From Dehalococcoidia bacterium (GTDB taxonomy: Bacteria > Chloroflexota > Dehalococcoidia > Lucifugimonadales > UBA3495): a stretch of DNA of 64,000 nt. Location: assembly GCA_965203975.1 (NCBI GenBank), contig CBDBDT010000001.1, forward strand, positions 904,029 through 968,028, read 5' to 3'. Position 1 is the first letter of the stretch. Each line of letters starts with the position of its first letter. A program made the translations under genes and the position numbers. Below the pieces are notes generated by a model. The model searched no databases and was not told the origin of the DNA. It saw only the letters and a program-made list of their open reading frames with translations. This document shows, one piece after another, positions 1-64,000 of the stretch.

Positions 1-840
1 GGTGTATTCCCCGTGAGTGAGGCAGATCCGCATCGCGCAGCGGCTGCATGGTCCGTACTGCTGTCTCTCGGTTTGGTGGAGGTTGAACCTGTCGTGAAAG
101 GGGTCCATGTACAGGAACCAGTTCCCCTGGATCTGGTCACAGTTAGTGCATACGTTGGCCAAATACTTGAAACCAACGGTTGCGCTCATGCGGCGTTCTA
201 GGTTTGCGCCGTTCTTTCTTACGAACTCGAGTTCCTCGCTGGTGAACTCATCCTGTTCGAGGGTTGACCCGTCGATGCTTCCGATGGCGACGTTCACATT
301 CTGACCGCAGTTCCAGCAGTCCTTAGTACTGACGATGATGGTCCTCATCGGCAGGGGAGTGAGACATTCCTGGCACTTCGGCCTCTGGCAGAGACGCGTG
401 TGGGCGTCGATCCTCAGGATTCCACTTTCCAGTTCCTTCAGTCTGGTCTTGATCGTGAGGGAGGCGTCGAGAGCTCTGTTCCTCCTTCTCCCGGTGAACT
501 CCCGATCAGCGTTGAGGTGGAACTCCACCACTTCGATGCCGTGTTCAAGGGCGTACTCGTGGACGTTGGTCTCGGGCTTGTGGGTGTCCACGACTTCGAT
601 GAACCGCAGGGGAACACCTTCGTGATCAAAGACTGAAAGGTCGGGCCTCACTGGCCCGACAGCTTGGTTCCTCTCGACGCTGGCTGCTCTTGCCATCAGG
701 TCGATGGTGAGTTCCTCATGGCATTCGTTGCACTGGGCGGTTGCCTCCAGGGTGCCGGCTAGATTCTCCCGGGCGTGCTTCTCCAAGATTCCCACGGCCT
801 GCTCGTGGGAACTTTCAGATCTATGTCTACTTCGGGGCAC
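1..840 (-). CDS. Putative nuclease, CoiA-like PD-(D/E)xK core plus multiple zinc ribbons (partial, C-terminus beyond left edge)
   Basis: Absent from the ORF track because it has no stop in the window. GTG at 840-838 lies 7 nt after AAGGAG (853-848). My translation is open for 280 codons to base 1. It contains RPDLSVFDHEGVPLRFIEVVDTHKPETNVHEYALEHGIEVVEF and the Cys pairs CNEC, CQRPKCQEC, CWNC, CTNC, CSRC. Confidence 0.6.
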   Translation of the reverse strand, partial: MPRSRHRSESSHEQAVGILEKHARENLAGTLEATAQCNECHEELTIDLMARAASVERNQAVGPVRPDLSVFDHEGVPLRFIEVVDTHKPETNVHEYALEHGIEVVEFHLNADREFTGRRRNRALDASLTIKTRLKELESGILRIDAHTRLCQRPKCQECLTPLPMRTIIVSTKDCWNCGQNVNVAIGSIDGSTLEQDEFTSEELEFVRKNGANLERRMSATVGFKYLANVCTNCDQIQGNWFLYMDPFHDRFNLHQTERQQYGPCSRCAMRICLTHGEYT

Positions 841-872
841 CTCTAGTCTCCTTCGCTGCCACACTTTTGTTT

Positions 873-2030
873 TCAGAGCAATTCCTCAATGGGTAGGAAC
901 CCTTGGTCCACCCACCAGTTTGGGGCCCGATTGCCTGGCATCAGGAGGTCTATTTCTTTGGCTTTCTGCCCTCCCCTTCCATGGTTATTGGAAACTCCCG
1001 GATGGGGAGCTGTAGTTTCCCGGGCAAACAGCTTCCGGCGTGGCCATGTTCCTCTCAAAGCTGAGATGCACATTTCGGAGGTTCGACCCCGGTGGTCACT
1101 ACGGACAAGTATCGCAGCTCCCTTTTTCAGGTGTCTCTTGGATTCTCGAAAGACTTCACTGATGAGCTGTTGGTAATCTGTTTGGTTCTCGAAGCGAGCT
1201 GATTTCCTCCAGTCCTTTCTGAACGGGTATCCTAGCATCCATAGCCTGATCCAGTGGTCGTTCCAGTAGTCTGTCACACCGCAGTAGGGTGGGGATGTGA
1301 GTAGCAGGCTGGCTCCAGCTTCGCCCTGAGCTTTTAGTTCCTGGCGCGAATCTCCCAGCAGGGCGGTCCCATGTGCTTGTTTTGGAATGCCGTGCTCATA
1401 ACGCCGCCGGATTTTGTCTTCCAACAAAGCCACTGGGTCCACGTCGGGAGGCCGCGAAAGCCCCTTGTCTGTCCACCAACCGACTGCGTAGCCGGGGGAG
1501 AACGCGATTGTAGGCGACATTGAGTTGGACAGGCCCGCCCCTTGCTTGTCCTGCATATGGAGCGCTATGAATGCCATCAGGGTGCGGTCCACACTGGAGT
1601 CCCGCCAGTCGAGTTCGCGGCGAGCCGATCTCAACAAAGCCCGGACCGCTGGGGACCATGCCATAACTTCAAACCGACAGCGCCCGCGTCGGTCGCTGGG
1701 ACGGCGGGCATTTGCTACTTCCGTGAGTCGGGTCACAACTTGGTCGGCCGTTGAGGCGGGGTGCAGCTTGACGGCGGCAAAGAGCCATGCGATCGGGTTT
1801 ATGTCGATTCCGAGAGCGGGTCTTCCCAAGACAGCGGCAGCATAAGGGCTGTTCCCTCTTCCGCAGAATGGATCAAGGACCAGCTCTCCTGAGCGGGTTA
1901 GATTGATAACTACGTCGCGAATGAACGCCTGCGGGAACATGGCGTAGTACCGACCGAGTCCGTACCAGCGGCCGATGGCAGTGTTCCTTGGCCATGGTTG
2001 GATAGGCTTGGGCTGGCTGGTTCGGTTCAT
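873..2030 (-). CDS. N6-adenine/N4-cytosine DNA methyltransferase
   Basis: SAM motif VLDPFCGRGNSPYAAAVLGRPALGIDINP and catalytic motif LLLTSPPYCGV. The start is taken at ATG 2030-2028, which forms an ATGA overlap with the stop of the upstream ORF. The track's longer N-terminus (to 2354) is R/P/G-rich low complexity. Confidence 0.85.
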   Translation of the reverse strand: MNRTSQPKPIQPWPRNTAIGRWYGLGRYYAMFPQAFIRDVVINLTRSGELVLDPFCGRGNSPYAAAVLGRPALGIDINPIAWLFAAVKLHPASTADQVVTRLTEVANARRPSDRRGRCRFEVMAWSPAVRALLRSARRELDWRDSSVDRTLMAFIALHMQDKQGAGLSNSMSPTIAFSPGYAVGWWTDKGLSRPPDVDPVALLEDKIRRRYEHGIPKQAHGTALLGDSRQELKAQGEAGASLLLTSPPYCGVTDYWNDHWIRLWMLGYPFRKDWRKSARFENQTDYQQLISEVFRESKRHLKKGAAILVRSDHRGRTSEMCISALRGTWPRRKLFARETTAPHPGVSNNHGRGGQKAKEIDLLMPGNRAPNWWVDQGFLPIEELL

Positions 2031-2350
2031 GGTGCAAGGCTTCGGATCAAGTCCGTACCTGCGCGGAGGGGGATCGCGGCCTGACTGTGCGCACGTCGGA
2101 GCGCTAGGAATTGGTCTGTACCCACCCCTAATGGTCCGGCCGTGTTCACTGCCGCTCCTAGCACGATGGGCTCTGCCGCGTTGGTGAGAGGTGGTTCTGC
2201 CTCCGGTTGGGCGATGTTCAGGACCAGTCGCTGGCCGGCTTTCGTCTTCATCACCATCGGTCGTCCATAGTGCGTCAGTTCTCCCCATGGCTTTGGGCTG
2301 CGCGAGTGACGGGCCACTATGTTGGCTCGAATGTAATCGTTGTCTGGCAA
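2027..2350 (-). CDS. Hypothetical 107-aa protein (possibly a C-terminal extension of NurA)
   Basis: Its stop overlaps the methyltransferase start (ATGA at 2030-2027). It is in the same reading frame as the NurA-like gene, separated only by TAG 2395-2393 and 14 sense codons. It has a TTG start and no clear RBS. Confidence 0.45.
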   Translation of the reverse strand: MPDNDYIRANIVARHSRSPKPWGELTHYGRPMVMKTKAGQRLVLNIAQPEAEPPLTNAAEPIVLGAAVNTAGPLGVGTDQFLALRRAHSQAAIPLRAGTDLIRSLAP

Positions 2351-2392
2351 CCACAGGTGATCGTTTGGGATATGTAGACCAGGTGCTGGGGC

Positions 2393-3340
2393 CTAGTCTA
2401 GCTCCTCGGCGTGGTTCACGAATGGCCCCGTTTTCACACCTGACATTACCAGTAGTAATGCCCCGGGATGTTTTTCATTGAGCGCGTTTTGGATGTTTTG
2501 AAGTTCCTTGCGAACGGCCTGTGCGAGTACTGCTACCGTTCCGAATGCCGCGAGCTGTCCGTCCATCACGAATGCAGTGTTGCCGATAGCTACTCGGCCT
2601 TGCTCAGATTGGACGAGGTACCGTAGGCTGTTCACCAAGGCCAGAATTTCCAGCGTGTCTCTGACCCGGCTGTGGCACTCTGCTGGGGAAGTGTTTTCCA
2701 AGAACTGGGTGTGGATCCGGAGGCCGTCTGTGGGTAGGACTTCGACACCGCATGCTGGGCAGTGATCTACTTGCCCAGGGTCAGGCATGCTCAGATTTTT
2801 TGTTGAGCAATCTGGATTCGGGCAGTCGTCGACTCTGTGGTGGGGACCAAGCAGGTGGTGCAGGGTTTCGGCGAAGGTTTCTCCTCCAACGCTTGCCTTT
2901 TCGAGTTCGCTGTTGAAGATTTCTCTGAACCAGGTTCTGGGATCTGTACCGTCTTTTTTCCCGGCGTTCATGCCTGGGAGTATCATGCCCAAGCTTTCGC
3001 CTTTCTCGGTTTCTCGCAGTAACCTCGGGCTGACTGCGCCGCTCTCTGGAAGGCGTTGTAGCGTTTCCAGCTTCTTCAGATCCATTACCACTACTCCCAG
3101 GGAGACCAAGCCGGCTTCCGTGGATGGAAGCGCCCCTGGGATCGGCTCGTAGATATTTGACCCGTCTATAGCTAGTATGTGAGTTCGCGATGTTCCTGCG
3201 GGGCAGGGTTGGAATGGAGGCAGGGGCAGGGGTTGCCCACTGTGCCTCTCTTGGAGTTCAGCGCGGAACGTCTCCACTACCCCGCTTTCGGCAATGGCCC
3301 GGATGGCTGCTAGCCCGGCGCGTTCGTCTTCGTACGGCAT
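2393..3340 (-). CDS. nurA: NurA-like nuclease with inserted zinc ribbon
   Basis: N-terminal ILAIDGSNIY and C-terminal AFVMDGQLAAFG resemble the NurA acidic motifs. It has a CPNPDCS...CPACG ribbon and starts 6 nt after the HerA-like stop. Confidence 0.65.
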   Translation of the reverse strand: MPYEDERAGLAAIRAIAESGVVETFRAELQERHSGQPLPLPPFQPCPAGTSRTHILAIDGSNIYEPIPGALPSTEAGLVSLGVVVMDLKKLETLQRLPESGAVSPRLLRETEKGESLGMILPGMNAGKKDGTDPRTWFREIFNSELEKASVGGETFAETLHHLLGPHHRVDDCPNPDCSTKNLSMPDPGQVDHCPACGVEVLPTDGLRIHTQFLENTSPAECHSRVRDTLEILALVNSLRYLVQSEQGRVAIGNTAFVMDGQLAAFGTVAVLAQAVRKELQNIQNALNEKHPGALLLVMSGVKTGPFVNHAEELD

Positions 3341-3346
3341 AGTGCT

Positions 3347-5575
3347 TCACAGCAACGGATGTTGGTTTGTGCGGTGATCGTTCTCTTCCATGGTCTCGCC
3401 ATTGTTGGGCGTGCTTGGGTCTTGGGCATCTTCAATGGCGAACTTGTCCAGTTGGACCGGCACTGTATACGCCTGGGACAGGGTTCTGATTCGGACGAAT
3501 CCCTGCTCGCTGACCTTGCCGATCTGGTCTGTGAAGTCGGCGAAGTCCATGTAGTCCGCCACGAACCGTCTCTCAGTGTTCGAGTTGAGGTAGGAAAGCA
3601 CCCAGTTGTCGGTTTCGGTAAGGATTTCTCGCATAACGGTACTGGGTGCCTGTGTTGCCAGTACCATCCCGATGTTGTATTTGCTGCCTTCCTTCGCCGT
3701 CTTCGCCCACACAGTTTGCAAAGCGTTCCGGGCGTTGGCGTTTGGCAACAGATTGTGAGCTTCCTCGATGTAAACGACGATGTGTCCTTCCGTCGCTTGG
3801 GACTCGTCGGGAGGCTTTGATGGATCATGTCGAGCAAGAGCGCTCCTGAACTTGGCCTGTTGGGACTGGAAGATGCGCCACATGACCCGCTCGGCCGCAG
3901 CTTGGTTTTGCTCCGGCTCTCCTGCTGACTGGTCAATGATGACTAGCTTGCCCTTCTCCAGGTCTTCGACTACGGCTTTGGCAAAGTCGTTCTCGGCTTC
4001 GGGATCGTGTTGCTCGTGCGCGATTTGGAATACCCGTGGACCGTTTGGTGTCCTAAAGATGCTGATTACCGCTTTCAACCGTTGGTCTGCCCAGGGTTCT
4101 CCACTTCCCTTCGGTCGGCTGATGTAAGCGTTCTCGAACGCTTGGTACGCCCCCCTGTTGTCCCTGACGAATTTGTCCAATGCGGTGAACACGGTTTGGA
4201 GCTGTGCCCAAGTGATTCTTCCTTGGGGTTCGTTCGCTCGCTTCAGAATCTCAGCCGCCTGATGGTACTCGGTTCTATTGTCGCTGTGCTCATTTTGGTC
4301 AAGGTCTAAGTGTTTGGTGATTTCTGGCCCGAGAAGGCTCCCTGTTCCACCCACGATCCTAAGTGATGGTTCACGAGGGGGGCGTAGCCCGGCGGCGGCG
4401 AGGGCGGTCTGGTATGCGAGAATCGTCCTTTGGTATCGTACCTGCGCCCCACGGCTGCCCGTGATGTTCTGCGGAACCGATATGTCGGCGTCACGGAATG
4501 CTGTGGTGTAGCGGTCTGTCTCTGCCTCCATGATGTTGTTGATGATCGCCCGGCCAGCCGTCAACTGTTCCAGTACAGCCTCAACTGATTCGAGCGTCAG
4601 TGGTGTCTGGAATGGGTCCCCGAAAAAGTTGAGCTTCATTACTTTGCGTTGTTTATCCCAATCTGGGGGCGGGAGTAAACCGTAAGTGGTTACTTCTGGA
4701 CCCCTAGGCAATCCTATGGTTTCGTGGACTCGATGCAGTCCCTTGCCGTCTTGGTAGGTATCCTGAGCGTATTCGCCGCTGAGGTCGAAGATGACCTGCC
4801 CCACTCGATGTTTGGGGTTGTCCTTGCGAATCTGGTAAATTAGCTCCGCTACAATTTTGAGGCCGTTAGATTTGCCGGAGCGCGACATGCCGAAGTAGGC
4901 GGTACGCCTTTTCAGGATATCTGTCGGGTTGATCCGGAAGTCCGCCCTTGTAACTCCGTCGGGGTCTGCAGCTGCGAACCTGGTGCGGCCTATTTTGGCC
5001 TCTTTCCGGGCGACCGGGATGTCGTTGGTTCGATGTTGGTGATTGACGATTAAGTCCAGCGACTCGGCATCTGGTTTCCACACCATCAGTTCATTGACGG
5101 CATAGTAGTTGGCGATGTCCTCAGCGTAGCGATATGTGCCGTCGTCTCTGGCGATGAAAGTGCCGAGCACCGAGCATTCCAGTCCGTGCAAGGACATTTT
5201 GTCTCTCACCCAATCCGGAAGTCGGTCTGCCCAGGGGCCTTGGTTTCCCGAGTCCTCTATGCTCTCTTGTCGGGTCTGGTCGTTAGCAGCCGCGGCGGGA
5301 AGGCGGGCTTCGCTTTGGATTCTGAGCAGGATGAACGACTCATCCCCTTCCTGGTTAACCTTGGCTGCCATCAGGAATCCATTCTTGGGCAGACCACCCG
5401 CCTGCTCACGGTCGTGGTCGTACACTGCAACAATAGCGTTGGTGTATGAAATGGTGTATACACTGCCGACGAATTTTGCCCGTTCACGGAACGGAGTTCG
5501 CCTGGGTTGTCCAGCACTTTGCTTCAATGATTCCAACAGGGAGGAGTTTTCCTCTGCAGATGTTCCCAGAACCAT
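3347..5575 (-). CDS. herA: HerA/FtsK-superfamily ATPase (DUF87-type)
   Basis: 742 aa with Walker A FGMSRSGKSNG and Walker B-like IVVYIEEAHNLLP. An N-terminal barrel-like segment reads GSVYTISYTNAIVAVYD. The ATQAPS motif is present, and AGGAG lies 10 nt upstream of the ATG. Confidence 0.85.
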   Translation of the reverse strand: MVLGTSAEENSSLLESLKQSAGQPRRTPFRERAKFVGSVYTISYTNAIVAVYDHDREQAGGLPKNGFLMAAKVNQEGDESFILLRIQSEARLPAAAANDQTRQESIEDSGNQGPWADRLPDWVRDKMSLHGLECSVLGTFIARDDGTYRYAEDIANYYAVNELMVWKPDAESLDLIVNHQHRTNDIPVARKEAKIGRTRFAAADPDGVTRADFRINPTDILKRRTAYFGMSRSGKSNGLKIVAELIYQIRKDNPKHRVGQVIFDLSGEYAQDTYQDGKGLHRVHETIGLPRGPEVTTYGLLPPPDWDKQRKVMKLNFFGDPFQTPLTLESVEAVLEQLTAGRAIINNIMEAETDRYTTAFRDADISVPQNITGSRGAQVRYQRTILAYQTALAAAGLRPPREPSLRIVGGTGSLLGPEITKHLDLDQNEHSDNRTEYHQAAEILKRANEPQGRITWAQLQTVFTALDKFVRDNRGAYQAFENAYISRPKGSGEPWADQRLKAVISIFRTPNGPRVFQIAHEQHDPEAENDFAKAVVEDLEKGKLVIIDQSAGEPEQNQAAAERVMWRIFQSQQAKFRSALARHDPSKPPDESQATEGHIVVYIEEAHNLLPNANARNALQTVWAKTAKEGSKYNIGMVLATQAPSTVMREILTETDNWVLSYLNSNTERRFVADYMDFADFTDQIGKVSEQGFVRIRTLSQAYTVPVQLDKFAIEDAQDPSTPNNGETMEENDHRTNQHPLL

Positions 5576-5976
5576 GATGGTCTAACTCCTGAGGTTTGGT
5601 TGCTGGAAGTATAGCAAAGGCGGACTCCCTCTTTGTTGGTTTGTTCAGGAAGGGGCTCCTGAGGGGTCTATGAGTCCATTCACAGAGCTTGACCTGCCCG
5701 TCCCGGGTGGGGGGCAATGCCCTTGGGAAATTGGTATAGTTTAACTACCATCCCGGCCACTGGAGAACTCCCTCCGCAGGCCGGGATTTTCATTGAGGAG
5801 GCTGGTGAAGATCGACCGTCCGGCACTTTCCGGCAACGCCGGAGGACCCTCTGAGGAGTTTGGACGGATGTGACGGAAACCGTAAGCGTGAGCCGGGTTT
5901 GTGAAGAAAACCAGCGTGAAAAATCACCCGAATGGTTGAGTCATGAGTCGGGTTTTGGTACGCTTGTTCGAGAAAA

Positions 5977-6876
5977 TTGAATATGAGGGGAGGGGGAGGC
6001 CGCAAGAGCTGGCACTCGAGCGGCCCGGACCGAGACACCCCGGAGCGGAGAGCAATCAAGGTGTCAACTTCCACCATATCAGGCGGCGATTACGCGCCGC
6101 AACATCGTAATGGTCTGCCCGAGCTTCTGGCGAGCTTGGATCAGCCCGCCCTGGAAGCCTACATGGCGGTCCCCGTCCCGTTGGACGGCGGGGGCGCCGC
6201 TTTGCCCCCCGGCCCGGCAGCGGCGCCGGCCTACAACCTGGAGGCCCTCCGGCTTCTGGTAGACGAACTCTGGCCTCCCCGTCCGCCCAGGTCGGGGATC
6301 CGTGGCCGTCCGCCGGTCCATCGGCTTCCAGTCGTCTGCGCACTCCTGCGGGTCTGCGACCCTTCCAGCGGGGTCGTGTACAACCTCCTGGCCGAGCACG
6401 ACAGGCTCAAGTCGGATGAGGACTACCGTCGGCAGTCCGGCTTCCTAAACCGACTCCCCTCGAGATCTGTGTTCACCAAGACCCACGACGTGATGGTGGA
6501 GTACTGGTCCCGGTTCCGGGATTGCCAGATCAGGTTGCCCGGTCCTGCAGATGGCAACGGTTCCGGCCAAGCGAGCTTCGGCGAGCAGTTGCAGCTCTTG
6601 GACTGGAACGGGAATCTCCCGCCGTTGCTCGACCTGAATGGAAGCCGCCGGTTCCCGGCCGTTTCGCAGCGGACAAACGGGGCTTCCGCGTCGGTGCCTG
6701 GCCCCGGTCCCTGTTCCCGTGGGTCCGTCGGCTATTGGCCGTCCTACAACGATGCCCGGGTACACGAGGCCGGAGACGTGATGGCTTTGCTGGGCGGTTT
6801 GGGCGATATCGTGAACCTGCTTGAGTGCGAGAATCTCCCGCCCAGGGGGAGGGGCAGGCCCAGGACTCCCCTATGA
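5977..6876 (+). pseudogene. Transposase-like ORF (IS5/DUF772-type N-terminal region), probably truncated
   Basis: GIRGRPPVHRLPVVCALLRVCDPSSGVVYNLLAEHDRLKSDEDYRRQSGF resembles the InsH/DUF772 N-terminal domain. I could not recognise a DDE core. The ORF runs straight into the acetyl-CoA synthetase remnant. Confidence 0.35.
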
Positions 6877-7198
6877 CACCCAGCTGGGGCCGGTGGTGCT
6901 CTTCGGGACCGGCGGAGTGATGGTGGAAGTCTACAACGACGTGGCGGTGCGGCACTGCCCAATCACAAAGACGGAAGCCCTGGAGATGGTCCACCAAGTC
7001 AAGGGAGTCAAGCTTCTGCAAGGTTTCCGGGGCGCCCCGGAAGCGGACATTGACGCGCTGGCGGACACCCTGGTGCAGGTCTCCCAAATGGCGGTTAACC
7101 TGGAGGGGAAACTGTCGGAGCTGGACATCAACCCCCTGATGGTGCTGCCCAAGGGTCAGGGAGTGAAGGTGGCCGACGCCCTGGCTGTGCTCCAGTAG
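6866..7198 (+). pseudogene. C-terminal remnant of ADP-forming acetyl-CoA synthetase / acyl-CoA synthetase (ATP-grasp part)
   Basis: YDTQLGPVVLFGTGGVMVEVYNDVAVRHCPITKTEALEMV...LLQGFRGAPEADIDAL...LSELDINPLMVL matches only the last ~110 aa of this ~700-aa family. No upstream part is present. Confidence 0.7.
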
Positions 7199-7268
7199 GG
7201 AACGCCTCCCAAGGCCAGCGGAACCGAAGGGAGCGCCGTCAACCGGCACTCCTGTGGCCTGTTGACAT

Positions 7269-7652
7269 TCAGGCCTTTGCTGTAAAGGGCTCCAGCACTG
7301 CCAGGAGTTCCGCCATGCTGGTCAGGTCCTCCCTGATAGCCTCCGGGTCCAGGTCGCCGGCCAGCTCGTAGAAGTTTACGTGCAGGATCTCCGCCCGCCC
7401 ATGCAGGAATGGAAGGCGGTCGTTGCCGCTCAGCCGGCGGGCCTGGTTCATCACCCGGTGGAAGTGGCTGTGCCGGTCGTACTCCCAGCCCTGGACGAGA
7501 GCCACGGCCTTGGCCATGTGGGCGGCCGCGCCCCAGCCCTTCTCGGATGCCTGATGCAGGTCTCCGTCGGCCAGGTGCTGGCCGGCCCTGTCGAGGAACT
7601 CTCGTGCCTGGGTTGTGTGCCTGGCCGCTTCGGTGCTGTTTCCGTTGACCAT
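7269..7652 (-). CDS. PaREP1/HEPN-like helical protein
   Basis: 127 aa. AREFLDRAGQHLADGDLHQASEKGWGAAAHMAKAVA...LHVNFYE resembles the PaREP1/HEPN-like pattern (EK-WGA...KA, LH..FYE). Confidence 0.5.
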   Translation of the reverse strand: MVNGNSTEAARHTTQAREFLDRAGQHLADGDLHQASEKGWGAAAHMAKAVALVQGWEYDRHSHFHRVMNQARRLSGNDRLPFLHGRAEILHVNFYELAGDLDPEAIREDLTSMAELLAVLEPFTAKA

Positions 7653-7696
7653 ATCCTTCTATTGGCCGCTCTTGGCCCGCATGTCAACCGGCGCTC

Positions 7697-8095
7697 CTAG
7701 TCTTTTTCCTGGAGGACCTCGCCGGAAAGGGCGGTCACCCGGTCGACGTGGACCAGGACAGCGGCTCCGGTGCGTTCCGGGTCCCGGTCGAGTTCGCCCT
7801 GAACGGTGCGGGACATGACATTCTCGCGGACCGGGCCGCTCTCGACGACCTCGGCGGTCCCGTGGAACCGCCAGTTAATGCGGCGTTCCGGGTTCCGGTA
7901 GAACACGACAACCTGGGGATTGTCGGTCACGTTTTCCATGGCCGAGCGGCGGGCGCGTTCCCAGTAAGCCAGGGTGGTCGGGTCATATACCAGGACGCTG
8001 CCCTTCATGCTTATCTGGGGCCGCCCCTCGCCGGAGGCGGTGCCCACGATACAGCAGCAGCCATCGGCGAGGGCATTGTCCAACAGTTCCTGCAT
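7697..8095 (-). CDS. Pyridoxamine 5'-phosphate oxidase-family (FMN-binding split barrel) protein
   Basis: The start is moved to ATG 8095-8093 (GGAG upstream). MQELLDNALADGCCCIVGTASGEGRPQISMKGSVLVYD...VVVFYRNPERRINWRFHGTAEVV is typical of the family. The track's upstream extension is low complexity. Confidence 0.75.
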   Translation of the reverse strand: MQELLDNALADGCCCIVGTASGEGRPQISMKGSVLVYDPTTLAYWERARRSAMENVTDNPQVVVFYRNPERRINWRFHGTAEVVESGPVRENVMSRTVQGELDRDPERTGAAVLVHVDRVTALSGEVLQEKD

Positions 8096-8125
8096 TTCTC
8101 CGCTTATGTCAATCAATGTTCCCCC

Positions 8126-8209
8126 GGGCTTTGCACCAAAGCTCAAGCCTGAACCAAAAGTATGATTCAACTTCGAAGTTGAACCAGAACTAGGTGTTGA
8201 ACCAAAAGT
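8126..8209 (+). repeat. Left terminal inverted repeat with subterminal TGAAYCA motif array
   Basis: Terminal 15-mer. 20-mer TGAACCAAAAGTATGATTCA at 8150-8169. Perfect 18-bp palindrome TTCAACTTCGAAGTTGAA at 8166-8183. Further half-sites at 8180-8190 and 8198-8209. Confidence 0.6.
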
Positions 8210-8513
8210 CGGCCTGGTTGGGGCGATAATAGCAGAGATGAAGGCATGGAAGAAGCCCGTCCTGGATGGCAGGACGGGCCAGGTTTTTGTGTGGCATGTG
8301 GTGGGTTCTCTCCCAGGGAGGAGCATTACAATCGCGGTGAGGCTATCCGGAGGTGGTTGACCGATGGAATAAGCTGAGTGGAGCTACGAGGCTCTGCAAG
8401 TTAAACCGGGCGTCAGATTGCTCCTGACGCCCGGTTGGCTTTTGGGGTCTGAAGAGAACTGCCCGGCCGATGCCGGGCAGTTTTCAATTGACAAGAGCTG
8501 TATGAAGAACATC

Positions 8514-8542
8514 TTGACAAAAGGCGTTCCCAATGATAAAAA
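8514..8542 (+). promoter_or_regulatory. Sigma-70-like promoter (TTGACA, 17-nt spacer, extended -10 TGaTAAAAA)
   Basis: TTGACA at 8514-8519, a 17-nt spacer, TG at 8534-8535 and TAAAAA at 8537-8542. It lies in noncoding DNA upstream of two hairpins. Confidence 0.35.
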
Positions 8543-8641
8543 CCCGAACCGCTATTGTCAAAGAGGCGAGTGCAGAAGTTGGAAAACCTGCCTCGCCTCC
8601 TTTGGTTGGGGCGTGGAGTGGGATTAGGTCATGGAGTATTG

Positions 8642-8672
8642 AGGCCCCGGTGCTTCCTCACCGGGGCCTTTT
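8642..8672 (+). terminator. Intrinsic-terminator-like hairpin (last of five in 8255-8672)
   Basis: AGGCCCCGGTG cttcct CACCGGGGCCT followed by TTTT. It has an 11-bp perfect stem. Confidence 0.5.
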
Positions 8673-8686
8673 CGCGGGTTGGGGGG

Positions 8687-8962
8687 TTAGGGGGCTATGG
8701 TTAGAGTTGCGGTTGGGATGGATTGTATCTCGCCCTCGGCTATGTCTAGGGGTGAGAGAAGGTCGCTGGGGGAGATGAGTGAGAAGAGGTCCTTCGGGGA
8801 GGTTGCTCTGATTTGCAGGTGCCCATCGGCCGAGCGGTTGATAGTTAGCATGAGGGTGATACCTTCCCCGTCGTCAAGTGTGTGGGTATATCCTAGGGAC
8901 TGTCGAGCGGATTCGTGCCAACCGTTGACGAGGTCGGATAGCAGTTCCGAGGTGATTTCCAT
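8687..8962 (-). CDS. Hypothetical protein (91 aa)
   Basis: ORF-track entry with no recognisable motif. It sits immediately downstream of the 8986-9276 gene on the same strand. Confidence 0.45.
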   Translation of the reverse strand: MEITSELLSDLVNGWHESARQSLGYTHTLDDGEGITLMLTINRSADGHLQIRATSPKDLFSLISPSDLLSPLDIAEGEIQSIPTATLTIAP

Positions 8963-8985
8963 TGGATTCTCATTGTGGGTTTGGG

Positions 8986-9276
8986 TTAGTGGATAGGGAT
9001 AGCGTATTCAAGTAGGTCTAGGCGGGCGAGCCAGTTGAGGACTCGTAGGGGTAGTTGGCCTGCCCAAGAATTTATGGGGGTTACGAAGAGCGTGTCGTTC
9101 TCGTCGAGAATGTGGAGTAGTGCTTCTACCACTTGCCCGGGGTCCTTGCTGGTGTGGATTGCCCACGAGGATTGTGCGACTCGTATCCACGCTGGATAGG
9201 ATTTGAGTGCGGCGTACAGGTCGGGGTATTTCTGGATGGGGCTATGCAGATCGTAGGTTACTAGGAGTGTATTCAT
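8986..9276 (-). CDS. Hypothetical small protein, possibly Cas2/VapD-like fold
   Basis: The start is moved to ATG 9276-9274 (GGGAGGA upstream). The pattern MNTLLVTYDLHSP...WIRVAQSSWAIHT...DTLFVTPI is reminiscent of small beta-alpha-beta-beta-alpha-beta proteins. This is a weak inference. Confidence 0.45.
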   Translation of the reverse strand: MNTLLVTYDLHSPIQKYPDLYAALKSYPAWIRVAQSSWAIHTSKDPGQVVEALLHILDENDTLFVTPINSWAGQLPLRVLNWLARLDLLEYAIPIH

Positions 9277-9842
9277 CTCCTGGGTCCTCCCTGTGGTCTC
9301 TTTACAGTATGCGGGTCGCGGCTCTTCCAACTCGGGCAATTCTCCGAGCCATGCGGGTAGCTGGGCTGTTAGAGAGCGGGCGAGGCGGGTTAGCTGCGCG
9401 TCTTCGGCTAGTTGGTGGAGTGCGGCGTCCGCGACGCCGAAGAGGGGAGGGTTTTTTGCGGGGAGTGGACATGGTCAACCTCTCTTGGCTCCCCTGAAGC
9501 GAGGGGCGAGAGCTTGACGCGACCGGGTTGTTCTGTGTTAGGGTAACCCCGGCCCCATGTAACTCGCCTGATCAGCGCAGGGGGCTGTTTCGGATTTGGC
9601 CCGCAGTTGTGGCTGCGGGCCTTTCCCATGGTACCCGGAAATTTTGCCCCGTTCAAGTTATGAGAGGCAAGTGCATTTGGTCTGTTAACCTGGCGACCTG
9701 CCCTTGGCGTGGAACCTGGCGGAAAAAATCCGACTTTTGGTTCCGCTTATTGACCCTGTCAGTCCGAGAGTGGCACTTGGCCGCAAACGTCGTAGAGCGG
9801 CGGTCGCGGCGCTTGCGGATGGAGCCTCGGGCGGCGGGTTAC

Positions 9843-10334
9843 CTACCCGTGAGAATTCACATCTAACGAGAACTTCAACCTGCGGCCTTTGTATGCCCTT
9901 CCAGTCCCTGTGCATACGCGAGGCCAAACTGTAACGTTCTCCCTTTGTCCGACTGTTATGTCAAAGTCATTCAAACATTTACATAGGGTTTGGGCGGGAA
10001 AGTACCAATCTTCCTGACTCCCTGAACGGATAGTCGCTGGTAGTTCAGGGTGGGAACGAGGGGGTGGGGCAGCCATGAGAAGGGGGAACCCCCAATTCCG
10101 GGCGAACATAACACGGATGTCTTCGACTTCGACATCCACTCTGTCTACATTCCTGATGGTTACTTTCAGAGCATTCTCCGGAAAGCCATATTGCCTAGTT
10201 ATTCTGCCGCGTTCCTCCAATATCTGAATTTTAATGCTTGGACGATAGTGTCTGTAGTACCATGTTCCAATTAAGGATATTACGGCGGTTAACGCACCTA
10301 CGGCTAAACTAATTTCGGTGACCAATGATGGCAT
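9843..10334 (-). CDS. Membrane-anchored hypothetical protein
   Basis: ATG at 10334 follows GGGAGAAGG. An N-terminal TM helix reads SLVTEISLAVGALTAVISLIGTWYY. GC is low (a 60-nt spot count gave about 42 percent). Confidence 0.55.
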   Translation of the reverse strand: MPSLVTEISLAVGALTAVISLIGTWYYRHYRPSIKIQILEERGRITRQYGFPENALKVTIRNVDRVDVEVEDIRVMFARNWGFPLLMAAPPPRSHPELPATIRSGSQEDWYFPAQTLCKCLNDFDITVGQRENVTVWPRVCTGTGRAYKGRRLKFSLDVNSHG

Positions 10335-10355
10335 CCTTCTCCCTGACAATCTCCC

Positions 10356-10616
10356 CTACGGAAACTCCTGCACCACCGCCACATGCTCGGCCAGGGCGAT
10401 GCCCTTGGCGACGTCGGAGCGGTAGGCGGGCGGGATGTCGGCCTGGATGACGATCTGCGCCGCCGAGAGGTGGGCAATCGGGGTGGCGAGGATGATGCCG
10501 AACAGGTGGATGGTCACCAGGGCCTTCCCGCTGGCCTTGCCCCGGTCGTACATCTCCCGCAGCCGCCCCTCCAGCTCAGCCGTCCATTCCCGGAGGGTTT
10601 GGGGGTGGGTGGTCAT
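10356..10616 (-). CDS. Hypothetical soluble protein (86 aa)
   Basis: ATGA overlap (10616-10613) with the upstream small membrane ORF. Confidence 0.5.
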   Translation of the reverse strand: MTTHPQTLREWTAELEGRLREMYDRGKASGKALVTIHLFGIILATPIAHLSAAQIVIQADIPPAYRSDVAKGIALAEHVAVVQEFP

Positions 10617-10822
10617 GGGTCAGGTCTTGCGCCAGCCAGCCAGAACCCTTCGGAGAGAAAATAGGTGTAGGCGCATGCAAGGACCCCTGCCCCCGTGGAT
10701 AAGACTTGTTTTGTTAACAAGCCGGAAGTCCCAACATCGGTCGGCAGAGCGCAGAAACACCACACGCCACAGCCCGCCCCGACGGCAATAACAACCGCCA
10801 TTCTTACGTCTTCTACAATCAT
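10613..10822 (-). CDS. Small two-TM membrane protein (69 aa with the shorter start)
   Basis: ATG at 10822 is preceded by GAGGAAG. Hydrophobic stretches are MAVVIAVGAGCGVWCFCAL and GAGVLACAYTYFL. The longer track start (10927) would overlap the upstream gene by 70 nt. Confidence 0.4.
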   Translation of the reverse strand: MIVEDVRMAVVIAVGAGCGVWCFCALPTDVGTSGLLTKQVLSTGAGVLACAYTYFLSEGFWLAGARPDP

Positions 10823-10856
10823 TGTGTCTTCCTCAGACAGATCCTCTACGACAGTT

Positions 10857-11201
10857 TCAGCGGATTTCCCTCGTCGTATCGCCAATACGTCTCCCATTCG
10901 GCACACCTGGGCCGAGTACGTCCTCAACAGGACCTCCTCCCACTATGACCGGAGGGCGTGTAGGGTCAAGTTTGTCGAATATTGCTACCAACAGCAACGC
11001 CGAAGCACCGGATATAACTGCGAAAGGAATCGCAACGGCTTTCAAAGACTCTGGAACCCAAGGAAGGAACACGGACACGGCGGTGAGCACCGCGATACCT
11101 TCCCCTGCAATCATGATCCACTCCCTCAAGGGCCGCATCCGTGCAAAGAACACTTGAACCTTAGTGCGTCTCATGAATGAGGACAAACCCGATAGTGGCA
11201 T
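10857..11201 (-). CDS. Two-TM membrane protein (114 aa)
   Basis: Hydrophobic segments are WIMIAGEGIAVLTAVSVFLPWV and AVAIPFAVISGASALLLVAIF. It starts 9 nt after the HNH pseudogene stop. Confidence 0.5.
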   Translation of the reverse strand: MPLSGLSSFMRRTKVQVFFARMRPLREWIMIAGEGIAVLTAVSVFLPWVPESLKAVAIPFAVISGASALLLVAIFDKLDPTRPPVIVGGGPVEDVLGPGVPNGRRIGDTTREIR

Positions 11202-11210
11202 GATTTCTCC

Positions 11211-11638
11211 TTAACCCACGATCTCCGCCAGCCGGGCTACCAGGTACTCCTGGGGGCGATCGCCCTTGAGGGAGTTGCAGGCCCCGCAGAGGAGCTGGAG
11301 GTTCTCGATGTGGTCCGTCCCACCTCGGCTCTGGGGATGATATGATCCACGGTGAAGTTGCGGAAGGGGAACATCACCCGGCATCCGGAGCACAGCGCTT
11401 CCTGCTGCCCGAAGAGGACGTGCTTGTTCTGGTGGTAGTTGACCGGGGCCTCGATGTCCGTCCGCCGGGGGATGTCGGTGGCGGCCTGCGACGCTTCCCG
11501 GTAGGTCTTGTAGTCCTCCCGGAGATGATCACCCATCTCCCGAAGTGCTTGCGTTCCAGGTCCTCCTGCATGAGGGCGTCGGCCCTGACCTGGTTCAGCG
11601 GAGGATGCTCGAACTTAACAATGTCCTTCAACCTGCCT
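11211..11638 (-). pseudogene. HNH endonuclease pseudogene (two 1-nt frameshifts; 5' end severed by IS1)
   Basis: Three consecutive frames carry ...FEHPPLNQVRADALMQEDLERKHFG / GDHLREDYKTY...CSGCRVMFPFRNFTVDHIIP / SRGGTDHIENLQLLCGACNSLKGDRP. The original ATG at 12526-12524 is in frame across the IS once one TSD copy is removed. Confidence 0.7.
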
Positions 11639-11717
11639 CTCTTCTCGGTATTCCCGACGTGTGTTGGTGTAGGGTTTAGAATAGTGGGCGGTAGCGAGAG
11701 TTGTATGGCAGTGAGGT

Positions 11718-12041
11718 GTGGTGATGGCTCAACCCAGGGTTTATCGAGACGGGATGCAATGTCCCAGGTGTGGTTCGAACTGGCTTCCCAAGCACGGCAA
11801 GTCCCGGGGCAAGCAGAGATACCGCTGCCAGCAATGCCTTTACCACTTCACCCTTGATGCCGAGCATCCCCACCAGCCCGAGCGAGTGAAGAACATGGCT
11901 GTGGCCATGTATGCCGAGGGCAACAGCATTGAGGCCATCGGCCGGATGTTGGGTATGAAAGCCGGGACAGTCTACTCCTGGGTCAAAAAAAGCCTGCCAA
12001 GCCCGGAATCTGTTGCGGATCGTGGTCGAGCAGCGCAGTGA
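11718..12041 (+). CDS. insA: IS1 InsA-like protein (zinc finger plus HTH)
   Basis: CPRCGS...YRCQQC zinc-finger pattern and an HTH-like segment NSIEAIGRMLGMKAGTVYSWVKK. Confidence 0.85.
   Translation: MVMAQPRVYRDGMQCPRCGSNWLPKHGKSRGKQRYRCQQCLYHFTLDAEHPHQPERVKNMAVAMYAEGNSIEAIGRMLGMKAGTVYSWVKKSLPSPESVADRGRAAQ
11985..11991 (+). promoter_or_regulatory. A7 slippery run in the insA/insB overlap
   Basis: gtcAAAAAAAgc lies inside the 11959-12041 frame-overlap window. Confidence 0.6.
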
Positions 12042-12468
12042 CCGCAGCCGGGGACGGGGGTTGCCCAGGGTCATATCCTTCGATGAGATGTGGAGCTACG
12101 TTGGAGCGCGGCGTCGGGAAAAACGCCGGGAGTGCTGGGTGTGGACGGCGGTAGTGGAGGAGGCTGACGGACGGAAGTGGGTGGACTTTGAGGTGGGAGA
12201 CCGCTCCGAGGCCACCTTCTTGCGTCTCTATGGGCGGTTGCCTGAAGCGGAGAGGTATCGCACGGACGCCTACCAAGTGTACGGATGGCTGCCGCGGGAC
12301 CGGCACGAGGTGGGCAAGGGCAGCGAGGTGAACCGGAACGAGGGACTGCATTCCCGTTTAAGGGACAAGTTGAACCGTCTTCACCGCCGGACCAAGGGCT
12401 ACAGCAAGAGCATGACCATGCTCAGCGACTCCATTGCCTTGGTCTGCGTAACTCTGAAACTGACCTAA
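12013..12468 (+). CDS. insB: IS1 InsB-like DDE transposase part
   Basis: VISFDEMWSYVG...CWVWTAV...YRTDAYQVY...NEGLHSRLRDKLNRLHRRTKGYSKS is typical of IS1 InsB. The frame is open from 11959. Confidence 0.85.
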   Translation: MRIVVEQRSDRSRGRGLPRVISFDEMWSYVGARRREKRRECWVWTAVVEEADGRKWVDFEVGDRSEATFLRLYGRLPEAERYRTDAYQVYGWLPRDRHEVGKGSEVNRNEGLHSRLRDKLNRLHRRTKGYSKSMTMLSDSIALVCVTLKLT

Positions 12469-12522
12469 CACCAACACACGTCGGGAATACCCTCTTCTCC
12501 TTGAGTCCCCCCTCGTCTCCGT

Positions 12523-13527
12523 TCATCCGATCTCTCCAATCCGCGCACGTTCCACGGCTTGGCGTGCTGCGCGGAGGAGTCCCTCTTTGTTGGCCATTTT
12601 CTGACTCTGGTGCCTTTCGTCCTGTTCCCGGAGTTGAGTCTGCATGGCGTACCAGTCATCCGAGACTCTTGTGTCTCGTGTTCTTGGTGTCCACTTGATC
12701 GCCAGCATCCGGGACTTTTCTAGGGAATCTCCGGTTCGTCCGTATAGGAAGCGGCAGTTGGATTCGTGGTAGTAGTCGCGGTTTAGGGTTAGGGCTTTTT
12801 CGTTATCTATGACTGGTCCCTTTTCGAGCAGGTTCTTCTTGGTCACCCAAAGGTATACCAAGAGGCACTTGCTGTTGATGGGAAGAATGACTTGGCTACC
12901 CGGATTCCGGAGATCGCGGTCTCCTCCCACCGAGGTTCGCACGGCCAGAACCGGTGAGTCACCGATTATGAACGATCCATCTTGGGTCGCGTAGTTCGCC
13001 GTCAATCCCATGGATCCCAAGACGGTCAGGATACCGTTGTCTTCCCCGTCGAACAGCAGCTTGAGATAGTCGTGGGTGAGTCGTTCGTCCACGAACTCTT
13101 TGGTGTCTTGTTCGTTGACTAGGCCCCCAGAGGACATGAACGCATCTGTCAATTCTCCGGCGGTAGATGCGATGATTTCTTCCCTCACATTGGCTTTGTC
13201 AATCCCGTTGTAAGGGTCGTTTATCAACATCGCGGCGACTAACCGGTCGAGGGATTTTCGTTCCCTCCGGGTTATCGAAGTGGTTCCCTTCCTGATCTTT
13301 TCGATGACGGGGGTTGCGTCCTGTTCGATGCTTCTCATCAGCCCATCGTCTGCGTCGGTCAGAAGTCTTTGCTTTGAAGCTACTTCAGAAACCTTGCAAA
13401 CCTCTATTGTTCCCGTGGTCTTGTCCAATCGGAGGACCCGGCTGGCTTTCCCTTTCAAGCCAAACCCTTTCAGAAGGAACTGGGGAGTCCAGTGTTGGTT
13501 AGTGTCGTTCCAAGTGCTCGGCTGCAT
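12523..13527 (-). CDS. DUF4238-like protein
   Basis: 334 aa. The N-terminal QHWTPQFLLKGF matches the H-x-P-x-F-L-L/K-x-F signature I associate with DUF4238. Its stop forms an ATGA overlap with the original HNH start (12526-12523). Confidence 0.6.
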   Translation of the reverse strand: MQPSTWNDTNQHWTPQFLLKGFGLKGKASRVLRLDKTTGTIEVCKVSEVASKQRLLTDADDGLMRSIEQDATPVIEKIRKGTTSITRRERKSLDRLVAAMLINDPYNGIDKANVREEIIASTAGELTDAFMSSGGLVNEQDTKEFVDERLTHDYLKLLFDGEDNGILTVLGSMGLTANYATQDGSFIIGDSPVLAVRTSVGGDRDLRNPGSQVILPINSKCLLVYLWVTKKNLLEKGPVIDNEKALTLNRDYYHESNCRFLYGRTGDSLEKSRMLAIKWTPRTRDTRVSDDWYAMQTQLREQDERHQSQKMANKEGLLRAARQAVERARIGEIG

Positions 13528-13538
13528 CTCTCAACCTA

Positions 13539-14084
13539 TCAACTTCGAGAGGTCTGGGGCATGGTGGCGTCGTCCCGGTCTCCGTAGACCACCAGCTCCC
13601 CATCCTCCCAGTATGCCATCCCGTCCACCACCTCCACCGTCTCCACGCTCACCCGGCACACCCGCCCCAGCAGGTCTATCACCCGCTCCTTGTGGTCGGA
13701 GAAGCGATAGGTGTTGAACCGCTCCCGGATGGTCGGGTCCCGGGGCTTACGTTCCTTGTACTGGTCCAGCACCCACTCCAGCGCCGACCGGCTCCCCAGC
13801 CGGTACTCCCACGCCTTCGCCGGAACGCCGGACAGCGTCGTCCGCTCGTCCAGCGTAATCGTCCCCCGTTCCTTGTCCGCCCGCAGGATGGTCCGCTTCG
13901 GTTCGACATCCTCTCTGTCCACCCGCTCCAGCTGATACGGCTCCACCGACTCGAACCCGACGTGCAGGTCCAGCAGCCGCTGCCCCATCTCCGCCCAGCG
14001 GTGGAAGTCCTGGTAGAAGGGCAGCCTCGGAAACTCCCGCAGCAGGTCCACCGCGTACTCCTGCAGGGAGCCCAATCCTGGCAC
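13539..14084 (-). pseudogene. C-terminal fragment of a type IIG (MmeI/type ISP-like) restriction-modification enzyme
   Basis: LSGVPAKAWEYRLGSRSALEWVLDQYKERKPRDPTI resembles the C-terminal specificity-domain tail of type ISP/IIG enzymes. No methyltransferase motif IV lies upstream. Confidence 0.6.
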
Positions 14085-14264
14085 AACGTCACTCGCTCGT
14101 TCTTGGTTGGGTTGGGCTAATGCAGGGTAAAATAAATGGGGAGGGCGATGCTAAGTCCTTCGGCGGGCCCCATGTTGACGCAAAACGGACGGTGCGCCTA
14201 CCATAAGCCACCTGTCGTCCGGTCGTCAGGCCATACAGACTTTTTCGGTAATCAAGAGGTGGAT

Positions 14265-14558
14265 ATGCCAGAGCCTTTCGAGATTTTTGCCGACGCGTTT
14301 ACCGTGACGGTAGGCGCTTGGGGATCTAGTATGAGCTTCCAATTGCGAGAGGCCCATCCAGAAGCAACGTCGATTAAGCAACCAGAACGTCTGGGCACTG
14401 TAAGGATGAGTACCGAGCACCTAAAAGCCATGGTCTTTATACTCAGACGACAAGTACTACAATATGAGCAATCTCAGGGGGTGAAGTGTGATGTGCCCAC
14501 ACAAGTCTTGGCACAGATGCAGATTCCCCGAGAAGATTGGGATGTCTTTTGGAGTTAA
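14265..14558 (+). CDS. DUF3467-like small protein
   Basis: ATG at 14265 follows AAGAGGTGGA. FADAFTVTVGAWGSSMSFQLRE...VRMSTEHLKAMVFILRRQVLQYEQ fits my recollection of DUF3467. GC is low. Confidence 0.5.
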   Translation: MPEPFEIFADAFTVTVGAWGSSMSFQLREAHPEATSIKQPERLGTVRMSTEHLKAMVFILRRQVLQYEQSQGVKCDVPTQVLAQMQIPREDWDVFWS

Positions 14559-14571
14559 GGAGGAGGTTGTA

Positions 14572-15042
14572 ATGGCTGCCGCAGGGACCATAAAGTTCAC
14601 GGATTCGGAATCCATCACCACCGAGTCTTCCGATTTTAGCTGTCGTAACTTCGCCGAGGAAACTTTGCTGCAGACTAGCAAAGTCGCGGTCGTAGGCGTA
14701 GGCACAATTTCCTCAGGTTTCTCGGGGTACACTTTTGATGTCTTGCTATGTGACAAATTCAAAACACTGGCGGAGCGTTGGAAGGCAGAGACCATTCATA
14801 TATCATCGTTGTCGGATATAGAGAGCCACAGTGCATACCAAGAAATCATCAGCATGGGGCAAGCGGTAGTCCCATTGATCCTCTGGGAACTGGTCATTGA
14901 CCCAGATTGGTGGTTCATGGCCCTGGATTCGTTGGTGGACACGCCACCTCCTCTGGAAGGGGACGACGGGGACTTAATGAGATTGAGCGCGAAGTGGGTC
15001 GATTGGGGCGAATCCAATGGCTACCTCCCCTCGACCCAATAA
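14572..15042 (+). CDS. Hypothetical protein (156 aa)
   Basis: ATG at 14572 follows a strong RBS, AAGGAGGAGG (14557-14566), placed just after the upstream stop. No motif was recognised. Confidence 0.55.
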   Translation: MAAAGTIKFTDSESITTESSDFSCRNFAEETLLQTSKVAVVGVGTISSGFSGYTFDVLLCDKFKTLAERWKAETIHISSLSDIESHSAYQEIISMGQAVVPLILWELVIDPDWWFMALDSLVDTPPPLEGDDGDLMRLSAKWVDWGESNGYLPSTQ

Positions 15043-15460
15043 CGTATTCGGTCTCTTTGATCAACTCAAAGGCTTTCGCGTTACGAGTCCGCGTACCCGC
15101 ATATACAATTGTATAGCTTGGGCGGCAGGAAGCGACAATGCTTGGTGGTGGCCACAAGGGCAACGTTCCTACTGGCCTCTGACAAAAAAGAGCTCGGAAG
15201 ACGTTCCGACATTTGAGGCCGCCTTTCGGACGCTTGGGTATGAACCATGCGCGGACGGTGACTTGGAGCAAGACGTCGAGAAAGTTGCCATATATGTCAA
15301 AGACGGGAAAGTAAAGCATATGGCACGCCAAGTCCCCAGCGGTTGGTGGACCAGCAAACTTGGAGCAGCAGAAGATATTGAGCATGAGAGCCCCGCCGAG
15401 TTGGAAGGGAAAGAATACGGGCAGGTAATGCGTTATATGGGCCGCCAACGGTCGGCCTGA
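15017..15460 (+). CDS. Hypothetical protein with YNCIAWAAG motif (possible cysteine hydrolase)
   Basis: 147 aa. An N-C dipeptide in RIYNCIAWAAG with downstream His residues loosely recalls papain-like/NlpC-type hydrolases. This is weak. Confidence 0.5.
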   Translation: MATSPRPNNVFGLFDQLKGFRVTSPRTRIYNCIAWAAGSDNAWWWPQGQRSYWPLTKKSSEDVPTFEAAFRTLGYEPCADGDLEQDVEKVAIYVKDGKVKHMARQVPSGWWTSKLGAAEDIEHESPAELEGKEYGQVMRYMGRQRSA

Positions 15461-15587
15461 TCTTCGGGCAGGCCGACCTAGCCTCAGAGAATTTAAGGGA
15501 CTAGAAGACTCTCCAGCCCTTCTTTTTCGAAAACAATACCTACCTACCTCAACCTTGAGGGCGATTTGATTACAGGTTCTATCCCTG

Positions 15588-16733
15588 CTAGACCATGGGC
15601 ACCGACAACCCCGACCTTGATGTACCGGGGTCGACGGGCAGGTAATTGATCAGGTTGGTGACGAAGGTCCCCGTCCCCGTCGCCGGGTCCAGGATCTGCA
15701 CGTTCTCATCCGCCAGCGTCTTCCCGAAGTGCTTCTCCAGCAGGTAGTCCGCCCCCCGGATGATGAAGTCCACCACCTCGTTGGGCGTGTACACCACCCT
15801 CAGCCGGTCCGCCGCCGCCGGGTTGTACGCCGTGTAGAAGTCCTCGTAGATGGCCTTGAGGAACTGCTGCTTCTCCCCGTAGTCGGCGATCTCGTCCGCC
15901 GCCCGCCCGATGACCCCGTAGTAGGCCCGCAGCCGCTCGATGGCCTCCCGCCGCACGTCGCCGGTGAAGAAGGTCCGCTCCAGCCCGTCCAGCTGCCGCG
16001 CCACGTTGTTCTCCCGGTGGAACTGGTCCTCGGCGAACACCCGCAGGAAGATATCCTTGGTCAGGATGTGCTGCAGCAGCATCTCCCGCACGTCCGCCGA
16101 TGAGACCGCCGGCCCGATGGTCTTCCGGCACAGGTCCAGGAAGGATGCCGCCGCTTCCTGGTACTCCGGGTTCTCCTCCTCTGCTTCCGCCACCGTCGCG
16201 CGCAGGTTCTCCAGCACCGCCGGCAGGTCCGCCTTGAACTGGCCCTGGGCCTGCCGGAACTCCTGGATCTCCGGCAGCTCGTAGTCGAGAAACACCCGGA
16301 TCAGCCGGTGCAGCTCCCCGTCCCGGGACATGTCCACCCGCATCGCCTCGCTGCCGTTCTGCACCAGCACCGCCGTCTGCGAGTCCTCGAAGATGATGTT
16401 GTCCCTGGGGTAGCCCCGGTTGAACTTGGCCTGTATCTCGGCCTCCAGGTCGTCGTGGCTGTCCTTCGCCTCCCAGTACCCCCGCGCCATCCGCAGCGAG
16501 TCCTTCACCGTTCCGTCGGGGCGGTTGCTGTGCGCCGCGCTCAGCTCGTCCACCAGGGCCAGCTTCTCCCGGTGGTCCCGGCAGTACGAGTCCAGGCACA
16601 CCGCAAAGGCCCGCCGGATGCTCTGCTCGTTGTCCGACCCGCCGAACTCGATGAACCGCTCCAGGTCGGCGTGATACTGCTCAATGTGCGGGTAAGAAGG
16701 CATAACCCGATTATACTCCAGCCCGCTCTCCAT
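15588..16733 (-). pseudogene. N-terminal fragment of a type IIG (MmeI-like) restriction-modification enzyme
   Basis: PD-(D/E)xK-like RPDGTVKD...GYWEAKD, then the methyltransferase lead-in VYTPNEVVDFIIRGADYLL and SAM motif I ILDPATGTGTFV. Homology stops right after motif I. Confidence 0.7.
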
Positions 16734-16986
16734 CCCCGCCCCGCATACAGCATTGAACGCGGTTCTTCCAGAAAAGCGTTCTTGTCGTCCGAGAGCCCCT
16801 CGCTGTTGCAGCCGGTTCCGTCTACGCCGGATTGACTACGTTCAACCAGGCTCTCGGCCTCCGGTGTCACCGTCAGGCTGACTTCGGCCGGTTCGCGGGC
16901 TTGGGAGGCTCAACATGGGGACCGTGAAGAACATGTAGGGCGCTGGGCGGGTGGGTTAGCTGGTTTCGCTGGGCCTGGCTTTGAGC

Positions 16987-17068
16987 TTGAACCAAAAGTA
17001 CCTTCTGAATCATTAGTCGGAAGCTGAATCAAAAGTATGGTTCAAATTGTGGTTTTGGTGCAAAGCCG
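16987..17068 (-). repeat. Right terminal inverted repeat with subterminal TGAAYCA motif array
   Basis: Terminal 15-mer at 17054-17068. 20-mer TGAATCAAAAGTATGGTTCA at 17025-17044. Half-sites at 17006-17017 and 16987-17000. Confidence 0.6.
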
Positions 17069-17360
17069 TTCCCCCACATATCCACCGCCGGCCGACTCTC
17101 GGGGCCGTTACCCTGAGAAGGGAACGGAGGATCGGCCGAGCGTGGCCGCCGGCAACGGTGGCCAGACTGAATATAGTATAATGCGCTGGATTTCCCGAAA
17201 GCCGTCCTACGCCTTCAACCGGTTGAAACCGGAGTCCCGGAGGCGTCGGCGCGAGGCGTAACAGTTACGAATACCGGCCGATTCTAGACCACCGGTTTCC
17301 GGTTGGCAACGACAGCGGCGCCAGTACCGGGGCCAGTCCAGCGTACACTAGGAGCAGGCA

Positions 17361-20300
17361 GTGTCCCAAGCGATTGAAATTCACGACCTACCCCAATCCG
17401 GCCAGTTGCAGGTTGTCTACCGAAAGCCGGATGCCACCCTCGAAGCCCCTCCTTCAGAATTCTCCAACCCGCTGGAACCATCCGACCACCGGGAGCTCGA
17501 CTGGTACTTCCGCGAGTACGCGGACCAGCCCTTCGGCCCCAGCCAGGCCCGTTCGGAGGCGGTGGAGACCGGGCTGAGAAACCTGGGACGGGTGCTGTTC
17601 GAATCAACGTTCAACGCCAACCCGGAAGCGTCCGCCATCTACGCCCAGGCTTCCGGGGACGGCCTCGGGGAAACCCGGCTGGAGATCGTTTCCTCCCGGC
17701 GGGAATTCCTTACCCTGCCCTGGGAACTACTGAACGAGACGGAAGCTGGGTATGCGGCCACCCAGATGGCCAGTGTCATCCGCCGCAGTCCAACCGGAGC
17801 CGCCGGTGAATTCGACCCGGAACTGCCAACGGACCAGCTCAACGTCCTGCTCATCGCCCCGCGTCCATCGTTGGATAACGGCCTTTTCCGGGGCGGGTTG
17901 GCCTCCGAGACCGCCGTTGCCCTGGAGGGCCTGGAGGTGCAGGCCGAGCTGGAATACGTCAGCCCGCCCGGTTTCCAGGGGCTGACCGATGCCCTGGAAA
18001 ACAACCCCAGGTATTACCACGTTGTCCAACTCGACGGAATCACGGCAGGTGATGAACCCGGGACAATAATCCTGGAAACCGGCGCAGGACCGGAGCCGGT
18101 GCCGACAGCCCAACTGGGCCAAACACTTGAATCGGCGCAGGTGCCGGTGGCGTTCCTCACCGGGGCCGAAGGCGACCATCAGGAAACTTGGGGCACGCTG
18201 GCGGAAGCGGCCTCGGACCTGGCGGAGCACGGGGTGCCGGTGGTGGTGTGCCTCCCATATCAGCTGGCGGACTCGGCCAGCCGGGAAATGTTTGTCCGCC
18301 AGTTCTACCAGTCCCTGGCGGGCGGCATGGATGTCGCAGCCAGCGCGGCCACGGCGCGAAACGCCCTGATGGAATCGCCGGTGCGGGTGATTTTGTCCGG
18401 CAAGCAGGTGATGTGGGACTGGGTTGCGCCGGTCACGTTCCAGTCCCGGGAATATTCTCCCAAGGCTATCGAAGGGGAGGCGCCCGACCCATTGGCCCCG
18501 CCGATGCTCCAACCCCAACAGCAGGATGTGAACGTAGAGATGCAGCTGCCCGCCGCCGGGGCCTTCGGCCTGGTGGGCCGGCAGGGAGAACTGCACCGGC
18601 TGGAGCGAATGTTCACCGAGTCGCCCGCGGTGATGCTGACCGGTCCGACCGGGGGCGGCAAGACGGAGCTCTGCCTGGGCCTGGCCAGGTGGTTCCAAAG
18701 GATTGGCAGGAAACAGCGGCCTGGCGGGGTGTTCTACACGACCTTCGAGGCGTCCCACCCGTCGGGGCTGGAGCGAATAGTACACGAAATCGGGACGAGC
18801 GTGGCGGGTCTGGAGTTTCCCGATTTGAGCCTGGACCAGCAGCGGCAGTGGGTGGTGGAGTACCTGCAGCAGCACCCTTCCCTGCTTATCTGGGACAACG
18901 TGGAGAACGCGGCGGGTTTTCCGTCAGGATCGCCCGGGCTGCTGGAACCGGAGGAACTTAGAGGACTGAACGAGTTCATCGCCAGCGTGACGGGTGAGGG
19001 ACAAAGCTGGGTCCTGCTGGCTACCCGGCGGGATGGGGAAAACTGGCTGTCCGTCCCCCATCAAACCATGACCCTGCCCGGCCTGCAGGGCGGCGACCGC
19101 AAGGAGCTGGCCGCCGCGATACTTTCCCAGGCCGGCGTTGAGCCGGGACGGTTGTCCCCGGAAGTAGTGGATGTCATCGACTTCGTCGAGGGCAACCCGC
19201 TGGGGATGAAGATCGTGCTGCCGCGATTGAAGGACGTCCCGGCCACGGCACTGCTGGCCGAACTCCAGCGGACGCTGGAGAGCCTTCCTGAATCGGCCCT
19301 GGAAGAAGGCAGGCTGCCGTCGCTGACGGCGACGATGGAATTTTCATGGGGAAAGATGTCCCGCCGGAGCCGGACCCACCTCCCCTTCCTTGCCCTGTTC
19401 CAGCGCCGGGTGATGATGGACATTGTGAACCACATGACTGGCGAAGCCGGGTACAAGGGAGCCATGGGCGAGGAACTGGGTTGGGGAGCGACCCGGACGC
19501 TGCTGCGGACGGGGCTGGCCGATGGCTTCCTGGAAGGAGTGTCTCCCAGCGTGTACCAGATTCATCCGGCGCTGCCCTGGTTCTACGGGCGCAAGCTGGG
19601 ACAGCAGGTGGCGACGGCCCGGCTGGGCGACCTGGAACAGGAGTACGTGCGGGTCTACGCGGACACGGCGGACTACTTCATGGAGTCCCTCTACGAAAAC
19701 CAGGACGCGGGAGTGACGGCAATCCTCGCGGAGGAGGGCAATCTGACCCAGGCTCTGGGCCTGGCCCTGGAGGCCCGTCATTGGGACAACGCTCAGCTCC
19801 TGGTCCAGCCGCTGGCCCAGGTCTACCGGATGCAGAAGCGTTTCGCGGAACTGCGTCGCTTGCGGCGGCAGTTGCTGGAAGTTGTCGGCGTGACGGCGGA
19901 GGAAGCGGCATCCAATGCTGCCGAGGAGTTCTGGACCTACCTGCTGGGAACGGAAGCCAGCGAGTCGGTGGATGTGGGAGACCTGGAGTACGCCGAGGAC
20001 CTGAACCGCCAGCTGTACGACTACCTTTCCGGCCTGGAGGGAAGCTCCGAGGACCCCAGGGTGGCGGCGGTATCCCACCAATTCGGGCAGATTGCCCTGC
20101 GCAGGTTCCGGCTGGACGAGGCGGCAGGCTGGTTCGAGCAGTCCCTGGGAATTATCGAGAACGGGGAGGACCAGGCCTCGGTGGCCGACGATTACTTCGC
20201 GTTGGGACAGGTCAAGCAGCACCAGCGCTACTACACCGAGGCCAAGGAGCTGTATCAGAAAGCCCTGGACATCCACCAGCGTCTCCCCGACGAGGAGGAG

Positions 20301-21035
20301 ATGGTCAAGGACTACCGGGCGCTGGGAGCCGTGTCCCACCTCAGGTTCGAGTACCAGGAGGCGGATAGCTGGTACCAGCGGGCACGGGCCATCGTCGAGG
20401 AGCAGCGGGACGAGGAAACGGCGGTCCTGATTTTCCATGAGCTGGGTACGGTGTGCCACTCCCAGTACCTTTTCGACGAGGCCATCGACTACTACGAGCA
20501 GGCGTTGAACCTGGCGGACCGGCTGGGAATGGAGGCGCAGATGGCGGTGGAGTTCCACCACCTGGGCCTGCTCCAGCAGAACCGGGGCATCATCTACGAC
20601 GAGGCCGAGGAGTGGTACGTCGCGGCGATGAACCAGTGGGATTTGGTGGGCAACCGGCGGGCGGTCGGGGATGAGTGCCGGCAGCTGGGGGTGCTGTTCC
20701 ACGAGCAGAAGCGGTACGAGGACGCCGCCAAGTGGTACCACCAGGCGCGGGAGATTTTCGAGGAGCTGGGTGACCTGCTCCGGGCGGCCCGAACCTACGG
20801 TCAGCTGGGGATGGTGGCCGAGGAGCAGGAGGATATTCTGGGGGCTCTGGAATGGGTCGCTCGGACCTACCAGTTGGCGATGGACTACAACCTTCCCATG
20901 GTGGTGCAGGTCAAGGCGCACCTGGCCCGGCTGAGGGATAAGATGGGGCTGGACGGGTTCGAGGAGTGGTGGCAGGACTTCACCGGCGAGGCCGCTCCGA
21001 CGGACCTGGACGTGGATACCAGCACGGTTTTCTAG
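17361..21035 (+). CDS. STAND NTPase: CHAT-like N-domain, NB-ARC-type ATPase, C-terminal TPR array
   Basis: 1224 aa with a GTG start after AGGAGCAGGCA. Walker A is LTGPTGGGKTE, Walker B is LLIWDNVENA, then LLATRR and GNPLGM (GxP). It has more than 10 TPR-like repeats (YFALGQV..YYTEAKELYQKAL etc.). The N-domain has LPWELL and CHAT-like blocks. Confidence 0.85.
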   Translation: MSQAIEIHDLPQSGQLQVVYRKPDATLEAPPSEFSNPLEPSDHRELDWYFREYADQPFGPSQARSEAVETGLRNLGRVLFESTFNANPEASAIYAQASGDGLGETRLEIVSSRREFLTLPWELLNETEAGYAATQMASVIRRSPTGAAGEFDPELPTDQLNVLLIAPRPSLDNGLFRGGLASETAVALEGLEVQAELEYVSPPGFQGLTDALENNPRYYHVVQLDGITAGDEPGTIILETGAGPEPVPTAQLGQTLESAQVPVAFLTGAEGDHQETWGTLAEAASDLAEHGVPVVVCLPYQLADSASREMFVRQFYQSLAGGMDVAASAATARNALMESPVRVILSGKQVMWDWVAPVTFQSREYSPKAIEGEAPDPLAPPMLQPQQQDVNVEMQLPAAGAFGLVGRQGELHRLERMFTESPAVMLTGPTGGGKTELCLGLARWFQRIGRKQRPGGVFYTTFEASHPSGLERIVHEIGTSVAGLEFPDLSLDQQRQWVVEYLQQHPSLLIWDNVENAAGFPSGSPGLLEPEELRGLNEFIASVTGEGQSWVLLATRRDGENWLSVPHQTMTLPGLQGGDRKELAAAILSQAGVEPGRLSPEVVDVIDFVEGNPLGMKIVLPRLKDVPATALLAELQRTLESLPESALEEGRLPSLTATMEFSWGKMSRRSRTHLPFLALFQRRVMMDIVNHMTGEAGYKGAMGEELGWGATRTLLRTGLADGFLEGVSPSVYQIHPALPWFYGRKLGQQVATARLGDLEQEYVRVYADTADYFMESLYENQDAGVTAILAEEGNLTQALGLALEARHWDNAQLLVQPLAQVYRMQKRFAELRRLRRQLLEVVGVTAEEAASNAAEEFWTYLLGTEASESVDVGDLEYAEDLNRQLYDYLSGLEGSSEDPRVAAVSHQFGQIALRRFRLDEAAGWFEQSLGIIENGEDQASVADDYFALGQVKQHQRYYTEAKELYQKALDIHQRLPDEEEMVKDYRALGAVSHLRFEYQEADSWYQRARAIVEEQRDEETAVLIFHELGTVCHSQYLFDEAIDYYEQALNLADRLGMEAQMAVEFHHLGLLQQNRGIIYDEAEEWYVAAMNQWDLVGNRRAVGDECRQLGVLFHEQKRYEDAAKWYHQAREIFEELGDLLRAARTYGQLGMVAEEQEDILGALEWVARTYQLAMDYNLPMVVQVKAHLARLRDKMGLDGFEEWWQDFTGEAAPTDLDVDTSTVF

Positions 21036-21123
21036 CCCGCTATCCAGGACACCCCTGTTCCAGGCTAGTGAGTTGCTATGAATGAGCTGCCATCTTAGAG
21101 GGTGGCCCCAGCGGAGGTTAGTC

Positions 21124-23112
21124 ATGGGAGTATCCAAAGTAGAAGTCCACAGCCGGCAGCCCTACTGGGACGGGAAGTCCTTCGGGGACGCCGGTCCTTA
21201 CGAGCTGATCGAAGGCACGGCGTTTTTCTCGGCGGACCCGGGCCATCCCGACAACAGCCTGATTGGGGACATCGAGCTTGCGCCGCGAAACGATGCGGGG
21301 ATGGTCTGTTTTTCGGCTCCGTTTCGCATTTTGCGTCCGGTGGAAACAGATCGAGGATGCCGCACGGTCTTCCTGGATGTGGTGAACCGGGGGCGAGGGC
21401 GTGCTTTCAAGCTGATCAACGACGCGCCGGATGACGGAGGCCCGCTGGACCCTCCTGACCCGGGGAACGGGTTTTTGATGCGTCGGGGCTACACGGTGGC
21501 TTGGTGCGGCTGGCAGCACGACGTCCCGGGCGTGCCCGGTCTGCTGGGGATAGACGTTCCGCAGGCCGTGCGCACGGACGGGCCGGTCTCCGGCAGGATG
21601 GCCGTGACCTTCCAGCCCTCCGTTGCATCCGACGTCCAGATGCTGTCCGAGCGGGGGCACCGGCCCTATCCAACCAACCACCTGGAAGACTGGGAGGCCA
21701 CGCTGACCGTCCGGGATTCCGAGGAAGGGGAACCGCGCCCGGTGCGCCGGGACCAGTGGCATTTTGCCCGTGTCGAGGGCGGACGGCGGGTCCCCGATCC
21801 GGCGCACATTCACCTGGAGTCCGGGTTCCAACCCGGCCGGATCTACGATGTAACCTTCTCCACCAGCCACGCCCCGGTCGCCGGACTCGGACTGCTGGCC
21901 ACCCGGGACTTTATTTCCTTCTTGAGGCACGGCTCCTCGGCAGCGGGCAACCCATGCGCTGGGGAGGTTGACCTGGCACTGGGATTCGGCCAGTCCCAGA
22001 GCGGACGGTTCCTGCGCCACCTGCTCTTCCTGGGATTGAACCTGGACGAGGGGGGCCGCCAGGTATTCGACGGCGTCATCGCTCATGTGGCGGGAGCCCG
22101 GCGCGGCGAGTTCAACCAGCGGTTCGCCCAACCCTCCACGGCCCACCGCCGCAGCATGAGCAACCTGTTTCCCTTCACCGACACCCCTGAAACCGACGCG
22201 GAACTCGGCGCAACGGAAGGGCTCCTTGACCGCCAGCGGGCCAAGGGCGGCGTGCCCAGGATTTTCCTTATGAATTCCGCCTCGGAATACTGGTGGGCGC
22301 ACCTCTCGCTGATTCACACCGACATCAGCGGCGCCAGGGACATCGAACCGTCGGATGATGTCCGCATCTTTTACTATGCGGGAACGCAGCACGCATCAGG
22401 GAGCTTCCCGCTGGTCAGCGGCCAGGGCCCGGGGGAGACGCGGGGACAGCAGCCGTTCAATTGGGTGGACTACCGCCCGGTGCTGAGGGCGTCCGTGGCG
22501 AACCTCGACGCCTGGGTCAGGTCCGGCACCGCGCCGCCTCCCAGTTGCCACCCGCGGCTGTCCGACGGAACGCTGGTCACTCCCGACGAGGTGGCGCCTG
22601 CCTTCCGGGCGATCCCGGGGGTGAATTTCCCGGTCCACTTGAAACGCTTCTCCCGGCTCCATTTCGACCCCACAGCAAGCTCGGCGGAGAACCTGCCAGC
22701 CAGTATCGGCAACCCCTACCCCGTCCTGTCTCCGGCGGTGGACGCCGACGGAAACGAGCTGGCCGGAATCAGGCTGCCGGACATTTCAGTGCCCCTCGCC
22801 ACCAACGCCGGGTGGAACCTGCGGCATCCCGAGGTCGGAGCGGAGGGACAGGTGATAGGAACCACGGGATCGACAATACCCTTTGCCATGACTAGGGAAG
22901 AACGGGAAGCCAGGCAGGACCCCCGTCCATCCATCGAAGAACGTTACGATTCCAAGGAGGCCTACCTGGCTCAGGTCAAGGAGGCCGCCTCCGGCCTGGC
23001 AGAAAGGGGTTTCCTGCTTCCAGATGACCTGGCAACGGTAACCAAACACGCCGAAGAACGGTTCGACGCCCTGGCCGCCGGGGCCAGGCAGCCCCAACCA
23101 GCGGATAATTAG
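21124..23112 (+). CDS. Large alpha/beta-hydrolase-like protein (uncharacterised family)
   Basis: ATG at 21124 follows GGAGG. GPYELIEGTAFFSADPGHPDNSLIGDIELAPRN...FLDVVNRGRG...GNGFLMRRGYTVAWCGWQHD matches a conserved bacterial family I recall as annotated alpha/beta hydrolase. Confidence 0.55.
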   Translation: MGVSKVEVHSRQPYWDGKSFGDAGPYELIEGTAFFSADPGHPDNSLIGDIELAPRNDAGMVCFSAPFRILRPVETDRGCRTVFLDVVNRGRGRAFKLINDAPDDGGPLDPPDPGNGFLMRRGYTVAWCGWQHDVPGVPGLLGIDVPQAVRTDGPVSGRMAVTFQPSVASDVQMLSERGHRPYPTNHLEDWEATLTVRDSEEGEPRPVRRDQWHFARVEGGRRVPDPAHIHLESGFQPGRIYDVTFSTSHAPVAGLGLLATRDFISFLRHGSSAAGNPCAGEVDLALGFGQSQSGRFLRHLLFLGLNLDEGGRQVFDGVIAHVAGARRGEFNQRFAQPSTAHRRSMSNLFPFTDTPETDAELGATEGLLDRQRAKGGVPRIFLMNSASEYWWAHLSLIHTDISGARDIEPSDDVRIFYYAGTQHASGSFPLVSGQGPGETRGQQPFNWVDYRPVLRASVANLDAWVRSGTAPPPSCHPRLSDGTLVTPDEVAPAFRAIPGVNFPVHLKRFSRLHFDPTASSAENLPASIGNPYPVLSPAVDADGNELAGIRLPDISVPLATNAGWNLRHPEVGAEGQVIGTTGSTIPFAMTREEREARQDPRPSIEERYDSKEAYLAQVKEAASGLAERGFLLPDDLATVTKHAEERFDALAAGARQPQPADN

Positions 23113-23171
23113 CCGTCGGACTACTAACAACGGAACGATGCCCGTATACCAGCCACCGCAAGGAGAGCGCG

Positions 23172-24014
23172 ATGAACGTAGGAACCTCGGTACCTTTGCC
23201 CGCTTACACCATAGACCCGGCATTCATGGCCCGGAAGGCCGAGGAACTGGGGTTCGATTCCATCTGGTACGCCGAACACCCCATTCTGCCGGTCAATAGC
23301 GAGAGTCCCTTCCCCAGCGGCGGTCCCATCCCCGAGACCTACGCCCACTTCTCCGACCCGTACATTTCCCTGGCCCGGGCTTCCTCGGTGACCACCACCA
23401 TCAAGCTGGCCACCGGGATTACCCTGGTGCCGGAACGCAACCCGCTGGTGTTGGCCAAGGCCATCGCCACCCTGGACCGTTACAGCGGAGGCCGGTTCAT
23501 GTTCGGGATCGGCGCCGGATGGAACCGGGAGGAAACCGAAATCATGGGCGGGGACTTCGACCATCGCTGGACCCAGACCCGGGAGGCGGTGGCGGTGCTG
23601 AAGGAGCTGTGGACCAAGGACGAGGCCGAGTTCCACGGCCGCTACTACGACTTCCCCCCGGTCAAGTGCAACCCCAAGCCGGTGCAGGACCCCCATCCGC
23701 CGGTAATCCTGGGCGGAATGGCGCGTAACGTCCTGCGAAGGGTGGCAACTTGGGGGGATGGCTGGATGCCCAACCGGATCAGCCCAGCGGATTTGGAGCG
23801 GAGCCGGGCTACCCTGGACAACCTGGCGGCGGAGCTGGGCCGGGACCCGGCCTCCCTGACGATAACGGTCTACGGACAGGAGCCCAACTTGGAAGCCCTG
23901 CGTTCCCTCTTCGACGCTGGAGCTGACCGGGTGGTGGTGCGCCCCGATTTCGTGGAAACCGAAACGGAGATGGGAGAGCAACTGGAGCGGATCGCGGAAG
24001 CGGTCATCCGCTAA
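23172..24014 (+). CDS. LLM-class (luciferase-like) F420-dependent oxidoreductase
   Basis: AEELGFDSIWYAEHP, LATGITLVPERNPLVLAKAIATLD and RFMFGIGAGW. AAGGAG RBS. Confidence 0.85.
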   Translation: MNVGTSVPLPAYTIDPAFMARKAEELGFDSIWYAEHPILPVNSESPFPSGGPIPETYAHFSDPYISLARASSVTTTIKLATGITLVPERNPLVLAKAIATLDRYSGGRFMFGIGAGWNREETEIMGGDFDHRWTQTREAVAVLKELWTKDEAEFHGRYYDFPPVKCNPKPVQDPHPPVILGGMARNVLRRVATWGDGWMPNRISPADLERSRATLDNLAAELGRDPASLTITVYGQEPNLEALRSLFDAGADRVVVRPDFVETETEMGEQLERIAEAVIR

Positions 24015-24073
24015 TCACACCGCCAGCGCCATCGCAACCCATCAAGCTGAAGCAACCTGGAGGACCGCAAGGA

Positions 24074-25426
24074 ATGGACCGCACATCACAGCTACTGAGT
24101 TCCTACGCCTGCCGGCTTTCCTACGAAGACCTGAGTCCGGCGACGATACACCAGATTAAGAGAACGGTAGTGGACACCTTCGGGTGCGCCATCGGGGGAT
24201 ACCTTTCGGAGCCGGCCAAGATCGCCCGGCGATTGGCGGCCGGGGTCAACAGCGTTGCCCCTTCCCGCATCATCGGCACCGGGGACCACAGTTCGATGGA
24301 CCTGGCCGGGTTCGCCAACGGCGTGATGGTGCGCTACCTCGACTGCAACGACTCCTACTTTTCCCCGGGGGGAGGACATCCCAGCGACATGATTCCGGCA
24401 GCCCTGGCGGTGGGGGATACGTTGAGCGCCGACGGGCCGTCATTGATCACGGCCATCGCCCTGGCCTACGAAGTATTCTGCCGGATCTCGGACGAGGTGC
24501 CCGAATCGGGATGGGACCAGGGCATCTTCAGCGTCATCGGGGCTGCCTGTGCCGCCGGGAAGCTGATGGACCTGGACGAGGAACAGATGGCCCATGCCAT
24601 TTCGCTGGCGGCGGTCCCTAACATCCCCCTGAGGGTGACCCGCATGGGTGAGCTTTCCATGTGGAAGGGATGCGCGGCGGCCAGCGCAACGCGGGCCGGA
24701 ATCTTCGCGGCGCAACTGGCCGCCGAGGGGATGAACGGCCCCTTCGAGCCCTTCGAGGGGAGAAAAGGGCTGTGGGAATCGGCCTTGGGGCGGGACATCC
24801 AGTTGGACAAGATGGGGGGAGGGGACGAACCCTTCCTGATTACCCAGAACACCTTCAAGTTCTATCCGTCGCAGATTCACACCCAGAATCCCATCGGGCT
24901 GGCCATTGAGCTGCATTCCCAGGTTGACGTCGCCGATATCGAGTCCATCCATATCAGGAGTTACCGGAGCGCGGTGAGTAGCGCGTCGACCGAGCCGGAG
25001 AAGTGGGACCCGAAGACCCGGGAAACCGCCGACCACAGCATCCCCTTCCTGGTGGCGGTCGGGCTGCGGGACGGGGCGGTTACCCCGGCAACCTTCGCCG
25101 CGGACCGTATTGCGGACCCGTCTCTCCGACCCATATTGGCCAGGATGACGATTGAAGAGGACCCGGGCTTCACGGAAAAATACCCGTCGGAGTACAACTG
25201 CCGGATCGAAGTCAAGACTAAATCCGGGGCGAGTTATGTTGCCTCCGGGCCTTATCCCAAGGGGCACCGGAACAACCCTTTGAGCGACGCCGAGGTCAGC
25301 GAAAAATTCCGGCGTCTGGCTACTCCCATGCTTTCCGGCGAGCAATGCGACGAAGTCCTGGGACTGTTGTGGAGCCTGGAGCAGCAGCCGGACATGGACG
25401 ACGTATTTGATGCGCTGGTAGTATAG
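24074..25426 (+). CDS. MmgE/PrpD-family protein
   Basis: 450 aa. LDCNDSYF..GGHPSD and overall PrpD-like pattern. Confidence 0.8.
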   Translation: MDRTSQLLSSYACRLSYEDLSPATIHQIKRTVVDTFGCAIGGYLSEPAKIARRLAAGVNSVAPSRIIGTGDHSSMDLAGFANGVMVRYLDCNDSYFSPGGGHPSDMIPAALAVGDTLSADGPSLITAIALAYEVFCRISDEVPESGWDQGIFSVIGAACAAGKLMDLDEEQMAHAISLAAVPNIPLRVTRMGELSMWKGCAAASATRAGIFAAQLAAEGMNGPFEPFEGRKGLWESALGRDIQLDKMGGGDEPFLITQNTFKFYPSQIHTQNPIGLAIELHSQVDVADIESIHIRSYRSAVSSASTEPEKWDPKTRETADHSIPFLVAVGLRDGAVTPATFAADRIADPSLRPILARMTIEEDPGFTEKYPSEYNCRIEVKTKSGASYVASGPYPKGHRNNPLSDAEVSEKFRRLATPMLSGEQCDEVLGLLWSLEQQPDMDDVFDALVV

Positions 25427-25595
25427 GCGGGATTTTCGCCGGAAGACCGTAGCGCGGGAGGTTTCACCCGCGGGTTTTAGTGCCTGCGGGTTCGGGGAGG
25501 TGATGTGGCGGCGCAGACGTGGGGAATCCGGTACGGCGGCCGGCACGTATTAAGGGAGACAGGAACCGCTGTCTTCCGGCGCCTGGAGACGGGCG

Positions 25596-26168
25596 GTGGC
25601 TAGTTACAGTGAGTTGGAAGACATCCAGCTCATCCAAATGACCGCTGGTGGCGACGGTCACGCTCTCGAAGAGCTGTATTCCCGCTACTCGACAGCGGTT
25701 TACTCGTTAGCCCGGTATATGCTGCGTAACGAAGCTTCGGCGGAAGATGCGACGCAGGACATTTTCCTCAATATATGGACCAAATCGGCGAGCTACAAAC
25801 CGGAGCGGGGAGCGCCGCGGTCGTGGCTGATGAGCGTGGCCCACAACAAGATTATCGACATCATCCGGTCCCAGCGCCGGCACCAGAACCTGGGAGACCA
25901 GGGGGATTACGAAACGCTGGACCTTCTTCCGTCGCGGTCCCGGCCCACGGACGAAGAGGCGGAACTGAACATCGAACGGGAACGCATCGTAAAGGCGCTG
26001 GACGGGCTGCCGGAGGGGCAGAGGTCGGCGCTGATCTTGGCCTATTTCGAGGGGTACTCGCAATCGGAAATCGCAGCCAAGCTGGGACTCCCCCTGGGAA
26101 CGGTGAAAACGAGAATGCGGCTGGGAATGCAGAAGTTACGGCTGGAACTGGAGGCCGATGTCGCTTAA
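25596..26168 (+). CDS. ECF-type RNA polymerase sigma-70 factor
   Basis: Region 2 (DATQDIFLNIW) and region 4 (LILAYFEGYSQSEIAAKLGLPLGTVKTRM). Confidence 0.85.
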   Translation: MASYSELEDIQLIQMTAGGDGHALEELYSRYSTAVYSLARYMLRNEASAEDATQDIFLNIWTKSASYKPERGAPRSWLMSVAHNKIIDIIRSQRRHQNLGDQGDYETLDLLPSRSRPTDEEAELNIERERIVKALDGLPEGQRSALILAYFEGYSQSEIAAKLGLPLGTVKTRMRLGMQKLRLELEADVA

Positions 26169-27087
26169 CCTAAGGGACCATCCCGACGATCTCTTCGAAG
26201 CCTACGCGCTGGAAGCACTGGATGCTTACGAAGCGAATCTGGTCGACCAACACTTGGAGAACTGCTCCCGGTGCCAGGTCCTGGCCGGCCGGGCGTTGGA
26301 ATCGGTCACCCGCCTTGCCATGGCCGTGGAGCAGGCCCCGGCCCCCCCGGGGATCCTCGACCGGGTGATGGCGGAGATTAACCCTCCGGCGCCGGCGGTG
26401 AATTCGGCCGCGAACAACCAGACGCGCTGGTGGGCGCTGCCCCGGTTCATGCTTCCTTCCTGGTTTACTCTCCGGGGACTGGCTCTCCCTGCGGCTGCGG
26501 CGGTGGTGCTGGCCCTGTTCGGGCTGTCGGTGGCTCTAAACCTGAGGCTGGCCGAGCAGGTCGACGACATGGCCCAACGGAATTCAACGGTGACGGCGCA
26601 GATGGCCAATGCCTTGCAGGAAACCGAAAGGCTGCAGCGGGAGACCTCCATCCTTGCCGCCCAGATGGAAAGTTCCGGGATAGTGTCGCTGGGGAAAATC
26701 TCGGATTGGACCGCCACCCTGATTGGCAGCTACCTAGATGCCTTCCCGGAAACTCAACCCGTGATGTTGGAACCGTCGGAGGAACATTCCGGCCACGAAG
26801 GGTTTCTGCTGGTTGAAGACGAAGGAATGAAGGCGACGATGATGATTTCCAGCCAGAACCCGGCGACAGGCAACACGCCGTACCTGGTCTGGCTGGTTAG
26901 GGGCACGGACTGGACCCCGGCGGGAGAGGTAATGGTGAACGAGTCCGGGCAGGGGACGCTGAACATCGAATCCGGCCAGTCCCTGTTCGAGTTCGACTCG
27001 GTGAACGTTACGATGGAAGGGCAGGAACCGGCCCGTGACCAGGTCGTGTTAACCAGCCGGATTCCCCATCAAGCGAACCCCAAGTAG
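26158..27087 (+). CDS. Anti-sigma factor (ZAS-type zinc motif, membrane-spanning)
   Basis: HLENCSRCQ (HxxxCxxC). A TM segment reads LALPAAAAVVLALFGLSVAL. It overlaps the sigma gene by 11 nt. Confidence 0.7.
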   Translation: MSLNLRDHPDDLFEAYALEALDAYEANLVDQHLENCSRCQVLAGRALESVTRLAMAVEQAPAPPGILDRVMAEINPPAPAVNSAANNQTRWWALPRFMLPSWFTLRGLALPAAAAVVLALFGLSVALNLRLAEQVDDMAQRNSTVTAQMANALQETERLQRETSILAAQMESSGIVSLGKISDWTATLIGSYLDAFPETQPVMLEPSEEHSGHEGFLLVEDEGMKATMMISSQNPATGNTPYLVWLVRGTDWTPAGEVMVNESGQGTLNIESGQSLFEFDSVNVTMEGQEPARDQVVLTSRIPHQANPK

Positions 27088-27105
27088 GAGACCCGAGCTT
27101 CACGG

Positions 27106-27255
27106 ATGACTGCGGAGCCTCGGAAACCCAAGCCGGCGCCCGGGCCGGCGATCCCCCAGTCGGCCTGCGAGATTTGCGGCGGGCCAACGCTGGAACTGCA
27201 TTGCAAGATTCAGTGCCGCAACTGCGGGTACACCCGGGACTGTTCCGACCCCTAG
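27106..27255 (+). CDS. Possible 49-aa zinc-ribbon protein
   Basis: My translation is MTAEPRKPKPAPGPAIPQSACEICGGPTLELHCKIQCRNCGYTRDCSDP. It is below the ORF-track length cutoff, and its RBS is poorly spaced. Confidence 0.3.
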   Translation: MTAEPRKPKPAPGPAIPQSACEICGGPTLELHCKIQCRNCGYTRDCSDP

Positions 27256-27305
27256 CCCAGCCGGACGCCATCCACAGAGAAACGATCTCAAAGCCGTCTA
27301 CCACC

Positions 27306-27391
27306 TTCCCGTCATTCCCGCGCAGGCGGGAATCCAGACCCCCGTAAATCCCTCCCCTCAGGAACGGCAACCGAAGTAAGCGCCCTCCCTC
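27306..27391 (+). repeat. REP/MITE-like hairpin repeat, copy 1 (with downstream module)
   Basis: Core CCCGTCATTCCCGCGCAGGCGGGAATCCAGACCCCCGT at 27308-27345, with the hairpin at 27314-27333. It is followed by the module CCTCAGGAACGGCAACCG. Confidence 0.9.
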
Positions 27392-27394
27392 TCG

Positions 27395-28849
27395 TTACTC
27401 CCCGCGCGGGAACGGCCACCACCCCGGGTAGTCCCGCAGACGCAGGTGGCGGAAAAGTTCGGGATGGGTATCCACCGCGAGCTTCATCGCCTGCGAGACC
27501 GGTTCCCGGATAGCGTCGTGGGCCAGCTCCGACGTTCGCAGCTTGAAGAGATGGTAGCACTCCCTCAGGTTGACGTGGGCCAGTGCGCGGCGGTAGTGGG
27601 CGTGGGTCACCAGGTACTGGGCGGCGGTTGGGGATACTTCCTGCACCCGCCGGAAAGTCTGCTCCGCCCGTCCCAATGCGGACTCGAACACCGGGCTCAT
27701 TCCCGCATCGCGGATCAGGGATGGCAATCGGTATCCCAGGTCCACCGTGGCGGGTTGGGGGAGACAGGTCAGCATCCGGTGGCGCCTGAACTCGCGGAAT
27801 GCGCCGTAATCCAATGTGAACTCGAAGGTGTAGTGTACGGTCTCGAATTCGCGCCCGGGAAGATCGTGGGGCCCGATCCCTTCGACGCAGCGGTGGATTA
27901 TGTCATATCTCCGGGACTCGGGCATGGCCTGGACCGTTTGAAGCACGTCGTCGTAGCCGTTCCCTGAGTGGCGGTAAAGGAGGGCGGCGGCAAGTCTTTC
28001 CACCGCATCGGTATCCCACCCGACGAGCCGGGCCGGGATAACGGGAGCCGCCGCGCCACCTCCCGGGATAGCTTCCCCTTCCCCGGTCCCGGCCTCGGAA
28101 GCCAACTGCTTCTGCTGTGCTAAGACATCGGTGAGATAGGCGTTCTCGTCGGCGTATTTGATCAGCGTGGGAGTGACTGTGCGGGCCTGCTCGCGAATCT
28201 CCAATCCCAGGTCCCGTTCCTCGGCCAGTTCGGCGGACAGGAGCTTGGTGACTGCGTGTTCCAGGGTGCGGGCGTTGGCGGTGACTCCCACGTTCGTCAG
28301 CGTGGCGGCGGGCAGGACCTCCCGGCACTGGTCCGTGGCAAAGCGCCGCAGCCGCAGGCGATAGGCGGAATGGCGCTCCCCATCCCGCCGGGGATATTCC
28401 CCGGCCAGGTGGGCGATGCAACCGTCGAGCAGTTGTGAATAGGCCTGGAACAGGCGCCGGCAGGCGCTGTGGTACTGCTCCAGCAGCTGGGGGAAGGGTT
28501 CCAGTTCCCTGGGGGTGTGGTAGCTGCCGGCCGGCAGGACCTGGTACCGGGATGATTTCTCGGTGTAGGAGGCCAGACGGTTGTCCTCCAGGGCGTCGCA
28601 GGCCAGTCGGGAGACGTTCTCCACGGCCAAATGCACAACCGCGTGCTCGGCGACGGAGGCATGGCCGTATCCCAGGACCCATCGCTCGTGGAAGTCGGCG
28701 GCGCGTTCCCGGCTGACCTGCTCCGCTATCTCGTCGAAGGATTCCGGGCTGCGCGAGGTCATTGCGAAGACGACCGCGATCTGCTCCTCGGTCAGATCGT
28801 GGGCGTCGAGGGGGTACACCCGGCGGCTGAGGGCGTGTTCAGTGTCCAC
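27395..28849 (-). CDS. thyX: FAD-dependent thymidylate synthase, tandem two-domain ThyX
   Basis: 484 aa, about twice the usual ThyX length. The first half has TEKSSRYQ and the second half has FREFRRHRMLT. Confidence 0.7.
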   Translation of the reverse strand: MDTEHALSRRVYPLDAHDLTEEQIAVVFAMTSRSPESFDEIAEQVSRERAADFHERWVLGYGHASVAEHAVVHLAVENVSRLACDALEDNRLASYTEKSSRYQVLPAGSYHTPRELEPFPQLLEQYHSACRRLFQAYSQLLDGCIAHLAGEYPRRDGERHSAYRLRLRRFATDQCREVLPAATLTNVGVTANARTLEHAVTKLLSAELAEERDLGLEIREQARTVTPTLIKYADENAYLTDVLAQQKQLASEAGTGEGEAIPGGGAAAPVIPARLVGWDTDAVERLAAALLYRHSGNGYDDVLQTVQAMPESRRYDIIHRCVEGIGPHDLPGREFETVHYTFEFTLDYGAFREFRRHRMLTCLPQPATVDLGYRLPSLIRDAGMSPVFESALGRAEQTFRRVQEVSPTAAQYLVTHAHYRRALAHVNLRECYHLFKLRTSELAHDAIREPVSQAMKLAVDTHPELFRHLRLRDYPGWWPFPRGE

Positions 28850-28918
28850 CCGGTTTATTGTCGCCGGGAATCCAAAGATGCGCCAAGGAAAATTATCTCC
28901 TAGTTGGAGATTTCTGGT

Positions 28919-29704
28919 TCACGGCTTGCGGCAAACCAGCATGGCCCAGCGGTGCCGGAACATTAGCTGCCCGTCTTCCAGATACGGATACATCCCGGTT
29001 TCGGGGCCGCCCGATAGCTCGGATTGTAAATGCCGCAGGATCAGGGCCCGAGATTCGTCGGGGGTCTGGGTCATGTCCATCCAGCTCTCAACGCTGCGTT
29101 GGGCCTCGAAGGCGGAGGTGCGGGCGATTTCCAGGCCGCATTCCTCGGCCATGGCGCGGAGGCGGCTGACGGGCAAGGCGTTGGTGTGGGAGGGGTCCCG
29201 AAGACGTTCCAGGCGGTTGTGAGCCTCGGCGGTGGCGGGGTCTTCGGAGGTGGTGAGGTCAATGATGGCGACGTGCCCGCCGGAACGACAGACGCGAACC
29301 ATTTCCCGCAGGCACATGCCGGGGTTTTCGACCTGGTGCATGGCCAGGCGGCATGCCACCAGCGAGAAGCTCTCGTCTTCGTAAGGCAGACTGCGGGCAT
29401 CGCCCAGGTCGAAGGTGACGTTGGTCAACCCCTCTTCGGCGGCCAGTTGGCCGCCCCGGGCCACCATCTTTGGGGTCACGTCGACGGCAACGGCCTGGGC
29501 AACCATCGGGGCCATTCCCCGGGCCAGGACCCCGGTGCCGGCGGCCACGTCCAAAACCCGCATATCCGGGCGCAACTCCAGGTTCTCCAGACTCCATGCA
29601 AGGGCATGTTCGTTGCCGCCGGATACGACATAGGCATCCCAGTTAGCAGCCTGCTGGGAGAACTGTTCCTGAATCAGCTCGTCGTGGGTCCTTTCCTGAG
29701 ACAT
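28919..29704 (-). CDS. Class I SAM-dependent methyltransferase
   Basis: VLDVAAGTGVLARGMA motif I. Methyltransf_11-like. Confidence 0.8.
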   Translation of the reverse strand: MSQERTHDELIQEQFSQQAANWDAYVVSGGNEHALAWSLENLELRPDMRVLDVAAGTGVLARGMAPMVAQAVAVDVTPKMVARGGQLAAEEGLTNVTFDLGDARSLPYEDESFSLVACRLAMHQVENPGMCLREMVRVCRSGGHVAIIDLTTSEDPATAEAHNRLERLRDPSHTNALPVSRLRAMAEECGLEIARTSAFEAQRSVESWMDMTQTPDESRALILRHLQSELSGGPETGMYPYLEDGQLMFRHRWAMLVCRKP

Positions 29705-29758
29705 TCCCTGCCTTTACCCCCTGGCTTTCCGGCGAGGCGCGGGCCGCCCTGCTTGCGG

Positions 29759-31396
29759 CTAGACCAGCGCCCCGAATCCGTTGGGAATCTCCACCTCTAT
29801 CAACTGCACCCGGTCTGCACGCACCGCCTGTTCCAGTGCCTTCGACAGACCATCTACCGTGGACACTCGGGTGCCGGGGACTCCGTAGGAGTCGAAGAGC
29901 TTGATGAAATCCGGGTTCACCAGGTCTGTGCCCATCAGGCGGTCGCTGAATCGGGCGCTCTGGTATCCCTTGAGGACTCCCCAGGCGTTGTCGTTGAAAA
30001 TGACGATTACGGGGTTGATGCCGTACTGAACGGCGGTCCCCAACTCCTGGGCGTTGTACTGGAATCCACCGTCGCCGGTGATGCAGACCACCGGACACTC
30101 GGGTTTGCCAACCTTGGCGCCCAGCGCGGAGGGAAAGCCAAACCCCAATCCGGCCCAACCCCAGGGATACATGAACTGGCGGGGCTGGTCGATGGTCAGG
30201 CAGCGGGCCGCGCGGCTGGCCGGGACAGTTGCGTCCAGGGTGAAAATGGTGTTGTCGGGTGTGGCCGCACGGATCGCTTCGAAGGTGCGTAGTTCGTTGG
30301 CCCACGTATCCTGGAGGGCCTGGTATTGCTGTCCTTTCAGAGCGGCGACCTCCTGCCGGTACTCCGCCGAGCTTTCCACGTCACTGCTTCCGATACCCTG
30401 CAGCAGCTGGGAGACGACGGCCCGGGAATTGGCCGTGATGGAAACCGTCGCCGGATAGTTCTTGCCGATGTATTCCCCGTCCAGGAGGATGTGGACCAGG
30501 TTATCCGGCAGCTTCAAGTCCACGCCAACGGTGGAGCGGTAGGCCAGGGCGGAACCGAGAACCAGCGCGGCATCACACGAGCCCAGCCAGTCCTGTGCCG
30601 GATTTTCTCCCCAGATGCGGCGGCCCAGCGCGGGCCCCAGGGACAGGGGGTGGCTTTCCGGGAAGGCCCCCTTGGCCCCGTCCGTGGTGACCACCGCCGC
30701 TCCCAGCTTTTCCGCCAGTTCGATGACCTCGGCCGCGCCGCCCTGGGACTGGACCTCCTCGCCGACCACGATGACCGGGCGTTTCGCGTTGAGCATGACC
30801 TGGAGGGCCCGCTCGACCATCGTGGGATCACCCTGGGGGATGTCAGGCTCCCGGGGGCGCAGAATCTCCACCTCGGCCTTCTCTCCCAGCATATCGGTGG
30901 GCACTTCCAGCTCGATGGGCCGGGGACGGCGCTCCTGGAAGCGGCGGAAGGCTTCGACGAAATGATCCGGGATAGCCTCCACCTCGCCGATCATGGCGTT
31001 CCAGTCGGTGACGGCGCGGAACATCCCCAGCTGGTCCTTGGTCTCGTGGGTCGCCAGCTTGTTGCTGCCGACGAATTCCCGCTCAACGTTGGTGGTCACC
31101 TGCAGGATGGACGAGCTGGAGAAATAGGCTTCCCCCATTGCGCCCATGGAGTCAGCGGCCCCGGGGCCGGTGCTGGTCAGCAGAACCCCCGGCTTGCCCG
31201 TGGCCCGGGAGTAGCCGTCCGCCATGTACCCGCACCCCAGCTCCAGCCGGCCTCCGATGAAGCGGAGCGAGTCCTGGTTGTCGAAGAGAGCGTCAAAGAG
31301 GTCCAGGGTATGGACCGAAATTATCCCGAATATCGTGTCAACATCCTGGGCCTTCAGCGATTCGGCGATGGTCTGTCCACCGGTCATCATGGGCAT
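29759..31396 (-). CDS. Thiamine-diphosphate-dependent enzyme (acetolactate synthase-like)
   Basis: ThDP motif ITGDGGFQYNAQELGTAVQYGINPVIVIFNDNAWG. 545 aa. Confidence 0.85.
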   Translation of the reverse strand: MPMMTGGQTIAESLKAQDVDTIFGIISVHTLDLFDALFDNQDSLRFIGGRLELGCGYMADGYSRATGKPGVLLTSTGPGAADSMGAMGEAYFSSSSILQVTTNVEREFVGSNKLATHETKDQLGMFRAVTDWNAMIGEVEAIPDHFVEAFRRFQERRPRPIELEVPTDMLGEKAEVEILRPREPDIPQGDPTMVERALQVMLNAKRPVIVVGEEVQSQGGAAEVIELAEKLGAAVVTTDGAKGAFPESHPLSLGPALGRRIWGENPAQDWLGSCDAALVLGSALAYRSTVGVDLKLPDNLVHILLDGEYIGKNYPATVSITANSRAVVSQLLQGIGSSDVESSAEYRQEVAALKGQQYQALQDTWANELRTFEAIRAATPDNTIFTLDATVPASRAARCLTIDQPRQFMYPWGWAGLGFGFPSALGAKVGKPECPVVCITGDGGFQYNAQELGTAVQYGINPVIVIFNDNAWGVLKGYQSARFSDRLMGTDLVNPDFIKLFDSYGVPGTRVSTVDGLSKALEQAVRADRVQLIEVEIPNGFGALV

Positions 31397-31464
31397 GGGG
31401 TCTCTCCTTCCGTGGTAAGTGGGCCGACGGGTCTAAGAGGGTGCGTGAGAAATACCCATTTGCC

Positions 31465-31504
31465 CTCCCGTCATTCCCGCGCAGGCGGGAATCCAGACCC
31501 CCGT
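31465..31504 (+). repeat. REP/MITE-like hairpin repeat, copy 2
   Basis: Core at 31467-31504, identical to copy 1. Confidence 0.9.
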
Positions 31505-31575
31505 CGCCCACATCCCTCCACCTGTGTACCCTGTTGCAGTGCCTCTTGATATAGTTTCCAAATAGTCCGGCGGGT

Positions 31576-32985
31576 CTAAAGCAGCAACGTCACCGGGTTT
31601 TCCAGGACGCGCTTCACTTCCATGAGGAACTGGGCGGCCTCCGCGCCGTCCGCGACCCGGTGGTCGGTGGACAGCGTCGCCTTCATCATCTGGCCCACGG
31701 CGAGTTGTCCGTCGCGGACCACGGGCTGCTCCTTGACCGAACCTACGGCAAGAACGGCAGCGTGGGGCGGGTAGATGATGGCCGCAAAGCTCTCCACATC
31801 GAACATTCCCAGGTTGCTGACGCTGAAGGTGGTGCTGCTGTATTCGTCATTGCGGAGGTGGCCGCTGTGGGCCCGCTGGATGAGGTCCTTGCTGGCGGCG
31901 GCCAACTCCACCAGGCTCTTTTCCTGGCAGTTGGCAATGCCGGGGACCATCAGTCCCGCTTCCAGGGCAATGGCGATTCCGATGTTGACCTGGGGGTGAA
32001 ATTCCAAAGCCCCGTCGGAGAAGGAAGCGTTGAACTTGGGATGCCGCCCCAGGGCCAGGGCGCACGCCCTGACGATAAGGTCGTTGACTGTAACCCGGGA
32101 GTCGGATTCAACGGCGTCGTTGATTTCCTGGCGAAGGGCCATGGCCCTTCCCATGTCAATCTCGGCGGTCACATAGAAGTGGGGCGCTTCCCGCTTCGAG
32201 TCCGAGGTCACCCGGGCGATGGCCTGGCGCATCCGCGAAAGGTCTACCCGCTCTGCGGCCTCGGCCGGAACGGCCACCGCACCGCCGTCTGGACCGGAGG
32301 GCGCTTCCGATACCGGGGTTGGAGCGGGAGGACGGTATTCCAGCAAGTCCTTCTCGACGATGCGTCCACCGGGACCGGTCCCGCTCACTTCCGACAGGTC
32401 AATGCCCCGTTCTCGGGCCAGACGTCGGGCAATGGGCGATGCGCGGACCCCGGCCGGGGGTTCCGCCGGAAGGGCGGGCGGCTGGTATTCCAGAACGTCC
32501 CTTTCCACAATCCGCCCACCTGGACCGGTGCCGTTTACATCCCCCAGGTCAATTCCCCGTTCCCGGGCCAGGCGGCGGGCTATGGGTGATGCCCGCAGGC
32601 GGCCCTCATCGGCTGTCCCGGTGTCGGAAGTCCCAGTATCGGAAGGGGAAGCTGCTGGCTGGGAGGACCGGGCCGGTCCTCCCGCTGAATCGGCCGGGGC
32701 TGCATCGGGAGGCGAGGCTGGAAGGTCATCTTCCGGGAGGGCCTCGCCGGGAGCCGTGATGATGGCGATGAGTTCACCCACCGGGACCACCATCCCCTCA
32801 GCGGCGACTATCCTGCCTACAACCCCGCCGGTATAGGCCTCGAACTCGACGGTGGCCTTGTCCGTCTCGATATCGGCCAGGACTTCGCCCCGGGCGACGG
32901 TCTCGCCTTCCTTCTTGTGCCAGCGGACCACGGTGCCTTCCCGCATGTCGTAGCCCATCTGGGGCATCACTATGCTTGTCGCCAA
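31576..32985 (-). CDS. Dihydrolipoamide acyltransferase (E2) with one lipoyl and two E3-binding domains
   Basis: Lipoyl motif IETDKATVEF. The segment ASPIARRLARERGIDL..GTGPGGRIVE.D is duplicated. The catalytic DHRVADG motif is present. Confidence 0.9.
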   Translation of the reverse strand: MATSIVMPQMGYDMREGTVVRWHKKEGETVARGEVLADIETDKATVEFEAYTGGVVGRIVAAEGMVVPVGELIAIITAPGEALPEDDLPASPPDAAPADSAGGPARSSQPAASPSDTGTSDTGTADEGRLRASPIARRLARERGIDLGDVNGTGPGGRIVERDVLEYQPPALPAEPPAGVRASPIARRLARERGIDLSEVSGTGPGGRIVEKDLLEYRPPAPTPVSEAPSGPDGGAVAVPAEAAERVDLSRMRQAIARVTSDSKREAPHFYVTAEIDMGRAMALRQEINDAVESDSRVTVNDLIVRACALALGRHPKFNASFSDGALEFHPQVNIGIAIALEAGLMVPGIANCQEKSLVELAAASKDLIQRAHSGHLRNDEYSSTTFSVSNLGMFDVESFAAIIYPPHAAVLAVGSVKEQPVVRDGQLAVGQMMKATLSTDHRVADGAEAAQFLMEVKRVLENPVTLLL

Positions 32986-33073
32986 GACGGCCTCCCTGCA
33001 AAGAATTCCGGCGTCAAAGTCCGGTGATCATCCAATGGTCAAACGCAGGAGGGGTGTCCGTGTCTGCTGGAGT

Positions 33074-34459
33074 CTATCCATGAATCGCCCTTCCCTCGGC
33101 GCCCAACGCCGCTTCCTTGAGCATTTCCGAGATGGAAGGGTGGGCATGGACCGCCCAGCCCAGTTCCAGGGAAGTGCCCTCCAGGAGTCGGGTCAGGGAC
33201 AGCTCCCCCAGCAGCTCGGTGACTTCCGGGCCAATGAGATGAGCGCCCAGCAGCTCGCCATATCGCGCATCCATGACCAGCTTGACCAAGCCCTCCGTCT
33301 CCCCCATTGCCATGGCCTTGCCGTTGGCGAGGGCGTTCATCTTTCCGACCTTCACCTCGTGGCCCTGGGCCACGGCCTGTTCCTCGGTCAGACCGAAGCT
33401 GGCCACCTGCGGCTGGCAATACGTCGCCTTGGGCATGTAGGTGTAGTCCAGGGGCTCGGTTTCCTCACCGGCAATCGCTTCGGCGGCGGTGACCGCCTGG
33501 GCCGATGCGGCATGGGCGAGGGCCAGCTTTCCGGTGACGTCTCCTATGGCGAACACCCCGGGAACGTTGGTGGTCATGCGGTCGTCAATGCTTATGTAAC
33601 CCCGCTCGGTGGCGACGCCGATGCGGTCCAGCCCCAAGCCTTCGGTGTTGGCCTGAATGCCGACGGCCACCAGCACCTTTCCGGCTTCGATGGTGTGCTC
33701 AACTCCATTCTGATCAACGGTGACGGAAACCCCGCCGGCGGTGGGAACCACGCCTGAAACGCCGGCGCCGGTCATGACGTTGATGCCGTGTCGGGAAAAG
33801 GAACGCTCCAACTGCTGGCTGATTTCCTCATCCTCGTTGGGGACAAGGCGGGGCAGAAGCTCGACCACGGTGACATCCACGCCATACATCCGGTACACGT
33901 AGGCGAACTCGACGCCGATGGCGCCTCCCCCCACGATAACCATGGACCCGGGAAGGTCCCGGAGGACGATGCTCTCCCGGCTGGTTATGACCCGGTCCCC
34001 ATCCACCGGCAGGGATGGAATGCTGCGGGGACGGGCTCCGGTGGCGATGATGATGTTCTTCCCGTTGAGCCGGTCGCCCTGGGGAGATACTTCAACGACT
34101 CCGGGGGAAACGATGGATGCCTCTCCGGCGATGTGGTCAATGTTGTTCTTGCGGAGGAGATAGGCAACGCCCCGGACGTTGCGGTCCACCACCCTCCTGC
34201 TGCGGTCAATGGCGGCGGAAAAGTCGGCGTGAAAGTTGTCGAACCTCAGCCCGAACTCGTCCGCCCGGCGCACGTAGGAAACTATCTCAGCGTTCTTCAG
34301 CAGCGCCTTGCTGGGAATGCACCCCCAGTTGAGGCAAACCCCTCCTAGGGCATCCCGTTCGACGATGGCAGCCTTCATCCCCAGTTGAGCGCAGCGGATG
34401 GCAGACACGTACCCGCCGGGGCCCGCGCCAATCACCACCACGTCGTAGTCGTTAGCCAT
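33074..34459 (-). CDS. lpdA: Dihydrolipoyl dehydrogenase (E3)
   Basis: Start at ATG 34459. YDVVVIGAGPGGY and the redox centre GGVCLNWGCIPSK. Confidence 0.9.
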   Translation of the reverse strand: MANDYDVVVIGAGPGGYVSAIRCAQLGMKAAIVERDALGGVCLNWGCIPSKALLKNAEIVSYVRRADEFGLRFDNFHADFSAAIDRSRRVVDRNVRGVAYLLRKNNIDHIAGEASIVSPGVVEVSPQGDRLNGKNIIIATGARPRSIPSLPVDGDRVITSRESIVLRDLPGSMVIVGGGAIGVEFAYVYRMYGVDVTVVELLPRLVPNEDEEISQQLERSFSRHGINVMTGAGVSGVVPTAGGVSVTVDQNGVEHTIEAGKVLVAVGIQANTEGLGLDRIGVATERGYISIDDRMTTNVPGVFAIGDVTGKLALAHAASAQAVTAAEAIAGEETEPLDYTYMPKATYCQPQVASFGLTEEQAVAQGHEVKVGKMNALANGKAMAMGETEGLVKLVMDARYGELLGAHLIGPEVTELLGELSLTRLLEGTSLELGWAVHAHPSISEMLKEAALGAEGRAIHG

Positions 34460-34685
34460 TTGCACCAGCGGTTTTAGACATATGAAGTCAGAGGTAATTC
34501 CAGCCGTTTCGGTGCCGACAAAGACCACTACTGTCGGGGAAGGCTGGGCCAACCAATTATACCGGCCACCCTACCGGCGGGCAACGAAGCCGGTTGAAAC
34601 TTCCCTTTCCGGAGCGGCCCTGGTTTGTCCCGAGCCGGGGGTTCTGGTATCATTTACCCCTACCAAGCCGAACCACGAGGTTGTA

Positions 34686-34901
34686 ATGAGACTAGGACCC
34701 TTGGGCCTGACCGAACTGCTGATCATCCTAGCGGTGCTGCTGTTGATCTTCGGGGCTACCCGCCTGCCCGAAATAGGTTCATCGCTGGGCAAGGGAATCA
34801 GGATGTTCAAGACCTCGGTGACCGGCGAAGACGAACCTGCCAAACCGCCCGAGAAGCAGGAAACGGCCAAGGCAAGGACCAACACCGACGACCGGCCATA
34901 G
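34686..34901 (+). CDS. tatA: Twin-arginine translocase TatA/E
   Basis: MRLGPLGLTELLIILAVLLLIFGATRLPEIGSSLGKGIRMFK. GAGG RBS. Confidence 0.85.
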   Translation: MRLGPLGLTELLIILAVLLLIFGATRLPEIGSSLGKGIRMFKTSVTGEDEPAKPPEKQETAKARTNTDDRP

Positions 34902-34942
34902 CCAGCAACAGTCCCATCTCCCGTAGGAAACGAGAGCAAACG

Positions 34943-34972
34943 AAAGGACCGGCGTTTGGGCCGGTCCTTTTT
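34943..34972. terminator. Bidirectional intrinsic terminator between tatA and tatC
   Basis: AAAGGACCGGC gttt GGGCCGGTCCTTTTT, with A-run and T-run on the two sides. Confidence 0.7.
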
Positions 34973-35021
34973 CATTCCCTGTCAGCCCGCTCCGCGGAAT
35001 CCCCAGCTGGAGGAAATGTCC

Positions 35022-35789
35022 TCAGTCAACATCGGAAATCGGAGAGGTCGACCCTGAGAGCCGGTTTCTGCGGCTCCCCGCAATCTTGGCCAGCACAACG
35101 CCGAGCTCATAGAGGACCAGCAGCGGGACCGCCACCAATATCTGGTTCACCGGGTCCACCGTGGGCGTTATGACAGCGGCGAGGATGAAAGCAATTATCA
35201 GCCAGTAGCGGCGGAACCGGGAGAAAGCCCTGGCCGGAACGATCCCCAGGCGGGCCAAGAGGACCATGACCAGCGGCGTCTCAAAGACTAGCCCCATCCA
35301 CACCAGCAGGCGGATCATCACGTCCACCAGGCTGCTGATCCGCACCATCGGCTGGACAACGCCATCCCCGAATGACAGGAGAAACGGGAGCGCCTGGGGC
35401 GTCAGGACGAAGTATCCGAAGGCCAGTCCCGACGCAAAAGCCAGCACCGCCGCGGGCATGAAGATTAACAGGTAGCGCTTTTCCCGGTCCGTCAGTCCGG
35501 GGGCGGCGAACCGGACGGCCTGGTACAGGATGACCGGGAAGGCCAGCACCGCGCCGCCGACCATGGATATCTTGAAGCTGGTCGTCAGCGATTCGGTGAC
35601 CTGGGTCGCGATCAGCGTGACGCCCTGTCCGTCGTTGAGTTCCTGGGCCGGCCGCTTGAGTAGCAGTACGACATCCTCCCAGAAGGCGAAGACGACCACG
35701 GTGCCGACGAGCAGGGCGATAACCGAAATCAGGAGCCGCCGCCGCAGCTCCTGGAGATGTTCCCGGAGCGACAGTTCCCGGTCGTTCAC
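35022..35789 (-). CDS. tatC: Twin-arginine translocase TatC
   Basis: 255 aa, polytopic. LREHLQELRRRLL and a TatC-like helix pattern. Confidence 0.9.
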   Translation of the reverse strand: MNDRELSLREHLQELRRRLLISVIALLVGTVVVFAFWEDVVLLLKRPAQELNDGQGVTLIATQVTESLTTSFKISMVGGAVLAFPVILYQAVRFAAPGLTDREKRYLLIFMPAAVLAFASGLAFGYFVLTPQALPFLLSFGDGVVQPMVRISSLVDVMIRLLVWMGLVFETPLVMVLLARLGIVPARAFSRFRRYWLIIAFILAAVITPTVDPVNQILVAVPLLVLYELGVVLAKIAGSRRNRLSGSTSPISDVD

Positions 35790-36043
35790 CGTGTGTCGGG
35801 TCCAGGAGGGTCTTCCCTGGGGCCCGGTCCGGTGGGATTGGGGGGGCCGGGTCGGCGGTCATCCCCAGGTCGGCGGTCATCCAGTGATGCCGCTTCGGTT
35901 ATGTCGCCAACGGTCCGGCGGATTTCGCGCCACACCTTCCCGGTGGTGCGGGCCATTTCCATCGTTCTGGCCGGGCCCAGCACGAGGAATCCCACAACCA
36001 TTATCAGGGCGATTTCGGGAAGGCCGACGCCGAACAGGTTCAC
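35786..36043 (-). CDS. TatA/TatB-family protein
   Basis: MNLFGVGLPEIALIMVVGFLVLGPARTMEMAR. It has 4-nt overlaps with both neighbours. Confidence 0.8.
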   Translation of the reverse strand: MNLFGVGLPEIALIMVVGFLVLGPARTMEMARTTGKVWREIRRTVGDITEAASLDDRRPGDDRRPGPPNPTGPGPREDPPGPDTR

Positions 36044-37920
36044 CGGCGTTTCCCTCCCTGGAAGGGACAGTCAGCCCGGCAGAGCGGCTGGGTCGGCGCG
36101 CACCAGTCCGGTGGGCGCGGACAGCCCATCTGGTCCAGCATTTCCAGGAGCCGGCACAGGGGCAGGCCGACGACGTTGGTGTAGCACCCATCCACCAGTT
36201 GCCCCGGCTTCAGTTCCTCGTCCTGGATGGCGTAGGCTCCGGCCTTGTCCATCGGTGTACCGGCAGCGATGGACGCCTCGATTTCCTCGGCAGCCAGCTC
36301 CCGAAGGGCGATATCCCCTGTCATGCAGTCGGTCAGGATGCGCCGCGTCGGAACGTCTATGACCGTGACGCCGGTGGTGACGTGGTGGCGGGTGCCGCTG
36401 AGTTCGGTCAGCATCCGGCGGGCGTCGTCCTCGTCGACTGGCTTGCCGATTATCCGGCCGTCGTGGACAACAGTGCTGTCGGCGGCGATGACCACCGGGT
36501 TTTCGCCACGGCCGATGAGGTCGGCGGCGACGGTGGCAGCCTTCTTTCGGGATAGCCGCTGCACCATTTCCTGGGCGGTCTCGCCGGGCAGGACCGTTTC
36601 GTCGGCGCCAGATGGGATGATCCTGTACTGCAGCCCCAGGTCCGACAGCAGCTCCCGGCGGCGGGGTGAGCCGGAAGCCAGCACGATGTCCGGCGTCGAT
36701 TGGGCGCTTTCTAGGATAGCAACGCACTCGACGTGGTGGGTTTGGGGAAACATGTCCAGGGGCTGGAGGCGCTGGATCCGGTACGGAGGATGCGGTCCGC
36801 CGCACAGGAGCTTCAGGTCTCGGGCCAGGGTCTCCGGGTCGCAGGAGACGTAGACCACCCGGCGGGGAGCAAGCCGGATGAGACCCTGCAGCGCTCCGGC
36901 CTGGCAACCGGCCCGGGGCGGGTCGAGAATGACGGCGTCCGGCGCGGGATCAATGCTGCCGAGTACGTCTTCCGTTTTGCCCAGGACGAAATCAACGTTG
37001 TCCAGGCCGTCAGCGTTGGCCTTGGCGTCCTCCACTGCCGCCGCCGATTCCTCCACGGCAATTACCCGCCGGACATGGGGAGCCAGGAGCACGGCAAAGG
37101 CCCCTACGCCGGTGTAGGCGTCTAGGACGGTTTCGTCCCCCTTCAAATCCAGGGCTTCCCGCACTGTCTCAACCAGGTTTTCGGACTGGAGAGTGTTGAC
37201 CTGGAAGAAGGATGGGGAGGCGACCCGGAACTCGCGGCCTCCAACGGATTCCCGGTAGTGCGTCTGGCCGGTGGCGATGGGGATGTCGTCGGCTGACAAA
37301 CTGGGTTGGACCAGGAAGTCTCCGGTCTGCTCCCCGGCTCGGACGGACAGCTGGGTGGTCTCCTCGCACCTGTCCTGGAGTTGGGCGATGATATTGTTGA
37401 CTCCCGGGTGCATCAAGCCGCATCCTTCGATGCGGACAAAACGCCGGACCTCTCGGTGAACGAACCCGAGAGCGCCATCCGGCCCGACGGTCATGCGCGC
37501 ATGGTTGCGGTACCCGAACTGTCGGGGAGAAGGCAGGACCGGCAGGACTTCAACGTCCTCAAACCCGCCGACCCGTCGGAGGGCGCTGACCACCTTGCCA
37601 TGTTTCGCACCCAGCTGAGCGGGGTAGCTGATGTGCTGCCACTGGCATCCGGTGCAATACCCGTAGTAGTCGCAGGGCGGTTCAACCCGGTCTTCGGAAG
37701 GAGTCAGCACCTCTACGACCTGGGCCGATACGTAACCCCGCCGGACTCGCAGCACTTCGGCCTCCACCTTCTCCCCGGGAATGCCCCCCAGGACGAAGAC
37801 TTCCCGTCCGCCGTGGTAACCCACGGCTTCACCCAACCTCCCCCAGGACTCCAGGGAGAGGGTCAGGCGCTGCCCACGTTCCAGGCGTTCTGCGGTTGTT
37901 TTGCTGCGGTCTACAGCCAT
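36040..37920 (-). CDS. Fusion protein: RumA/RlmD-type RNA (uracil-5)-methyltransferase plus Maf nucleotide pyrophosphatase
   Basis: Start at ATG 37920. It has a TRAM-like N-terminus, the cluster Cys pattern CDYYGYCTGCQWQH, then FFQVN, DAYTGVGAF, DPPRAG, VSCDP and FPQTHHVECVAILE. It continues directly into IVLASGSPRRRELL...DKAGAYAIQ...NVVGLPL (Maf) with no stop. Confidence 0.8.
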   Translation of the reverse strand: MAVDRSKTTAERLERGQRLTLSLESWGRLGEAVGYHGGREVFVLGGIPGEKVEAEVLRVRRGYVSAQVVEVLTPSEDRVEPPCDYYGYCTGCQWQHISYPAQLGAKHGKVVSALRRVGGFEDVEVLPVLPSPRQFGYRNHARMTVGPDGALGFVHREVRRFVRIEGCGLMHPGVNNIIAQLQDRCEETTQLSVRAGEQTGDFLVQPSLSADDIPIATGQTHYRESVGGREFRVASPSFFQVNTLQSENLVETVREALDLKGDETVLDAYTGVGAFAVLLAPHVRRVIAVEESAAAVEDAKANADGLDNVDFVLGKTEDVLGSIDPAPDAVILDPPRAGCQAGALQGLIRLAPRRVVYVSCDPETLARDLKLLCGGPHPPYRIQRLQPLDMFPQTHHVECVAILESAQSTPDIVLASGSPRRRELLSDLGLQYRIIPSGADETVLPGETAQEMVQRLSRKKAATVAADLIGRGENPVVIAADSTVVHDGRIIGKPVDEDDARRMLTELSGTRHHVTTGVTVIDVPTRRILTDCMTGDIALRELAAEEIEASIAAGTPMDKAGAYAIQDEELKPGQLVDGCYTNVVGLPLCRLLEMLDQMGCPRPPDWCAPTQPLCRADCPFQGGKRR

Positions 37921-38032
37921 ATTCAGGTCACTCCCGAAGATACTATAATCCAGGAGACCCGAACATTGAAAGGTTGAGTCGGTGGTCAGGCAGGGCTTTC
38001 GCATAAAGTCTGATTCGATCCTTTCATCACTC

Positions 38033-38072
38033 TTCCCGTCATTCCCGCGCAGGCGGGAATCCAGACCCCGGT
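38033..38072 (+). repeat. REP/MITE-like hairpin repeat, copy 3 (with left arm AAGTCTGATTCGATCCTTTCA from 38008)
   Basis: Core at 38035-38072. Confidence 0.9.
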
Positions 38073-38141
38073 AGGCCCTTCAAACGATTGCCGGCCCCTG
38101 GGCGCAACTTTGCAATCATCTTGTTGCCCACGCGAGTCGTG

Positions 38142-38169
38142 TTGACCCTGGCCGGTGACCGGGTATAAA
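38142..38169 (+). promoter_or_regulatory. Sigma-70-like promoter upstream of trxA
   Basis: TTGACC at 38142-38147, a 16-nt spacer, and TATAAA at 38164-38169. Confidence 0.5.
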
Positions 38170-38268
38170 CTTCGACCACTGAAGAGTCCGCCGGCGGCGC
38201 CCGAATCGTTGCTAGTGCAGCGGCGCCGAGAGGTGGACTTACTAATGAAACCAAGATTTGGAGGCCTG

Positions 38269-38598
38269 ATGCCTGAACCTATCGAAGTCAACGAGAGCAG
38301 TTGGGACGACGAAGTAATCAATTCCGATTTGCCGGTCCTGGTGGATTTCTGGGCCGAATGGTGCGGCCCTTGCAAGATGATCGCTCCCGCCGTCCACGAC
38401 CTCGCCCTTGAGTACGACGGCAAACTGAACGTGGCCAAGGTGGACGTCGACAACAACCCGAACATCGCCATGAAGTACGGTATCCGCAGCATCCCAGCCC
38501 TGATTTTCTTCAAGGACGGCAAGCCCGTCGACCAGCACGTGGGAGCGGCACCCAAAGGCAGGCTCAAGCAGAAGATCGACGCAGTCCTGGGCAGCTAA
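38269..38598 (+). CDS. trxA: Thioredoxin
   Basis: WAEWCGPCKMIAP active site. ATG at 38269 follows GGAGG. 109 aa. Confidence 0.9.
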   Translation: MPEPIEVNESSWDDEVINSDLPVLVDFWAEWCGPCKMIAPAVHDLALEYDGKLNVAKVDVDNNPNIAMKYGIRSIPALIFFKDGKPVDQHVGAAPKGRLKQKIDAVLGS

Positions 38599-38621
38599 CC
38601 TCCTGCTCCCGCGGTTTTCGG

Positions 38622-38718
38622 GGGAGTGGATGGGGCCCGGTGGCTCTTGCGGTCTTCAAAACCGTTATGCCTCGTGAAGAGCGGGGTAGGTGGGTTCGAC
38701 TCCCTCGCACTCCCGCCA
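38622..38718 (+). tRNA. selC: tRNA-Sec (anticodon UCA)
   Basis: Hand-folded. The acceptor is GGGAGTG/CACTCCC plus GCCA. The D-stem is 6 bp with the 4-nt loop CGGT. The anticodon loop is CTTCAAA with TCA at 38656-38658. The variable arm has a 7-bp stem. The T-loop is GGGTTCGACTCCC. One mismatch each is tolerated in the T stem and the 8th acceptor pair. Confidence 0.85.
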
Positions 38719-38734
38719 ACCGGCAACTGGACCG

Positions 38735-38766
38735 AAACCCCTGCAGCAACAGGGGTTTCGTGTTTT
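38735..38766 (+). terminator. Intrinsic terminator after tRNA-Sec
   Basis: AAACCCCTG cagcaa CAGGGGTTT followed by cgtgTTTT. Confidence 0.7.
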
Positions 38767-38874
38767 CCCGCAGGGACAGCAGCGGATGAAAATTGAAGGC
38801 CCCAAGCTCTCCCCTGCTAGATTCTCGAAAACGTCACGCCGTCACCACAGGCGAAACAAAAGGAGTTCAAGCAA

Positions 38875-39063
38875 ATGATTCCCCGCTACCGTGGCAAACT
38901 GGGCGAGTACATGTGGCAGAAGGAGATGGAGCGGCTCAACCGTTACAAGGACCGGCCTTGGGAATTGCAGGCTCGAGCACAATCGGGAGGGGAGCTCATA
39001 GTCCTGATGATTGTAATCGGGGTCGCCTTCGGGGGACTGATGCTCCTGTCCCTGTTTGATTAG
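38875..39063 (+). CDS. Small membrane-anchored hypothetical protein (62 aa)
   Basis: AAGGAG lies 9 nt upstream. A C-terminal TM helix reads LIVLMIVIGVAFGGLMLLSLF. Confidence 0.4.
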   Translation: MIPRYRGKLGEYMWQKEMERLNRYKDRPWELQARAQSGGELIVLMIVIGVAFGGLMLLSLFD

Positions 39064-39229
39064 AACCGGAAGAACAACCGTCCCCGCCACAACGCGGAGC
39101 AAAAAGGAGCCGGACTGGCGCACAGTCCGGCTCCTCCCCATTCTCTTGATTATGACCTGGTGACTATCTCAAAACCATTCACCGTCCTCCCATCCACCCC
39201 GCGCAGAGCCTGCCCCGCCTTCCTTCTCT

Positions 39230-39320
39230 CCCGTCATTCCCGCGCAGGCGGGAATCCAGACCCCGGTAATACCTCCCCTTCAGGAACGGCAACCAGAGCA
39301 AACCCTCCCTCCCGTCACCC
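39230..39320 (+). repeat. REP/MITE-like repeat, copy 4 (91-bp unit)
   Basis: Core at 39230-39267 plus the CCTTCAGGAACGGCAACCAGAGCAAACCC module. It is near-identical to 39426-39515. Confidence 0.9.
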
Positions 39321-39355
39321 CTCCCCAGGGATGGTAACCAGAGCAAGCCCCCTCT

Positions 39356-39388
39356 CCCGTCGTCCCTGCGGAGGCAGGGACCCATCAG
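39356..39388 (+). repeat. REP-like repeat, copy 5, compensatory-variant hairpin
   Basis: CCCGTCGTCCCTGCGGAGGCAGGGACCCATCAG, with the hairpin TCCCTGC ggag GCAGGGA at 39363-39380. Confidence 0.85.
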
Positions 39389-39425
39389 CCTTCCCCCAAC
39401 CCTGTCTCCCGCACCCAGCACCCTT

Positions 39426-39515
39426 CCCGTCATTCCCGCGCAGGCGGGAATCCAGACCCCGGTAATACCTCCCCTTCAGGAACGGCAACCGGAGCAAACC
39501 TCCCTCCCGTCACCC
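39426..39515 (+). repeat. REP/MITE-like repeat, copy 6 (second copy of the ~91-bp unit, 90 bp here)
   Basis: Core at 39426-39463. It differs from copy 4 by one substitution and one 1-nt deletion. Confidence 0.9.
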
Positions 39516-39584
39516 CCATACAAAACCAGCCCCCACGAAGGCGGGGGCTGGAATACGGGGACACGATGACTCTCACCCACCCTC

Positions 39585-41222
39585 CTAGAACTGCGACCGG
39601 CGAGCCTCCAGGTTGGCATGGACATCTATCAGGACCGTCCGGCCATCCGCGTTTAGCCGCTTGGCCTGTTCCAAAGCCGAGGCCACCTCGCCCGGTTCGC
39701 TGACCGTGATGCCGACTGCACCCATGCCTTCGGCAATCTTGGCGTAATCGCCGCTCATCTGGGTCGCCCCAAACAACTCGTTGGCGGTAGGGTATCCGCC
39801 GGGGTAGGTCGCCATGCCGCCGTTGTTCAGGACAATCGTCGTGATGGGAGCGCCGGCCCTGACCGACGTCTCGATATCCAGCCCCGACATCCCGAAGGCT
39901 CCATCCCCCATGAAGTTGAGGCAGAACTTGTCCGGGCGGGCCAGCTTGGCTCCGATCATCAGGGGGATGCCGTATCCCAGGTGGGTGGTCTTGCCCCATC
40001 CAATGTAGCTGTGAGGAACGCTGGCGGTGTAGAAGGGCATGATGGTATCCCGGGGAGCGCCGGCGTCGTGGGTGACGATGCTGTTGTCTTTGTCCAGCAC
40101 CCGCTCCAGCTCGCCGATGACACGGTAGTGGCTGATGGGCTTTTCGTCGGTCTCGAGGATATCCGCCCACTCGCCCATCCAGGCATCCCGCATGGTCGCG
40201 ATTTCCGATTGCACTCCCGTGGTGCCCTTGCGGCCGCTTGCCCCCGCCTGCTCCTTGACCTCATCGATCATTGCTTTCAGGGTCAGCTTGGCGTCTCCGG
40301 GAAGCCCCACATCCACCGGGAAGTCCTTGTTGATGTCCTCGATGCTCTCCACGTTGTGGATGATGACCTTGCCGCCAGGGATGGGTTGCCCGTAGCTGGT
40401 GCGGGTCATGCTGGAGCCGACGGCGAAGAGAACGTCCGATTCCTGGAGCCACGTGCGGGCGGGCAGTGACGTGGAAGCGCTCCCCGACCCCAGGGCGAGG
40501 GGATGGCTCTCGTTGAAGGACGATTTGCCCGGCATGGTGCAGTAGACAGGTATCTCCGCCAGCTCGGCGAACTCCGTCAATTCCTTGGAGGCTCCGGCGA
40601 AAAGGACACCCATCCCCGACCAGATAACCGGCTTGCGGGCATTCAGCAGCAGCTCCACCGCCTGCTTCACGTCGGCGGGGTCGGGAGCCTGGCGGGCCCG
40701 CTTGGGCGCTTGATAGTTCAGGTCGGCTTCGGAAACTTCCTGGGTGCCGACGTCGGCGGGAATCTCCACAATTACCGGCCCTGGACGGCCGTTCCGAAGG
40801 GCGTGGAAGGCGCGGCGCATGACCGCGGAAACCTGGCTGGGCTGGGTGATAACCTCTCCCTGCTTGGAAACGCTGGCGTAGGTCCGCACCGGCGAGAAGT
40901 TGGGTTTTACCGAATACTGGCTCAGCGCCGGCCCGCCGGGCAGGTACAGGATCGGCACATTGTCGCTGTATGCCTGGGCCAGGCCCCCCATCGAGTTCTC
41001 TGACCCCGGACCGCCCTGGGTGATGGTGACGCCGAATTTCTCCCGCTGGTTCAGGCGGCTGTACCCGTCGGCAGCCATCAGCGCGCCCCGCTCCTGGCGG
41101 AACATGATAGTGCGGATACCTTCCTTGGCGGCGTGTTCAATCAGCTGGTTGGAGGGGAAACAGGACACCCACTCCACCCCTTCAATCTTCAAGATTCGGG
41201 CAACGGCTTCCATCACGTTCAT
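39585..41222 (-). CDS. Thiamine-diphosphate-dependent enzyme (acetolactate synthase/sulfoacetaldehyde acetyltransferase-like)
   Basis: 545 aa with GGPGSENSMGGLAQAYSDNVPIL. The ThDP motif is MGDGAFGMSGLDIETSVRAGAPITTIVLNNGGM. Confidence 0.85.
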   Translation of the reverse strand: MNVMEAVARILKIEGVEWVSCFPSNQLIEHAAKEGIRTIMFRQERGALMAADGYSRLNQREKFGVTITQGGPGSENSMGGLAQAYSDNVPILYLPGGPALSQYSVKPNFSPVRTYASVSKQGEVITQPSQVSAVMRRAFHALRNGRPGPVIVEIPADVGTQEVSEADLNYQAPKRARQAPDPADVKQAVELLLNARKPVIWSGMGVLFAGASKELTEFAELAEIPVYCTMPGKSSFNESHPLALGSGSASTSLPARTWLQESDVLFAVGSSMTRTSYGQPIPGGKVIIHNVESIEDINKDFPVDVGLPGDAKLTLKAMIDEVKEQAGASGRKGTTGVQSEIATMRDAWMGEWADILETDEKPISHYRVIGELERVLDKDNSIVTHDAGAPRDTIMPFYTASVPHSYIGWGKTTHLGYGIPLMIGAKLARPDKFCLNFMGDGAFGMSGLDIETSVRAGAPITTIVLNNGGMATYPGGYPTANELFGATQMSGDYAKIAEGMGAVGITVSEPGEVASALEQAKRLNADGRTVLIDVHANLEARRSQF

Positions 41223-41444
41223 AAGCGACCTACCTGCAATTCCTGATTGGACGGCAACGGATCATTTCAGCCGTTCCGTCCACGTTAATCCGGCGGCACC
41301 CCTCAGGGTGGCGCCCAATGGGATACTAACGCCCGCCCCCGCAAAAGGCAAGGGAGTCCTGGCCTCGGGCGAATCCCTCCGGTTGCCTCTATCCGGTGTC
41401 TCTGATACGCTACGCCGAGCCATCCCCCTCTGAAAGATTGTCGA

Positions 41445-42188
41445 TTGTCTTCTCCCTCCGGCGTCAGCGCCTCCCTTTTCGTCACCTGCATCATCGACCA
41501 GTTGTACCCGGACGTAGGGGTCAGCACGGTGCGGCTCCTGCGGAGTCTTGGGGTGGAGGTGGACTTTCCCCGGGATCAGACCTGCTGCGGCCAGCCCCTC
41601 TTCAACTCCGGCTTTGCCAGCGACGCCCGGAAACTGGCCGTGCGGGTCCTGAACCAGTTCGCGGACAGCCAATACGTGGTGGTGCCCTCCGGCTCCTGCG
41701 CCGCCATGCTGCGGGTCTTCTATCCCGAGTTGTTCGATGATGACCCGGAACAACACAACCGTGCCCTGGAACTGGCCTCGAGAGTATACGAGCTTTCCGA
41801 GTTTGTGACGGGCGTATTGGGAGTGACCAGCCTCGGAGCCGCGGGCGCCGGCGCCGTTACCTACCACCCCAGCTGCCACCTTTCCCGTGAGCTGGGCGCG
41901 GGAGACGCCGCCGAGCGGTTGCTCGCCGGGGTCGAAGGCTTGAACGTCGTCTCCCTGCCCGGCAGGGAGACCTGCTGCGGTTTCGGAGGCACCTTCTCCG
42001 TCAAGTATCCCCACATCTCCGAGGGTATGCTGGAAGACAAGATCGGCAACATAGCATCCACCGGAGCGGACACCCTGGTCGCCTGTGACATGAGCTGCCT
42101 GATGCACATCGGCGGCGGTCTGTCGCGCCAGGGTCATCGCGTAACGGTGAAACACCTTGCCCAGATCCTGGACCCGGGAGCCTCCTGA
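41445..42188 (+). CDS. lutA: Lactate utilisation protein A ((Fe-S)-binding, CCG domains)
   Basis: LFVTCIIDQLYPDVG...DQTCCGQP and a second ETCCGFGGTF. Confidence 0.85.
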   Translation: MSSPSGVSASLFVTCIIDQLYPDVGVSTVRLLRSLGVEVDFPRDQTCCGQPLFNSGFASDARKLAVRVLNQFADSQYVVVPSGSCAAMLRVFYPELFDDDPEQHNRALELASRVYELSEFVTGVLGVTSLGAAGAGAVTYHPSCHLSRELGAGDAAERLLAGVEGLNVVSLPGRETCCGFGGTFSVKYPHISEGMLEDKIGNIASTGADTLVACDMSCLMHIGGGLSRQGHRVTVKHLAQILDPGAS

Positions 42189-43657
42189 TGCCCGCGGTCC
42201 AGACCCGGGACTTCATCCCCGCCTCTTCCATATCCATCCGCGACCCCCAGCTCCGGCGGGCGCTGCAAAGGGTAGGCGCTGGCTTCGACGGGGCCCGGCG
42301 GGAAGCCATCGAGGAAGTTTCCCCCGAGGCGTGGGAGGCGTGGCGCGAAGAGGCCCGGGCCGTCAAGGCCCACACCCTCGACCACCTGGACTATTACCTG
42401 GAAATGCTGGCCCGCAACGTGGAACGCAACGGAGGGCAGGTCCACTTCGCCGTTGACGCCGCCGAGGCCAACACCATAGTCTCCAACATCGTCCAGTCCC
42501 GCGGCGTCCAGGTGGTGACCAAAGGCAAGTCAATGGTGTCCGAGGAGCTGGACCTCAACCACGTCCTCGAAGCAGCCGGAGTCGAGGTCTACGAAACCGA
42601 CCTGGGCGAGTACATCATCCAATTGGCGGGAGAAACGCCCTCCCACCTCGTCGCGCCGGCCCTCCACAAGACCAAGGAGCAGGTGGCCCAGCTCTTCGCC
42701 GCCAAGCTGGGCGTCCCCTACAATGACGACATTGAGGAAATGGCCCGGGTGGCCAGGGTCGCCCTGCGGGACAAATTCCTGGCGGCGGACATGGGGATAA
42801 GCGGCGCCAACTTCCTTATCGCCGACACCGGCAGCCTCGTCATCATCACCAACGAAGGGAACGGCCGCCTCTGTACCTCCGCGCCCCGCATCCATGTCGG
42901 CATCGCCGGGATGGAGAAGGTTATCCCCTCGCTGGAAAATCTGGCCCTGTTCCTCAGACTGCTGCCCCGGTCGGCAACGGGGCAGCGGATTACTAGCTAC
43001 CTCAGCATGGTTAGCGGACCGCGCCGGGAGGCGGACGAGGATGGCCCGGAGGAGTTCCACCTCGTCATCGTGGACAACGGCCGTTCGCGCCTGCTGGCCG
43101 ACCCCAAGCTGCGGGAAGCCCTGTACTGCATCCGTTGCGGCGCCTGCCTCAATATATGCCCCGTTTACCAGAAGGTCGGAGGACACGCCTACGGCTGGGT
43201 CTACCCCGGTCCCATCGGCTCCATAGTGACCCCTGAGTTGGTGGGTCTGAAGGAGGCCAAAGACCTCCCCTTCGCTTCCAGTCTCTGCGGCGCCTGTCGC
43301 GAGGCATGTCCGGTTAAAATCAACATCCCTCGGATGCTGCTCCACCTGCGGGAGCAATTGAAGGAGAGTCCGGCCCCGGAAGTGCGCTCGGCAACCCGCC
43401 GGGAGCGCCTTCTTGCCCGGGGATTCACCGCAGTTATGTCCCGCCCCGCCCTTCTTGCGCTGGGCAGGAAAACCGCCCGGGTGTTGCAGGTTCCCTTCGC
43501 CAAGGGCGGTAAGATAGCCCGCGCTCCATTGCCGCCTTTCTCCCGCTGGAGCCGGTCCCGGGACCTGCCGGCTATTCCGGCCCGGAGCTTTCGCGACATC
43601 TGGGATCGGGAACTTTCCGACCCCCGACCTTCCAATCCCCGGCGGAACGGCCGTTAG
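42188..43657 (+). CDS. lutB: Lactate utilisation protein B (4Fe-4S ferredoxin-type)
   Basis: CIRCGACLNICPVY and CGACREACPV. TGATG overlap with lutA. Confidence 0.9.
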   Translation: MPAVQTRDFIPASSISIRDPQLRRALQRVGAGFDGARREAIEEVSPEAWEAWREEARAVKAHTLDHLDYYLEMLARNVERNGGQVHFAVDAAEANTIVSNIVQSRGVQVVTKGKSMVSEELDLNHVLEAAGVEVYETDLGEYIIQLAGETPSHLVAPALHKTKEQVAQLFAAKLGVPYNDDIEEMARVARVALRDKFLAADMGISGANFLIADTGSLVIITNEGNGRLCTSAPRIHVGIAGMEKVIPSLENLALFLRLLPRSATGQRITSYLSMVSGPRREADEDGPEEFHLVIVDNGRSRLLADPKLREALYCIRCGACLNICPVYQKVGGHAYGWVYPGPIGSIVTPELVGLKEAKDLPFASSLCGACREACPVKINIPRMLLHLREQLKESPAPEVRSATRRERLLARGFTAVMSRPALLALGRKTARVLQVPFAKGGKIARAPLPPFSRWSRSRDLPAIPARSFRDIWDRELSDPRPSNPRRNGR

Positions 43658-43658
43658 C

Positions 43659-44423
43659 GTGGCGCAATACCCGGGAACCTCCCAGTCGGATTTCATCGCC
43701 TCCGTCCGGCGGGCTCTGGGTCGGCCGGGTCTCGACGCGGTTGAGCCCCTTTCCACCCGCGCCGGGGACGGTCTTGAGGAACTGGAAGCTCGGGCGGTTG
43801 ACCTCAATCATAGATTGAAGGAATCCCGGGGCGAGCTGGTTTCCCTGCTGGCGGAGACGGCCGCCTTGCGGGGCTGGCACGTCCACCGGGTGAGCCAAGG
43901 CGAGGCCGCAGTGGGCGTCGTGGTGGATGTTGCCCGTTCTGTGGACGCGCAACGGATCGCCCGCTCAGGCCAGGATGTTTTCTCCGAGATTCCGGTGGAC
44001 GATGCGTTGGGAAACGCTGGCCTCCGGGTAGCCGCAGCCGTCATGGGGGACGACCGGGGCCGGGACGAAGTGCGGCAGGATATCATCCGCGCGGATATGG
44101 GCGTCACCGGGGTTGATTACGCCGTGGCCGAGACCGGATCGGTGGTAGTGGTGCCCCGGGCCGGCTTGAGCCGGCTGGTTTCGCTCGTGCCGCCGGTGCA
44201 CGTTGCGCTGGTCCGACCCCGGGACGTGGTCGAATCCTTGGATGACGTTTTCCTGCTGCGGCGTCTGGAATACTTCCAGAAAGGCGGCGATATGGGCAGC
44301 TATCTCAACTTCATCACCGGCCCCAGCCGCACCGCCGATATCGAGCAGACCATCGTAATCGGCGTCCACGGGCCCAAAGAAGTCCACATGGTGTTGCTGG
44401 ACGAGCACTCACATGAAGTCTGA
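43659..44423 (+). CDS. lutC: Lactate utilisation protein C (LUD domain)
   Basis: GVTGVDYAVAETGSVVV...SRTADIEQTIVIGVHGP. Confidence 0.85.
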   Translation: MAQYPGTSQSDFIASVRRALGRPGLDAVEPLSTRAGDGLEELEARAVDLNHRLKESRGELVSLLAETAALRGWHVHRVSQGEAAVGVVVDVARSVDAQRIARSGQDVFSEIPVDDALGNAGLRVAAAVMGDDRGRDEVRQDIIRADMGVTGVDYAVAETGSVVVVPRAGLSRLVSLVPPVHVALVRPRDVVESLDDVFLLRRLEYFQKGGDMGSYLNFITGPSRTADIEQTIVIGVHGPKEVHMVLLDEHSHEV

Positions 44424-44560
44424 CCCAATCCTTTCACCTCTCTTCCCGTCATTCCCGCGCCCTCTCCCGTCATTCCCGCGCAGGCGGGAATCCAGACCCC
44501 CGTCGTCTGTTCCCCACAGTATCATGTTGACCGTTAACTGCCAGTTTGACCAAACTGACA
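44415..44560 (+). repeat. Extended MITE-like element, copy 7 (left arm, partially duplicated hairpin core, right arm)
   Basis: Left arm GAAGTCTGACCCAATCCTTTCACC. Half-core at 44445-44460 and full core at 44466-44503. The right arm GTCTGTTCCCCACAGTATCATGTTGACCGTTAACTGCCAGTTTGACC is shared with 48143-48290. Confidence 0.85.
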
Positions 44561-44601
44561 CTCGAGCCATTGACCTTGTACTGCTGGACGAGGAGTAAAA
44601 G

Positions 44602-44943
44602 ATGCCGGTGCGTATCGGGTTCACCGAGTTCCGAAAGCGTATGCTGGAGCAGGAGCTTCAGAACATCGAGCAGTTGCTGCCCACGCTGGGGGTGGAAAAA
44701 GTCATTCTTACCGGGGACATGGTAACTGAGGAATACACCCCCGAGAGCAAGATACAGTTGATCGCCGTCCACGACACGGACCGTCCCTTCGGGCGTCGGG
44801 AGGACTTCTTCTTCTACCACCTGGGCAGCATGGTTCATGTGGAGACCCTGGTGTACACCCCGGACGAGTTCGAACGGTTGCAGGATGAGTTGCCGGCCCT
44901 CAACGCAGCGTGCCGGAAAGGACGCGTGTTATTTAATGCCTGA
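44602..44943 (+). CDS. Nucleotidyltransferase-domain protein (MNT-type antitoxin-like)
   Basis: 113 aa with a [32 protein letters not shown] is a degenerate GS-x-DxD region. It overlaps the downstream HEPN gene by 8 nt. Confidence 0.65.
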
Positions 44944-45337
44944 TCACGAAACCGAGGGCGCCCGCTGGCTGCGTCAAGCCATCCAGGACCTCGACGACGC
45001 CGATTTCAACCGGGAAGGCAACAGGTTCAACGTGGCCTGTTTCTTGGGACATCAGGCAGCGGAGAAAGCCGTCAAAGCGTACCTGTACCACCGGGGAGCC
45101 GAAGACGTCTGGGGCCATTCCCTGAACGACCTGTGCGAAGACGCCAAGATATTCGAGATGTTCTTCGACACGGTCAAAAGCGAGGCCCGCCAGCTGGACA
45201 AGTATTACGAAATAACCCGCTATCCCGGCTTCCTACCCGGCGGAATCCCCTCCGAGGCCTTCGACCGGGACGACGCGGACCGCTCCATCGAACTATCCCA
45301 AATAGTCGTCGACTTCGTCCGGGAGCGCGTCGTCTAG
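44936..45337 (+). CDS. HEPN-domain protein
   Basis: [15 protein letters not shown]...[18 protein letters not shown]...[11 protein letters not shown] is typical of HEPN (PF05168-like). Confidence 0.8.
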
Positions 45338-45489
45338 CAAACCACCACCCAACTCCCTTCCCCCTTGACCAGGAAAGAGCCTGCCCCGCGTAGTCGGGGG
45401 TTAGGATGGGGGTGATGCCTCTCCCCCTTTTACCTTTGCCACCCTGCCATCACCCCCACGCATCCATTTCTCCCGCACCCAACACCTCT

Positions 45490-45526
45490 CCCGTCATCCC
45501 GCGCAGGCGGGAATCCAGACCCCCGT
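45490..45526 (+). repeat. REP-like repeat, copy 8 (1-nt deletion in 5' stem arm)
   Basis: CCCGTCATCCCGCGCAGGCGGGAATCCAGACCCCCGT. Confidence 0.85.
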
Positions 45527-45539
45527 TAACCCGCTCCCT

Positions 45540-45830
45540 TCAACAAACGTCAGGAAACAGGTCATCCCACCCCGGATTCGACAATTCGATTACCCGAATC
45601 TTCCAACCCCGGCGCCACTTCTTCAACGCCTTCTCCCGGCCTATTGCCTGCTCCATCGTCTCATGGAACTCGTACCACACCAGGTTGTCCACCCTGAACC
45701 GTCCGGTAAAGCCGGGGGTCGACCCGCTCCGGTGCTTCCAGACCCTTTCCGCCAGGTTCGACGTCACCCCAACGTAAAGGGTTCCGTTGCGGCCGCTGGC
45801 CAGCATGTAGACGGCGGGATTCTTGCGCAT
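45540..45830 (-). CDS. GIY-YIG nuclease-family protein
   Basis: Start at ATG 45830. AVYMLASGRNGTLYVGVTSNLAERVWKH...REKALKKW. Confidence 0.8.
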   Translation of the reverse strand: MRKNPAVYMLASGRNGTLYVGVTSNLAERVWKHRSGSTPGFTGRFRVDNLVWYEFHETMEQAIGREKALKKWRRGWKIRVIELSNPGWDDLFPDVC

Positions 45831-45963
45831 CAAGGTCCTTTTGTCCAACCGGGTGACCACAATTGGAGTAGCCAGGATGATGTTAACGGTGTGGGTCAGT
45901 CGCCACAACCGGCAAATGTCATCGAAAACCCGGCAAACCCTCTCTCCCTTCACCCCCATGCAG

Positions 45964-46000
45964 AGCCTGCCCCGCGCGGGAGGGGGCCCAGACCCCCCGT
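45964..46000 (+). repeat. Degenerate REP-like unit (different hairpin, same CCAGACCCCCCGT tail)
   Basis: AGCCTGCCCCGCGCGGGAGGGGGCCCAGACCCCCCGT. The AGAGCCTGCCCCGC module also occurs at 39205 and 45374. Confidence 0.6.
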
Positions 46001-46042
46001 AAATCCTTCCCCCCAACCCTGTCTCCCGCACCCACCACCTCT

Positions 46043-46080
46043 CCCGTCATTCCCGTGCAGGCGGGAATCCAGACCCCCGT
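46043..46080 (+). repeat. REP-like repeat, copy 9 (C to T change giving a G-U-compatible pair)
   Basis: CCCGTCATTCCCGTGCAGGCGGGAATCCAGACCCCCGT. Confidence 0.9.
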
Positions 46081-46121
46081 AAACCCTCCCCCGGGGACGG
46101 GAATCCTCACTCAACACCCGT

Positions 46122-46568
46122 CTACCGGGAAAACAGCTCCGACAGCTTCTCCTGCCGGTAGGCGAAGATCCTCCGCAAGTCCGGGGCCACCAGCAAGTTC
46201 CTGACGATGGCTCCCCCGATGACGGCATACTCGACGTGGTCACCGGCGATGGTTCCACTTCCCGATTCTGCGAAGGTATGCACGTGGCGCCAGAACCGGT
46301 ACGGGCCGCGCCGCTGTTCGTCCACGAACAACTCGGGCGGCTCCCACTCGGTGATCTCGCTCTGCCACCGCAGGGGAATCCCCCGCAGCTTGAGCCGGTA
46401 ATCAATTATCGTCCCCGCCCTCATGGTGATGGGCGGCGGAGTCACCACGCGAAACTCCAGCAGAGGCGGCGTGATGATTTCCAGGTTGAATGCGTCGGTG
46501 AAAAACGGGAAGACCTCTTCCCTGGGAAGCGGTAGCCACTGCTCAGTTTCCAGCGTCCATATCTTCAT
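46122..46568 (-). CDS. SRPBCC-family (START/cyclase-dehydrase fold) protein
   Basis: 148 aa. LPLPREEVFPFFTDAFNLEIITPP...RGPYRFWRHVHTF. Confidence 0.7.
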   Translation of the reverse strand: MKIWTLETEQWLPLPREEVFPFFTDAFNLEIITPPLLEFRVVTPPPITMRAGTIIDYRLKLRGIPLRWQSEITEWEPPELFVDEQRRGPYRFWRHVHTFAESGSGTIAGDHVEYAVIGGAIVRNLLVAPDLRRIFAYRQEKLSELFSR

Positions 46569-46702
46569 TATCGCGAAAACGATTGTCCCCGAAAGGCGGA
46601 CAAAGAGAATGAGCCAAGGTCATCGGATGAATCCTGACTCAAATCTTTCACCAATCCCCCTTCACCCTCCCCTCAAAGACGGCAACCGCAGCAAACCCTC
46701 TC

Positions 46703-46740
46703 CCCGTCGTCCCTGCGGAGGCAGGGACCCAGACCCCCGT
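46703..46740 (+). repeat. REP-like repeat, copy 10, compensatory-variant hairpin
   Basis: CCCGTCGTCCCTGCGGAGGCAGGGACCCAGACCCCCGT, with the hairpin at 46710-46727. Confidence 0.9.
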
Positions 46741-46833
46741 AAATCTTTCCCTCAGGAACGGCAACCGGATCAAACCCACTCTCCCGTCCTTCCCACACCT
46801 CCCCTCAGGAACGTCCCCTCCGCCTACCCTTAT

Positions 46834-46871
46834 TCCGTCATTCCCGCGCAGGCGGGAATCCAGGCCCCCGT
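46834..46871 (+). repeat. REP-like repeat, copy 11
   Basis: TCCGTCATTCCCGCGCAGGCGGGAATCCAGGCCCCCGT. Confidence 0.9.
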
Positions 46872-46939
46872 CGCCTCTCCCCGTAGGAATGGCAACCGAG
46901 GCAAAGCCAACCTCTCTGCAACCCCTCTACCGCCCAAAT

Positions 46940-48088
46940 CTACGAGCTGGCTGTCCGCCCGGTGGCTCCGATCAGCCGGATGGTCCGCTCTGCGGCACCC
47001 TGGAGAAGCTCCCCGGTCCGCGCCAGGCTGCGGTCAAAGCTCATGGGACGGTCGGCGATGCACACAATTCCCGCCACCCCGTGGTCATAGAGGGCCTGGT
47101 GGCCGGGTCCCAGGCTTCCTGCCAGGATTACGGTCGGAACGCCCTTGGCGCGAGCGCGTTGAGCAACCCCGACCGGGGCCTTGTTGTAGATGGTGGACTC
47201 ATCGGCCCGGCCTTCGCCGGTAATCACGAGATCGGCGCCTTCCAGGTGCCGGTCGAACTCCAGGACTTCGCACACCATTTCGATCCCTGAACGCAGGTCA
47301 GCGCCTGCGAAGGCCATCAGCCCGGCGCCCAGCCCGCCTGCCGCCCCCGAGCCTGGAGTGTCCAGAACGTCGATTCCAACATCGCGTCTCACGACTCGGG
47401 CAAAGTTGCTCAAAGCCTCGTCCAACTCTGCAACAACCTTGGCTGAGGCGCCCTTCTGCGGCCCGTAGATGGCGGACGCTCCTTCCGGGCCGCACAGGGG
47501 GTTGGTGACATCGGTGGCGCCGATGATGGCCGCCTCTTCCAACCCCTGGTGAAGGCCGCTAACGTCGATGCGGTCCAGGCGGGATAGTGCTGCGCCCCCC
47601 GGCGGAAGCTGCTGCCCCCTTCGGTCCAGGAACTTTGCTCCGAGAGCGGAGGCCATGCCTGCCCCGCCATCGTTGGTTGCGCTGCCGCCCAGGCCGACGA
47701 TAATGCGGGTGAACCCCTTGTCCAGCGCCTCTCGGATGATTTCCCCGGTGCCCCGGGTGGTGGCGGTCCGGGGGTTGCGGCGTTTGGGCGGCACCAGGGC
47801 CAGCCCGGACGGACGGGCCATTTCCACGACGGCGGTTTGCCCGTCTCCCATTACTCCCCAGAGGGCCTCCACCGCCTGGCCCAGGGGGCCGGTAACGATG
47901 CTGCGGAATATCTGCCCGCCGGTCGCGTTTACTAGGGCTTCCAGCGTGCCGTCGCCGCCGTCTGCCACCGGGACCAGAACGGTCTCTGCGGTCGGGTCCG
48001 CGTCCAGAACGCCGCGCTGGATGGCTTCCGCAGCGTCCAGCGCATAGAGACTGCCTTTGAAACTTTGGGGCGCGATAACGACTTTCAT
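46940..48088 (-). CDS. glxK: Glycerate kinase
   Basis: MKVVIAPQSFKGSL...VPVADGGDGT...GLGGSATNDGGAGM...VITGEG. Confidence 0.85.
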   Translation of the reverse strand: MKVVIAPQSFKGSLYALDAAEAIQRGVLDADPTAETVLVPVADGGDGTLEALVNATGGQIFRSIVTGPLGQAVEALWGVMGDGQTAVVEMARPSGLALVPPKRRNPRTATTRGTGEIIREALDKGFTRIIVGLGGSATNDGGAGMASALGAKFLDRRGQQLPPGGAALSRLDRIDVSGLHQGLEEAAIIGATDVTNPLCGPEGASAIYGPQKGASAKVVAELDEALSNFARVVRRDVGIDVLDTPGSGAAGGLGAGLMAFAGADLRSGIEMVCEVLEFDRHLEGADLVITGEGRADESTIYNKAPVGVAQRARAKGVPTVILAGSLGPGHQALYDHGVAGIVCIADRPMSFDRSLARTGELLQGAAERTIRLIGATGRTASS

Positions 48089-48142
48089 GACTGCTGACAC
48101 CCATTATACAACGTACCCCGCCGACGCCCACCGCTATCGCTT

Positions 48143-48290
48143 GAAGTCTGACTCGATCCTTTCACCTTTCCTCCCGTCATTCCCGCGCAGGCGGGAATCC
48201 AGACCCCCGTTGTCGTTCCCCGCGGTATCGTGCTGTTCGTTCACTGGAAGTTTGACCCTATCAGTACTTATGCCGCAGACCTCATCTCGA
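48143..48290 (+). repeat. Extended MITE-like element, copy 12
   Basis: Left arm GAAGTCTGACTCGATCCTTTCACC and core at 48173-48210. The right arm is GTCGTTCCCCGCGGTATCGTGCTGTTCGTTCACTGGAAGTTTGACC. Confidence 0.85.
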
Positions 48291-48500
48291 AAGGTACCTC
48301 CATGCAGATGCCGCAGCTTGACACTCATATATTCTCTTCTCAACCATTGAATTATGTAAGTTAGTGGACGCCTGTCCCTCGCTTTACCCGGTGGGCGGCT
48401 GCCCTGCTGACTCCCTGCGGGATGTTCTTTTGCCAGACCCTCTGATAGAATGCGGCGCAACCCCGGCAGTCCTTCAAAAGAGTCCTTCAAGGGAGCGTCA

Positions 48501-49832
48501 GTGCCGTCCAAGGAAGAACTGAAACAGCGAGCTTTCCAGGAAATCGACCGCCGCTCGGCGGAGATAATCGGTATCTCCAAGACCATCCTTGCCAACCCGG
48601 AGCCGGGTTTCCGCGAATTCAAAACCGCCAGGCTCGTCGCGGACAAGTTCGCCGAATTGGGTATTCCATTTCGGTCTGGGCTGGCGATCACAGGAGTTCG
48701 CGGGGAACTGACCGGCGGCAGTCCCGGCCCAACCATGGCCATCCTGGGAGAACTCGACTCCCTAATAGTCGAAGAACACCCCCATGCAGATGCCGCAACC
48801 GGCGCAGCCCACGCCTGCGGCCACCACTGCCAGATCGGAATGTTGGTCGGCGCGGCTCTCGCGTTGATGCAGCCCTCTGTCCTCTCGGAACTGAGCGGGC
48901 GGATCGCGCTGGTCGCCGTGCCGGCGGAAGAATACATCGAGATCGAATACCGGGACAGCCTGCGCCGGGAGGGTAAGCTGGAATTCCTCGGTGGTAAACC
49001 GGAAATGATCCGGCTGGGGGAGTTTGACGATGTGGACCTGTCGATGATGGTCCACACAACCAGTAATGAGGCGGAAGGGCAACTCTGCGTCAGCGGAACC
49101 AACAACGGGACGTTGGCGAAGCAGATACAGTTCGTCGGTAAGGGTTCCCACGCCGGCGGCGCACCTCACCTGGGGATCAACGCCCTGAACGCGGCGACGC
49201 TGGCTCTGAGCGCCATCCACTACAACCGGGAAACGTTCCGGGATGACGACACGGTCCGGGTACATCCCATCATTACCCGCGGCGGTGAAGCGGTGAGCGC
49301 CGTTCCGGCCGACGTCAGGATGGAAACCTTCGTGCGGGGCAAGAGCGTAGACGCGATCATGGACGCCAACAGGAAGGTGGACCGGGCTCTGCGAGCCGGA
49401 GCGATGGCCGTCGGAGCGAAGGTAATCGTTCAGACCCACCCCGGGTACCTGCCACTGGCCCAAAACGAAACCATGAACGAGGTGTTCCGCTCCAACGCCT
49501 ACTCTCTGGTTGGAAAGGAAAACGTGGGGCGGGTTACCCACCGGACGGGTTCCACCGACATGGGCGACATCAGCCAGATCATGCCCGCCATCCACCCTTA
49601 CGTGGGGGGCGCCACCGGCCTTGGACACGGTGCTACCTATGTCGTCCGGGACTACAACCTGGCAGTTCTCACCGCGGCCAAGTCCATCGCGGCCACCGTC
49701 GTTGATCTGCTGGCCGACGGCGCCGGAGCCGGGGGAAGGATCATTGCAGGCCACCGTCCTGCAATGTCCCGCGGCGAATACCTCCAATTCATGCGGGGCC
49801 TCGAAAAGGAAGAGACCTTTGACGAAGAGTAA
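48501..49832 (+). CDS. M20-family amidohydrolase/peptidase, paralogue 1
   Basis: GTG at 48501 follows AAGGGAG. NPEPGFREFKTA and AHACGHHCQIGMLVGAAL. Confidence 0.8.
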   Translation: MPSKEELKQRAFQEIDRRSAEIIGISKTILANPEPGFREFKTARLVADKFAELGIPFRSGLAITGVRGELTGGSPGPTMAILGELDSLIVEEHPHADAATGAAHACGHHCQIGMLVGAALALMQPSVLSELSGRIALVAVPAEEYIEIEYRDSLRREGKLEFLGGKPEMIRLGEFDDVDLSMMVHTTSNEAEGQLCVSGTNNGTLAKQIQFVGKGSHAGGAPHLGINALNAATLALSAIHYNRETFRDDDTVRVHPIITRGGEAVSAVPADVRMETFVRGKSVDAIMDANRKVDRALRAGAMAVGAKVIVQTHPGYLPLAQNETMNEVFRSNAYSLVGKENVGRVTHRTGSTDMGDISQIMPAIHPYVGGATGLGHGATYVVRDYNLAVLTAAKSIAATVVDLLADGAGAGGRIIAGHRPAMSRGEYLQFMRGLEKEETFDEE

Positions 49833-51180
49833 CACGCTGACCAGGCAGGAACTCAAGCAGCGGGCCTGTGTTGCTATCGAGCGGCGCAAAGCAGAGTTGA
49901 TCGGCGTCTCCCGGGAGATCCTCTCCAATCCGGAACCCGGGTTCCGGGAGGTGAAGACTGCTGCTCTGGTCGGTCAGAAATTTCAGGAGATGGGCATTGC
50001 CCACCGTGACGGGCTGGCGTTGACCGGCCTCAAGGGGACGGTCCCCGGAGGGGCGGGCGCCGGTCCCCGGCTGGCGATTATTGGAGAGCTCGATTCGTTG
50101 GTGGTCAATGAGCACCCCTACGCCGACCCTGAAACCAATGCGGCCCACGCTTGCGGGCATCATTGCCAGATCGGGATGATGCTCGGTGCACTGGCCGGCC
50201 TAATGGAACCCGAGGTTCTGGGTCAATTGTCCGGGGAGATAGTCCCTTTCGCCGTTCCCGCCGAGGAGTTCATCCAGGTGGGGCACCGACTGGAACTTCG
50301 CTCGCAGGGCAAGATAGAGTTCATGGGCGGAAAGCAGGAGTTGATCCGCCTTGGGGAGTTTGACGACGTCGACATGGCGATGATGTGCCACACCGCCAGC
50401 GACATGGGTGACCGCAAGTTTGCCATTGGAGGCACCAGCAACGGCCACGTGGTCAAGTACGTCAGGTTCCTTGGTCGGGGTTCCCACGCCGGTAGCGCGC
50501 CGCACATGGGTATCAACGCCCTCAACGCGGCTTCCTTCGCTCTCCAAGCCATCAACTCCAACCGCGAAGTGTTCAAGGATGAGGACACCGTCCGAATTCA
50601 CGGGATAATGACCCGCGGCGGGGAGGCGGTCAACGCCGTACCATCGGACGTAAGGCTGGAGTGGCGGGTCCGGTCGGGGAGTCCCAAGGCGGTGGTAGCC
50701 AACAGCGCGATAGTGGACCGGTGCTTCAAGGCCGGCGCTCTGGCGGTCGGGGCCAGCGTGAACATCACCAACATTCCGGGCTATCTGCCCATGCGGCACG
50801 ACGCGGGACTCCTGGACCTGTTCGAGCAGAACTCGGGCAGCCTAATCGGGCCGTCCAGCGTTCTGGTGATGCCGGCCCGCCGCAACCGGGGCGGCTCCAC
50901 GGATATGGGCGACCTCAGCCAATTGATGCCGGCCTGCCATCCATATACTTCGGGAGCGGAGGGACCCGGGCACAGCAAGGACTACGTCGTGACCGATTAC
51001 GAATCAGCCGTGATCAACCCCGCCAAGATCATGGCGATGGTGGCCATTGACCTTCTTTTCGACGGGGCGTCCAAGGCCAAGGAAGTCATTTCCAACCACC
51101 GGCCGGCGATGAAGAAGCAGACGTACCTGAAGTTCCAACGGGAACGAGCTACCATCGTGGAGTTCGACGGAGCCGCATAA
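49819..51180 (+). CDS. M20-family amidohydrolase/peptidase, paralogue 2
   Basis: TTG at 49819 follows AAGGAAGAG. NPEPGFREVKTA and AHACGHHCQIGMMLGAL. It is collinear with paralogue 1. Confidence 0.8.
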   Translation: MTKSNTLTRQELKQRACVAIERRKAELIGVSREILSNPEPGFREVKTAALVGQKFQEMGIAHRDGLALTGLKGTVPGGAGAGPRLAIIGELDSLVVNEHPYADPETNAAHACGHHCQIGMMLGALAGLMEPEVLGQLSGEIVPFAVPAEEFIQVGHRLELRSQGKIEFMGGKQELIRLGEFDDVDMAMMCHTASDMGDRKFAIGGTSNGHVVKYVRFLGRGSHAGSAPHMGINALNAASFALQAINSNREVFKDEDTVRIHGIMTRGGEAVNAVPSDVRLEWRVRSGSPKAVVANSAIVDRCFKAGALAVGASVNITNIPGYLPMRHDAGLLDLFEQNSGSLIGPSSVLVMPARRNRGGSTDMGDLSQLMPACHPYTSGAEGPGHSKDYVVTDYESAVINPAKIMAMVAIDLLFDGASKAKEVISNHRPAMKKQTYLKFQRERATIVEFDGAA

Positions 51181-51247
51181 GAAGCTCCCGGCGCAAACCC
51201 TCCGTCGATAAAGGCCGGGCTATCCCGGCCCGTGCCAATTCCCCGGA

Positions 51248-51877
51248 TCAAGCCATCCACTGCGGGAACTGCATCACCACCCCGCCCGCTAACGGGACGG
51301 TCAGGTTGTCGTCCAGGGGCAAACGCGCGGATTCCACGATGCCAGCTGTCACCGCTCCGGCCACCCATCGCCAGTGCCACTCGATTACTCCGGTTCCGGC
51401 CAAGGCCGCGACCACTGCCAGGGAAACAACGATGAACGCAGCAGGCCCCAAGATCGATTTCCCCATGTAGCGCGGTATCGGCCCCCGGAAGCCAACCAGC
51501 GCCGCTGCCGGGTCACCCAGGGCCAGGAAAAACAGGGCCGTCACGGCCACCGGACGGTCGAAGGCGGCGAAAGCTGCCAGGCCCGCCGCCAGCATGAAGG
51601 TGGCGCCGGTGAGTTTGAATCCTTCCTCCGGTTTGAGCAGCGGCGCCAGCCAGCGCAGGAAGGTTCGGTTCAACGAAGGCACCCGGAACCGCATCAAGTC
51701 AAGTGACAAGCTCAGGAAGGTTAGGACCGCCAGGCCTGCCACCATCACAGTAAGCGGCAGGAATATTCCGGCGGCGGCCAGTGCCGACCCCGCAGAGGCA
51801 TGGAAGAGCCTGCGCCAGATGGGAGGAGCCCCGGAAGCGCCTGATTGAACCACAGGCGGATCTTCAGCCGGAGTCAC
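51248..51877 (-). CDS. Polytopic membrane protein, possibly polyprenol/dolichol-kinase (CTP-transferase) family
   Basis: Multiple TM helices. LALGDPAAALVGFRGPIPRYMGKSILG resembles the GD..AA.VG...G..KS.EG motif. Confidence 0.5.
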   Translation of the reverse strand: MTPAEDPPVVQSGASGAPPIWRRLFHASAGSALAAAGIFLPLTVMVAGLAVLTFLSLSLDLMRFRVPSLNRTFLRWLAPLLKPEEGFKLTGATFMLAAGLAAFAAFDRPVAVTALFFLALGDPAAALVGFRGPIPRYMGKSILGPAAFIVVSLAVVAALAGTGVIEWHWRWVAGAVTAGIVESARLPLDDNLTVPLAGGVVMQFPQWMA

Positions 51878-51892
51878 GATGAACTTCGGCGG

Positions 51893-52459
51893 CTAGAAGT
51901 CGATGGAAAGGGAGTCTCCGGCCCTCCACCGGAACTCTTTGAACTTGGTGTCCTTGGGGGCCTCAAAGACCAGCACGCCATCTATTCCCATGTCCTGGGC
52001 GAGGTCGAACGCCTGGAGTGACCCGTCGTCGAGGGTCGCATTCCACAGGAACACTATGTGACGCTCGGCCCCAGGGTTCTCCGGAACCGTTGCTTCCTCA
52101 ACGCGGTCGTTGATGTCGATGGGGAAGTACTTACCCCGGAAAAAATCCCTCAATTCAGCAGCTTTAGAGTCTACGTTGACGATGGCGCTGGTGGCGGTGT
52201 GGTTCTCGACCTTGACCCTCAGGAGGACTAGCTCATTCTCCTGTTCCAGGGGGCCTAGGCGCCAATGTTTCCCGGAATCGTCTCTCGGCCACTTGTACCG
52301 GACCTCGTCGGCCCGTTCTAGGGACACCACGCTGATGTCCAGGGTTTTCCCCCGGTAATACTTCCCGAAGGACGGGGACGCCTCCGAGCACGCCGCAAGG
52401 AGAGGCAAGCCCAAGGCCAGAACTATGATCAATCCGAACACAAACCTCTTGCACAACAA
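51893..52459 (-). CDS. Lipoprotein (DUF4352-like beta-sandwich)
   Basis: Signal peptide with the lipobox LPLLAAC. Confidence 0.6.
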   Translation of the reverse strand: MLCKRFVFGLIIVLALGLPLLAACSEASPSFGKYYRGKTLDISVVSLERADEVRYKWPRDDSGKHWRLGPLEQENELVLLRVKVENHTATSAIVNVDSKAAELRDFFRGKYFPIDINDRVEEATVPENPGAERHIVFLWNATLDDGSLQAFDLAQDMGIDGVLVFEAPKDTKFKEFRWRAGDSLSIDF

Positions 52460-52531
52460 CCCCTAAATCCCCCTTAGCTAAGGTAAGAAATACTTCAGTG
52501 ACTGCGGCCTTGTCGCCGGTTTCCTGCGGGG

Positions 52532-53722
52532 TCAACCCGTCTGCGAAAGGGTGGGCATCGCCCGTAGCTGACGAAGGAGGTCGGACAAGACGTTCAGGAC
52601 GTAGTCGACCTCCTCTTGGGTATTGTTTTTTCCTAATGTCATCCGCAGGCTGCCCCGGGCGGTTTCGGCGGTTTGGCCCAAAGCCAGGAGCACATGGGAG
52701 GGTTCCAGAGAACCGGAACTGCACGCGCTGCCCGACGAAGCGGCGATCCCTGCCAAATCGAGGCCCAAGAGGAGCGACTCTCCCTCCACGCCTGAGAAGG
52801 AAAAGTTGACGTTGTTGGGCAAACGGTTGGACGGATGGCCGTTGAGGATGGCCCCGTCAATTTCCGCTGCGATCCTTTCTATGATCCGGTCGCGAAGGGC
52901 GGCGCAGTGAGCGCCAGTCTCGAGGCGAGTGGCGTTGGCGGTTTCGAGGGCGACCGACAGTCCTACGATAGCAGCAATATTTTCTGTGCCCGACCGTCGT
53001 TCCCGCTCCTGGCCACCGCCCAGCAGAAGGGGGAGGTAAGGTGTGCCCCGACGCATGAACAAGACACCCGAGCCCTTGGGGCCGTAGAACTTGTGTCCGG
53101 ACAGACTGAGCATATCGACGTTCAGTGGACGAACGTTCAGGTCGAGGAACCCCGCTGCCTGGACCGCGTCGGTGTGCATGACGATGGTGCGTCCCAACTC
53201 GCCGGCCCGGCGCCGGACCATAGCTCCGATATCCGATATCGGGTTAATGGTGCCAATCTCGTTATTGGCGTACATCACGGAAACCACGGTTGTCCGGTCG
53301 CTTATTGCGTTGGACACGGCTTCGGGGTTGACCGCGCCGTAGTCGTCCACCGGCAAGTAGGTAACTTCGAACCCCATGCTTTCGAGATACTGGCACGTAT
53401 GCAGGACCGCATGGTGTTCAACGCTGGTGGTGATGATGTGGTTTCCGGTGCTCTGCAGCGCGACGGCAGCGCCGTGGATGGCGGCGTTATCGGCCTCGGT
53501 CCCTCCGCTAGTGAACACGACTTCGTTATTGCGGCACCCGAGGACGGCCGCGACTCTCTCCCGGGCAGTATCAAGGGCGTGACGGGCTTCCTGTCCCACG
53601 TTATGTATGCTGGACGGATTCCCGTAGAAGTGGGTGAAGAAGGGCAGCATCGCCTCCAGAACTTCGGGATCTGTGGCGGTGGTGCCGGCGTGGTCAAGAT
53701 AAATTGTTGCTGGCAGCTCCAT
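52532..53722 (-). CDS. Cysteine desulfurase (NifS/IscS family)
   Basis: [23 protein letters not shown] (PLP lysine) and the active-site SSGSACSSG. Confidence 0.9.
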
Positions 53723-53943
53723 AGGGCAGCTCCGTTCGCTTCGATAATTTTAGCATAGGAGCGGGTCGGGAAGGCCGCATGGGAGGGACGCTTGTTGGGG
53801 GATTCCTTAGTCGGCGCGTCCGCCGGGCGTAGCGCTGTGGCGAGTCGAGAGAACCTGATAGTTGGTGCTGATCTTTGGTGCTTCCAATCCCCGCCGGCAA
53901 CTTTTGACTTGTGACAGGACTTCGCCTGTCCATCCCTCCTCGA

Positions 53944-54855
53944 CTAGTGGGGCGACACACGTTGCCGACAACTCAGGGCGATCAATTTGTACGCCAGCTT
54001 GGCAGCCGTGTACGCGCAGGATGCCGGACCTTCGTTGGGCGCCAACTCGCTGATGTCAAAGCCGACGATCCTGCGGGCCTCGGCAACAGCTCGCAAGAGG
54101 GAGATTATTTCGGCCCATGTCATGCCACCCGGCTCGGGGGTTCCAACGGCGGGCATGAGAGACGGGTCGAAGACATCGAGGTCCACGCTGATATAAACAT
54201 CAGGGCCCAGCCGGTTGATCACCTCCCGAATGTACCCACCGTCGTGCTGCGGCCACGGAAAAAACGGGATGGAATGTTCCTGAAGGTACTCCCGTTCTTC
54301 GAAGCACATGCTTCGCAGCCCCACCATTACCAAGGAGCATGAATCCTGGAGACGGCGGGCAGAGGAAGCATGACCCCATCGGGTGCCCTGGTATTCGTCC
54401 CGAAGGTCGGGGTGAGCATCCAGGTACAGCACAGACAACCCGGGAATGGACTCGGCATGAGCCTGAGCGGAACCAATGGTCACAGAGTGGTCCCCGCCGA
54501 GGACTCCGGTTACCTTTCCAGCAGCGGCAAATTCACGTACTACCTGTCTAACCCGCTGCGCCATGACGGCGGGGTTACCGACGTGAGGCTCAAGAAAGGG
54601 AGTGGTGTGGATACCCAACTCAGCCACATCCAAATCCAGCTCCCAATCGTAATCCTCCAAGGCCGCCGAGGCCTGAATGATAGCCTGCGGACCGTAACGC
54701 GCTCCGGTGCGGAAGGAAGTGGTGCTGTCAATGGGAACGGGAACGAGGACGGCCCACGCCGTGTCGAGCCGACTTTGTTCCTCCGGCAGAGCCAGAAAGT
54801 TGCAGGGTACCCATAGCGGCGGGTTCCCCGGGCCGGCTGCGGGAGTGTCAGCCAC
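53944..54855 (-). CDS. speB: Agmatinase (arginase family)
   Basis: GGDHSVT, YLDAHPDL and SVDLDVFDPS metal-binding motifs. Confidence 0.85.
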   Translation of the reverse strand: MADTPAAGPGNPPLWVPCNFLALPEEQSRLDTAWAVLVPVPIDSTTSFRTGARYGPQAIIQASAALEDYDWELDLDVAELGIHTTPFLEPHVGNPAVMAQRVRQVVREFAAAGKVTGVLGGDHSVTIGSAQAHAESIPGLSVLYLDAHPDLRDEYQGTRWGHASSARRLQDSCSLVMVGLRSMCFEEREYLQEHSIPFFPWPQHDGGYIREVINRLGPDVYISVDLDVFDPSLMPAVGTPEPGGMTWAEIISLLRAVAEARRIVGFDISELAPNEGPASCAYTAAKLAYKLIALSCRQRVSPH

Positions 54856-55279
54856 CCTGCAACGCGGAATGGCCGGTTTCGAGAAGGGATCTCTGATTCT
54901 GGGTTTCCATCAATCCCTGGCGGGAGTCGAGCCACTCGAGCCCGCGGTCGAGGACCCACGTTTTGACTTCGGTCAGATCAAACAGACGCTTGGCGTCTTC
55001 CAATGCCGCCCGATCATCGAAGGATTTGCAGGAGAATATGTCTATATTGACGTAGTGGCGCCTCGGGAAAGTGTGGATGCTAATGTGGCTTTCGGCGATT
55101 ATTACGAAACCAGAAACTCCGGCATCCTCTTCATAGGGGCCATTGTATTCCAGCACGTTGGGTTCGGTTATGCGCGTCATACCAAGAGAATTCGGGTATT
55201 CGAAGAGGAAATCTCTAACGATTTCGCGGTCCCACATTTTTTCCACGCTACCGCCAAATCCGTCGATGATCAGATGCAT
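54848..55279 (-). CDS. speH: S-adenosylmethionine decarboxylase proenzyme (class 1B)
   Basis: ATG at 55279 follows AGGAGG. The self-processing site is AESHISIHTFP. Confidence 0.85.
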   Translation of the reverse strand: MHLIIDGFGGSVEKMWDREIVRDFLFEYPNSLGMTRITEPNVLEYNGPYEEDAGVSGFVIIAESHISIHTFPRRHYVNIDIFSCKSFDDRAALEDAKRLFDLTEVKTWVLDRGLEWLDSRQGLMETQNQRSLLETGHSALQGG

Positions 55280-55604
55280 TCTACCTCCTGCAATAAAATC
55301 CGGGAGACGCGTTGCACAGGTTGCCCCGAGCGAGTCGGATTCCAGATGAATGAGCCGGTTCTTGCCAACCCGGGAGGCTGGCCTTGAGCCGGGAACCAAC
55401 TTGGCAAAATCAGACGTATAGAATATCATCACTGTCGGCTCAAAACAAACGTGCTTTGAGAACGATGATCCAGTTCCGGGGCGGGTGTCTGGAATGGCGA
55501 AAGACAAGTGGGGGTTTCCCGCAACAAGCCCTCTTGGAAGGAACGACGGGACATGGGGTACCCTAGCTTGAACTTTCGCACTGATCCGTCCAGCAAGGTG
55601 CTAA

Positions 55605-56576
55605 ATGGCAGAGATTGCAACTCATCCCGAACAAGACCTGATGATTCAGGCTTCCGGCCTGACTCACTACTACGGACCTTATCCCGCTATCGAAGATGTA
55701 AATTTCGGCGTCCGCAAGGGTGAGATTCTCGGCTTTCTGGGACCCAACGGCGCGGGCAAAACGACCACAATGCGTATCCTCACCGGGTATATGCCTCCCA
55801 CTCAGGGACAGGTAACGCTAGGCGGGTTCGACGTGGTAGAGCAATCCCTGGAAGTTCGCCGCCGAATCGGCTATCTCCCGGAGACCGTTCCGCTGTATAC
55901 CGAGATGCCCGTAACCGGCTATCTAAAGTACATGGGCACCCTGCGGGGAATGCCAGCCCGACGGATCAAGCAGCGGGTGACTGAAGTCATCGAGCTGTGC
56001 CGCCTGGAGGACTACTTCAAGACCACCATCGGTAAGCTGTCCAAGGGTTACCGTCAACGGGTGGGAATTGCGCAAGCAATCCTCCATGAGCCCGACGTTC
56101 TGGTGATGGACGAACCTACCATAGGCATCGATCCAATCCAGGTGGTGGAAACGCGGCGGTTGATCCAGGACCTGGGAAAACAACAAACGGTGGTATTGAG
56201 CAGTCACATCCTCCCCGAAGTCAGCATGATCTGCGAACGCGTGCTAATAATTCACCATGGGCACATCGTTGCGGAGGACACTCCTGAGAACCTAGCCCAG
56301 CGCCTGCAGGGAGTCGAACAACTCCAAGTGGAAATAGGTGGCCCTCCCTCAGAGGTGCTCCCTATCCTGCGCTCAGTGCCGGGAGTATCACAGGTCACGC
56401 ACCGGCACCAGCAAGACCGAGAGATATACCAAGTACGCGTCCAAGAAGGCACCGACCTGAGGGAGGAAATTTCCCGGGTAGTGGTAAGCAATGGCTGGAG
56501 CCTCCTCAGCATGCAGATGATGGGAATGAGTCTAGAGGACATCTTCCTGAGACTCACCACCGAAGAGGAGACGTAG
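55605..56576 (+). CDS. ABC transporter ATP-binding protein (GldA-like)
   Basis: GPNGAGKTT, the LSKGYRQR signature and VLVMDEPT. Confidence 0.9.
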   Translation: MAEIATHPEQDLMIQASGLTHYYGPYPAIEDVNFGVRKGEILGFLGPNGAGKTTTMRILTGYMPPTQGQVTLGGFDVVEQSLEVRRRIGYLPETVPLYTEMPVTGYLKYMGTLRGMPARRIKQRVTEVIELCRLEDYFKTTIGKLSKGYRQRVGIAQAILHEPDVLVMDEPTIGIDPIQVVETRRLIQDLGKQQTVVLSSHILPEVSMICERVLIIHHGHIVAEDTPENLAQRLQGVEQLQVEIGGPPSEVLPILRSVPGVSQVTHRHQQDREIYQVRVQEGTDLREEISRVVVSNGWSLLSMQMMGMSLEDIFLRLTTEEET

Positions 56577-56578
56577 CC

Positions 56579-57292
56579 ATGCGAACTGTCCAGGCAGTAG
56601 CCTGGAAGGAGATTCAGGTCTACTTCAGCAATCCCATGGCGTACATAGTGGGCCTGATCTACCTAGCGGTTACCGGATTCTTCTTCGTCCTTGACCTGGG
56701 CAACCCCTTCCCAGAGGCTTCCCTCACCGACTTCTTCCAGGGCGCAACCATCATGATGGTATTGCTCGCGCCTGCATTGACCATGAGGCTGCTGTCCGAG
56801 GAGCAGAAACTGGGAACCATTGAACTCCTTCTGACATCACCGGTGAGGGACTGGGAAGTGGTCATCGGAAAGTATTCCGCCAGCCTGGTCTTTCTAATTT
56901 CGCTACTGGCGATGACCCTGTACTACCCGGTCCTGCTGTTCCTGTTCGCCAACCCCGACCCGGGACCGATCTATTCCGGTTACCTCGGGCTGATCCTGTA
57001 TGGGGCCGCGGCGCTTTCCATAGGCATCCTGACGTCCACGCTGACCAGCAACCAGATTGTTGCGTTCATCGTGTCGGCCGGAATCCTCTTGCTGCTGTTC
57101 TTTGGGGCTAATGGGGCCGACGTGGTGGAAGGAATCTGGTCCACCCTGATCACAGAAGTCAGCATGAGCAGCCACTTCGCCGACTTCGACCGCGGGGTGG
57201 TGGACACCAAGCACATAGTGTATTTCCTGAGCGCGACGGCCTTCTTCCTGTTCCTGTCGATCCGCGCCCTGGAATCCCGAAGGTGGAGGTAA
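56579..57292 (+). CDS. ABC-2 type permease (GldF-like)
   Basis: 237 aa with six hydrophobic helices. Confidence 0.8.
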   Translation: MRTVQAVAWKEIQVYFSNPMAYIVGLIYLAVTGFFFVLDLGNPFPEASLTDFFQGATIMMVLLAPALTMRLLSEEQKLGTIELLLTSPVRDWEVVIGKYSASLVFLISLLAMTLYYPVLLFLFANPDPGPIYSGYLGLILYGAAALSIGILTSTLTSNQIVAFIVSAGILLLLFFGANGADVVEGIWSTLITEVSMSSHFADFDRGVVDTKHIVYFLSATAFFLFLSIRALESRRWR

Positions 57293-57293
57293 C

Positions 57294-59111
57294 ATGAGCG
57301 ATCGACCCGCCGACCCCTCCGCCGACTGGCGCCGGCAACGAAGACGCCGGGATTCCCAGGGTGAAGTTTCCTCCGATGAGTTAGACTCCTCGGAAGTGGA
57401 GGCCGACGGAGAACCCGAGGGTTCCCGAACACTGTTCAGTTTCCTGGAACCCGCACTCGATTTAATCGGGTCATTCGGCGCACCCATCGTCATCGCTGGT
57501 ATTTTCGCTCTCATCGTAGGCATTGTCCTAGCGGCCTTCGTCCCCGCACTGCGGCTGTACGGGTTCATCGTTATTGGCGTTGGGGGCGTGCTTCTCGCGG
57601 TCATGGCGCTGATATACCTGAGTTCCGTGCTGGCCGCATTCATAAGCCGCACCGGCCGGTATGGGGTCAACTCGCTGATCATGCTGGCCGCTTTCCTGGG
57701 AATCGTAGTGGTATTGAACTTCATCACGTTCAGCAACAACGCTCGCATCGACACGACAGCGAACCAGCAATTCAGCCTAGCCAACAGCACAAGGAACCTG
57801 CTTCGGGATCTTGAAGAGCCGGTGAGGGCAGTAGCCTTTTTCCGGGAGGATATCCCTTACCTTAACGAGGAGCAGCTGATCCGGCGGGTCAAGGTAGAGG
57901 ACACTCTTTCCGAATTCTCAAACCGGTCGTCCATGTTCAGCTACGAGCTGGTTGACCCGGACATTTCGCCGGAAATCGCCCGCAACCTGGGAGTCACAGT
58001 CCTGGAATCCATCGCCATCCAAGGGGAGAGGTCCAAAGTTGTCGACATTGTCCAGCCGACGGACCAATTCTACACAGAGCTGGAGCAGGACCTTTACACC
58101 AGCATCCTAGTGGCCACGGGCCAGGAACAACGAAAGGTCTACTTCCTGTCCGGGCACGGAGAGAAAAGCCTGAACGGGAGCGGAGGAGATGGATACGCGG
58201 CCATCAAGCGCGGCCTGCAACGGGACAACTACCGGCCAGAAACCCTCCGCTGGAATGCGGCCGACGAAGACGTGTCCGTACCGGACGACGCCGCCCTCCT
58301 GGTTATTGCAGGTCCCAGCGGAGAGTTGCCTGAAGCCCATGTGAAGGCACTGGACAATTACCTGCTGGGCCGCAACGCCGATGGCACTAACCGCCGCGAA
58401 GGGGGCCGGATAGTCTTCTTAGCCGAACCTGACACTCCGGATTCCTTCAAGACCTTCCTGTTCGCATGGGGCGTAGTTGTCGATGAGGGTTACATCTTGG
58501 ACCGGGAAAGGTCTGTTCCCGGAAACCCTCAGACTCTCAGGGTCGGCGCCTACAATCCAGGAGCTCCCCCGGAGATAGTCTTTCCCAGAGGCACTTCCCT
58601 GAACGTCTCCTTCATGCCCGGCACCACCCCAGTGCGGGCGATTGACGACGGCAGCGGGGCACGAATCCCAATACCCCTAGCCATCACGTCAGCTGACAGC
58701 TTCCTGATTGACGACGTCGAAAGGACGGAACCGGTCACCGATGGGGAGGAGCCGGACCCGACCGGGGTATTCAGTCCGGCCCTTTACGTCCAAGGAGTAG
58801 GGCCGGTCAACAGCCCCGTCCCTACCTCTCAGCCGGCGGATTACGAAGTATCCGGGATTGTCGTGTTTGGGGACTCGGACTTCATCACCAACAGCTTCGT
58901 TGACCGGGGGAGCAACGCTGCGCTGTTCCTCAACACAGCCAACTACCTCATGGGGGATTTTTCCCTAGTTTCAATACGGGACCGGCAGTATATTTTCCGA
59001 GAGTTCAACCTGGACAAGAACCAGTTCAACTTTGTGCGGTTCTCGTCCTGGTTTTTCCTGCCCGGCCTTATGGGCTTGCTGGCAGCACTGGTATGGTGGC
59101 TACGCCGGTAA
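57294..59111 (+). CDS. GldG-family ABC-transport auxiliary protein
   Basis: 605 aa with N- and C-terminal TM anchors. Its position is conserved after the GldA/GldF-like genes. Confidence 0.7.
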   Translation: MSDRPADPSADWRRQRRRRDSQGEVSSDELDSSEVEADGEPEGSRTLFSFLEPALDLIGSFGAPIVIAGIFALIVGIVLAAFVPALRLYGFIVIGVGGVLLAVMALIYLSSVLAAFISRTGRYGVNSLIMLAAFLGIVVVLNFITFSNNARIDTTANQQFSLANSTRNLLRDLEEPVRAVAFFREDIPYLNEEQLIRRVKVEDTLSEFSNRSSMFSYELVDPDISPEIARNLGVTVLESIAIQGERSKVVDIVQPTDQFYTELEQDLYTSILVATGQEQRKVYFLSGHGEKSLNGSGGDGYAAIKRGLQRDNYRPETLRWNAADEDVSVPDDAALLVIAGPSGELPEAHVKALDNYLLGRNADGTNRREGGRIVFLAEPDTPDSFKTFLFAWGVVVDEGYILDRERSVPGNPQTLRVGAYNPGAPPEIVFPRGTSLNVSFMPGTTPVRAIDDGSGARIPIPLAITSADSFLIDDVERTEPVTDGEEPDPTGVFSPALYVQGVGPVNSPVPTSQPADYEVSGIVVFGDSDFITNSFVDRGSNAALFLNTANYLMGDFSLVSIRDRQYIFREFNLDKNQFNFVRFSSWFFLPGLMGLLAALVWWLRR

Positions 59112-59114
59112 ATC

Positions 59115-59672
59115 ATGAACATCCGCCTGACCATCCTACTGGTGTTCGTGCTAATCCTGTTCGGTGGGGCTTTTCTCTGGTTCCAGTTCAATGCCGAGAA
59201 GGACAGGGTGCCCAATCAACCATGGCTCTACCGCTTGGACGACGGCTCTATCGTTCACATCGAGGTTTCCCACGCTGGGAAGAGGGTCGAATATGACAAG
59301 AAGCCAGGCGGCACAACCTGGTACATCCAGGACCCCGACGGAGAAACGGCGGTCTTCCAGGAAAAATGGAGCGGCACTCCGTTGCTATTGAGTGGGCCCC
59401 GGGTAAACCGGCTGCTCCGGGATACCATTGACGATCCGGCCAAGTACGGCCTGGACCCCCCTTTGAGCGTAATCAAAGTTACCGAACGGAGCGGGCTGAT
59501 CTACGAGTTCCACATGGGGAACACGACGCCCGATGGTGAGAACCAATACACGCGATTGGTAGGGAACCCCAAGCTGTTCACTGTTCCCCAGATCTGGGCC
59601 GAGGTAATCAACCGGCTTGCCCTTGAACCGCCCTATCCTCCTGAAGAAGGAGGGGAGACGGACGCGGGATAG
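59115..59672 (+). CDS. DUF4340-like protein
   Basis: N-terminal TM helix. It sits in the usual partner position downstream of GldG-like genes. Confidence 0.55.
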   Translation: MNIRLTILLVFVLILFGGAFLWFQFNAEKDRVPNQPWLYRLDDGSIVHIEVSHAGKRVEYDKKPGGTTWYIQDPDGETAVFQEKWSGTPLLLSGPRVNRLLRDTIDDPAKYGLDPPLSVIKVTERSGLIYEFHMGNTTPDGENQYTRLVGNPKLFTVPQIWAEVINRLALEPPYPPEEGGETDAG

Positions 59673-59779
59673 ACCACTCCCTCAGATTGCCCGATCTGGC
59701 ACATGCTACGATTTTCTGTCAGACTCGGGATACCGTTTGACAGTTCTCAGAAAGCCATCACACTCTACGGGAGGCCATT

Positions 59780-61027
59780 TTGAAGGCAGAGATTTTTTCC
59801 ATCGGCACGGAGTTGCTGATGGGCGAGTTGACCGATACGAATGGCTCCTGGATTGCGGCTCAACTGCCTGCCCTGGGCATACAACTCCAGTGGATTACGA
59901 TTGTGGGGGATAACCTGGACATGATCTCCGAGGCTTTCGGCCGTGGGATGGCCCGGTCGGACGTTATGTTTACCACGGGAGGACTCGGTCCGACCCAAGA
60001 CGATCTGACACGGGAAGCCGTAGCCAAGGCCTTCGGCGAGACCCCGGTGGTCCAACCAGAGGTTGTGGAGCGGCTGGAACGGTATTTCGAGGGACGGGGC
60101 ATGGCCATGCCCGCCCATAACATCAAGCAGGCTCATCTCATCCCCTCCGCCGAGTTCATCCCCAATCCGAATGGAACGGCCCCCGGATGGTGGGCGGAAA
60201 AGGGTGGGAAGATCATCGTGTCCATGCCGGGACCGCCGGGGGAAATGCATCCCATGTGGGAAAGCCAGGTCGCGCCCCGGCTGCGAGAAATAGTCGATGA
60301 CGAGGTAACCGTCACCCGCAACGTCAAGATATTGGGGATGTCGGAAGCTGCCATTGACGAGGTAATGGACGAATACTTCGGCCAGGAAAATCCCTACCTC
60401 GGAATCTACTCCAAGGCCGATGGAATCCACCTGAGGATCATTGCACGGGCTGCCAGCGAAGAGGAAGCTAGATCAATGATCCAACCAGTGGAGACCGCCA
60501 TCGAGGAGCGGCTGGGAGAATACATCTGGGGCTATGATGACGAAACGCCGGAACAGTCAGTAGGACAGGCGCTTTTGGGGAAGGGGTTGACCATGGCCAC
60601 AATGGAAACCTGCACCGGCGGATTCCTAGCCAACAGCATCACCGAAGTACCCCAGGCTTCCAGATACTTTCGCGGGGGCGTGGTGGCTTTCAGCCCCCAG
60701 CAGGCAGTGGAAAACGGAGTCCCGGCCCGGGTTGTGGAGCAACACGGTCTGGCGAGTGAGAAGGCGGCGGCGGCGATGGCATCCGCAGCCCGGGAAAGGT
60801 TGGACGCCGATTACGGCATTGGCATCGCCGGGGTATCCAGCCCCGAGGGCGAAAACGGACACCCAGCAGGACAGATATTCATTGCAATCGCGGGCCCCGA
60901 CGGCGTCAAGGAACTGGCGATGCGGGTACCTCCGCGACGCATCACCATCAAGCGGCGTGGCTCCAACACCGCCCTAACGGAACTCCGCAAGCTGATCATG
61001 AGCCGGGGAGAATCCTCAAGCGCCTAA
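59780..61027 (+). CDS. cinA: CinA-family protein (competence/damage-inducible; NMN amidohydrolase domain)
   Basis: KAEIFSIGTELLMGELTDTNGSWIA, TTGGLGPTQDDLT and C-terminal ESCTGG-like METCTGGFLA. Confidence 0.85.
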   Translation: MKAEIFSIGTELLMGELTDTNGSWIAAQLPALGIQLQWITIVGDNLDMISEAFGRGMARSDVMFTTGGLGPTQDDLTREAVAKAFGETPVVQPEVVERLERYFEGRGMAMPAHNIKQAHLIPSAEFIPNPNGTAPGWWAEKGGKIIVSMPGPPGEMHPMWESQVAPRLREIVDDEVTVTRNVKILGMSEAAIDEVMDEYFGQENPYLGIYSKADGIHLRIIARAASEEEARSMIQPVETAIEERLGEYIWGYDDETPEQSVGQALLGKGLTMATMETCTGGFLANSITEVPQASRYFRGGVVAFSPQQAVENGVPARVVEQHGLASEKAAAAMASAARERLDADYGIGIAGVSSPEGENGHPAGQIFIAIAGPDGVKELAMRVPPRRITIKRRGSNTALTELRKLIMSRGESSSA

Positions 61028-61057
61028 CGTCGATCTGCATCGTATCCCCAGGGCTCC

Positions 61058-61098
61058 CAAAAAAGAAAGGCGGACATAGCGTCCGCTTTTCTTTTTCC
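61058..61098. terminator. Bidirectional intrinsic terminator
   Basis: AAAAAGAAAGGCGGAC atagc GTCCGCTTTTCTTTTT lies between convergent genes. Confidence 0.75.
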
Positions 61099-61115
61099 AG
61101 GGGTTGGACGGGACT

Positions 61116-64000
61116 TTACAAAGTCAGCTTCCTGTATAGCATGGGGAGACGCTCGGGCAGGGCCCATATATCGCCCAAGACCTCATAACCCATATCTCCA
61201 CACATCTGCTTGAGGTAATCGTGGCCGGCTTTGTCCACAGTCAAGCAGAAGGGCGTGATTTCCTTACGCTTGGCTTCCAATAGAGCCATGTGAGTGTCGT
61301 GGACGGCGTATTCCTTTTCCACGCCCTCCCGACTGTACCCCCGGTCCTGGGGCCGCCCGTCGCTGATCAGGAACATTATCTTGGTGGTGGCGTCCTGGTT
61401 TTCCAGCTTGGTGATGGCGTGCCGGATGGCTGAACCCATCCGGGTGGCATGGAGGGGGGTGATCTTGTCGATCCGCCGCTTGATCTTCTCGTTGAACTGT
61501 TCGTTGATGTCTTTGATGACGTAGAATTCCACGTTCTCGCGGCCGTAGCCAGAGAAACCGTAGATGCCGTAGGTGTCACCGATGGATTCGAGGGCCTGAA
61601 TCAGGAGCGCGGTGCTCTCCTTCTCGAGGTCAATGATGCGCTTGTAGTGTCGGCGTACCAGCCCTTCCCTGCGCCGGCGAAGCCAAACCATGTACTCCAC
61701 CGGATCGTCGGGAGCGTCCCGGTCGTCTACAGTGTGCCGTCCCTCATCGATGGCTTCGGCGGTGGAGGCGCTCATATCCAGCAGGAATACCACTGCCACA
61801 TCGCGGAGAATCTTGTTACGGCGCCAGTAAATCTTCTCGTCGGGCGGGACGTTCATCCGCAGGTCGCACCAAGCTTCCAACGCGGCGTTCAGGTCGATGT
61901 CCTCGCCGTCGATCAAGCGGTAAGTCTTGCGGAAGGTCTCCGGCATTATCAACTCAAACTGCCGCTTGACATGGTTCAGCAATGAGTTGTAGCTGCGGAG
62001 AGAGTCGTTGTAGAAGGTAGTGTCTCCCTCGTCAAGGGTCTTCTCCTTGACGATACACCAACGGGGTTTATAGTCACCGGCGCGGAAGTCCCACTCATCG
62101 TAAACATAGGTCTTCGGTTCCCTGGCTTCGAGTTCTCCACCCTGCTCGTCGTCGTTCAACAGGGGACCGTAACCCTGACCTGGGTTAGAGTCAGGGGGAG
62201 GCATCCCGGCTTCCTTCATGATGTTCTGGGCGAAGGTAGTGGTGCTGTTGTTGATGTCGCCCTGCTCGGCGTCCAGCTCCAACTCCGCGCTGTCCTGGAG
62301 CAATTGCTCCAACTCTTCCTGGGACAAGGGCTCTCCCTCGGCGTTCTGTCCCTGCTCGCTCTGGAGTTTGGTAAGAAGTTGGACCATTTCCGGCTTGAAG
62401 TCTCCGCGGTAGTCCACCGGCTCCGGGGACTGGTACGGGTCTCCTTCGCCGCTTTCTCCCTCAGATTCCTGCTGGCCCGACCGCAGCTTATCCAGGAGGG
62501 ATTCGTACTCCTCCTCAGAGAATTCGCCGGGGTCGTCTAGGTCCTGAGGCTCAAACTGGTCTTCCGGCTCCTGCTGGTTGGCCAGCTTGGAAATTATCTC
62601 GTAGGCCCGCAGGGTCGCTTCGGTAGTGTCTTCCACCGACGCCTCCGCCACCCGCAACGTATGCAGGATACGGGCCAGCATTTCGGCTTCTTCCTGGAGC
62701 TGGACGGGCACGGGAAGGTCGGTGAACTGCTCTAGGGACATATGGATCAGCAGCTCTACCATTGCCTCCTGCATGGGGAGCTCGCGTATATCAGGACGTC
62801 CGGACCTGGCTTCAATCTGGACACGCTCCGCCGCCCGCCGTATTCCGGGGTATTCAAACTTGATGCGGAAGTCCAGCCGACAGTCTTCCAGAACGGTGAA
62901 CAGGTCGAAAGCCAGCTTTTTGTCATCGAACAAGTTGAGGAAGCGCCCAATGTCGGTGTAGGCATGCGTCGATGTATCGAATTCGGGTGAATCAGCCAAT
63001 TCCTGCATCAGGGCGGCCATTTGTTCTGCCCGTCGACGTTCCAACTCCGGCCTGCGCTGTTCCTCGAACTGGCTGGCGGGTTTGTCGAACTCGAACTCGA
63101 AGCTTCCGAATTCAAGGTGCCCGACCTGGTGAGTGGCGACGACCTTGAACCAAGAGAAGTTCTCGTCCTTATTTGGATAGTGGTCCACAACCGGAGGCAG
63201 GAAGACCTTAGTCCCATCGGTGGAAGCCGTGTCTTCGTCCACCCAGCCGATGTTCTTGTTCACCAGTTCCTGGGTGTTCATCACCTCCATCGTGGAGCCG
63301 GCCAAGGCGCTGCAATAAAGCTTGACTACCCCCTTGACGCGGTCCAGCTCCAGGCTGGAAGACAGAGTTTCCAACAAACCCTCAGAGGTGTTGGATTCGA
63401 CTTTGAAGAAGGCTATCCCGCTCTCCGGGTTTTCCTTGACAAGGTCAACGCCGTGTTGGAACCAGACATCCAATTGGTTCATCGTGATGCGGTTCAGGAC
63501 GCCGTTCAGACTCCGCAGGAACGGTGGAACCGCATCCGGGGATATGGCCAGCAATCCCTCGGAAAGGTCGAGAATGTGAGCCTGGGAGCCCTGAGGAACG
63601 GAAGCAAGCGCCTGGGTCCCATCAGCCAGGAAGCGGGATGTCTCCCGCAAGCCAACCTTGGCCATCCGCTCGCCCAGCTTCAAAAAGCGACCGGTCTGGC
63701 CATCATCGACCTGCTGGAGGGCACGGGGGACCACTTCAAGACAACTCTTGACTTCCCGCCAACTCCCCTCCGACAAAGCACGGCACATGGACAGGAACGC
63801 CTCCCGTTCCCGGCCCATTCCCGGCAGCACATCGCGCCCCAGGGAAAGGCACTCCATGGCGACATCGTAGGACTTGTAGGACAGGGCCTCGATGAGGGAA
63901 GCGAATACTTCCACGTCCCAGAAGGGCAAACTTCGGATGAGGTCAGGGCTTACTTCGAAGAACTTGGATGCCAGGGTACTGGACTTCCAAGTCCCCTTGT
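61116..64000 (-). CDS. NorD/CbbO-like von Willebrand factor A domain protein (partial, N-terminus beyond right edge)
   Basis: The C-terminal VWA domain has the MIDAS motif VVFLLDMSAST. The track start (TTG 63929) is not the true start, because my translation of 63930-64000 stays open in frame (KGTWKSSTLASKFFEVSPDLIRS). Confidence 0.75.
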   Translation of the reverse strand, partial: KGTWKSSTLASKFFEVSPDLIRSLPFWDVEVFASLIEALSYKSYDVAMECLSLGRDVLPGMGREREAFLSMCRALSEGSWREVKSCLEVVPRALQQVDDGQTGRFLKLGERMAKVGLRETSRFLADGTQALASVPQGSQAHILDLSEGLLAISPDAVPPFLRSLNGVLNRITMNQLDVWFQHGVDLVKENPESGIAFFKVESNTSEGLLETLSSSLELDRVKGVVKLYCSALAGSTMEVMNTQELVNKNIGWVDEDTASTDGTKVFLPPVVDHYPNKDENFSWFKVVATHQVGHLEFGSFEFEFDKPASQFEEQRRPELERRRAEQMAALMQELADSPEFDTSTHAYTDIGRFLNLFDDKKLAFDLFTVLEDCRLDFRIKFEYPGIRRAAERVQIEARSGRPDIRELPMQEAMVELLIHMSLEQFTDLPVPVQLQEEAEMLARILHTLRVAEASVEDTTEATLRAYEIISKLANQQEPEDQFEPQDLDDPGEFSEEEYESLLDKLRSGQQESEGESGEGDPYQSPEPVDYRGDFKPEMVQLLTKLQSEQGQNAEGEPLSQEELEQLLQDSAELELDAEQGDINNSTTTFAQNIMKEAGMPPPDSNPGQGYGPLLNDDEQGGELEAREPKTYVYDEWDFRAGDYKPRWCIVKEKTLDEGDTTFYNDSLRSYNSLLNHVKRQFELIMPETFRKTYRLIDGEDIDLNAALEAWCDLRMNVPPDEKIYWRRNKILRDVAVVFLLDMSASTAEAIDEGRHTVDDRDAPDDPVEYMVWLRRRREGLVRRHYKRIIDLEKESTALLIQALESIGDTYGIYGFSGYGRENVEFYVIKDINEQFNEKIKRRIDKITPLHATRMGSAIRHAITKLENQDATTKIMFLISDGRPQDRGYSREGVEKEYAVHDTHMALLEAKRKEITPFCLTVDKAGHDYLKQMCGDMGYEVLGDIWALPERLPMLYRKLTL

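Follow-up and report, generated by a model that had tools for sequence, protein, structure and literature searches.

A mobile cassette of HerA-like ATPase, NurA-like nuclease and DNA methyltransferase genes, a probable methylation-based counterpart of TdpABC

The window, the 64,000-nucleotide stretch of Dehalococcoidia DNA that was analysed, begins with a block of genes in which all ORFs of the cassette lie on the minus strand. In the direction of transcription, the features of the block are:

5576..6000, minus strand: upstream non-coding stretch at the right edge of the low-G+C block (G+C profile)
3347..5575, minus strand: HerA/FtsK-family ATPase, TdpA-like, 742 aa (Pfam, PADLOC, NCBIfam and TdpA matches)
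2027..3340, minus strand: NurA-like nuclease gene, 437-codon frame interrupted by TAG, with a four-Cys zinc-ribbon insert (collinear relatives, Pfam, Foldseek)
2393..2395, minus strand: in-frame TAG nonsense codon, codon 316 of the nuclease gene (alignment with relatives)
873..2030, minus strand: DNA methyltransferase, 385 aa (Pfam N6_N4_Mtase, PADLOC MTase_II)
1..840, minus strand: gene of a Cys-rich protein with an N-terminal PD-(D/E)xK-like domain, running off the left window edge; a neighbour outside the conserved cassette

The HerA-like gene is separated from the ATG of the nuclease gene (position 3340) by 6 nt, and the nuclease stop and methyltransferase start share the sequence ATGA. 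The methyltransferase gene is followed by a 32-nt gap with AAGGAG and by a GTG at position 840, which opens an ORF that crosses the edge of the window. The original prediction had described these minus-strand junctions (6 nt, a TAG plus 42 nt, ATGA and 32 nt), a last gene running off the left edge and a low G+C content, and all three are present in the sequence. The G+C content of positions 1-5575 is 56.6%, in comparison with 61.4% in the remainder of the window, and 1.9% of equal-sized segments elsewhere have a G+C content as low. Between positions 5500 and 6500 the G+C fraction climbs from about 0.55 to 0.65, and positions 5576-6000 are presumed to be the promoter region of the operon. A scan of the upstream region for the sigma-70 consensus, which is uninformative for these phyla, gave no match, and no terminator-like site was found on the minus strand in positions 1-7000.

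The nuclease gene of the window is split into two ORFs. The first (2393-3340, minus strand) encodes the motifs AIDGS and FVMDG and the ribbon CPNPDC...CPACG, whereas the second (2027-2350, minus strand) starts with TTG 42 nt past the TAG at 2393-2395 and had been predicted to be a separate small gene. By itself, this small ORF has no Pfam, NCBIfam or PADLOC family. Every relative encodes a single unbroken protein of 435-437 aa that is collinear with both parts, indicating that the window holds one nonsense-interrupted gene of 437 codons and four genes in total. The supposed small gene is the C-terminal quarter of the nuclease, severed by the TAG. At the site of the interruption, the window encodes HAEELD, stop, APAP, whereas relatives have HAEELDRAPAP (CGC) and the closest of them, L095, has HAEELDQAPAP (CAA). 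The stop could have arisen by one transition, from CAG to TAG. The nuclease call is likewise shortened in the source assembly (P0256, 230 aa). The TAG may be a real mutation or a sequencing error; the sequence fits either. Because of the premature stop, the window copy of the cassette is probably inactivated and is probably a system in decay whose methylase is still whole.

The ATPase contains the Walker A motif GMSRSGKS (residues 229-236) and the Walker B/sensor motif VVYIEEAHN, starting at residue 600, and both are kept in most of the 76 HerA orthologues. The predicted HerA identity, together with GMSRSGKS and IEEAHN as its signatures, is borne out by matches to Pfam DUF87 (E 7.5e-6, above the cut-off), PADLOC HerA (E 1.1e-15, with PADLOC HerA models spanning 1e-15 to 1e-6) and NCBIfam HerA_antiphage (E 4.5e-14, far below the equivalog cut-off). 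The best match of the ATPase in the PDB is TdpA (phmmer E 3.8e-13). When the profile of the HerA family is compared with PDB chains, TdpA is reached with E 6.5e-33 and the next HerA with E 5.6e-17; the TdpA profile match consists of two stretches, which include Walker A and Walker B. TdpA is part of TdpABC, described as a phosphorothioate-based restriction-modification system of thermophiles with tdpC as the sole gene responsible for the mark (An et al., Nat Chem Biol 2025, as given in PMC12914056; PDB 8wet, 8wfd and 8y1k).

The Pfam model NurA (PF09376) matches the window nuclease with an E value of 0.022, under the cut-off, and reaches E 0.01 or better in 16 of 32 family members, the best with 1.1e-6. 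The AlphaFold2 model of the nuclease (pLDDT 78, pTM 0.80) has as its top Foldseek match TdpB (8wfd_G; E 7e-7, probability 1.00, TM 0.42/0.50, 14% identity), followed by NurA of T. kodakarensis, D. radiodurans and S. solfataricus (E 1e-5 to 7e-4). All eight Foldseek matches with E of 0.001 or lower are TdpB or NurA structures. A search of PDB chains by sequence with the nuclease-family profile gave nothing meaningful, and none of the 32 family members is matched by PADLOC models. Residues D59-G60-S61, E112, D260-G261, C173, C178 and C197 are invariant. The nuclease family comprises 567 clusters at 50% identity. The NurA-like assignment made initially is supported by the Pfam matches of family members and by structure comparison, and the IDGS, VMDG and Cys-ribbon motifs on which it relied are found in the ORF.

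The methyltransferase has motif I, DPFCGRG (residue 53), before motif IV, SPPY (residue 246). It is matched by Pfam N6_N4_Mtase (E 2.2e-13) and by PADLOC MTase_II PDLC03325 (E 1.3e-22, residues 28-307), in support of the predicted DNA methyltransferase, here of the N6_N4 type. The solved chains nearest to it, by the motif I region only, are a TTHA0409-type methylase, N4-cytosine methyltransferases and CcrM. SPPY is kept in 74 of the 76 methyltransferase orthologues, and this near-invariant motif IV suggests that the mark could be N4-methylcytosine.

Of 80 independently fetched species genomes, 76 carry the genes for HerA, nuclease and SPPY methylase next to each other, collinear and on the same strand. 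This three-gene arrangement is far beyond chance. These genomes range across more than ten bacterial phyla, down to 27% identity, and one scan counted 124 species genomes with the triad. The stop of the nuclease gene and the start of the methylase gene overlap by four bases (ATGA-type) in 45 of the 76 loci. Clustering of the 3071 ORFs flanking the 76 loci yielded no fourth family present in more than five loci. Many of the longest ORFs in these G+C-rich genomes are spurious. A PaREP1/HEPN gene was rejected as a component: it lies directly upstream of HerA in only two distinct places (L057, and the identical sequences L003 and L004) and farther off in three more. An apparent nuclease-methylase fusion (L064) and an apparent HerA-nuclease fusion (L082) look like frameshift read-throughs rather than true fusions.

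The Cys-rich protein encoded by the last gene contains RPDL...IEVVDTHK and several Cys pairs, and its full-length form (P0121, 345 aa) is 100% identical. It has no Pfam, NCBIfam or PADLOC family. The AlphaFold2 model has a pLDDT of 72, exceeding 85 in the N-terminal 110 residues, and Foldseek matches it weakly to influenza PA endonuclease, YaeQ and DrdV (E 4.9e-3 to 5e-2, probability up to 0.87). Residues P66-D67, E82, D85 and H87 are invariant in its homologues. Since a Pfam search of 36 homologues detected no family, nuclease families included, and the PD-(D/E)xK-like fold signal is weak, the CoiA label given to the protein initially is not supported. The original prediction counted the protein among five components of a composite system, in which it would be the endonuclease of the methylase and HerA-NurA would complete the degradation. 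Consistent with a four-gene version of such a composite are the shared strand, the 32-nt gap with a ribosome-binding site, the lack of a terminator-like site between the genes, the weakly nuclease-like fold of the N-terminal domain and the same four-gene order in L095. However, L095 is 88% identical to the window in DNA over 5.6 kb and is therefore the same island, not independent evidence; the last gene adjoins the cassette only in L095 and the window. The gene is missing from all 80 species-level cassette loci, and its homologues occur without the cassette in L010-L013 and L094. Homologues with 60-84% identity follow a PIN/RHH pair in an ICE-like region, stand alone amid housekeeping genes, or are flanked by two unrelated large genes, and no conserved partner was found downstream of the last gene. 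Absent from the loci and found alone elsewhere, the last gene is a neighbour, a separate gene of the island and not a component of the cassette. The composite is thus largely refuted by gene distribution and is very improbable. Of the predicted operon, the linkage of HerA, nuclease and methylase is conserved, whereas the number of genes is four and the last stands outside the conserved linkage. The restriction-modification logic proposed for the methylase and the last protein is likewise not supported, as it is HerA-NurA with which the methylase is conservedly paired.

The cassette is mobile, as indicated by the 62-91% identity of HerA homologues across phyla (in Dehalococcoidia, Truepera and gammaproteobacterial metagenome-assembled genomes), the low G+C content and the gene neighbourhoods. 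In other genomes, the neighbours include SIR2-HerA, a type I S subunit, an Eco57I-type methylase, toxin-antitoxin pairs, transposases and resolvases. A triad with a homologous methylase is also present on a haloarchaeal plasmid. In a Vibrio cyclitrophicus prophage, the interval between int and xis, a usual site of prophage accessory genes, holds HerA and nuclease genes beside the gene of a DPPY methylase that is not homologous. The bin names of several hosts point to marine sponge microbiomes.

The same distribution bears on the possibility that the genes encode a housekeeping HerA-NurA complex for the resection of double-strand breaks, as in archaea, Deinococcus and Thermus, beside an orphan methylase. 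The two folds are those of the canonical complexes of S. solfataricus, T. kodakarensis and D. radiodurans (PDB 2ygk, 9x1l-9x1p and 7f6d), the NurA-type acidic motifs AIDGS and FVMDG are kept, and distant plasmid relatives of the nuclease are named "DNA double-strand break repair nuclease NurA" by PGAP, the NCBI pipeline. However, the patchy horizontal distribution at such high identity, the atypical G+C content, the copies on plasmids and at a prophage accessory locus, and the 18 of 80 loci without an intact triad are hardly those of a housekeeping complex. The methylase is an obligatory partner, with strict operon linkage and translational coupling, the nuclease carries a zinc-ribbon insert, and no Mre11/Rad50 family recurs among the neighbours. 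NCBIfam repair-HerA equivalog models score 24-37 bits on the ATPase, far under their cut-offs of 800-970. A role in housekeeping repair is accordingly most unlikely.

In the 18 loci with non-intact triads, some of them at contig ends, it is HerA or the nuclease that is shortened or absent, and the methylase is whole. The sole internally broken methylase is that of L014, where HerA is also fragmentary. The window, with its broken nuclease and whole methylase, matches this pattern of decay. The asymmetry is statistically weak because HerA and the nuclease together are three times as long as the methylase, and some of the metagenome-assembled genomes are error-prone long-read assemblies.

The triad is probably a defence cassette similar to restriction-modification systems, a methylation-based counterpart of the phosphorothioate-based TdpABC (probability of roughly 0.6). 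The domain identities, the strict linkage of the three genes, their mobility, the kinship with TdpA and, by structure, with TdpB, and the lack of a PADLOC entry for the triad are observed; defence activity, the methylated base and the reading of the mark are what we infer by analogy rather than from experiment. In the proposed mechanism, the methyltransferase would mark host DNA at a short motif. The hexameric HerA-like translocase and the dimeric NurA-like nuclease would load on DNA, most easily at the free ends of incoming phage or plasmid DNA, and degrade it processively, driven by ATP hydrolysis. Contact with the methyl mark would stall the motor-nuclease or switch it off, and the chromosome would be spared. 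Processive degradation by HerA-NurA under modification-based self-marking, as originally suggested, has a precedent in TdpAB, the nearest relative of both proteins. HerA-NurA complexes normally require DNA ends, so it is not obvious what a methyl mark would do on a circular chromosome. A distant relative on a Tolypothrix plasmid combines HerA-NurA with an exonuclease-domain protein and has no methylase, so HerA-NurA pairs are not always methylation-dependent. The likeness of the nuclease to TdpB is structural only (TM 0.42-0.50, 14% identity), which counts against the defence reading.

Alternatively, the cassette could be a DNA-processing or transfer module of mobile elements with an accessory methylase, similar to the tdtA operon of the Thermus thermophilus element ICETh1. 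That operon encodes a type IIG enzyme, a NurA-like protein (377 aa), TdtA (568 aa, HerA/FtsK family) and a PF01555 methylase (410 aa) (PMC5365140). The NurA-like nuclease and the HerA/FtsK-like ATPase export donor DNA in "transjugation"; deletion of either gene reduces or abolishes DNA donation, whereas loss of the methylase has a minor effect (PMC5365140, PMC7767461). In domain content, the cassette matches this operon of co-transcribed genes for NurA-like, HerA/FtsK-family and PF01555 N4/N6 methylase proteins on a mobile element, except for the type IIG enzyme. That an operon with the same three kinds of genes serves DNA donation counts against the defence reading (PMC5365140), and the cassette is likewise mobile and often near recombinases and transposases. 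However, the order is nuclease, ATPase, methylase in Thermus and ATPase, nuclease, methylase here, TdtA is membrane-associated, and the 76 loci have no conserved gene for a type IIG enzyme, an integrase or another transfer function beside the triad. Among solved proteins, the restriction proteins TdpA and TdpB come closest. Of the three genes, that of the methylase is kept most strictly, as suits self-protection more than an accessory function. A transfer function is thus unlikely, although less so than a role in housekeeping repair.

If the triad is a methylation-based defence cassette, HerA-NurA restriction is not confined to thermophiles that use phosphorothioate, but is a module of general use that ordinary DNA methylation can also be coupled to, and a widespread system is added that current defence finders miss. 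The triad and Tdp would form a comparative pair for studying how a ring translocase senses a DNA mark, and the NurA-TdtA-methylase operon of ICETh1 would merit a second look. In a bolder form, held tentatively and at somewhat less than even odds, the cassette would found a class of processive, ATP-driven restriction systems based on methylation, in which a TdpAB-like machine reads a base methyl mark, probably N4-methylcytosine, perhaps through the zinc-ribbon insert of the nuclease. Such a class would have spread across phyla as a self-contained set of three genes, with a haloarchaeal plasmid copy and a temperate-phage variant. Intact copies of the triad are present in cultured strains, making the hypothesis directly testable; carriers in culture include Roseibium aggregatum SY-2-12, Ruegeria sp. 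2205SS24-7 and Bradyrhizobium japonicum SZCCT0231.

PADLOC does not catalogue the triad, and a defence system composed of HerA, NurA and a methylase was not found described in the literature searched, although the original Tdp paper may mention methylase-linked homologues. The cassette would share self-marking by a DNA methyltransferase with MADS and with type II restriction-modification systems. The resemblance to MADS is limited to weak PADLOC matches of mad8 to the ATPase (5.6e-11) and mad2 to the methylase (1.8e-6), so that two of eight components have even a weak counterpart, and no further flanking genes are conserved. The AdoMet motif I and catalytic motif IV of type II methyltransferases are both present. 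However, the cassette has no conventional restriction endonuclease: no site-specific enzyme is conserved at the triad loci, and the partners of the methylase are the ATPase and the NurA-like nuclease. The SIR2-HerA and DUF4297-HerA anti-phage systems also build a defence complex on a HerA-family hexameric ATPase, which serves as scaffold or motor, but they have no modification component. In the window, neither a SIR2 nor a DUF4297 effector is found beside HerA, whose partner has the NurA fold and is accompanied by a methylase.

The closest known system is TdpABC, although an SPPY DNA methyltransferase takes the place of the phosphorothioation enzyme TdpC. TdpC is absent as the third gene, and in 76 of 80 loci the gene after that of the nuclease encodes an orthologous N6_N4 methyltransferase. 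The ATPase of 742 aa is about 150 aa longer than TdpA (586 aa), and the nuclease of 437 aa, which carries a four-Cys zinc-ribbon insert, is about 80 aa longer than TdpB (358 aa), with which it has no detectable likeness at the sequence level. The hosts of the triad are metagenome-assembled genomes of many bacterial phyla, as opposed to the thermophiles of TdpABC. Despite these differences, no solved protein is closer in sequence to the ATPase than TdpA, TdpB is the best structural match of the nuclease, and in both systems a HerA-like ATPase and a NurA-like nuclease, which form the restriction module of TdpABC, are encoded beside a single-gene DNA-modification enzyme.

The minus-strand block at the left end of the window contains a conserved cassette of three genes, encoding a HerA-like ATPase, a NurA-like nuclease and a DNA methylase with an SPPY motif. 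By analogy, with a probability of about 0.6, we interpret this triad as a methylation-coupled restriction cassette with a TdpAB-like HerA-NurA machine. Sequence inspection recovered all the features listed in the original prediction, all of them on the minus strand:

3347-5575, minus strand: HerA-like ATPase ORF, 742 aa, with Walker A GMSRSGKS and VVYIEEAHN
2393-3340, minus strand: 315-aa ORF, the predicted "NurA" part, with AIDGS, FVMDG and CPNPDC...CPACG, 6 bases past the ATPase
2027-2350, minus strand: 107-aa ORF with a TTG start, the predicted "small ORF", 42 bases beyond an in-frame TAG
873-2030, minus strand: methylase ORF, 385 aa, with DPFCGRG and SPPY and an ATGA overlap with the preceding ORF
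840 to the left edge and beyond, minus strand: last gene, with 32 bases including AAGGAG before its GTG start

The G+C content is 56.6% in the block and 61.4% in the remaining window, and only 1.9% of equal-sized windows elsewhere have a G+C content as low as that of the block.

The nuclease-family alignment was used to scan a single genome for each species; this yielded 124 genomes, from which 80 loci were kept and compared with the window proteins by local BLASTP. In 76 of the 80 loci, with identities down to 27%, a single strand carries the ATPase, nuclease and methylase genes one after the other in this order. The linkage of these three genes in the predicted five-gene operon is thus supported, whereas the division of the nuclease into two genes and the inclusion of the last gene (0/80 loci) are not. 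The nuclease stop and methylase start overlap by 4 bases (ATGA type) in 45 of the 76 triads. Most triads retain the motifs of the ATPase (Walker A in 70/76, xEEAH in 67/76), the nuclease ((A/V)(I/L/V)DGS in 70/76, hhhDG in 75/76) and the methylase (SPPY in 74/76). No flanking gene family occurs around more than five of the 76 triads. According to record titles, the hosts belong to Chloroflexota, Pseudomonadota, Acidobacteriota, Gemmatimonadota, Bacteroidota, Latescibacterota, Nitrospirota, Thermodesulfobacteriota, Spirochaetota, Bacillota and Omnitrophota, and one record is titled 'uncultured archaeon'. An exhaustive HMMER search (E <= 1e-3) placed the nuclease family in 567 clusters at 50% identity. 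Two apparent fusions, a nuclease-methylase ORF (locus L064, 8001-10364) and an ATPase-nuclease ORF (locus L082, 5751-9329), were rejected because their junctions resemble frameshift read-through in long-read MAGs.

The "NurA" part and the "small ORF" are one broken gene. In every fetched context, the ATPase is followed by a single gene of 435-438 aa and then by the methylase, and the window read through the TAG gives a 437-codon frame that is collinear with the relatives' nuclease from end to end. The residue at the TAG position is Arg (CGC) in relatives and Gln (CAA) in the closest relative, so that one transition, CAG to TAG, would be enough to create the stop. The truncated nuclease is also called in the source assembly (protein P0256). 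The TAG may be a real mutation or a base-calling error; judged from the sequence, the window copy has probably been inactivated by this nonsense codon.

The 315-aa ORF matches Pfam NurA only at E 0.022, and no domain model in Pfam, PADLOC or NCBIfam matches the "small ORF" or the last ORF. Among 32 members of the nuclease family, 16 match Pfam NurA, the best at 1.1e-6. An AlphaFold2 model of the nuclease (pLDDT 78, pTM 0.80) was compared with the PDB by Foldseek, and all eight matches at E <= 1e-3 are NurA-fold proteins. The top match is TdpB in the TdpAB-DNA complex (8wfd_G; E 7e-7, TM 0.42/0.50), followed by NurA of T. kodakarensis, D. radiodurans and S. solfataricus, and entry 3taz.

The ATPase matches Pfam DUF87 above the cut-off and a dozen PADLOC HerA models (best 1.1e-15); its matches to NCBIfam HerA models score far below the equivalog cut-offs. 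Its homologues, 62-91% identical, come from MAGs titled Truepera, Dehalococcoidia and Gammaproteobacteria. The closest solved relative in sequence is TdpA (3.8e-13). With a profile of the ATPase family, the match to TdpA covers the Walker A and Walker B regions and reaches 6.5e-33; the next HerA structure follows sixteen orders of magnitude behind. The methylase matches N6_N4_Mtase (2.2e-13) and, over residues 28-307, a PADLOC type II methylase model (1.3e-22).

The last gene, predicted to be a CoiA-like component of the operon, was rejected as part of the cassette, because it is absent from all 80 triad loci and elsewhere occurs without the triad. The methylase is followed by the last gene only in the window and in the closest relative, L095; the two share 88% DNA identity along 5.6 kb and therefore represent the same island. 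At full length the gene encodes 345 aa (P0121, 100% identical). A cut-off of E 1e-3 gives 195 homologues (P0121-P0240 among them); the aligned ones are 54-84% identical, with invariant P66-D67, E82, D85 and H87. The homologues have in common a PD-(D/E)xK-like domain at the N terminus and six or more CxxC pairs, and in many of them a Glu/Gln/Arg-rich tail ends in W..W; no Pfam family was found in 36 homologues. Confidence in the structure model is limited to residues 1-110 and two Cys-rich beta modules; the Foldseek matches, to influenza PA endonuclease, YaeQ and DrdV, are PD-(D/E)xK nucleases but weak (best E 4.9e-3). At the loci without the triad (L010-L013, L094), the gene follows a PIN/RHH pair in an ICE-like region, stands by itself amid housekeeping genes, or lies between two unrelated large genes, and no conserved downstream partner was found. 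The family is uncharacterised and well conserved, and occurs in mobile- or defence-type contexts without a fixed partner. We treat the last gene as a neighbour of the cassette, possibly another defence or mobile-element gene.

Three further carriers are two plasmids and a temperate phage:

Halorarius halobius plasmid: the same triad, with a homologous methylase (DPFSGGG...SPPY)
Vibrio phage 10N.286.55.C4_PE001 (PQ189371.1; locus L097, 1309-5750), temperate, of V. cyclitrophicus: integrase, ATPase (29% identity), nuclease (27% identity), methylase, excisionase
Tolypothrix sp. PCC 7910 plasmid (locus L096, 7306-10170): distant ATPase-nuclease pair, 114-aa protein and 816-aa 'exonuclease domain-containing protein', without methylase

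Prophages commonly carry accessory genes in this interval between integrase and excisionase. The phage methylase is of the DPPY type, non-homologous, and encoded on the opposite strand from the ATPase-nuclease pair. There is evidence that the partner of the pair is methylation, rather than one particular methylase. The Tolypothrix arrangement shows that the pair can also have other partners, and may represent the same core in another functional form; its nuclease and the Nostoc and Deferribacter relatives are named 'NurA' by the NCBI pipeline. The temperate Vibrio phage provides a cultured model ready for testing the system; an intact triad is also available from Roseibium aggregatum SY-2-12, Ruegeria sp. 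2205SS24-7, Bradyrhizobium japonicum SZCCT0231, Flectobacillus rivi LFS242W and Bacteroides hominis CLA-AA-H207.

All three genes are full length in 62 of the 80 loci. In the remaining 18, some at contig ends, the ATPase or nuclease is short or missing and the methylase is intact; the sole internally broken methylase (L014) accompanies a fragmentary ATPase. The window shows the same decay, with the nuclease broken and the methylase whole. This pattern is expected of a motor-nuclease that is dangerous in the methylase's absence. The asymmetry carries little statistical weight, given the gene lengths and the assembly errors.

Among the genes near the triad at other loci are those for a SIR2-HerA pair, a type I specificity subunit, an Eco57I-type methylase, YoeB/YefM, BrnA, Fic, resolvases and transposases. 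In two Truepera MAGs (L001 1526-4613, L002 751-3733), a SIR2_2 and DUF87 pair of the SIR2-HerA type lies 4-7 kb upstream of the triad, indicating two different HerA-based systems on one island; an IS1 fragment and a gene resembling type I specificity subunits lie in the same stretch. The window-type clade (loci L014-L051) shares 45-91% identity across Dehalococcoidia, Truepera, Gammaproteobacteria, Acidobacteriota, Gemmatimonadota, Rhodothermales, Caldilineaceae and Binatia MAGs. Several bin names (Aplysina 'bin90/bin61', SB0664, COS) point to sponge-microbiome MAGs, suggesting that the clade has recently spread between phyla within the sponge habitat.

At 1.7 kb upstream of the ATPase, the window contains a PaREP1/HEPN-family gene (7269-7652, minus strand; Pfam PaREP1 4.5e-11). 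The cassette also has a PaREP1 gene as its immediate upstream neighbour in L003/L004 and L057, and one no more than 10 kb away in L009, L031 and L036; with so few loci, the gene was not counted as a component. Some 1.2 kb away from the edge of the cassette, where G+C rises to 65%, a 125-aa ORF (6821-7198, plus strand) matches only the C-terminal half of Pfam ATP-grasp_5 (profile positions 118-218 of 221, E 2.4e-31). This ORF resembles the remnant of a gene truncated at its 5' end and may be a scar left by insertion or rearrangement. The sole tRNA gene within the 64-kb window encodes selenocysteine tRNA (38622-38718, plus strand; ARAGORN anticodon TCA; Rfam tRNA-Sec 67.4 bits).

None of 32 nuclease-family members matches any of 5027 PADLOC models, and the literature searched, which covers the work of An et al. 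(2025) only by citation, gives no account of the triad as a defence system. An et al. reportedly found that the TdpA hexamer translocates DNA, that cutting is done by the TdpB dimer and that the machine is inhibited by phosphorothioate contacts. By analogy, the triad would work like TdpABC, but with a methylase instead of TdpC it falls outside that system. TdpABC is reported to be a third phosphorothioate-based restriction-modification system, with the mark written by tdpC alone (PMC12914056). Besides Tdp, the nearest described arrangement is the Thermus ICETh1 operon of a type IIG enzyme, a NurA-like protein, TdtA and a PF01555 methylase, which is needed for DNA donation (PMC5365140, PMC7767461), and an ICETh1-like DNA donation module is the main rival to the reading of the triad as a restriction cassette.

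Follow-up and report, generated by a model that had tools for sequence, protein, structure and literature searches.

Plant Pack-MULEs are non-autonomous elements of the Mutator type in which captured host gene segments lie between family ends, flanked by 9–10 bp duplications; Mutator elements themselves have several transposase-binding repeats in their long ends and a transposase with a SWIM zinc finger. In Tn7 and Mu the ends are asymmetric and contain several repeated protein-binding boxes, and ISL3 ends begin GGCTCTT, the ISL3 duplications being 8 bp long. Elements of the IS903 group generate 9 bp duplications; they measure ~1.05 kb and have simple 15–27 bp inverted repeats, and those captured in Paracoccus mostly contain a single transposase ORF (PMC3281130). 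Transporter insertion sequences (tIS) hold passenger genes together with the transposase inside their inverted repeats (PMC9330008).

The window, by which we mean the whole 64,000-nucleotide stretch of DNA that was analysed, contains an 8941 bp segment (8127–17067) with inverted ends on both sides. A sequence-only reading had described inverted ends here, with an internal 20-mer at the same offset in each, and both descriptions held: the terminal 14 nt, GGCTTTGCACCAAA, are the same at both ends, the inverted arms (8127–8174 and 17020–17067) run for 48 nt with 75% complementarity, and the 20-mer is equally placed in the two. Across the 64 kb, exact copies of GGCTTTGCACCAAA were confined to two positions, 8127 (+) and 17067 (−); the chance expectation would be ~5e-4 (2 × 64,000/4^14). 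In the 20-mer a 12-nt box, TGAAYCAAAAGT, forms an imperfect palindrome. With up to two mismatches allowed, this box gave 8 matches in the window against 2.9 expected, and six of the eight were inside the segment, five within the two ends and one at 9733 (−). The borders and their surroundings are as follows.

7697–8116, minus strand: flanking PNPOx-family gene, 139 aa, TTG start at 8116, outside the element
8118–8126, no strand: left copy of the duplication, GTTCCCCCG, 9 bp
8127–8211, plus strand: left end module ('type 1') with GGCTTTGCACCAAA at its terminus, boxes directly oriented
8150–8161, 8180–8191 (degenerate) and 8198–8209: left-end boxes, direct
16983–17067, minus strand: right end module ('type 2'), terminal GGCTTTGCACCAAA and then palindromic/inverted boxes
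17068–17076, no strand: right copy of the duplication, GTTCCCCCA, differing from the empty site at one position
17281–17309, minus strand: promoter-like site TTGCCA-17-TAGAAT, a consensus match only

The left end has a degenerate first box, with AAAGCT in place of AAAAGT. Over 85 bp the left end was 74% identical to an end of the relative L020, and the right end was 89% identical to the type-2 end of L011. A composite transposon was rejected, as there was no complete insertion-sequence copy at each end and the similarity to family members stopped after ~85 bp.

An empty site in a related genome had been predicted, and one was found in L045 (flanking protein 95% identical), where the STAND gene lies next to the PNPOx gene and GTTCCCCCG is present once. 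When 8127–17076 was removed, the window aligned with this locus without gaps (590/651); a second uninterrupted site, in L046, was more diverged. Since the same site is empty in a related genome, the 8.9 kb segment did insert as a transposon. The two duplication copies agree at 8 of 9 positions (GTTCCCCCG vs GTTCCCCCA) and the relative's empty site holds a single GTTCCCCCG, so that the duplication is 9 bp and not the 7–8 bp first read; a length of 9 bp with one mismatch also accounts for the '1-nt offset' of that reading. The insertion point is in the 294 bp PNPOx–STAND spacer, 10 bp ahead of the start codon of PNPOx, and the left duplication copy overlaps what is probably the ribosome-binding site of this gene. 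The promoter-like site belongs to the original intergenic region, faces PNPOx and is kept in the empty-site relative; the element now separates it from PNPOx.

The same ends, again of two types, were present at 42 genome loci, mostly in Dehalococcoidia and some in Acidobacteriota, so that the proposed search for further copies with these termini was successful, and some of the copies had a cognate transposase. The end module is ~85 bp long and consists of GGCTT plus the 12-nt box repeated 2–4 times; the ends are asymmetric, with boxes direct (2–4 copies) in type 1 and inverted in type 2. The transposase gene is oriented towards the type 2 end, and in L012, L030 and L033 it lies 37–50 bp from the type-2 terminus. 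Perfect 9 bp duplications flanked the complete copies L001+L008 (3828 bp) and L132 (2890 bp) as well as two transposase-less derivatives, L002 (1604 bp) and L028 (160 bp), the latter a MITE of just two end modules and the family's true miniature form. Four relatives (L012, L030, L033 and L016) looked complete but had no duplications, from which we take recombination between copies to be common in the family. Among 80 metagenome loci with the transposase, 29 had both GGCTTTG termini, and in 25 of these 29 there was a duplication (perfect 9 bp in 17, 10 bp in 7 and an 8/9 match in 1); all 29 were 2.5–6.7 kb long and all had passenger genes, the autonomous relatives as a whole being 2.1–6.7 kb with passengers. 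The target sequences of different copies were unrelated to one another. The transposase was the only conserved gene among the 18 complete elements compared, and the recognisable passengers were mostly restriction-modification, toxin-antitoxin or other defence-associated genes. Because every complete copy has passengers, the family behaves as an obligate cargo carrier. In uncultured bacteria, mostly from soil metagenomes, it amounts to at least 7,661 clusters at 90% identity. None of the 120 best matches was given a name in any of the sources checked, and as far as these sources go the ends apparently define a large, so far unnamed family.

The family transposase is a DDE_Tnp_1 protein of ~340–430 aa, whose full-length versions bear a SWIM zinc finger at the N-terminus; the transposases adjoining ends with the box type of the window element have no SWIM domain and may be defective. 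The transposase of an autonomous relative matched Pfam PF01609 (DDE_Tnp_1) at E 6e-30. The best NCBIfam model was IS5_2, matched over its full length with 104–128 bits, below the 140-bit cutoff, and the ranked NCBIfam matches comprised IS5, IS1182, IS982 and IS4 models and no ISL3 model. The nearest annotated transposases were those of ISPa35, ISVa2, ISAba12 and IS903B at 25–32% identity, with the DDE residues aligned in ISPa35 and IS903B (28%). The IS903B terminus reads GGCTTTGTTGAATAAATCG; its first 7 nt, GGCTTTG, are the same as in the window element, and IS903B combines these termini with a 9 bp duplication. Judged from terminal and protein sequence, the family is probably a relative of the IS903 group of the IS5 family, and not of ISL3. 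It has in common with IS903 and IS903B the GGCTTTG terminus, the 9 bp duplication and the DDE_Tnp_1 enzyme (~28% identity); unlike the IS903 group, it has asymmetric multi-box ends of ~85 bp, passengers in all cases, and a transposase that often includes a SWIM zinc finger. The window element itself shows the GGC termini and 9 bp duplication of the group, but not its compact ~1 kb size, simple repeats or own transposase.

Between its intact termini the window copy holds 8.8 kb of passengers, namely a re-arranged type IIG module, a DUF4238–HNH operon hit by an IS1-like element, and ORFs of no assigned function.

8212–9842, minus strand: function-unassigned cargo, with small ORFs at 8687–8962 (minus) and 8986–9339 (minus) and non-coding DNA at 9340–9842
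9733–9744, minus strand: extra box
9843–11631, minus strand: downstream part of the DUF4238 operon
9843–10349, minus strand: 168-aa ORF with a hydrophobic N-terminus, candidate membrane protein by inspection of the translation
10356–10616, minus strand: HTH_73 protein, profile E 1.6e-14
10613–11201, minus strand: small ORFs of the DUF4238 operon
11211–11393 and 11237–11536, minus strand: HNH nuclease gene split by a frameshift, HNH positions 1–29 and 20–47 in different frames
11647–12491, plus strand: IS1-like insertion sequence, 845 bp, DDE_Tnp_IS1 E 8e-10, with an InsA-like zinc ribbon and HTH
12523–13527, minus strand: DUF4238 protein gene, 334 aa, PF14022, E 2.4e-14
13539–14084, minus strand: type IIG restriction-modification gene, C-terminal fragment, profile positions 862–1012 of 1024
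14136–15460, plus strand: lower-GC three-ORF cassette on the opposite strand, in the place of ~500 type IIG codons
15017–15460, plus strand: DUF7689 protein in the cassette, PF24738, E 4.5e-41
15588–16733, minus strand: type IIG gene, N-terminal fragment, profile positions 6–361 of 1024, E 5.8e-106

This inventory broadly agrees with the one first drawn up, which listed a split type IIG gene, a DUF4238/HNH/membrane-protein operon and an IS1 with its own ends. Profile searches of the 8212–9842 cargo gave no family matches, and the folding z-scores there were −2.4 and −0.95; the box at 9733–9744 may, by inspection, be the relic of a decayed inverted type-1 end (~9730–9788). The IS1-like element sits between the DUF4238 and HNH genes, is bounded by 29-nt inverted repeats of its own and flanked by an 8 bp duplication, CTCTTCTC (11639–11646 and 12492–12499), and is not related to the outer ends. 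By profile, the type IIG N-terminus is complete, since the match begins at position 6. The dN/dS ratio was 0.23 for the C-terminal fragment (against L128) and 0.21–0.23 for the N-terminal fragment, and the three-ORF cassette is common to the window element, L128 and L130. The 3.1 kb type IIG module was also present in two other assemblies without the element ends. The same cargo lacking the ends had been named as evidence against a transposon; it was seen for this module only, what the empty site and the duplication show is unaffected, and the end-less modules show where the cargo originated.

With the family transposase as query, tblastn found nothing within 8127–17067 even at E = 10 and nothing significant elsewhere in the 64 kb; the claim that transposase and integrase are absent was correct, the IS1-like element excepted. 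An exact-pattern scan of JGI metagenomes for the window element gave 0 matches, no second copy of the exact 8.9 kb element was found, and the window cargo proteins were not on record in the databases searched. Because the sequence covers only 64 kb of this genome, an autonomous copy cannot be seen. We conclude that 8127–17067 is very probably a non-autonomous, cargo-carrying member of a large IS903-related DDE transposon family, in agreement with its first description as a transposon that carries accessory defence-type cargo without a transposase of its own. The transposase would bind the boxes, pair the two ends and cleave at the GGC termini; the target was cut with a 9 bp stagger and the element inserted in the 294 bp PNPOx–STAND spacer, as comparison with the empty site shows. 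The element would have been moved like a very large MITE, by the transposase of an autonomous copy at another place in the genome, acting in trans. As in a MITE (PMC9330008), there are family ends, a duplication of the family length, no transposase and dependence in trans; at 8941 bp, with about ten ORFs, the element is far larger and not miniature. The autonomous relatives fit the definition of a tIS (PMC9330008), whereas the window element, having no transposase, is not a strict tIS.

As neither an autonomous nor a second copy was seen, mobilisation in trans cannot be distinguished from loss of the transposase after landing; one of the two must apply to the window element. We consider it rather doubtful, though far from negligible, that the same insertion event brought in an autonomous member of the same family whose transposase was then lost by internal deletion or rearrangement, with no mobilisation in trans. 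Transposase and passengers occurred together in 18 of the 18 complete elements compared for gene content, the 29 end-bounded metagenome copies were never longer than 6.7 kb or shorter than 2.5 kb, and the interior bears marks of later events (the IS1-like insertion, the frameshifted HNH gene and the possible end relic at ~9730–9788); on the other hand, tblastn with a threshold as lax as E = 10 showed no remnant of the transposase within the element, the transposase-less relatives L002 and L028 have perfect duplications, and the type IIG module beside the right end is under purifying selection and is not debris. It is very unlikely that a small element (a ~170 bp MITE or a 2 kb insertion sequence) landed first and the 8.8 kb of cargo entered afterwards by other means. 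A 160 bp two-end MITE is known (L028), the 3.1 kb type IIG module exists elsewhere without such ends, and the IS1-like element did enter the interior secondarily; apart from this element, however, there were no nested repeats, duplications or recombinase to mark a secondary insertion, several independent insertions into a target of ~100 bp would be needed, and members of the family as a rule hold cargo between their ends.

The two remaining explanations place the segment in other families. A non-autonomous ISL3-family element, the tentative first assignment, would agree with the GGCT-type termini, the 8-nt exact match within the duplication and the similar duplication length, but is highly improbable: the duplication is 9 bp by the empty site and 9–10 bp, not 8 bp, in 25 relatives, the gene between such ends is an IS5-like DDE_Tnp_1 and not DDE_Tnp_ISL3, the terminal 7 nt are those of IS903B, and the ends are multi-box. 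The asymmetric ends, functionally distinct on left and right and with several repeated putative binding sites, resemble those of Tn7 and Mu, and might suggest that a site-specific recombinase integrated a genomic island here, or that this is a multi-protein transposon like Tn7 or Mu, the boxes being arm-type or TnsB/MuA-type sites. This we regard as the least credible reading, as the element has no integrase, rve-type transposase or AAA+ (ATPase) partner, a single DDE_Tnp_1 gene is the only one conserved in the family, the duplications are 9–10 bp and not 5 bp, and the targets are mutually unrelated.

The family combines a SWIM zinc finger, an IS5/IS903-type catalytic domain and multi-box ends in the style of Tn7 and Mu. 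By analogy, it would resemble Pack-MULEs and Mutator in its family ends around cargo, 9–10 bp duplications, multi-repeat ends and SWIM domain; it differs from them in having an IS5-type catalytic domain (PF01609) and not one of the Mutator/IS256 type, in its bacterial hosts and in the N-terminal position of the SWIM domain. We tentatively suggest that this apparently unnamed family also spawns large transposase-less derivatives that move in trans, such as the 8.9 kb window element. If so, bacteria would have an equivalent of the plant Pack-MULEs, and defence genes of Chloroflexota and Acidobacteriota a distinct vehicle.

The segment that the sequence-only reading had placed at 8118-17075 of the window proved to be bounded by inverted ends, as that reading had described. 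The longest inverted repeat within 7500-17700 pairs 8127-8174 with 17020-17067 (48 nt, 75%), and the terminal 14-mer GGCTTTGCACCAAA is the same at both ends, with exactly two copies in the 64 kb window, one per end. The internal 20-mer already noticed at both ends was confirmed; it consists of a 12-nt box, TGAAYCAAAAGT, in an imperfect palindromic arrangement. At two or fewer mismatches this box gave 8 matches in the window relative to 2.9 expected; 6 of the 8 lie inside the segment, at 8150, 8180, 8198, 16988, and 17025 in the ends and at 9733 on the minus strand. The flanking duplication, first given as 7-8 bp with a 1-nt offset on the left, fits better as 9 bp: 8118-8126 reads GTTCCCCCG and 17068-17076 reads GTTCCCCCA, with 8/9 positions matching, and the offset then disappears. 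The element itself is therefore 8127-17067, or 8941 bp.

To the left of the element lies a PNPOx gene with a TTG start at 8116, whose homologues are 139 aa long and begin MIDISGEMQ. The closest of these (95% identity) is on the ENA metagenome scaffold L045, where it and a 1224-aa STAND gene are divergent neighbours 294 bp apart. When 8127-17076 was removed from the window, the remainder aligned with L045 without gaps, 590/651 positions being identical (91%); the L045 junction reads ...CAATGTTCCCCCGCAT... and holds one copy of GTTCCCCCG. The STAND and PNPOx genes are likewise adjacent in the more diverged NCBI assembly L046, so that the empty site which the sequence-only reading had proposed to look for in relatives does exist. 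Because the related site is empty and has a single GTTCCCCCG, we concluded that 8941 bp had been inserted with a 9 bp duplication; a later G to A change in the right copy accounts for the mismatch between the two copies.

The element entered 10 bp ahead of the PNPOx start codon, and the duplicated 9-mer includes the likely ribosome-binding site of that gene. The PNPOx-STAND spacer contains promoter-like sequences at 17281-17309 (minus strand) and 17170-17185, which are conserved among relatives. The first of these, read from 17309 to 17281, is cut off from PNPOx by the element, which puts 8.9 kb between it and the PNPOx start. A PaREP1/HEPN-family gene (7269-7652, minus strand) is directly downstream of PNPOx on the same strand. 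Locally, the insertion parts both genes from the conserved promoter-like site.

Further copies of the ends were sought by scanning one genome per species with the terminus plus first box as query, which yielded 42 loci with such ends, mostly in Dehalococcoidia MAGs and several in Blastocatellia or other Acidobacteriota, some with a cognate DDE_Tnp_1 transposase. The flanks outside the GGC are mutually unrelated. Each end consists of GGCTT and TGCACCAAAAGT, followed by more TGAAYCAAAAGT boxes at a spacing of about 18-20 bp; in type 1 ends the boxes are direct, as in the window left end (8127-8211), and in type 2 ends the terminal box is followed by inverted or palindromic boxes, as in the window right end (16983-17067). 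Over 85 bp the latter matches the type 2 end of the locus L011 at 89% identity. From about 85 bp inwards at each end the window element no longer resembles any family member, and blastn of the window against the 42 loci gave no long matches, only the 85 bp end modules being common. A metagenome scan with the window-specific pattern GGCTTTGCACCAAA-N9-TGAACCA-N6-TGATTCA gave 0 matches. The copies that could be delimited were as follows.

Copies with family ends in genomes
L028, 160 bp (a MITE), no transposase, 9 bp duplication TACTCGATA
L002, 1604 bp, no transposase, 9 bp duplication TCAGCCCGC
L001 plus L008, 3828 bp, transposase present, 9 bp duplication CCGTGCATG
L033, L030, and L012, 2.1-3.5 kb, transposase present, no 9 bp duplication
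L132, 2890 bp, complete, with the box type of the window, perfect duplication GGCGGGAAA

Transposase-less derivatives with perfect duplications therefore exist. Additional or tandem ends occur close to complete copies (L033 at 3065 and 4820; L020 at 2694-4486; L022 at 4084 and 4434), the second type 1 end of L033 being 1.75 kb outside the element's own; this arrangement suggests that use of alternative ends could be one route to cargo capture. Elements of the IS3 family (orfA plus orfB, rve domain) are inserted in family members at L016 2208-4406 and L006 3640-4970, and the surroundings of L132 are rich in insertion sequences. Family members sit in junkyard-like regions of Dehalococcoidia genomes.

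In L012, L030, and L033 the transposase gene adjoins the type 2 end and is read towards it, the stop codon lying 37-50 bp short of the terminus. The protein is 338 aa with a DDE_Tnp_1 domain (PF01609, E 6e-30); its best NCBIfam model, IS5_2, matched over its full length with 127.6 bits, below the curated cutoff of 140. Among annotated plasmids its nearest relatives are the IS5-like ISPa35, ISVa2, ISAba12, and IS903B (25-32% identity), with which its D, D, and E residues aligned. As only 1358 bp was common to L012 and L030, the gene was at one point suspected of belonging to an unrelated insertion sequence within the elements; this reading was dropped because the shared stretch begins exactly at the type 2 terminus and 29 metagenome homologues have like ends. 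Such ends are thus tied across the family to one DDE_Tnp_1 transposase.

These homologues came from JGI metagenomes, in which a back-translated search based on the transposase alignment gave 80 loci at 47-58% identity, 29 of them with GGCTTTG termini on both sides of the gene. Among the end-bounded copies, 17 had perfect 9 bp duplications, seven had 10 bp (L053, L060, L077, L093, L106, L112, and L124), and one matched at 8/9; the seven 10 bp cases indicate that the stagger is not strictly fixed. The elements are 2.48-6.7 kb in size and keep the asymmetric end design, while the box varies by lineage (TGCCTCAAAAGT, TGCCCAAnAA, TGCACAACG, TGTTCCAAAAGT). The metagenome transposases are about 410 aa and also score under the IS5_2 cutoff. 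In these full-length enzymes of the family (L048-L127, for example L063 and L069) a SWIM zinc finger (PF04434, E 1e-9; pattern CxCx(n)CxH) at the N-terminus is fused to the IS5-type DDE domain. The SWIM domain is absent from the Dehalococcoidia transposases adjoining TGAAYCAAAAGT-box ends and present in P0265, an 80%-identical homologue. It is present as well in the enzyme of L131, a 3x long-read contig without recognisable ends, which is 80% identical to that of L012. The family is abundant, at least 7,661 clusters being counted at E <= 1e-20; none of the 120 best matches bears a name in any source, and literature searches on tIS in IS5, on SWIM with IS5, and on defence cargo on insertion sequences yielded no description of it. 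We call it unnamed with respect to the sources and papers searched.

Comparison with known systems placed the ends near IS903. IS903B from a Klebsiella plasmid is 1057 bp long; its inverted repeats read GGCTTTGTTGAATAAATCG and its 9 bp duplication ATAAAAAAA, and it shares with the window ends the first 7 nt of the termini and the duplication length. According to PMC3281130, trap-captured elements of the IS903 group measure about 1050 bp, have 15-27 bp inverted repeats, and duplicate 9 bp of the target. The family has the same GGC termini and 9 bp duplication; set beside this IS903-like chemistry are its long asymmetric multi-site ends, the SWIM DNA-binding domain, and obligatory cargo. The tentative assignment to ISL3 fails on both transposase family and duplication length. 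A composite transposon was ruled out, family sequence being limited to 85 bp per end, and gene content and duplication length ruled out both a Tn7- or Mu-type element and an island borne by an integrase.

The element carries the following features.

Features of the window element
8212-9842, small ORFs without assigned function and a non-coding stretch, with a lone box at 9733 (minus strand)
9843-13527, minus strand, operon of DUF4238, a frameshift-split HNH gene, small ORFs, an HTH_73 protein, and a 168-aa ORF whose N-terminus is hydrophobic
12523-13527, minus strand, DUF4238 gene of this operon
11647-12491 (11639-12499 with duplication), IS1-like element of 845 bp with 29-nt inverted repeats and a clean 8 bp duplication CTCTTCTC
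13539-16733, type IIG restriction-modification gene, with the N-terminal 361 and C-terminal ~150 profile positions kept

The IS1-like element, with InsA-like and DDE_Tnp_IS1 ORFs, breaks the operon between the DUF4238 and HNH genes. Neither a family transposase nor a remnant of one was found in the element, in agreement with the earlier statement that it has no transposase or integrase of its own. For 9340-9842 the folding z-scores were only −2.4 and −0.95, and Rfam and tRNA scans of the element found nothing; elsewhere in the window is a selenocysteine tRNA gene (38622-38718, plus strand; Rfam 67.4 bits, ARAGORN anticodon TCA). A lone inverted box, CCGACTTTTGGTTCC, and a degenerate string resembling a terminus, cacttggccgcaaacg, are suitably spaced at 9730-9788 and may, on weak evidence, form a decayed inverted type 1 end. 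Exact-sequence look-up of the DUF4238 and DUF7689 proteins found neither on record. Many related contigs come from long-read assemblies of low coverage, so that frameshifts and varying ORF lengths may be sequencing errors, and the HNH frameshift may be one of them.

In the type IIG gene a cassette of three ORFs including DUF7689, 1.5 kb long, lower in GC, and on the opposite strand, stands in place of the middle 500 positions. By Pfam the gene had looked like an N-terminally truncated type ISP enzyme; this was dropped, since PADLOC identified a type IIG enzyme of about 1024 aa in which the N-terminus is complete and the middle replaced. The same gene and cassette occur without family ends in two other assemblies, at L128 9985-13091 (90.3% identity over 3112 bp) and L130 2130-4422 (95.9% over 2293 bp), with homology ending 5-14 bp upstream of the start codon; the module is therefore older than its capture. 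PaREP1 and DUF4238 genes are also near the module in L128. In L130 a stretch of 126 bp ahead of the type IIG gene (2022-2145) is 74% identical to window 44451-44576; the two may share a regulatory or repeat sequence. Unexpectedly, the module pieces gave a dN/dS of about 0.2, and thus the module is not simply decaying; the split arrangement of N fragment, cassette, and C fragment may represent a functional re-arranged system rather than a pseudogene. Homologues of the N fragment number more than 1500, and among the best 120 the length ranges from 363 to 662 aa (0/120 full length).

In 18 complete elements the transposase is the only gene that all have in common. A Pfam scan of 48 passenger ORFs from duplication-flanked copies left about 34 without a match; the others comprised the following.

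Pfam families of passenger ORFs
HTH plus Peptidase_M78, three ORFs
N6_N4_Mtase with Mrr_cat; N6_Mtase
RE_SacI
HSDR_N and HSDR_N_2, one ORF each
PIN; PemK/MazF
PLDc_2
AAA_22 / nSTAND1
HARE-HTH; a proteasome-like protein; DUF6941

The passenger in L051, an element without duplication, is a P63C-domain protein. By these Pfam families, the description of the cargo as defence-type holds for what is recognisable in the family as a whole.

The insertion thus has family ends, and it duplicated 9 bp at a site that relatives have empty. The element is best read as an IS903-like insertion sequence turned cargo carrier; the earlier interpretation stands as to a transposon without its own transposase and with defence-type cargo, and is replaced as to family. 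The number, spacing, and orientation of the boxes, and their co-variation with lineage, lead us to infer that they are transposase-binding sites. Cleavage would occur at the GGC with a 9-nt staggered cut of the target, and the enzyme would be provided in trans. That the element instead arrived with its own transposase gene and lost it afterwards is possible, though somewhat unlikely. That a MITE inserted first and accreted cargo later is unlikely: several insertions into about 100 bp would have been needed, and the reading runs against the family habit of cargo carrying.

Such elements will escape automatic annotation, because the transposase scores under the curated IS5 cutoff and the window copy has none. 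The element provides a clean natural case in which a 9 kb restriction/defence-type block was moved by a simple DDE transposon, with the empty site as proof, in uncultured Chloroflexota, where mobile elements are poorly described. That the 12-nt boxes vary together with transposase lineage offers a direct hypothesis for end recognition, and the family as a whole blurs the border between insertion sequences and unit transposons.

Follow-up and report, generated by a model that had tools for sequence, protein, structure and literature searches.

Six minus-strand ORFs, g1 to g6, follow one another with little or no spacing in a Dehalococcoidia-type genome, which raises the question of whether they form a functional unit. 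The original prediction saw in them one cassette of a nuclease and membrane effectors, disarmed three times over. We consider it more probable, at roughly two chances in three, that they are a patchwork of separately acquired genes in a decaying mobile defence island, and not one functional operon. The window referred to below is the whole 64-kb stretch of DNA that was analysed. The cluster within it has the following features:

12523..13527, minus strand: g1, intact DUF4238 gene, 334 aa
11472..12526, minus strand: g2 5' module, split by IS1 into 12526-12492 and 11646-11472
11647..12491, plus strand: IS1-family element, 845 bp, inside the g2 frame
11211..11479, minus strand: g2 3' module, HNH nuclease tail
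10857..11201, minus strand: g3, orphan ORF, 114 aa, two predicted membrane helices
10613..10822, minus strand: g4, orphan ORF, 69 aa, one or two membrane helices
10356..10616, minus strand: g5, 86-aa HTH_73 (PF24718) protein
9843..10334, minus strand: g6, 163 aa, N-terminal membrane helix and Ig-like beta-sandwich domain

The six ORFs and the junctions originally claimed for them can be read directly from the sequence. The stop of g1 and the start of g2 overlap in an ATGA at 12526-12523, and g4 and g5 share another at 10616-10613. The g2 stop (TAA, 11213-11211) is followed after 9 nt, which include GGAG, by the g3 ATG at 11201. Gaps of 34 and 21 nt separate the g3 stop (10859-10857) from the g4 ATG at 10822 and the g5 stop (10358-10356) from the g6 ATG at 10334. 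A single strand, gaps of 0-34 nt and two ATGA overlaps are a normal operon signal, and they count against a patchwork. The tight spacing suggests that the six ORFs are probably co-transcribed, but the packing would have no common function behind it.

Base composition differs among the genes. Hydropathy and GC content agree with the earlier description of three of the four ORFs downstream of the HNH gene as low-GC membrane ORFs (GC content of 0.55 for g3, 0.56 for g4 and 0.48 for g6, versus ~0.65 in host genes). Third-codon-position GC is 0.64 in g1, 0.83-0.89 in g2, 0.55 in g3, 0.57 in g4, 0.93 in g5 and 0.48 in g6, with host genes at 0.78-0.94. These swings from gene to gene suggest that the six genes have separate origins.

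If the genes were one defence or abortive-infection cassette, the DUF4238 protein would sense infection, the HNH protein would cut DNA, the small membrane proteins would kill or arrest the cell, and the host would have disarmed the set as toxic. The tight same-strand packing with its two ATGA overlaps, the defence-island setting and the three lesions in the nuclease gene are all compatible with this, as is the independent IS630-type insertion in the equivalent ORF at a related locus, L014. However, the genes do not occur together elsewhere. At 23 places with DUF4238 relatives of 26-72% identity (L001-L017 and L024-L028, leaving out L011, a weak fragment match), neither g3-g6 nor an HNH domain was found, and only the 5' part of g2 recurs, at three sister places. 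None of g1-g5 was found at six places with g6 relatives, where g6 stands alone with transposases adjoining. The original prediction had taken lack of co-occurrence as evidence against itself, and by this criterion a single cassette is largely refuted. The third-position GC mosaic also argues against it, as do the recent grafting of the HNH part from a methyltransferase-HNH gene and the lack of effector-like features in g6. No PADLOC model for nuclease-plus-membrane-effector systems matches any of the six products; PADLOC returned only generic HNH-domain matches for g2 and a weak match for g5 (E 0.021). We therefore regard one cassette as highly improbable.

The defence setting itself is well founded. 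A type IIG restriction-modification gene, present as two fragments, lies just upstream of g1, and a type II methyltransferase and a HerA-like ATPase are encoded near the island. Both fragments lie between a pair of inverted repeats:

8127..8174, plus strand: left arm of a 48-nt imperfect terminal inverted repeat (GGCTTTGCACCAAA...), with a similar end at L017 11261-11225
13539..14084, minus strand: C-terminal fragment of a type IIG/ISP restriction-modification gene, Type_ISP_C E 3e-32
15588..16733, minus strand: N-terminal fragment of the same gene, PADLOC PDLC03621 positions 6-361, E 6e-106
17020..17067, minus strand: right arm of the terminal inverted repeat, flanked by a direct repeat at 17068-17075

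The N-terminal fragment carries the Pfam domains ISP_coupler and N6_Mtase. The C-terminal fragment covers positions 862-1012 of 1024 in the PADLOC REase_MTase_IIG profile (PDLC03621), has its stop 11 nt upstream of the g1 start and is syntenic with L014 5348-5865. Profile positions 362-861 are absent, and 14089-15588 stands in their place. L014 has the same split with the same C-side breakpoint and a different filler. The missing middle and the shared split suggest that the island is decaying.

The cluster and the type IIG remnant appear to be cargo of a ~8.94-kb segment, 8127-17067, bounded by the inverted repeats and by a direct repeat, GTTCCCCC, at 8118-8125 and 17068-17075. The basis for these boundaries is one repeat pair. 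Across the 64-kb window, the exact 14-mer is confined to these two sites. Within 8127-17067 there is no transposase belonging to the segment itself, nor was an empty site found. In the proposed patchwork, separately acquired genes would have been packed head to tail inside this decaying island, as cargo of a repeat-bounded segment of ~8.9 kb in a Dehalococcoidia-type genome.

The assignment of g1 to DUF4238 stands, with a Pfam PF14022 match at E 2.4e-14 and 53.9 bits (cut-off 27 bits) over profile positions 1-279 of 281. Its 131 homologues are mostly ~330-350 aa long, and all invariant columns of their alignment are retained in g1. Values of dN/dS against five relatives are 0.09-0.28, which points to purifying selection on full-length g1. 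The genes neighbouring DUF4238 relatives include XamI/Eco57I restriction-modification genes, Kiwa, Mrr and TIR genes. DUF4238 was described as a single-gene anti-phage system in P2-like prophage hotspots of E. coli by Rousset et al. 2022 (PMC9122126), and was named Rst_DUF4238 in a 2024 preprint. Like that system, g1 is one protein with an essentially full-length Pfam DUF4238 domain, and it is located among other defence genes. Its AlphaFold model (mean pLDDT 77.5) has no match in the PDB and a single match in a viral library, to V9IQH5 of Stenotrophomonas phage Smp131 (E 3e-7), a further likeness to the single-gene system. Unlike the E. coli system, g1, a putative defence gene, is found in a Dehalococcoidia-type host, outside any P2-like prophage. 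Its sequence is also very distant: one plasmid copy is just 23% identical, no PADLOC model matches, and tblastn gave no match in the phage collection.

The suggestion that g1 is a component of Dazbog did not hold, since Dazbog is credited with DUF262 and not DUF4238 in a review (PMC10952713), and the PADLOC models that g1 fails to match include that of Dazbog. Dazbog (DzbA/DzbB) and g1 are alike only in that both occur in defence islands. g1 is predicted to be the sole clearly functional and conserved member of the cluster and would be its working part, probably acting alone. The locus would be an ordinary decaying defence island, with a member of a family already known as anti-phage.

The HNH assignment of g2 is also sound (Pfam HNH and HNH_5, 52 bits), but g2 is a chimera. 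At the nucleotide level its 5' module is 90% identical to L028 and to L027 2567-2711, and 86% identical to L014 7029-7114; the ORF after DUF4238 in L027 matches the stretch 11614-11472 at 90% identity. In L027 the small ORF ends without an HNH domain, and a retropepsin-like protease comes next. The ATGA overlap of DUF4238 with the small ORF is shared by L014 and the window. The 3' module, from TDIPRRTDIE on, shares 65-85% amino-acid identity with the C-terminal tails of beta-class N4/N6 DNA methyltransferase-HNH fusions (PF01555 and PF01844). In nucleotides, 11479-11235 is 78% identical, with a single 1-nt gap, to L029 5430-5675, the HNH tail of a methyltransferase-HNH gene split by IS66. The two parts meet at ACCGACAT (11479-11472), where recombination would have joined the small ORF, which makes up the first ~55 codons of g2, to a methyltransferase-HNH tail that runs from codon ~65. 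Although g2 keeps all invariant Cys, His and Asn positions of the fusions, it lacks their methyltransferase domain, has an N-terminus from a different small ORF, and carries two frameshifts and an IS insertion. We considered the HNH protein as an ancestral partner of DUF4238 and rejected this, since 11479-11472 marks the graft of the HNH part onto another small ORF. Proteins with the PF01555 and PF01844 fusion are abundant in Chloroflexota metagenome assemblies.

All three lesions originally described for g2 are present. The IS1 element lies 35 nt past the g2 ATG at 12526. Its terminal inverted repeats (GGTATTCCCGACGTGTGTTGGTGT) agree in 27 of 29 positions, and the 8-bp target duplication CTCTTCTC lies on either side of it, at 11639-11646 and 12492-12499. 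Its plus-strand InsA-like and InsB-like ORFs match positions 1-81 and 93-199 of NCBIfam transpos_IS1 (72.4 and 71.5 bits), each short of the full-length cut-off since the match is divided between two frames, and the IS1/IS1595 zinc-binding domain is matched as well. The element resembles the IS1 family in its two overlapping InsA/InsB-type transposase ORFs, the zinc-binding domain at the N-terminus, the inverted repeats of 24-29 bp at its ends and the 8-bp duplication. Classical IS1 is 768 bp long, so the 845-bp element is slightly longer. The frameshifts are two 1-nt deletions, recognized because the frame of high third-position GC switches from 0 to 2 to 1: one in the 5' module at ~11517-11521 (CCGGGAGG) and one in the 3' module at 11334/11333 (ATCATCCC^CAGAGC). 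The repair originally proposed, in which the IS and one copy of the duplication are taken out and each site gains one base, yields a continuous 154-codon ORF that reads ...CSGC...DHIIPQSRGGTDHIENLQLLCGACN...

With these lesions the HNH gene is inactivated, as originally described, subject to two caveats. TTG 11631 is a possible start whose counterpart is ATG in L014 and L027; if it is the real start, IS1 lies 15 nt upstream of the gene and not inside it. The frameshifts may also be assembly errors, as both are at short homopolymers and related contigs are low-coverage long-read assemblies. Translated from TTG 11631 or ATG 11536, g2 would then be an intact small HNH nuclease just downstream of IS1, and g2-g6 may still be expressed. 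The short G or C runs at both sites, the 3-12x coverage and many split genes of the related assemblies, the retention of all catalytic and zinc-binding residues and the counterpart starts in L014 and L027 favor this explanation, but the runs are merely 3-4 bases and the host genes of the window are long and unbroken (500-1227 codons). Moreover, L027 and the independent assembly L028 agree on a frameshift of their own, of opposite sign, at the site of the first g2 frameshift, and IS1 would still separate g2 from the g1 transcript and start. Assembly error is possible, though we find it doubtful. Under the patchwork interpretation g2 would be a dead chimera, broken by IS1 and the two deletions.

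Three lineages show the 5' module coupled to DUF4238, each with damage of its own: IS1 and a frameshift in the window, an IS630-type insertion in L014, and a lost start and a frameshift in L027/L028. Selection against a harmful partner, and not neutral decay, could be the cause, which counts against a patchwork. Perhaps DUF4238 forms a two-part module in which the downstream partner is exchangeable, translationally coupled and costly, and hence repeatedly knocked out. Such partners would be the small ORF and retropepsin-like protease of L027, the retropepsin-like protein of L012 and L013, and the HNH graft of the window. Start/stop overlaps link DUF4238 to the next ORF, through ATGA in the window and L014 and through ATGGATAG in L012 and L013. 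Retropepsin-like genes lie downstream in three of seven loci of a clade of ~70% identity, and the three lineages with the partner ORF all carry a damaged copy. However, the genes downstream of distant DUF4238 relatives are unrelated (CBS, 8xMP, resolvase, a second DUF4238) or none is close, and the published system is a single gene (PMC9122126). The window, L014 and L027 share common ancestry, so they are not independent associations, and the small ORF lacks purifying selection. Its dN/dS of ~0.94 (39 codons), compared with 0.09-0.28 for g1, suggests that g1 is conserved and the 5' module is not. A two-part module therefore seems unlikely.

Targeted triple disarming of a cassette is likewise not supported, since the lesions hit only g2 and leave DUF4238 intact. 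As the middle of the type IIG gene is missing too, general island decay explains the damage equally well, and in the patchwork reading the damage to both genes would come from general erosion and IS traffic.

The remaining ORFs would be neighbours of g1 and not its partners. Profile searches of the six products, as originally proposed, recovered DUF4238, HNH and the HTH_73 domain of g5, and left g3 and g4 unmatched in Pfam. g3, with hydropathy peaks at residues 28-46 and 56-74, also has no match in PADLOC, NCBIfam, PHROGs, viral contigs or plasmids; it is called as a gene in a public collection, where it is a singleton cluster. g4, also a singleton cluster, went unmatched in the same searches as g3, has one or two hydropathy peaks typical of membrane helices, and would be 104 aa long if it started at TTG 10927. 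The open frame of g4 runs 71 nt into the end of g3, so the two might be one gene split by a frameshift.

The idea that g3, g4 and g6 are membrane effectors was not supported, as none of them bears effector marks and a search of the predicted g6 structure revealed no catalytic signature. The three g6 homologues (40-58% identity) each stand alone beside transposase genes. Hydropathy indicates one N-terminal helix, which the AlphaFold model (pLDDT 78.7) places at residues 2-29, and Foldseek matches ApaG-like and archaeal-pilin-like beta-sandwiches (E ~3e-4). g6 is therefore modelled as a membrane-anchored beta-sandwich protein. g5 matches HTH_73 at 54 bits and has 49 representative homologues, mostly of 70-100 aa; it is predicted to be a small DNA-binding-type protein of host-like composition. 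There may be a conserved g3-g5 module. Elsewhere, HTH_73 is fused to HNH_2, NOV_C, DUF6615 and PaREP1.

Six consecutive ORFs on the minus strand at 9843-13527 comprise a DUF4238 gene (g1, 12523-13527), an HNH gene (g2) that is split by an IS1 element into a 5' module and an HNH tail, three small membrane ORFs (g3, g4 and g6) and a gene for an 86-aa HTH_73 protein (g5). The original prediction was that these form a six-gene defence cassette of a nuclease and membrane effectors that has since been disarmed. All junctions on which it drew are present when the minus strand of 9700-13700 is read directly:

Junctions between the six ORFs
12526-12523, minus strand: ATGA overlap of g1 and g2
11201, minus strand: start of g3, 9 nt after the g2 stop, with GGAG within the gap
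10822, minus strand: ATG of g4, 34 nt after g3
10616-10613, minus strand: ATGA overlap of g4 and g5
10334, minus strand: ATG of g6, 21 nt after g5

The individual assignments proved equally sound, namely a DUF4238 gene, an HNH gene interrupted by IS1 and by two single-nucleotide frameshifts, and small membrane proteins of low GC content downstream. The block is nevertheless a cautionary case. A patchwork of unrelated genes can show tight spacing and start/stop overlaps, and therefore packing alone is no proof that the cassette is a unit.

The predicted co-occurrence of the six genes does not hold, and its absence is what the original prediction itself had named as grounds for rejection. We searched the DNA surrounding 23 relatives of g1 (L001-L010, L012-L017 and L024-L028; 26-72% identity) with all six products by tblastn, and at these places there was neither an HNH domain nor a relative of g3, g4, g5 or g6. 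Relatives of g6 occur at six places, each time alone and beside transposase genes. Thus, the same gene set and order did not recur in unrelated genomes at the 23 DUF4238 and 6 g6 places, where the sole recurring part is the 5' module of g2, found in three related lineages. This sample of DUF4238 loci is modest because pattern-based recall is low: scans with a DUF4238 alignment gave 11 loci in the genome collection, of which the eleventh (L011, a match over 95 residues only) was left out of the 23, and only 3 in the metagenome collection. Third-position GC content also shifts abruptly at gene borders, with values of 0.64, 0.83-0.89, 0.55, 0.57, 0.93 and 0.48 for g1 to g6 (0.78-0.94 for host-type genes in the window), a mosaic that would not be expected of a jointly inherited unit. 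Failed co-occurrence and this mosaic leave the cassette of nuclease and membrane effectors without support. On the best-supported reading, the block is a patchwork that belongs to a defence island rich in IS elements and now eroding, with a live DUF4238 gene, an HNH gene that is chimeric and dead, and four small genes unrelated to one another.

The firm positive finding is g1, an intact and very divergent DUF4238 gene under purifying selection (dN/dS 0.09-0.28) in a Dehalococcoidia-type genome. It matches PF14022 over its full length, scoring 53.9 bits (cut-off 27) and covering positions 1-279 of the 281 in the profile, and all but two of 131 g1 homologues carry this family. Nearly all relatives of g1 derive from metagenome-assembled genomes of Dehalococcoidia and SAR202. 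P0005, which shares the C-terminus of g1, is probably the closest intact sister locus. The g1 protein is a distant member of the DUF4238 family: PADLOC gives no hit, and searches with tblastn found no match in the phage collection and one at only 23% identity in plasmids. A viral structure library yielded one clear match (E 3e-7), to an uncharacterised protein from the P2-like Stenotrophomonas phage Smp131. The AlphaFold model of g1, built from 39 sequences, is usable, with a pLDDT of 77.5. Foldseek with this model found nothing in the PDB below E = 1 and a profile search of PDB sequences was empty, and a fold-based mechanism for DUF4238 was therefore dropped. The gene widens the range of the DUF4238 defence family, and its predicted fold has no solved relative.

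DUF4238 had been named as a component of Dazbog, which is mistaken, since Dazbog is credited with DUF262 (PMC10952713). Membership of g1 in a DzbA/DzbB pair with a DUF262 protein is rejected on PADLOC and the literature (PMC10952713): Pfam finds no DUF262 in the six products, and g1 matches no model of PADLOC-DB 2.0 at E <= 0.1, although that release may hold no DUF4238 model. The assignment is corrected to a single-gene system of P2-like prophage hotspots that makes E. coli resistant to T7 and whose molecular function is given as unknown (PMC9122126). In further E. coli systems, DUF4238 is found alongside TIR domains (PMC11350192). Unlike the single-gene system (Rousset 2022), which sits in P2-like prophage or P4-like satellite hotspots, g1 has no phage genes around it and lies in a repeat-bounded island between a PNPOx-like gene and a CHAT-AAA-TPR gene. 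On the patchwork reading it is the live gene of the block, a putative defence gene that probably acts alone.

The reading frame of g2 is interrupted by two frame switches and by an IS1 insertion. The 845-bp element at 11647-12491 is flanked by an 8-bp target duplication (CTCTTCTC), its terminal inverted repeats are near-perfect, and its two overlapping ORFs match the NCBIfam IS1 transposase model at positions 1-81 and 93-199. It thus has the InsA/InsB-type transposase, terminal inverted repeats and 8-9-bp target duplication of the IS1 family. Once the element and one copy of the duplication are removed, the frame of g2 runs 0, 2, 1, and the frame with high third-position GC content switches at the same places. 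In DNA alignments to relatives, one 1-nt deletion falls at about 11517-11521 and the other at 11334/11333. With a base inserted at both, g2 becomes an ORF of 154 codons in which the HNH motif is complete (52 bits in Pfam); its translation, CSGC...DHIIPQSRGGTDHIENLQLLCGACN, includes the DH...N...N/H residues of the beta-beta-alpha-metal motif and two CxxC zinc-binding pairs.

The two ends of g2 have different relatives. Over the last ~90 residues, it shares 65-85% identity with the HNH tails found in a large family of fusions between an N6_N4 methyltransferase and HNH (PF01555 plus HNH), with homology beginning at TDIPRRTDIE. In that family the methyltransferase domain lies upstream of the HNH tail, whereas g2 lacks this domain and has no Pfam match to PF01555. 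The 5' module (MKDIVKFEHP...DYKTYREASQAAT) is instead shared with relatives of the DUF4238 locus. L014, with a g1 relative of 71% identity, shows this ATGA overlap too and shares the first 39 codons, after which an IS630-type element cuts them off. At L027 and L028, with a g1 relative of 70% identity, the same segment is conserved at 90% nucleotide identity; there it terminates as a short ORF without an HNH domain, and the next gene encodes a retropepsin-like aspartic protease. Homology of the window to L027 reaches 11472, and from 11479 onwards the window matches the HNH tail of L029, a methyltransferase-HNH locus, which makes g2 a chimera joined at ACCGACAT. DUF4238 thus did not have the HNH domain as an ancestral partner. 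Members of the DUF5678 family are often paired with retropepsin-like proteases, and a DUF5678-like identity was considered for the 5' module and dropped because Pfam gave no DUF5678 match at E <= 1. As a separate observation, the donor family of the g2 tail is represented in L029 (2707-5705) by a full methyltransferase-HNH gene, which is itself split by an IS66-family insertion. Disruption of defence-type genes by IS elements seems common in these genomes.

The genes that follow DUF4238 elsewhere are varied:

Genes downstream of DUF4238 relatives
L012, 7055-7558: retropepsin-like (DTG-motif) aspartic-protease gene, directly downstream, ATG overlapping the DUF4238 stop (ATGGATAG)
L013, 4600-5526: retropepsin-like (DTG-motif) aspartic-protease gene, directly downstream, with the same overlap (ATGGATAG)
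L027, 2856-3275: retropepsin-like (DTG-motif) aspartic-protease gene, directly downstream
L004: 8xMP membrane protein
L001: CBS protein
L010: second DUF4238

Other DUF4238 loci have resolvase fragments or no close downstream gene, and XamI and Eco57I-type restriction-modification genes, Kiwa, Mrr and TIR genes are found around DUF4238 relatives. Such varied neighbours fit a stand-alone defence gene. A looser link between DUF4238 and retropepsin-like genes within the clade of ~70% identity is possible, and could become a lead if confirmed on more genomes. A further reading is that DUF4238 in this Chloroflexota clade works with an exchangeable and harmful partner encoded downstream, its start overlapping the stop of DUF4238, and that this partner may be either a grafted HNH nuclease or the small ORF together with a retropepsin-like protease. 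In each lineage seen the partner has been knocked out independently; the lesions are IS1, the IS630-type element, a lost start codon, and frameshifts that differ in sign but share one spot. If the reading were true, this repeated knockout would make the partner an effector that harms its own host and is kept only for a short time. The 5' module of g2 is without purifying selection, with dN/dS ~0.94 over a small sample of 39 codons; at the DNA level, the segment of the small ORF is 86-90% conserved versus 77-79% for DUF4238 itself. The opposite-sign frameshifts fall at the same G-rich spot (-1 at ~11517-11521 in the window; +1 at ~2655-2668 in L027 and at the same site in L028), and may reflect either a mutational hotspot in a decaying ORF or a recurrent sequencing artefact. 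We regard an exchangeable partner as quite unlikely, and prefer the reading of g1 as a gene acting alone in a patchwork.

The surrounding defence island also contains a type II methyltransferase and a HerA-like ATPase downstream, and the CHAT-AAA-TPR protein on the other side. A low-GC block within it has the following features:

Features of the bounded block outside the six ORFs
8127-8174: left 48-nt imperfect inverted repeat
13539-14084: C-terminal fragment of a type IIG/ISP restriction-modification gene, 11 nt upstream of g1
14136-15460, plus strand: three overlapping or abutting ORFs of 140, 184 and 147 aa
15588-16733: N-terminal fragment of the type IIG gene
17020-17067: right 48-nt imperfect inverted repeat

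The type IIG gene lacks its middle (profile positions 362-861 of 1024, ~500 codons); in its place are 1.5 kb of low-GC DNA that carry the three opposite-strand ORFs. The last of these (147 aa) is a clear DUF7689 protein (E 4.5e-41), and the 140-aa and 184-aa ORFs match no family. L014 shares with the window the order of type IIG fragment, DUF4238 and g2 5' module. Its type IIG fragments, at 3186-3656 and 5348-5871, have the same C-side breakpoint as the window and a different filler, a D12-class methyltransferase and a 241-aa ORF. The shared breakpoint indicates that decay of the restriction gene is older than the split of these lineages.

Both inverted repeats start with GGCTTTGCACCAAA, a 14-mer found nowhere else in the 64-kb window, and subterminal TGAACCAAAAGT-like repeats are present. 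The direct repeat GTTCCCCC adjoins both outer ends, so that inverted and direct repeats together span 8118-8174 and 17020-17075. A similar end lies at 11261-11225 of L017, 4.2 kb downstream of a DUF4238 relative, and a second end was not found within the 13 kb examined there. The ~8.9-kb stretch could be a cargo segment that was inserted as a unit, and it stays a candidate because the ~8.94-kb segment has no transposase of its own and no empty site was found. Confirmed on more genomes, such a repeat-bounded segment would be a possible lead. The only match of the terminal-repeat motif in viral contigs, within a coding gene of an unrelated low-GC phage, was set aside as chance. Rfam detected no non-coding RNA in 7000-18000, and a promoter and terminator scan gave counts no better than those of shuffled sequence. 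The sole tRNA in the window is a tRNA-Sec (anticodon TCA) at 38622-38718 on the plus strand.

Membrane helices in g3, g4 and g6 are confirmed by hydropathy and an AlphaFold model, and all three genes have low GC content. Neither g3 nor g4 matches Pfam, PADLOC, NCBIfam or PHROGs, nothing was found for g3 or g5 in viral contigs, and nothing for g3 or g4 in plasmids. A 71-nt overlap (10857-10927) joins the open frames of g3 and g4, which lie in different frames, and the two could be a single protein of ~190 aa with four membrane helices, broken by a frameshift. The protein encoded by g5 belongs to Pfam HTH_73, a small domain that is elsewhere fused to HNH_2, NOV_C and other domains. Only three cluster-level homologues were found for g6, and a role for it as an effector was dropped, because only generic beta-sandwich folds matched. 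Between g6 and the left inverted repeat are two small minus-strand ORFs (8986-9339 and 8687-8962), parted from g6 by ~500 nt of apparently non-coding DNA with strong positive GC skew (9340-9842). Of these two ORFs, the one of 117 aa matches PHROG 1090 (function unknown; E 3e-21).
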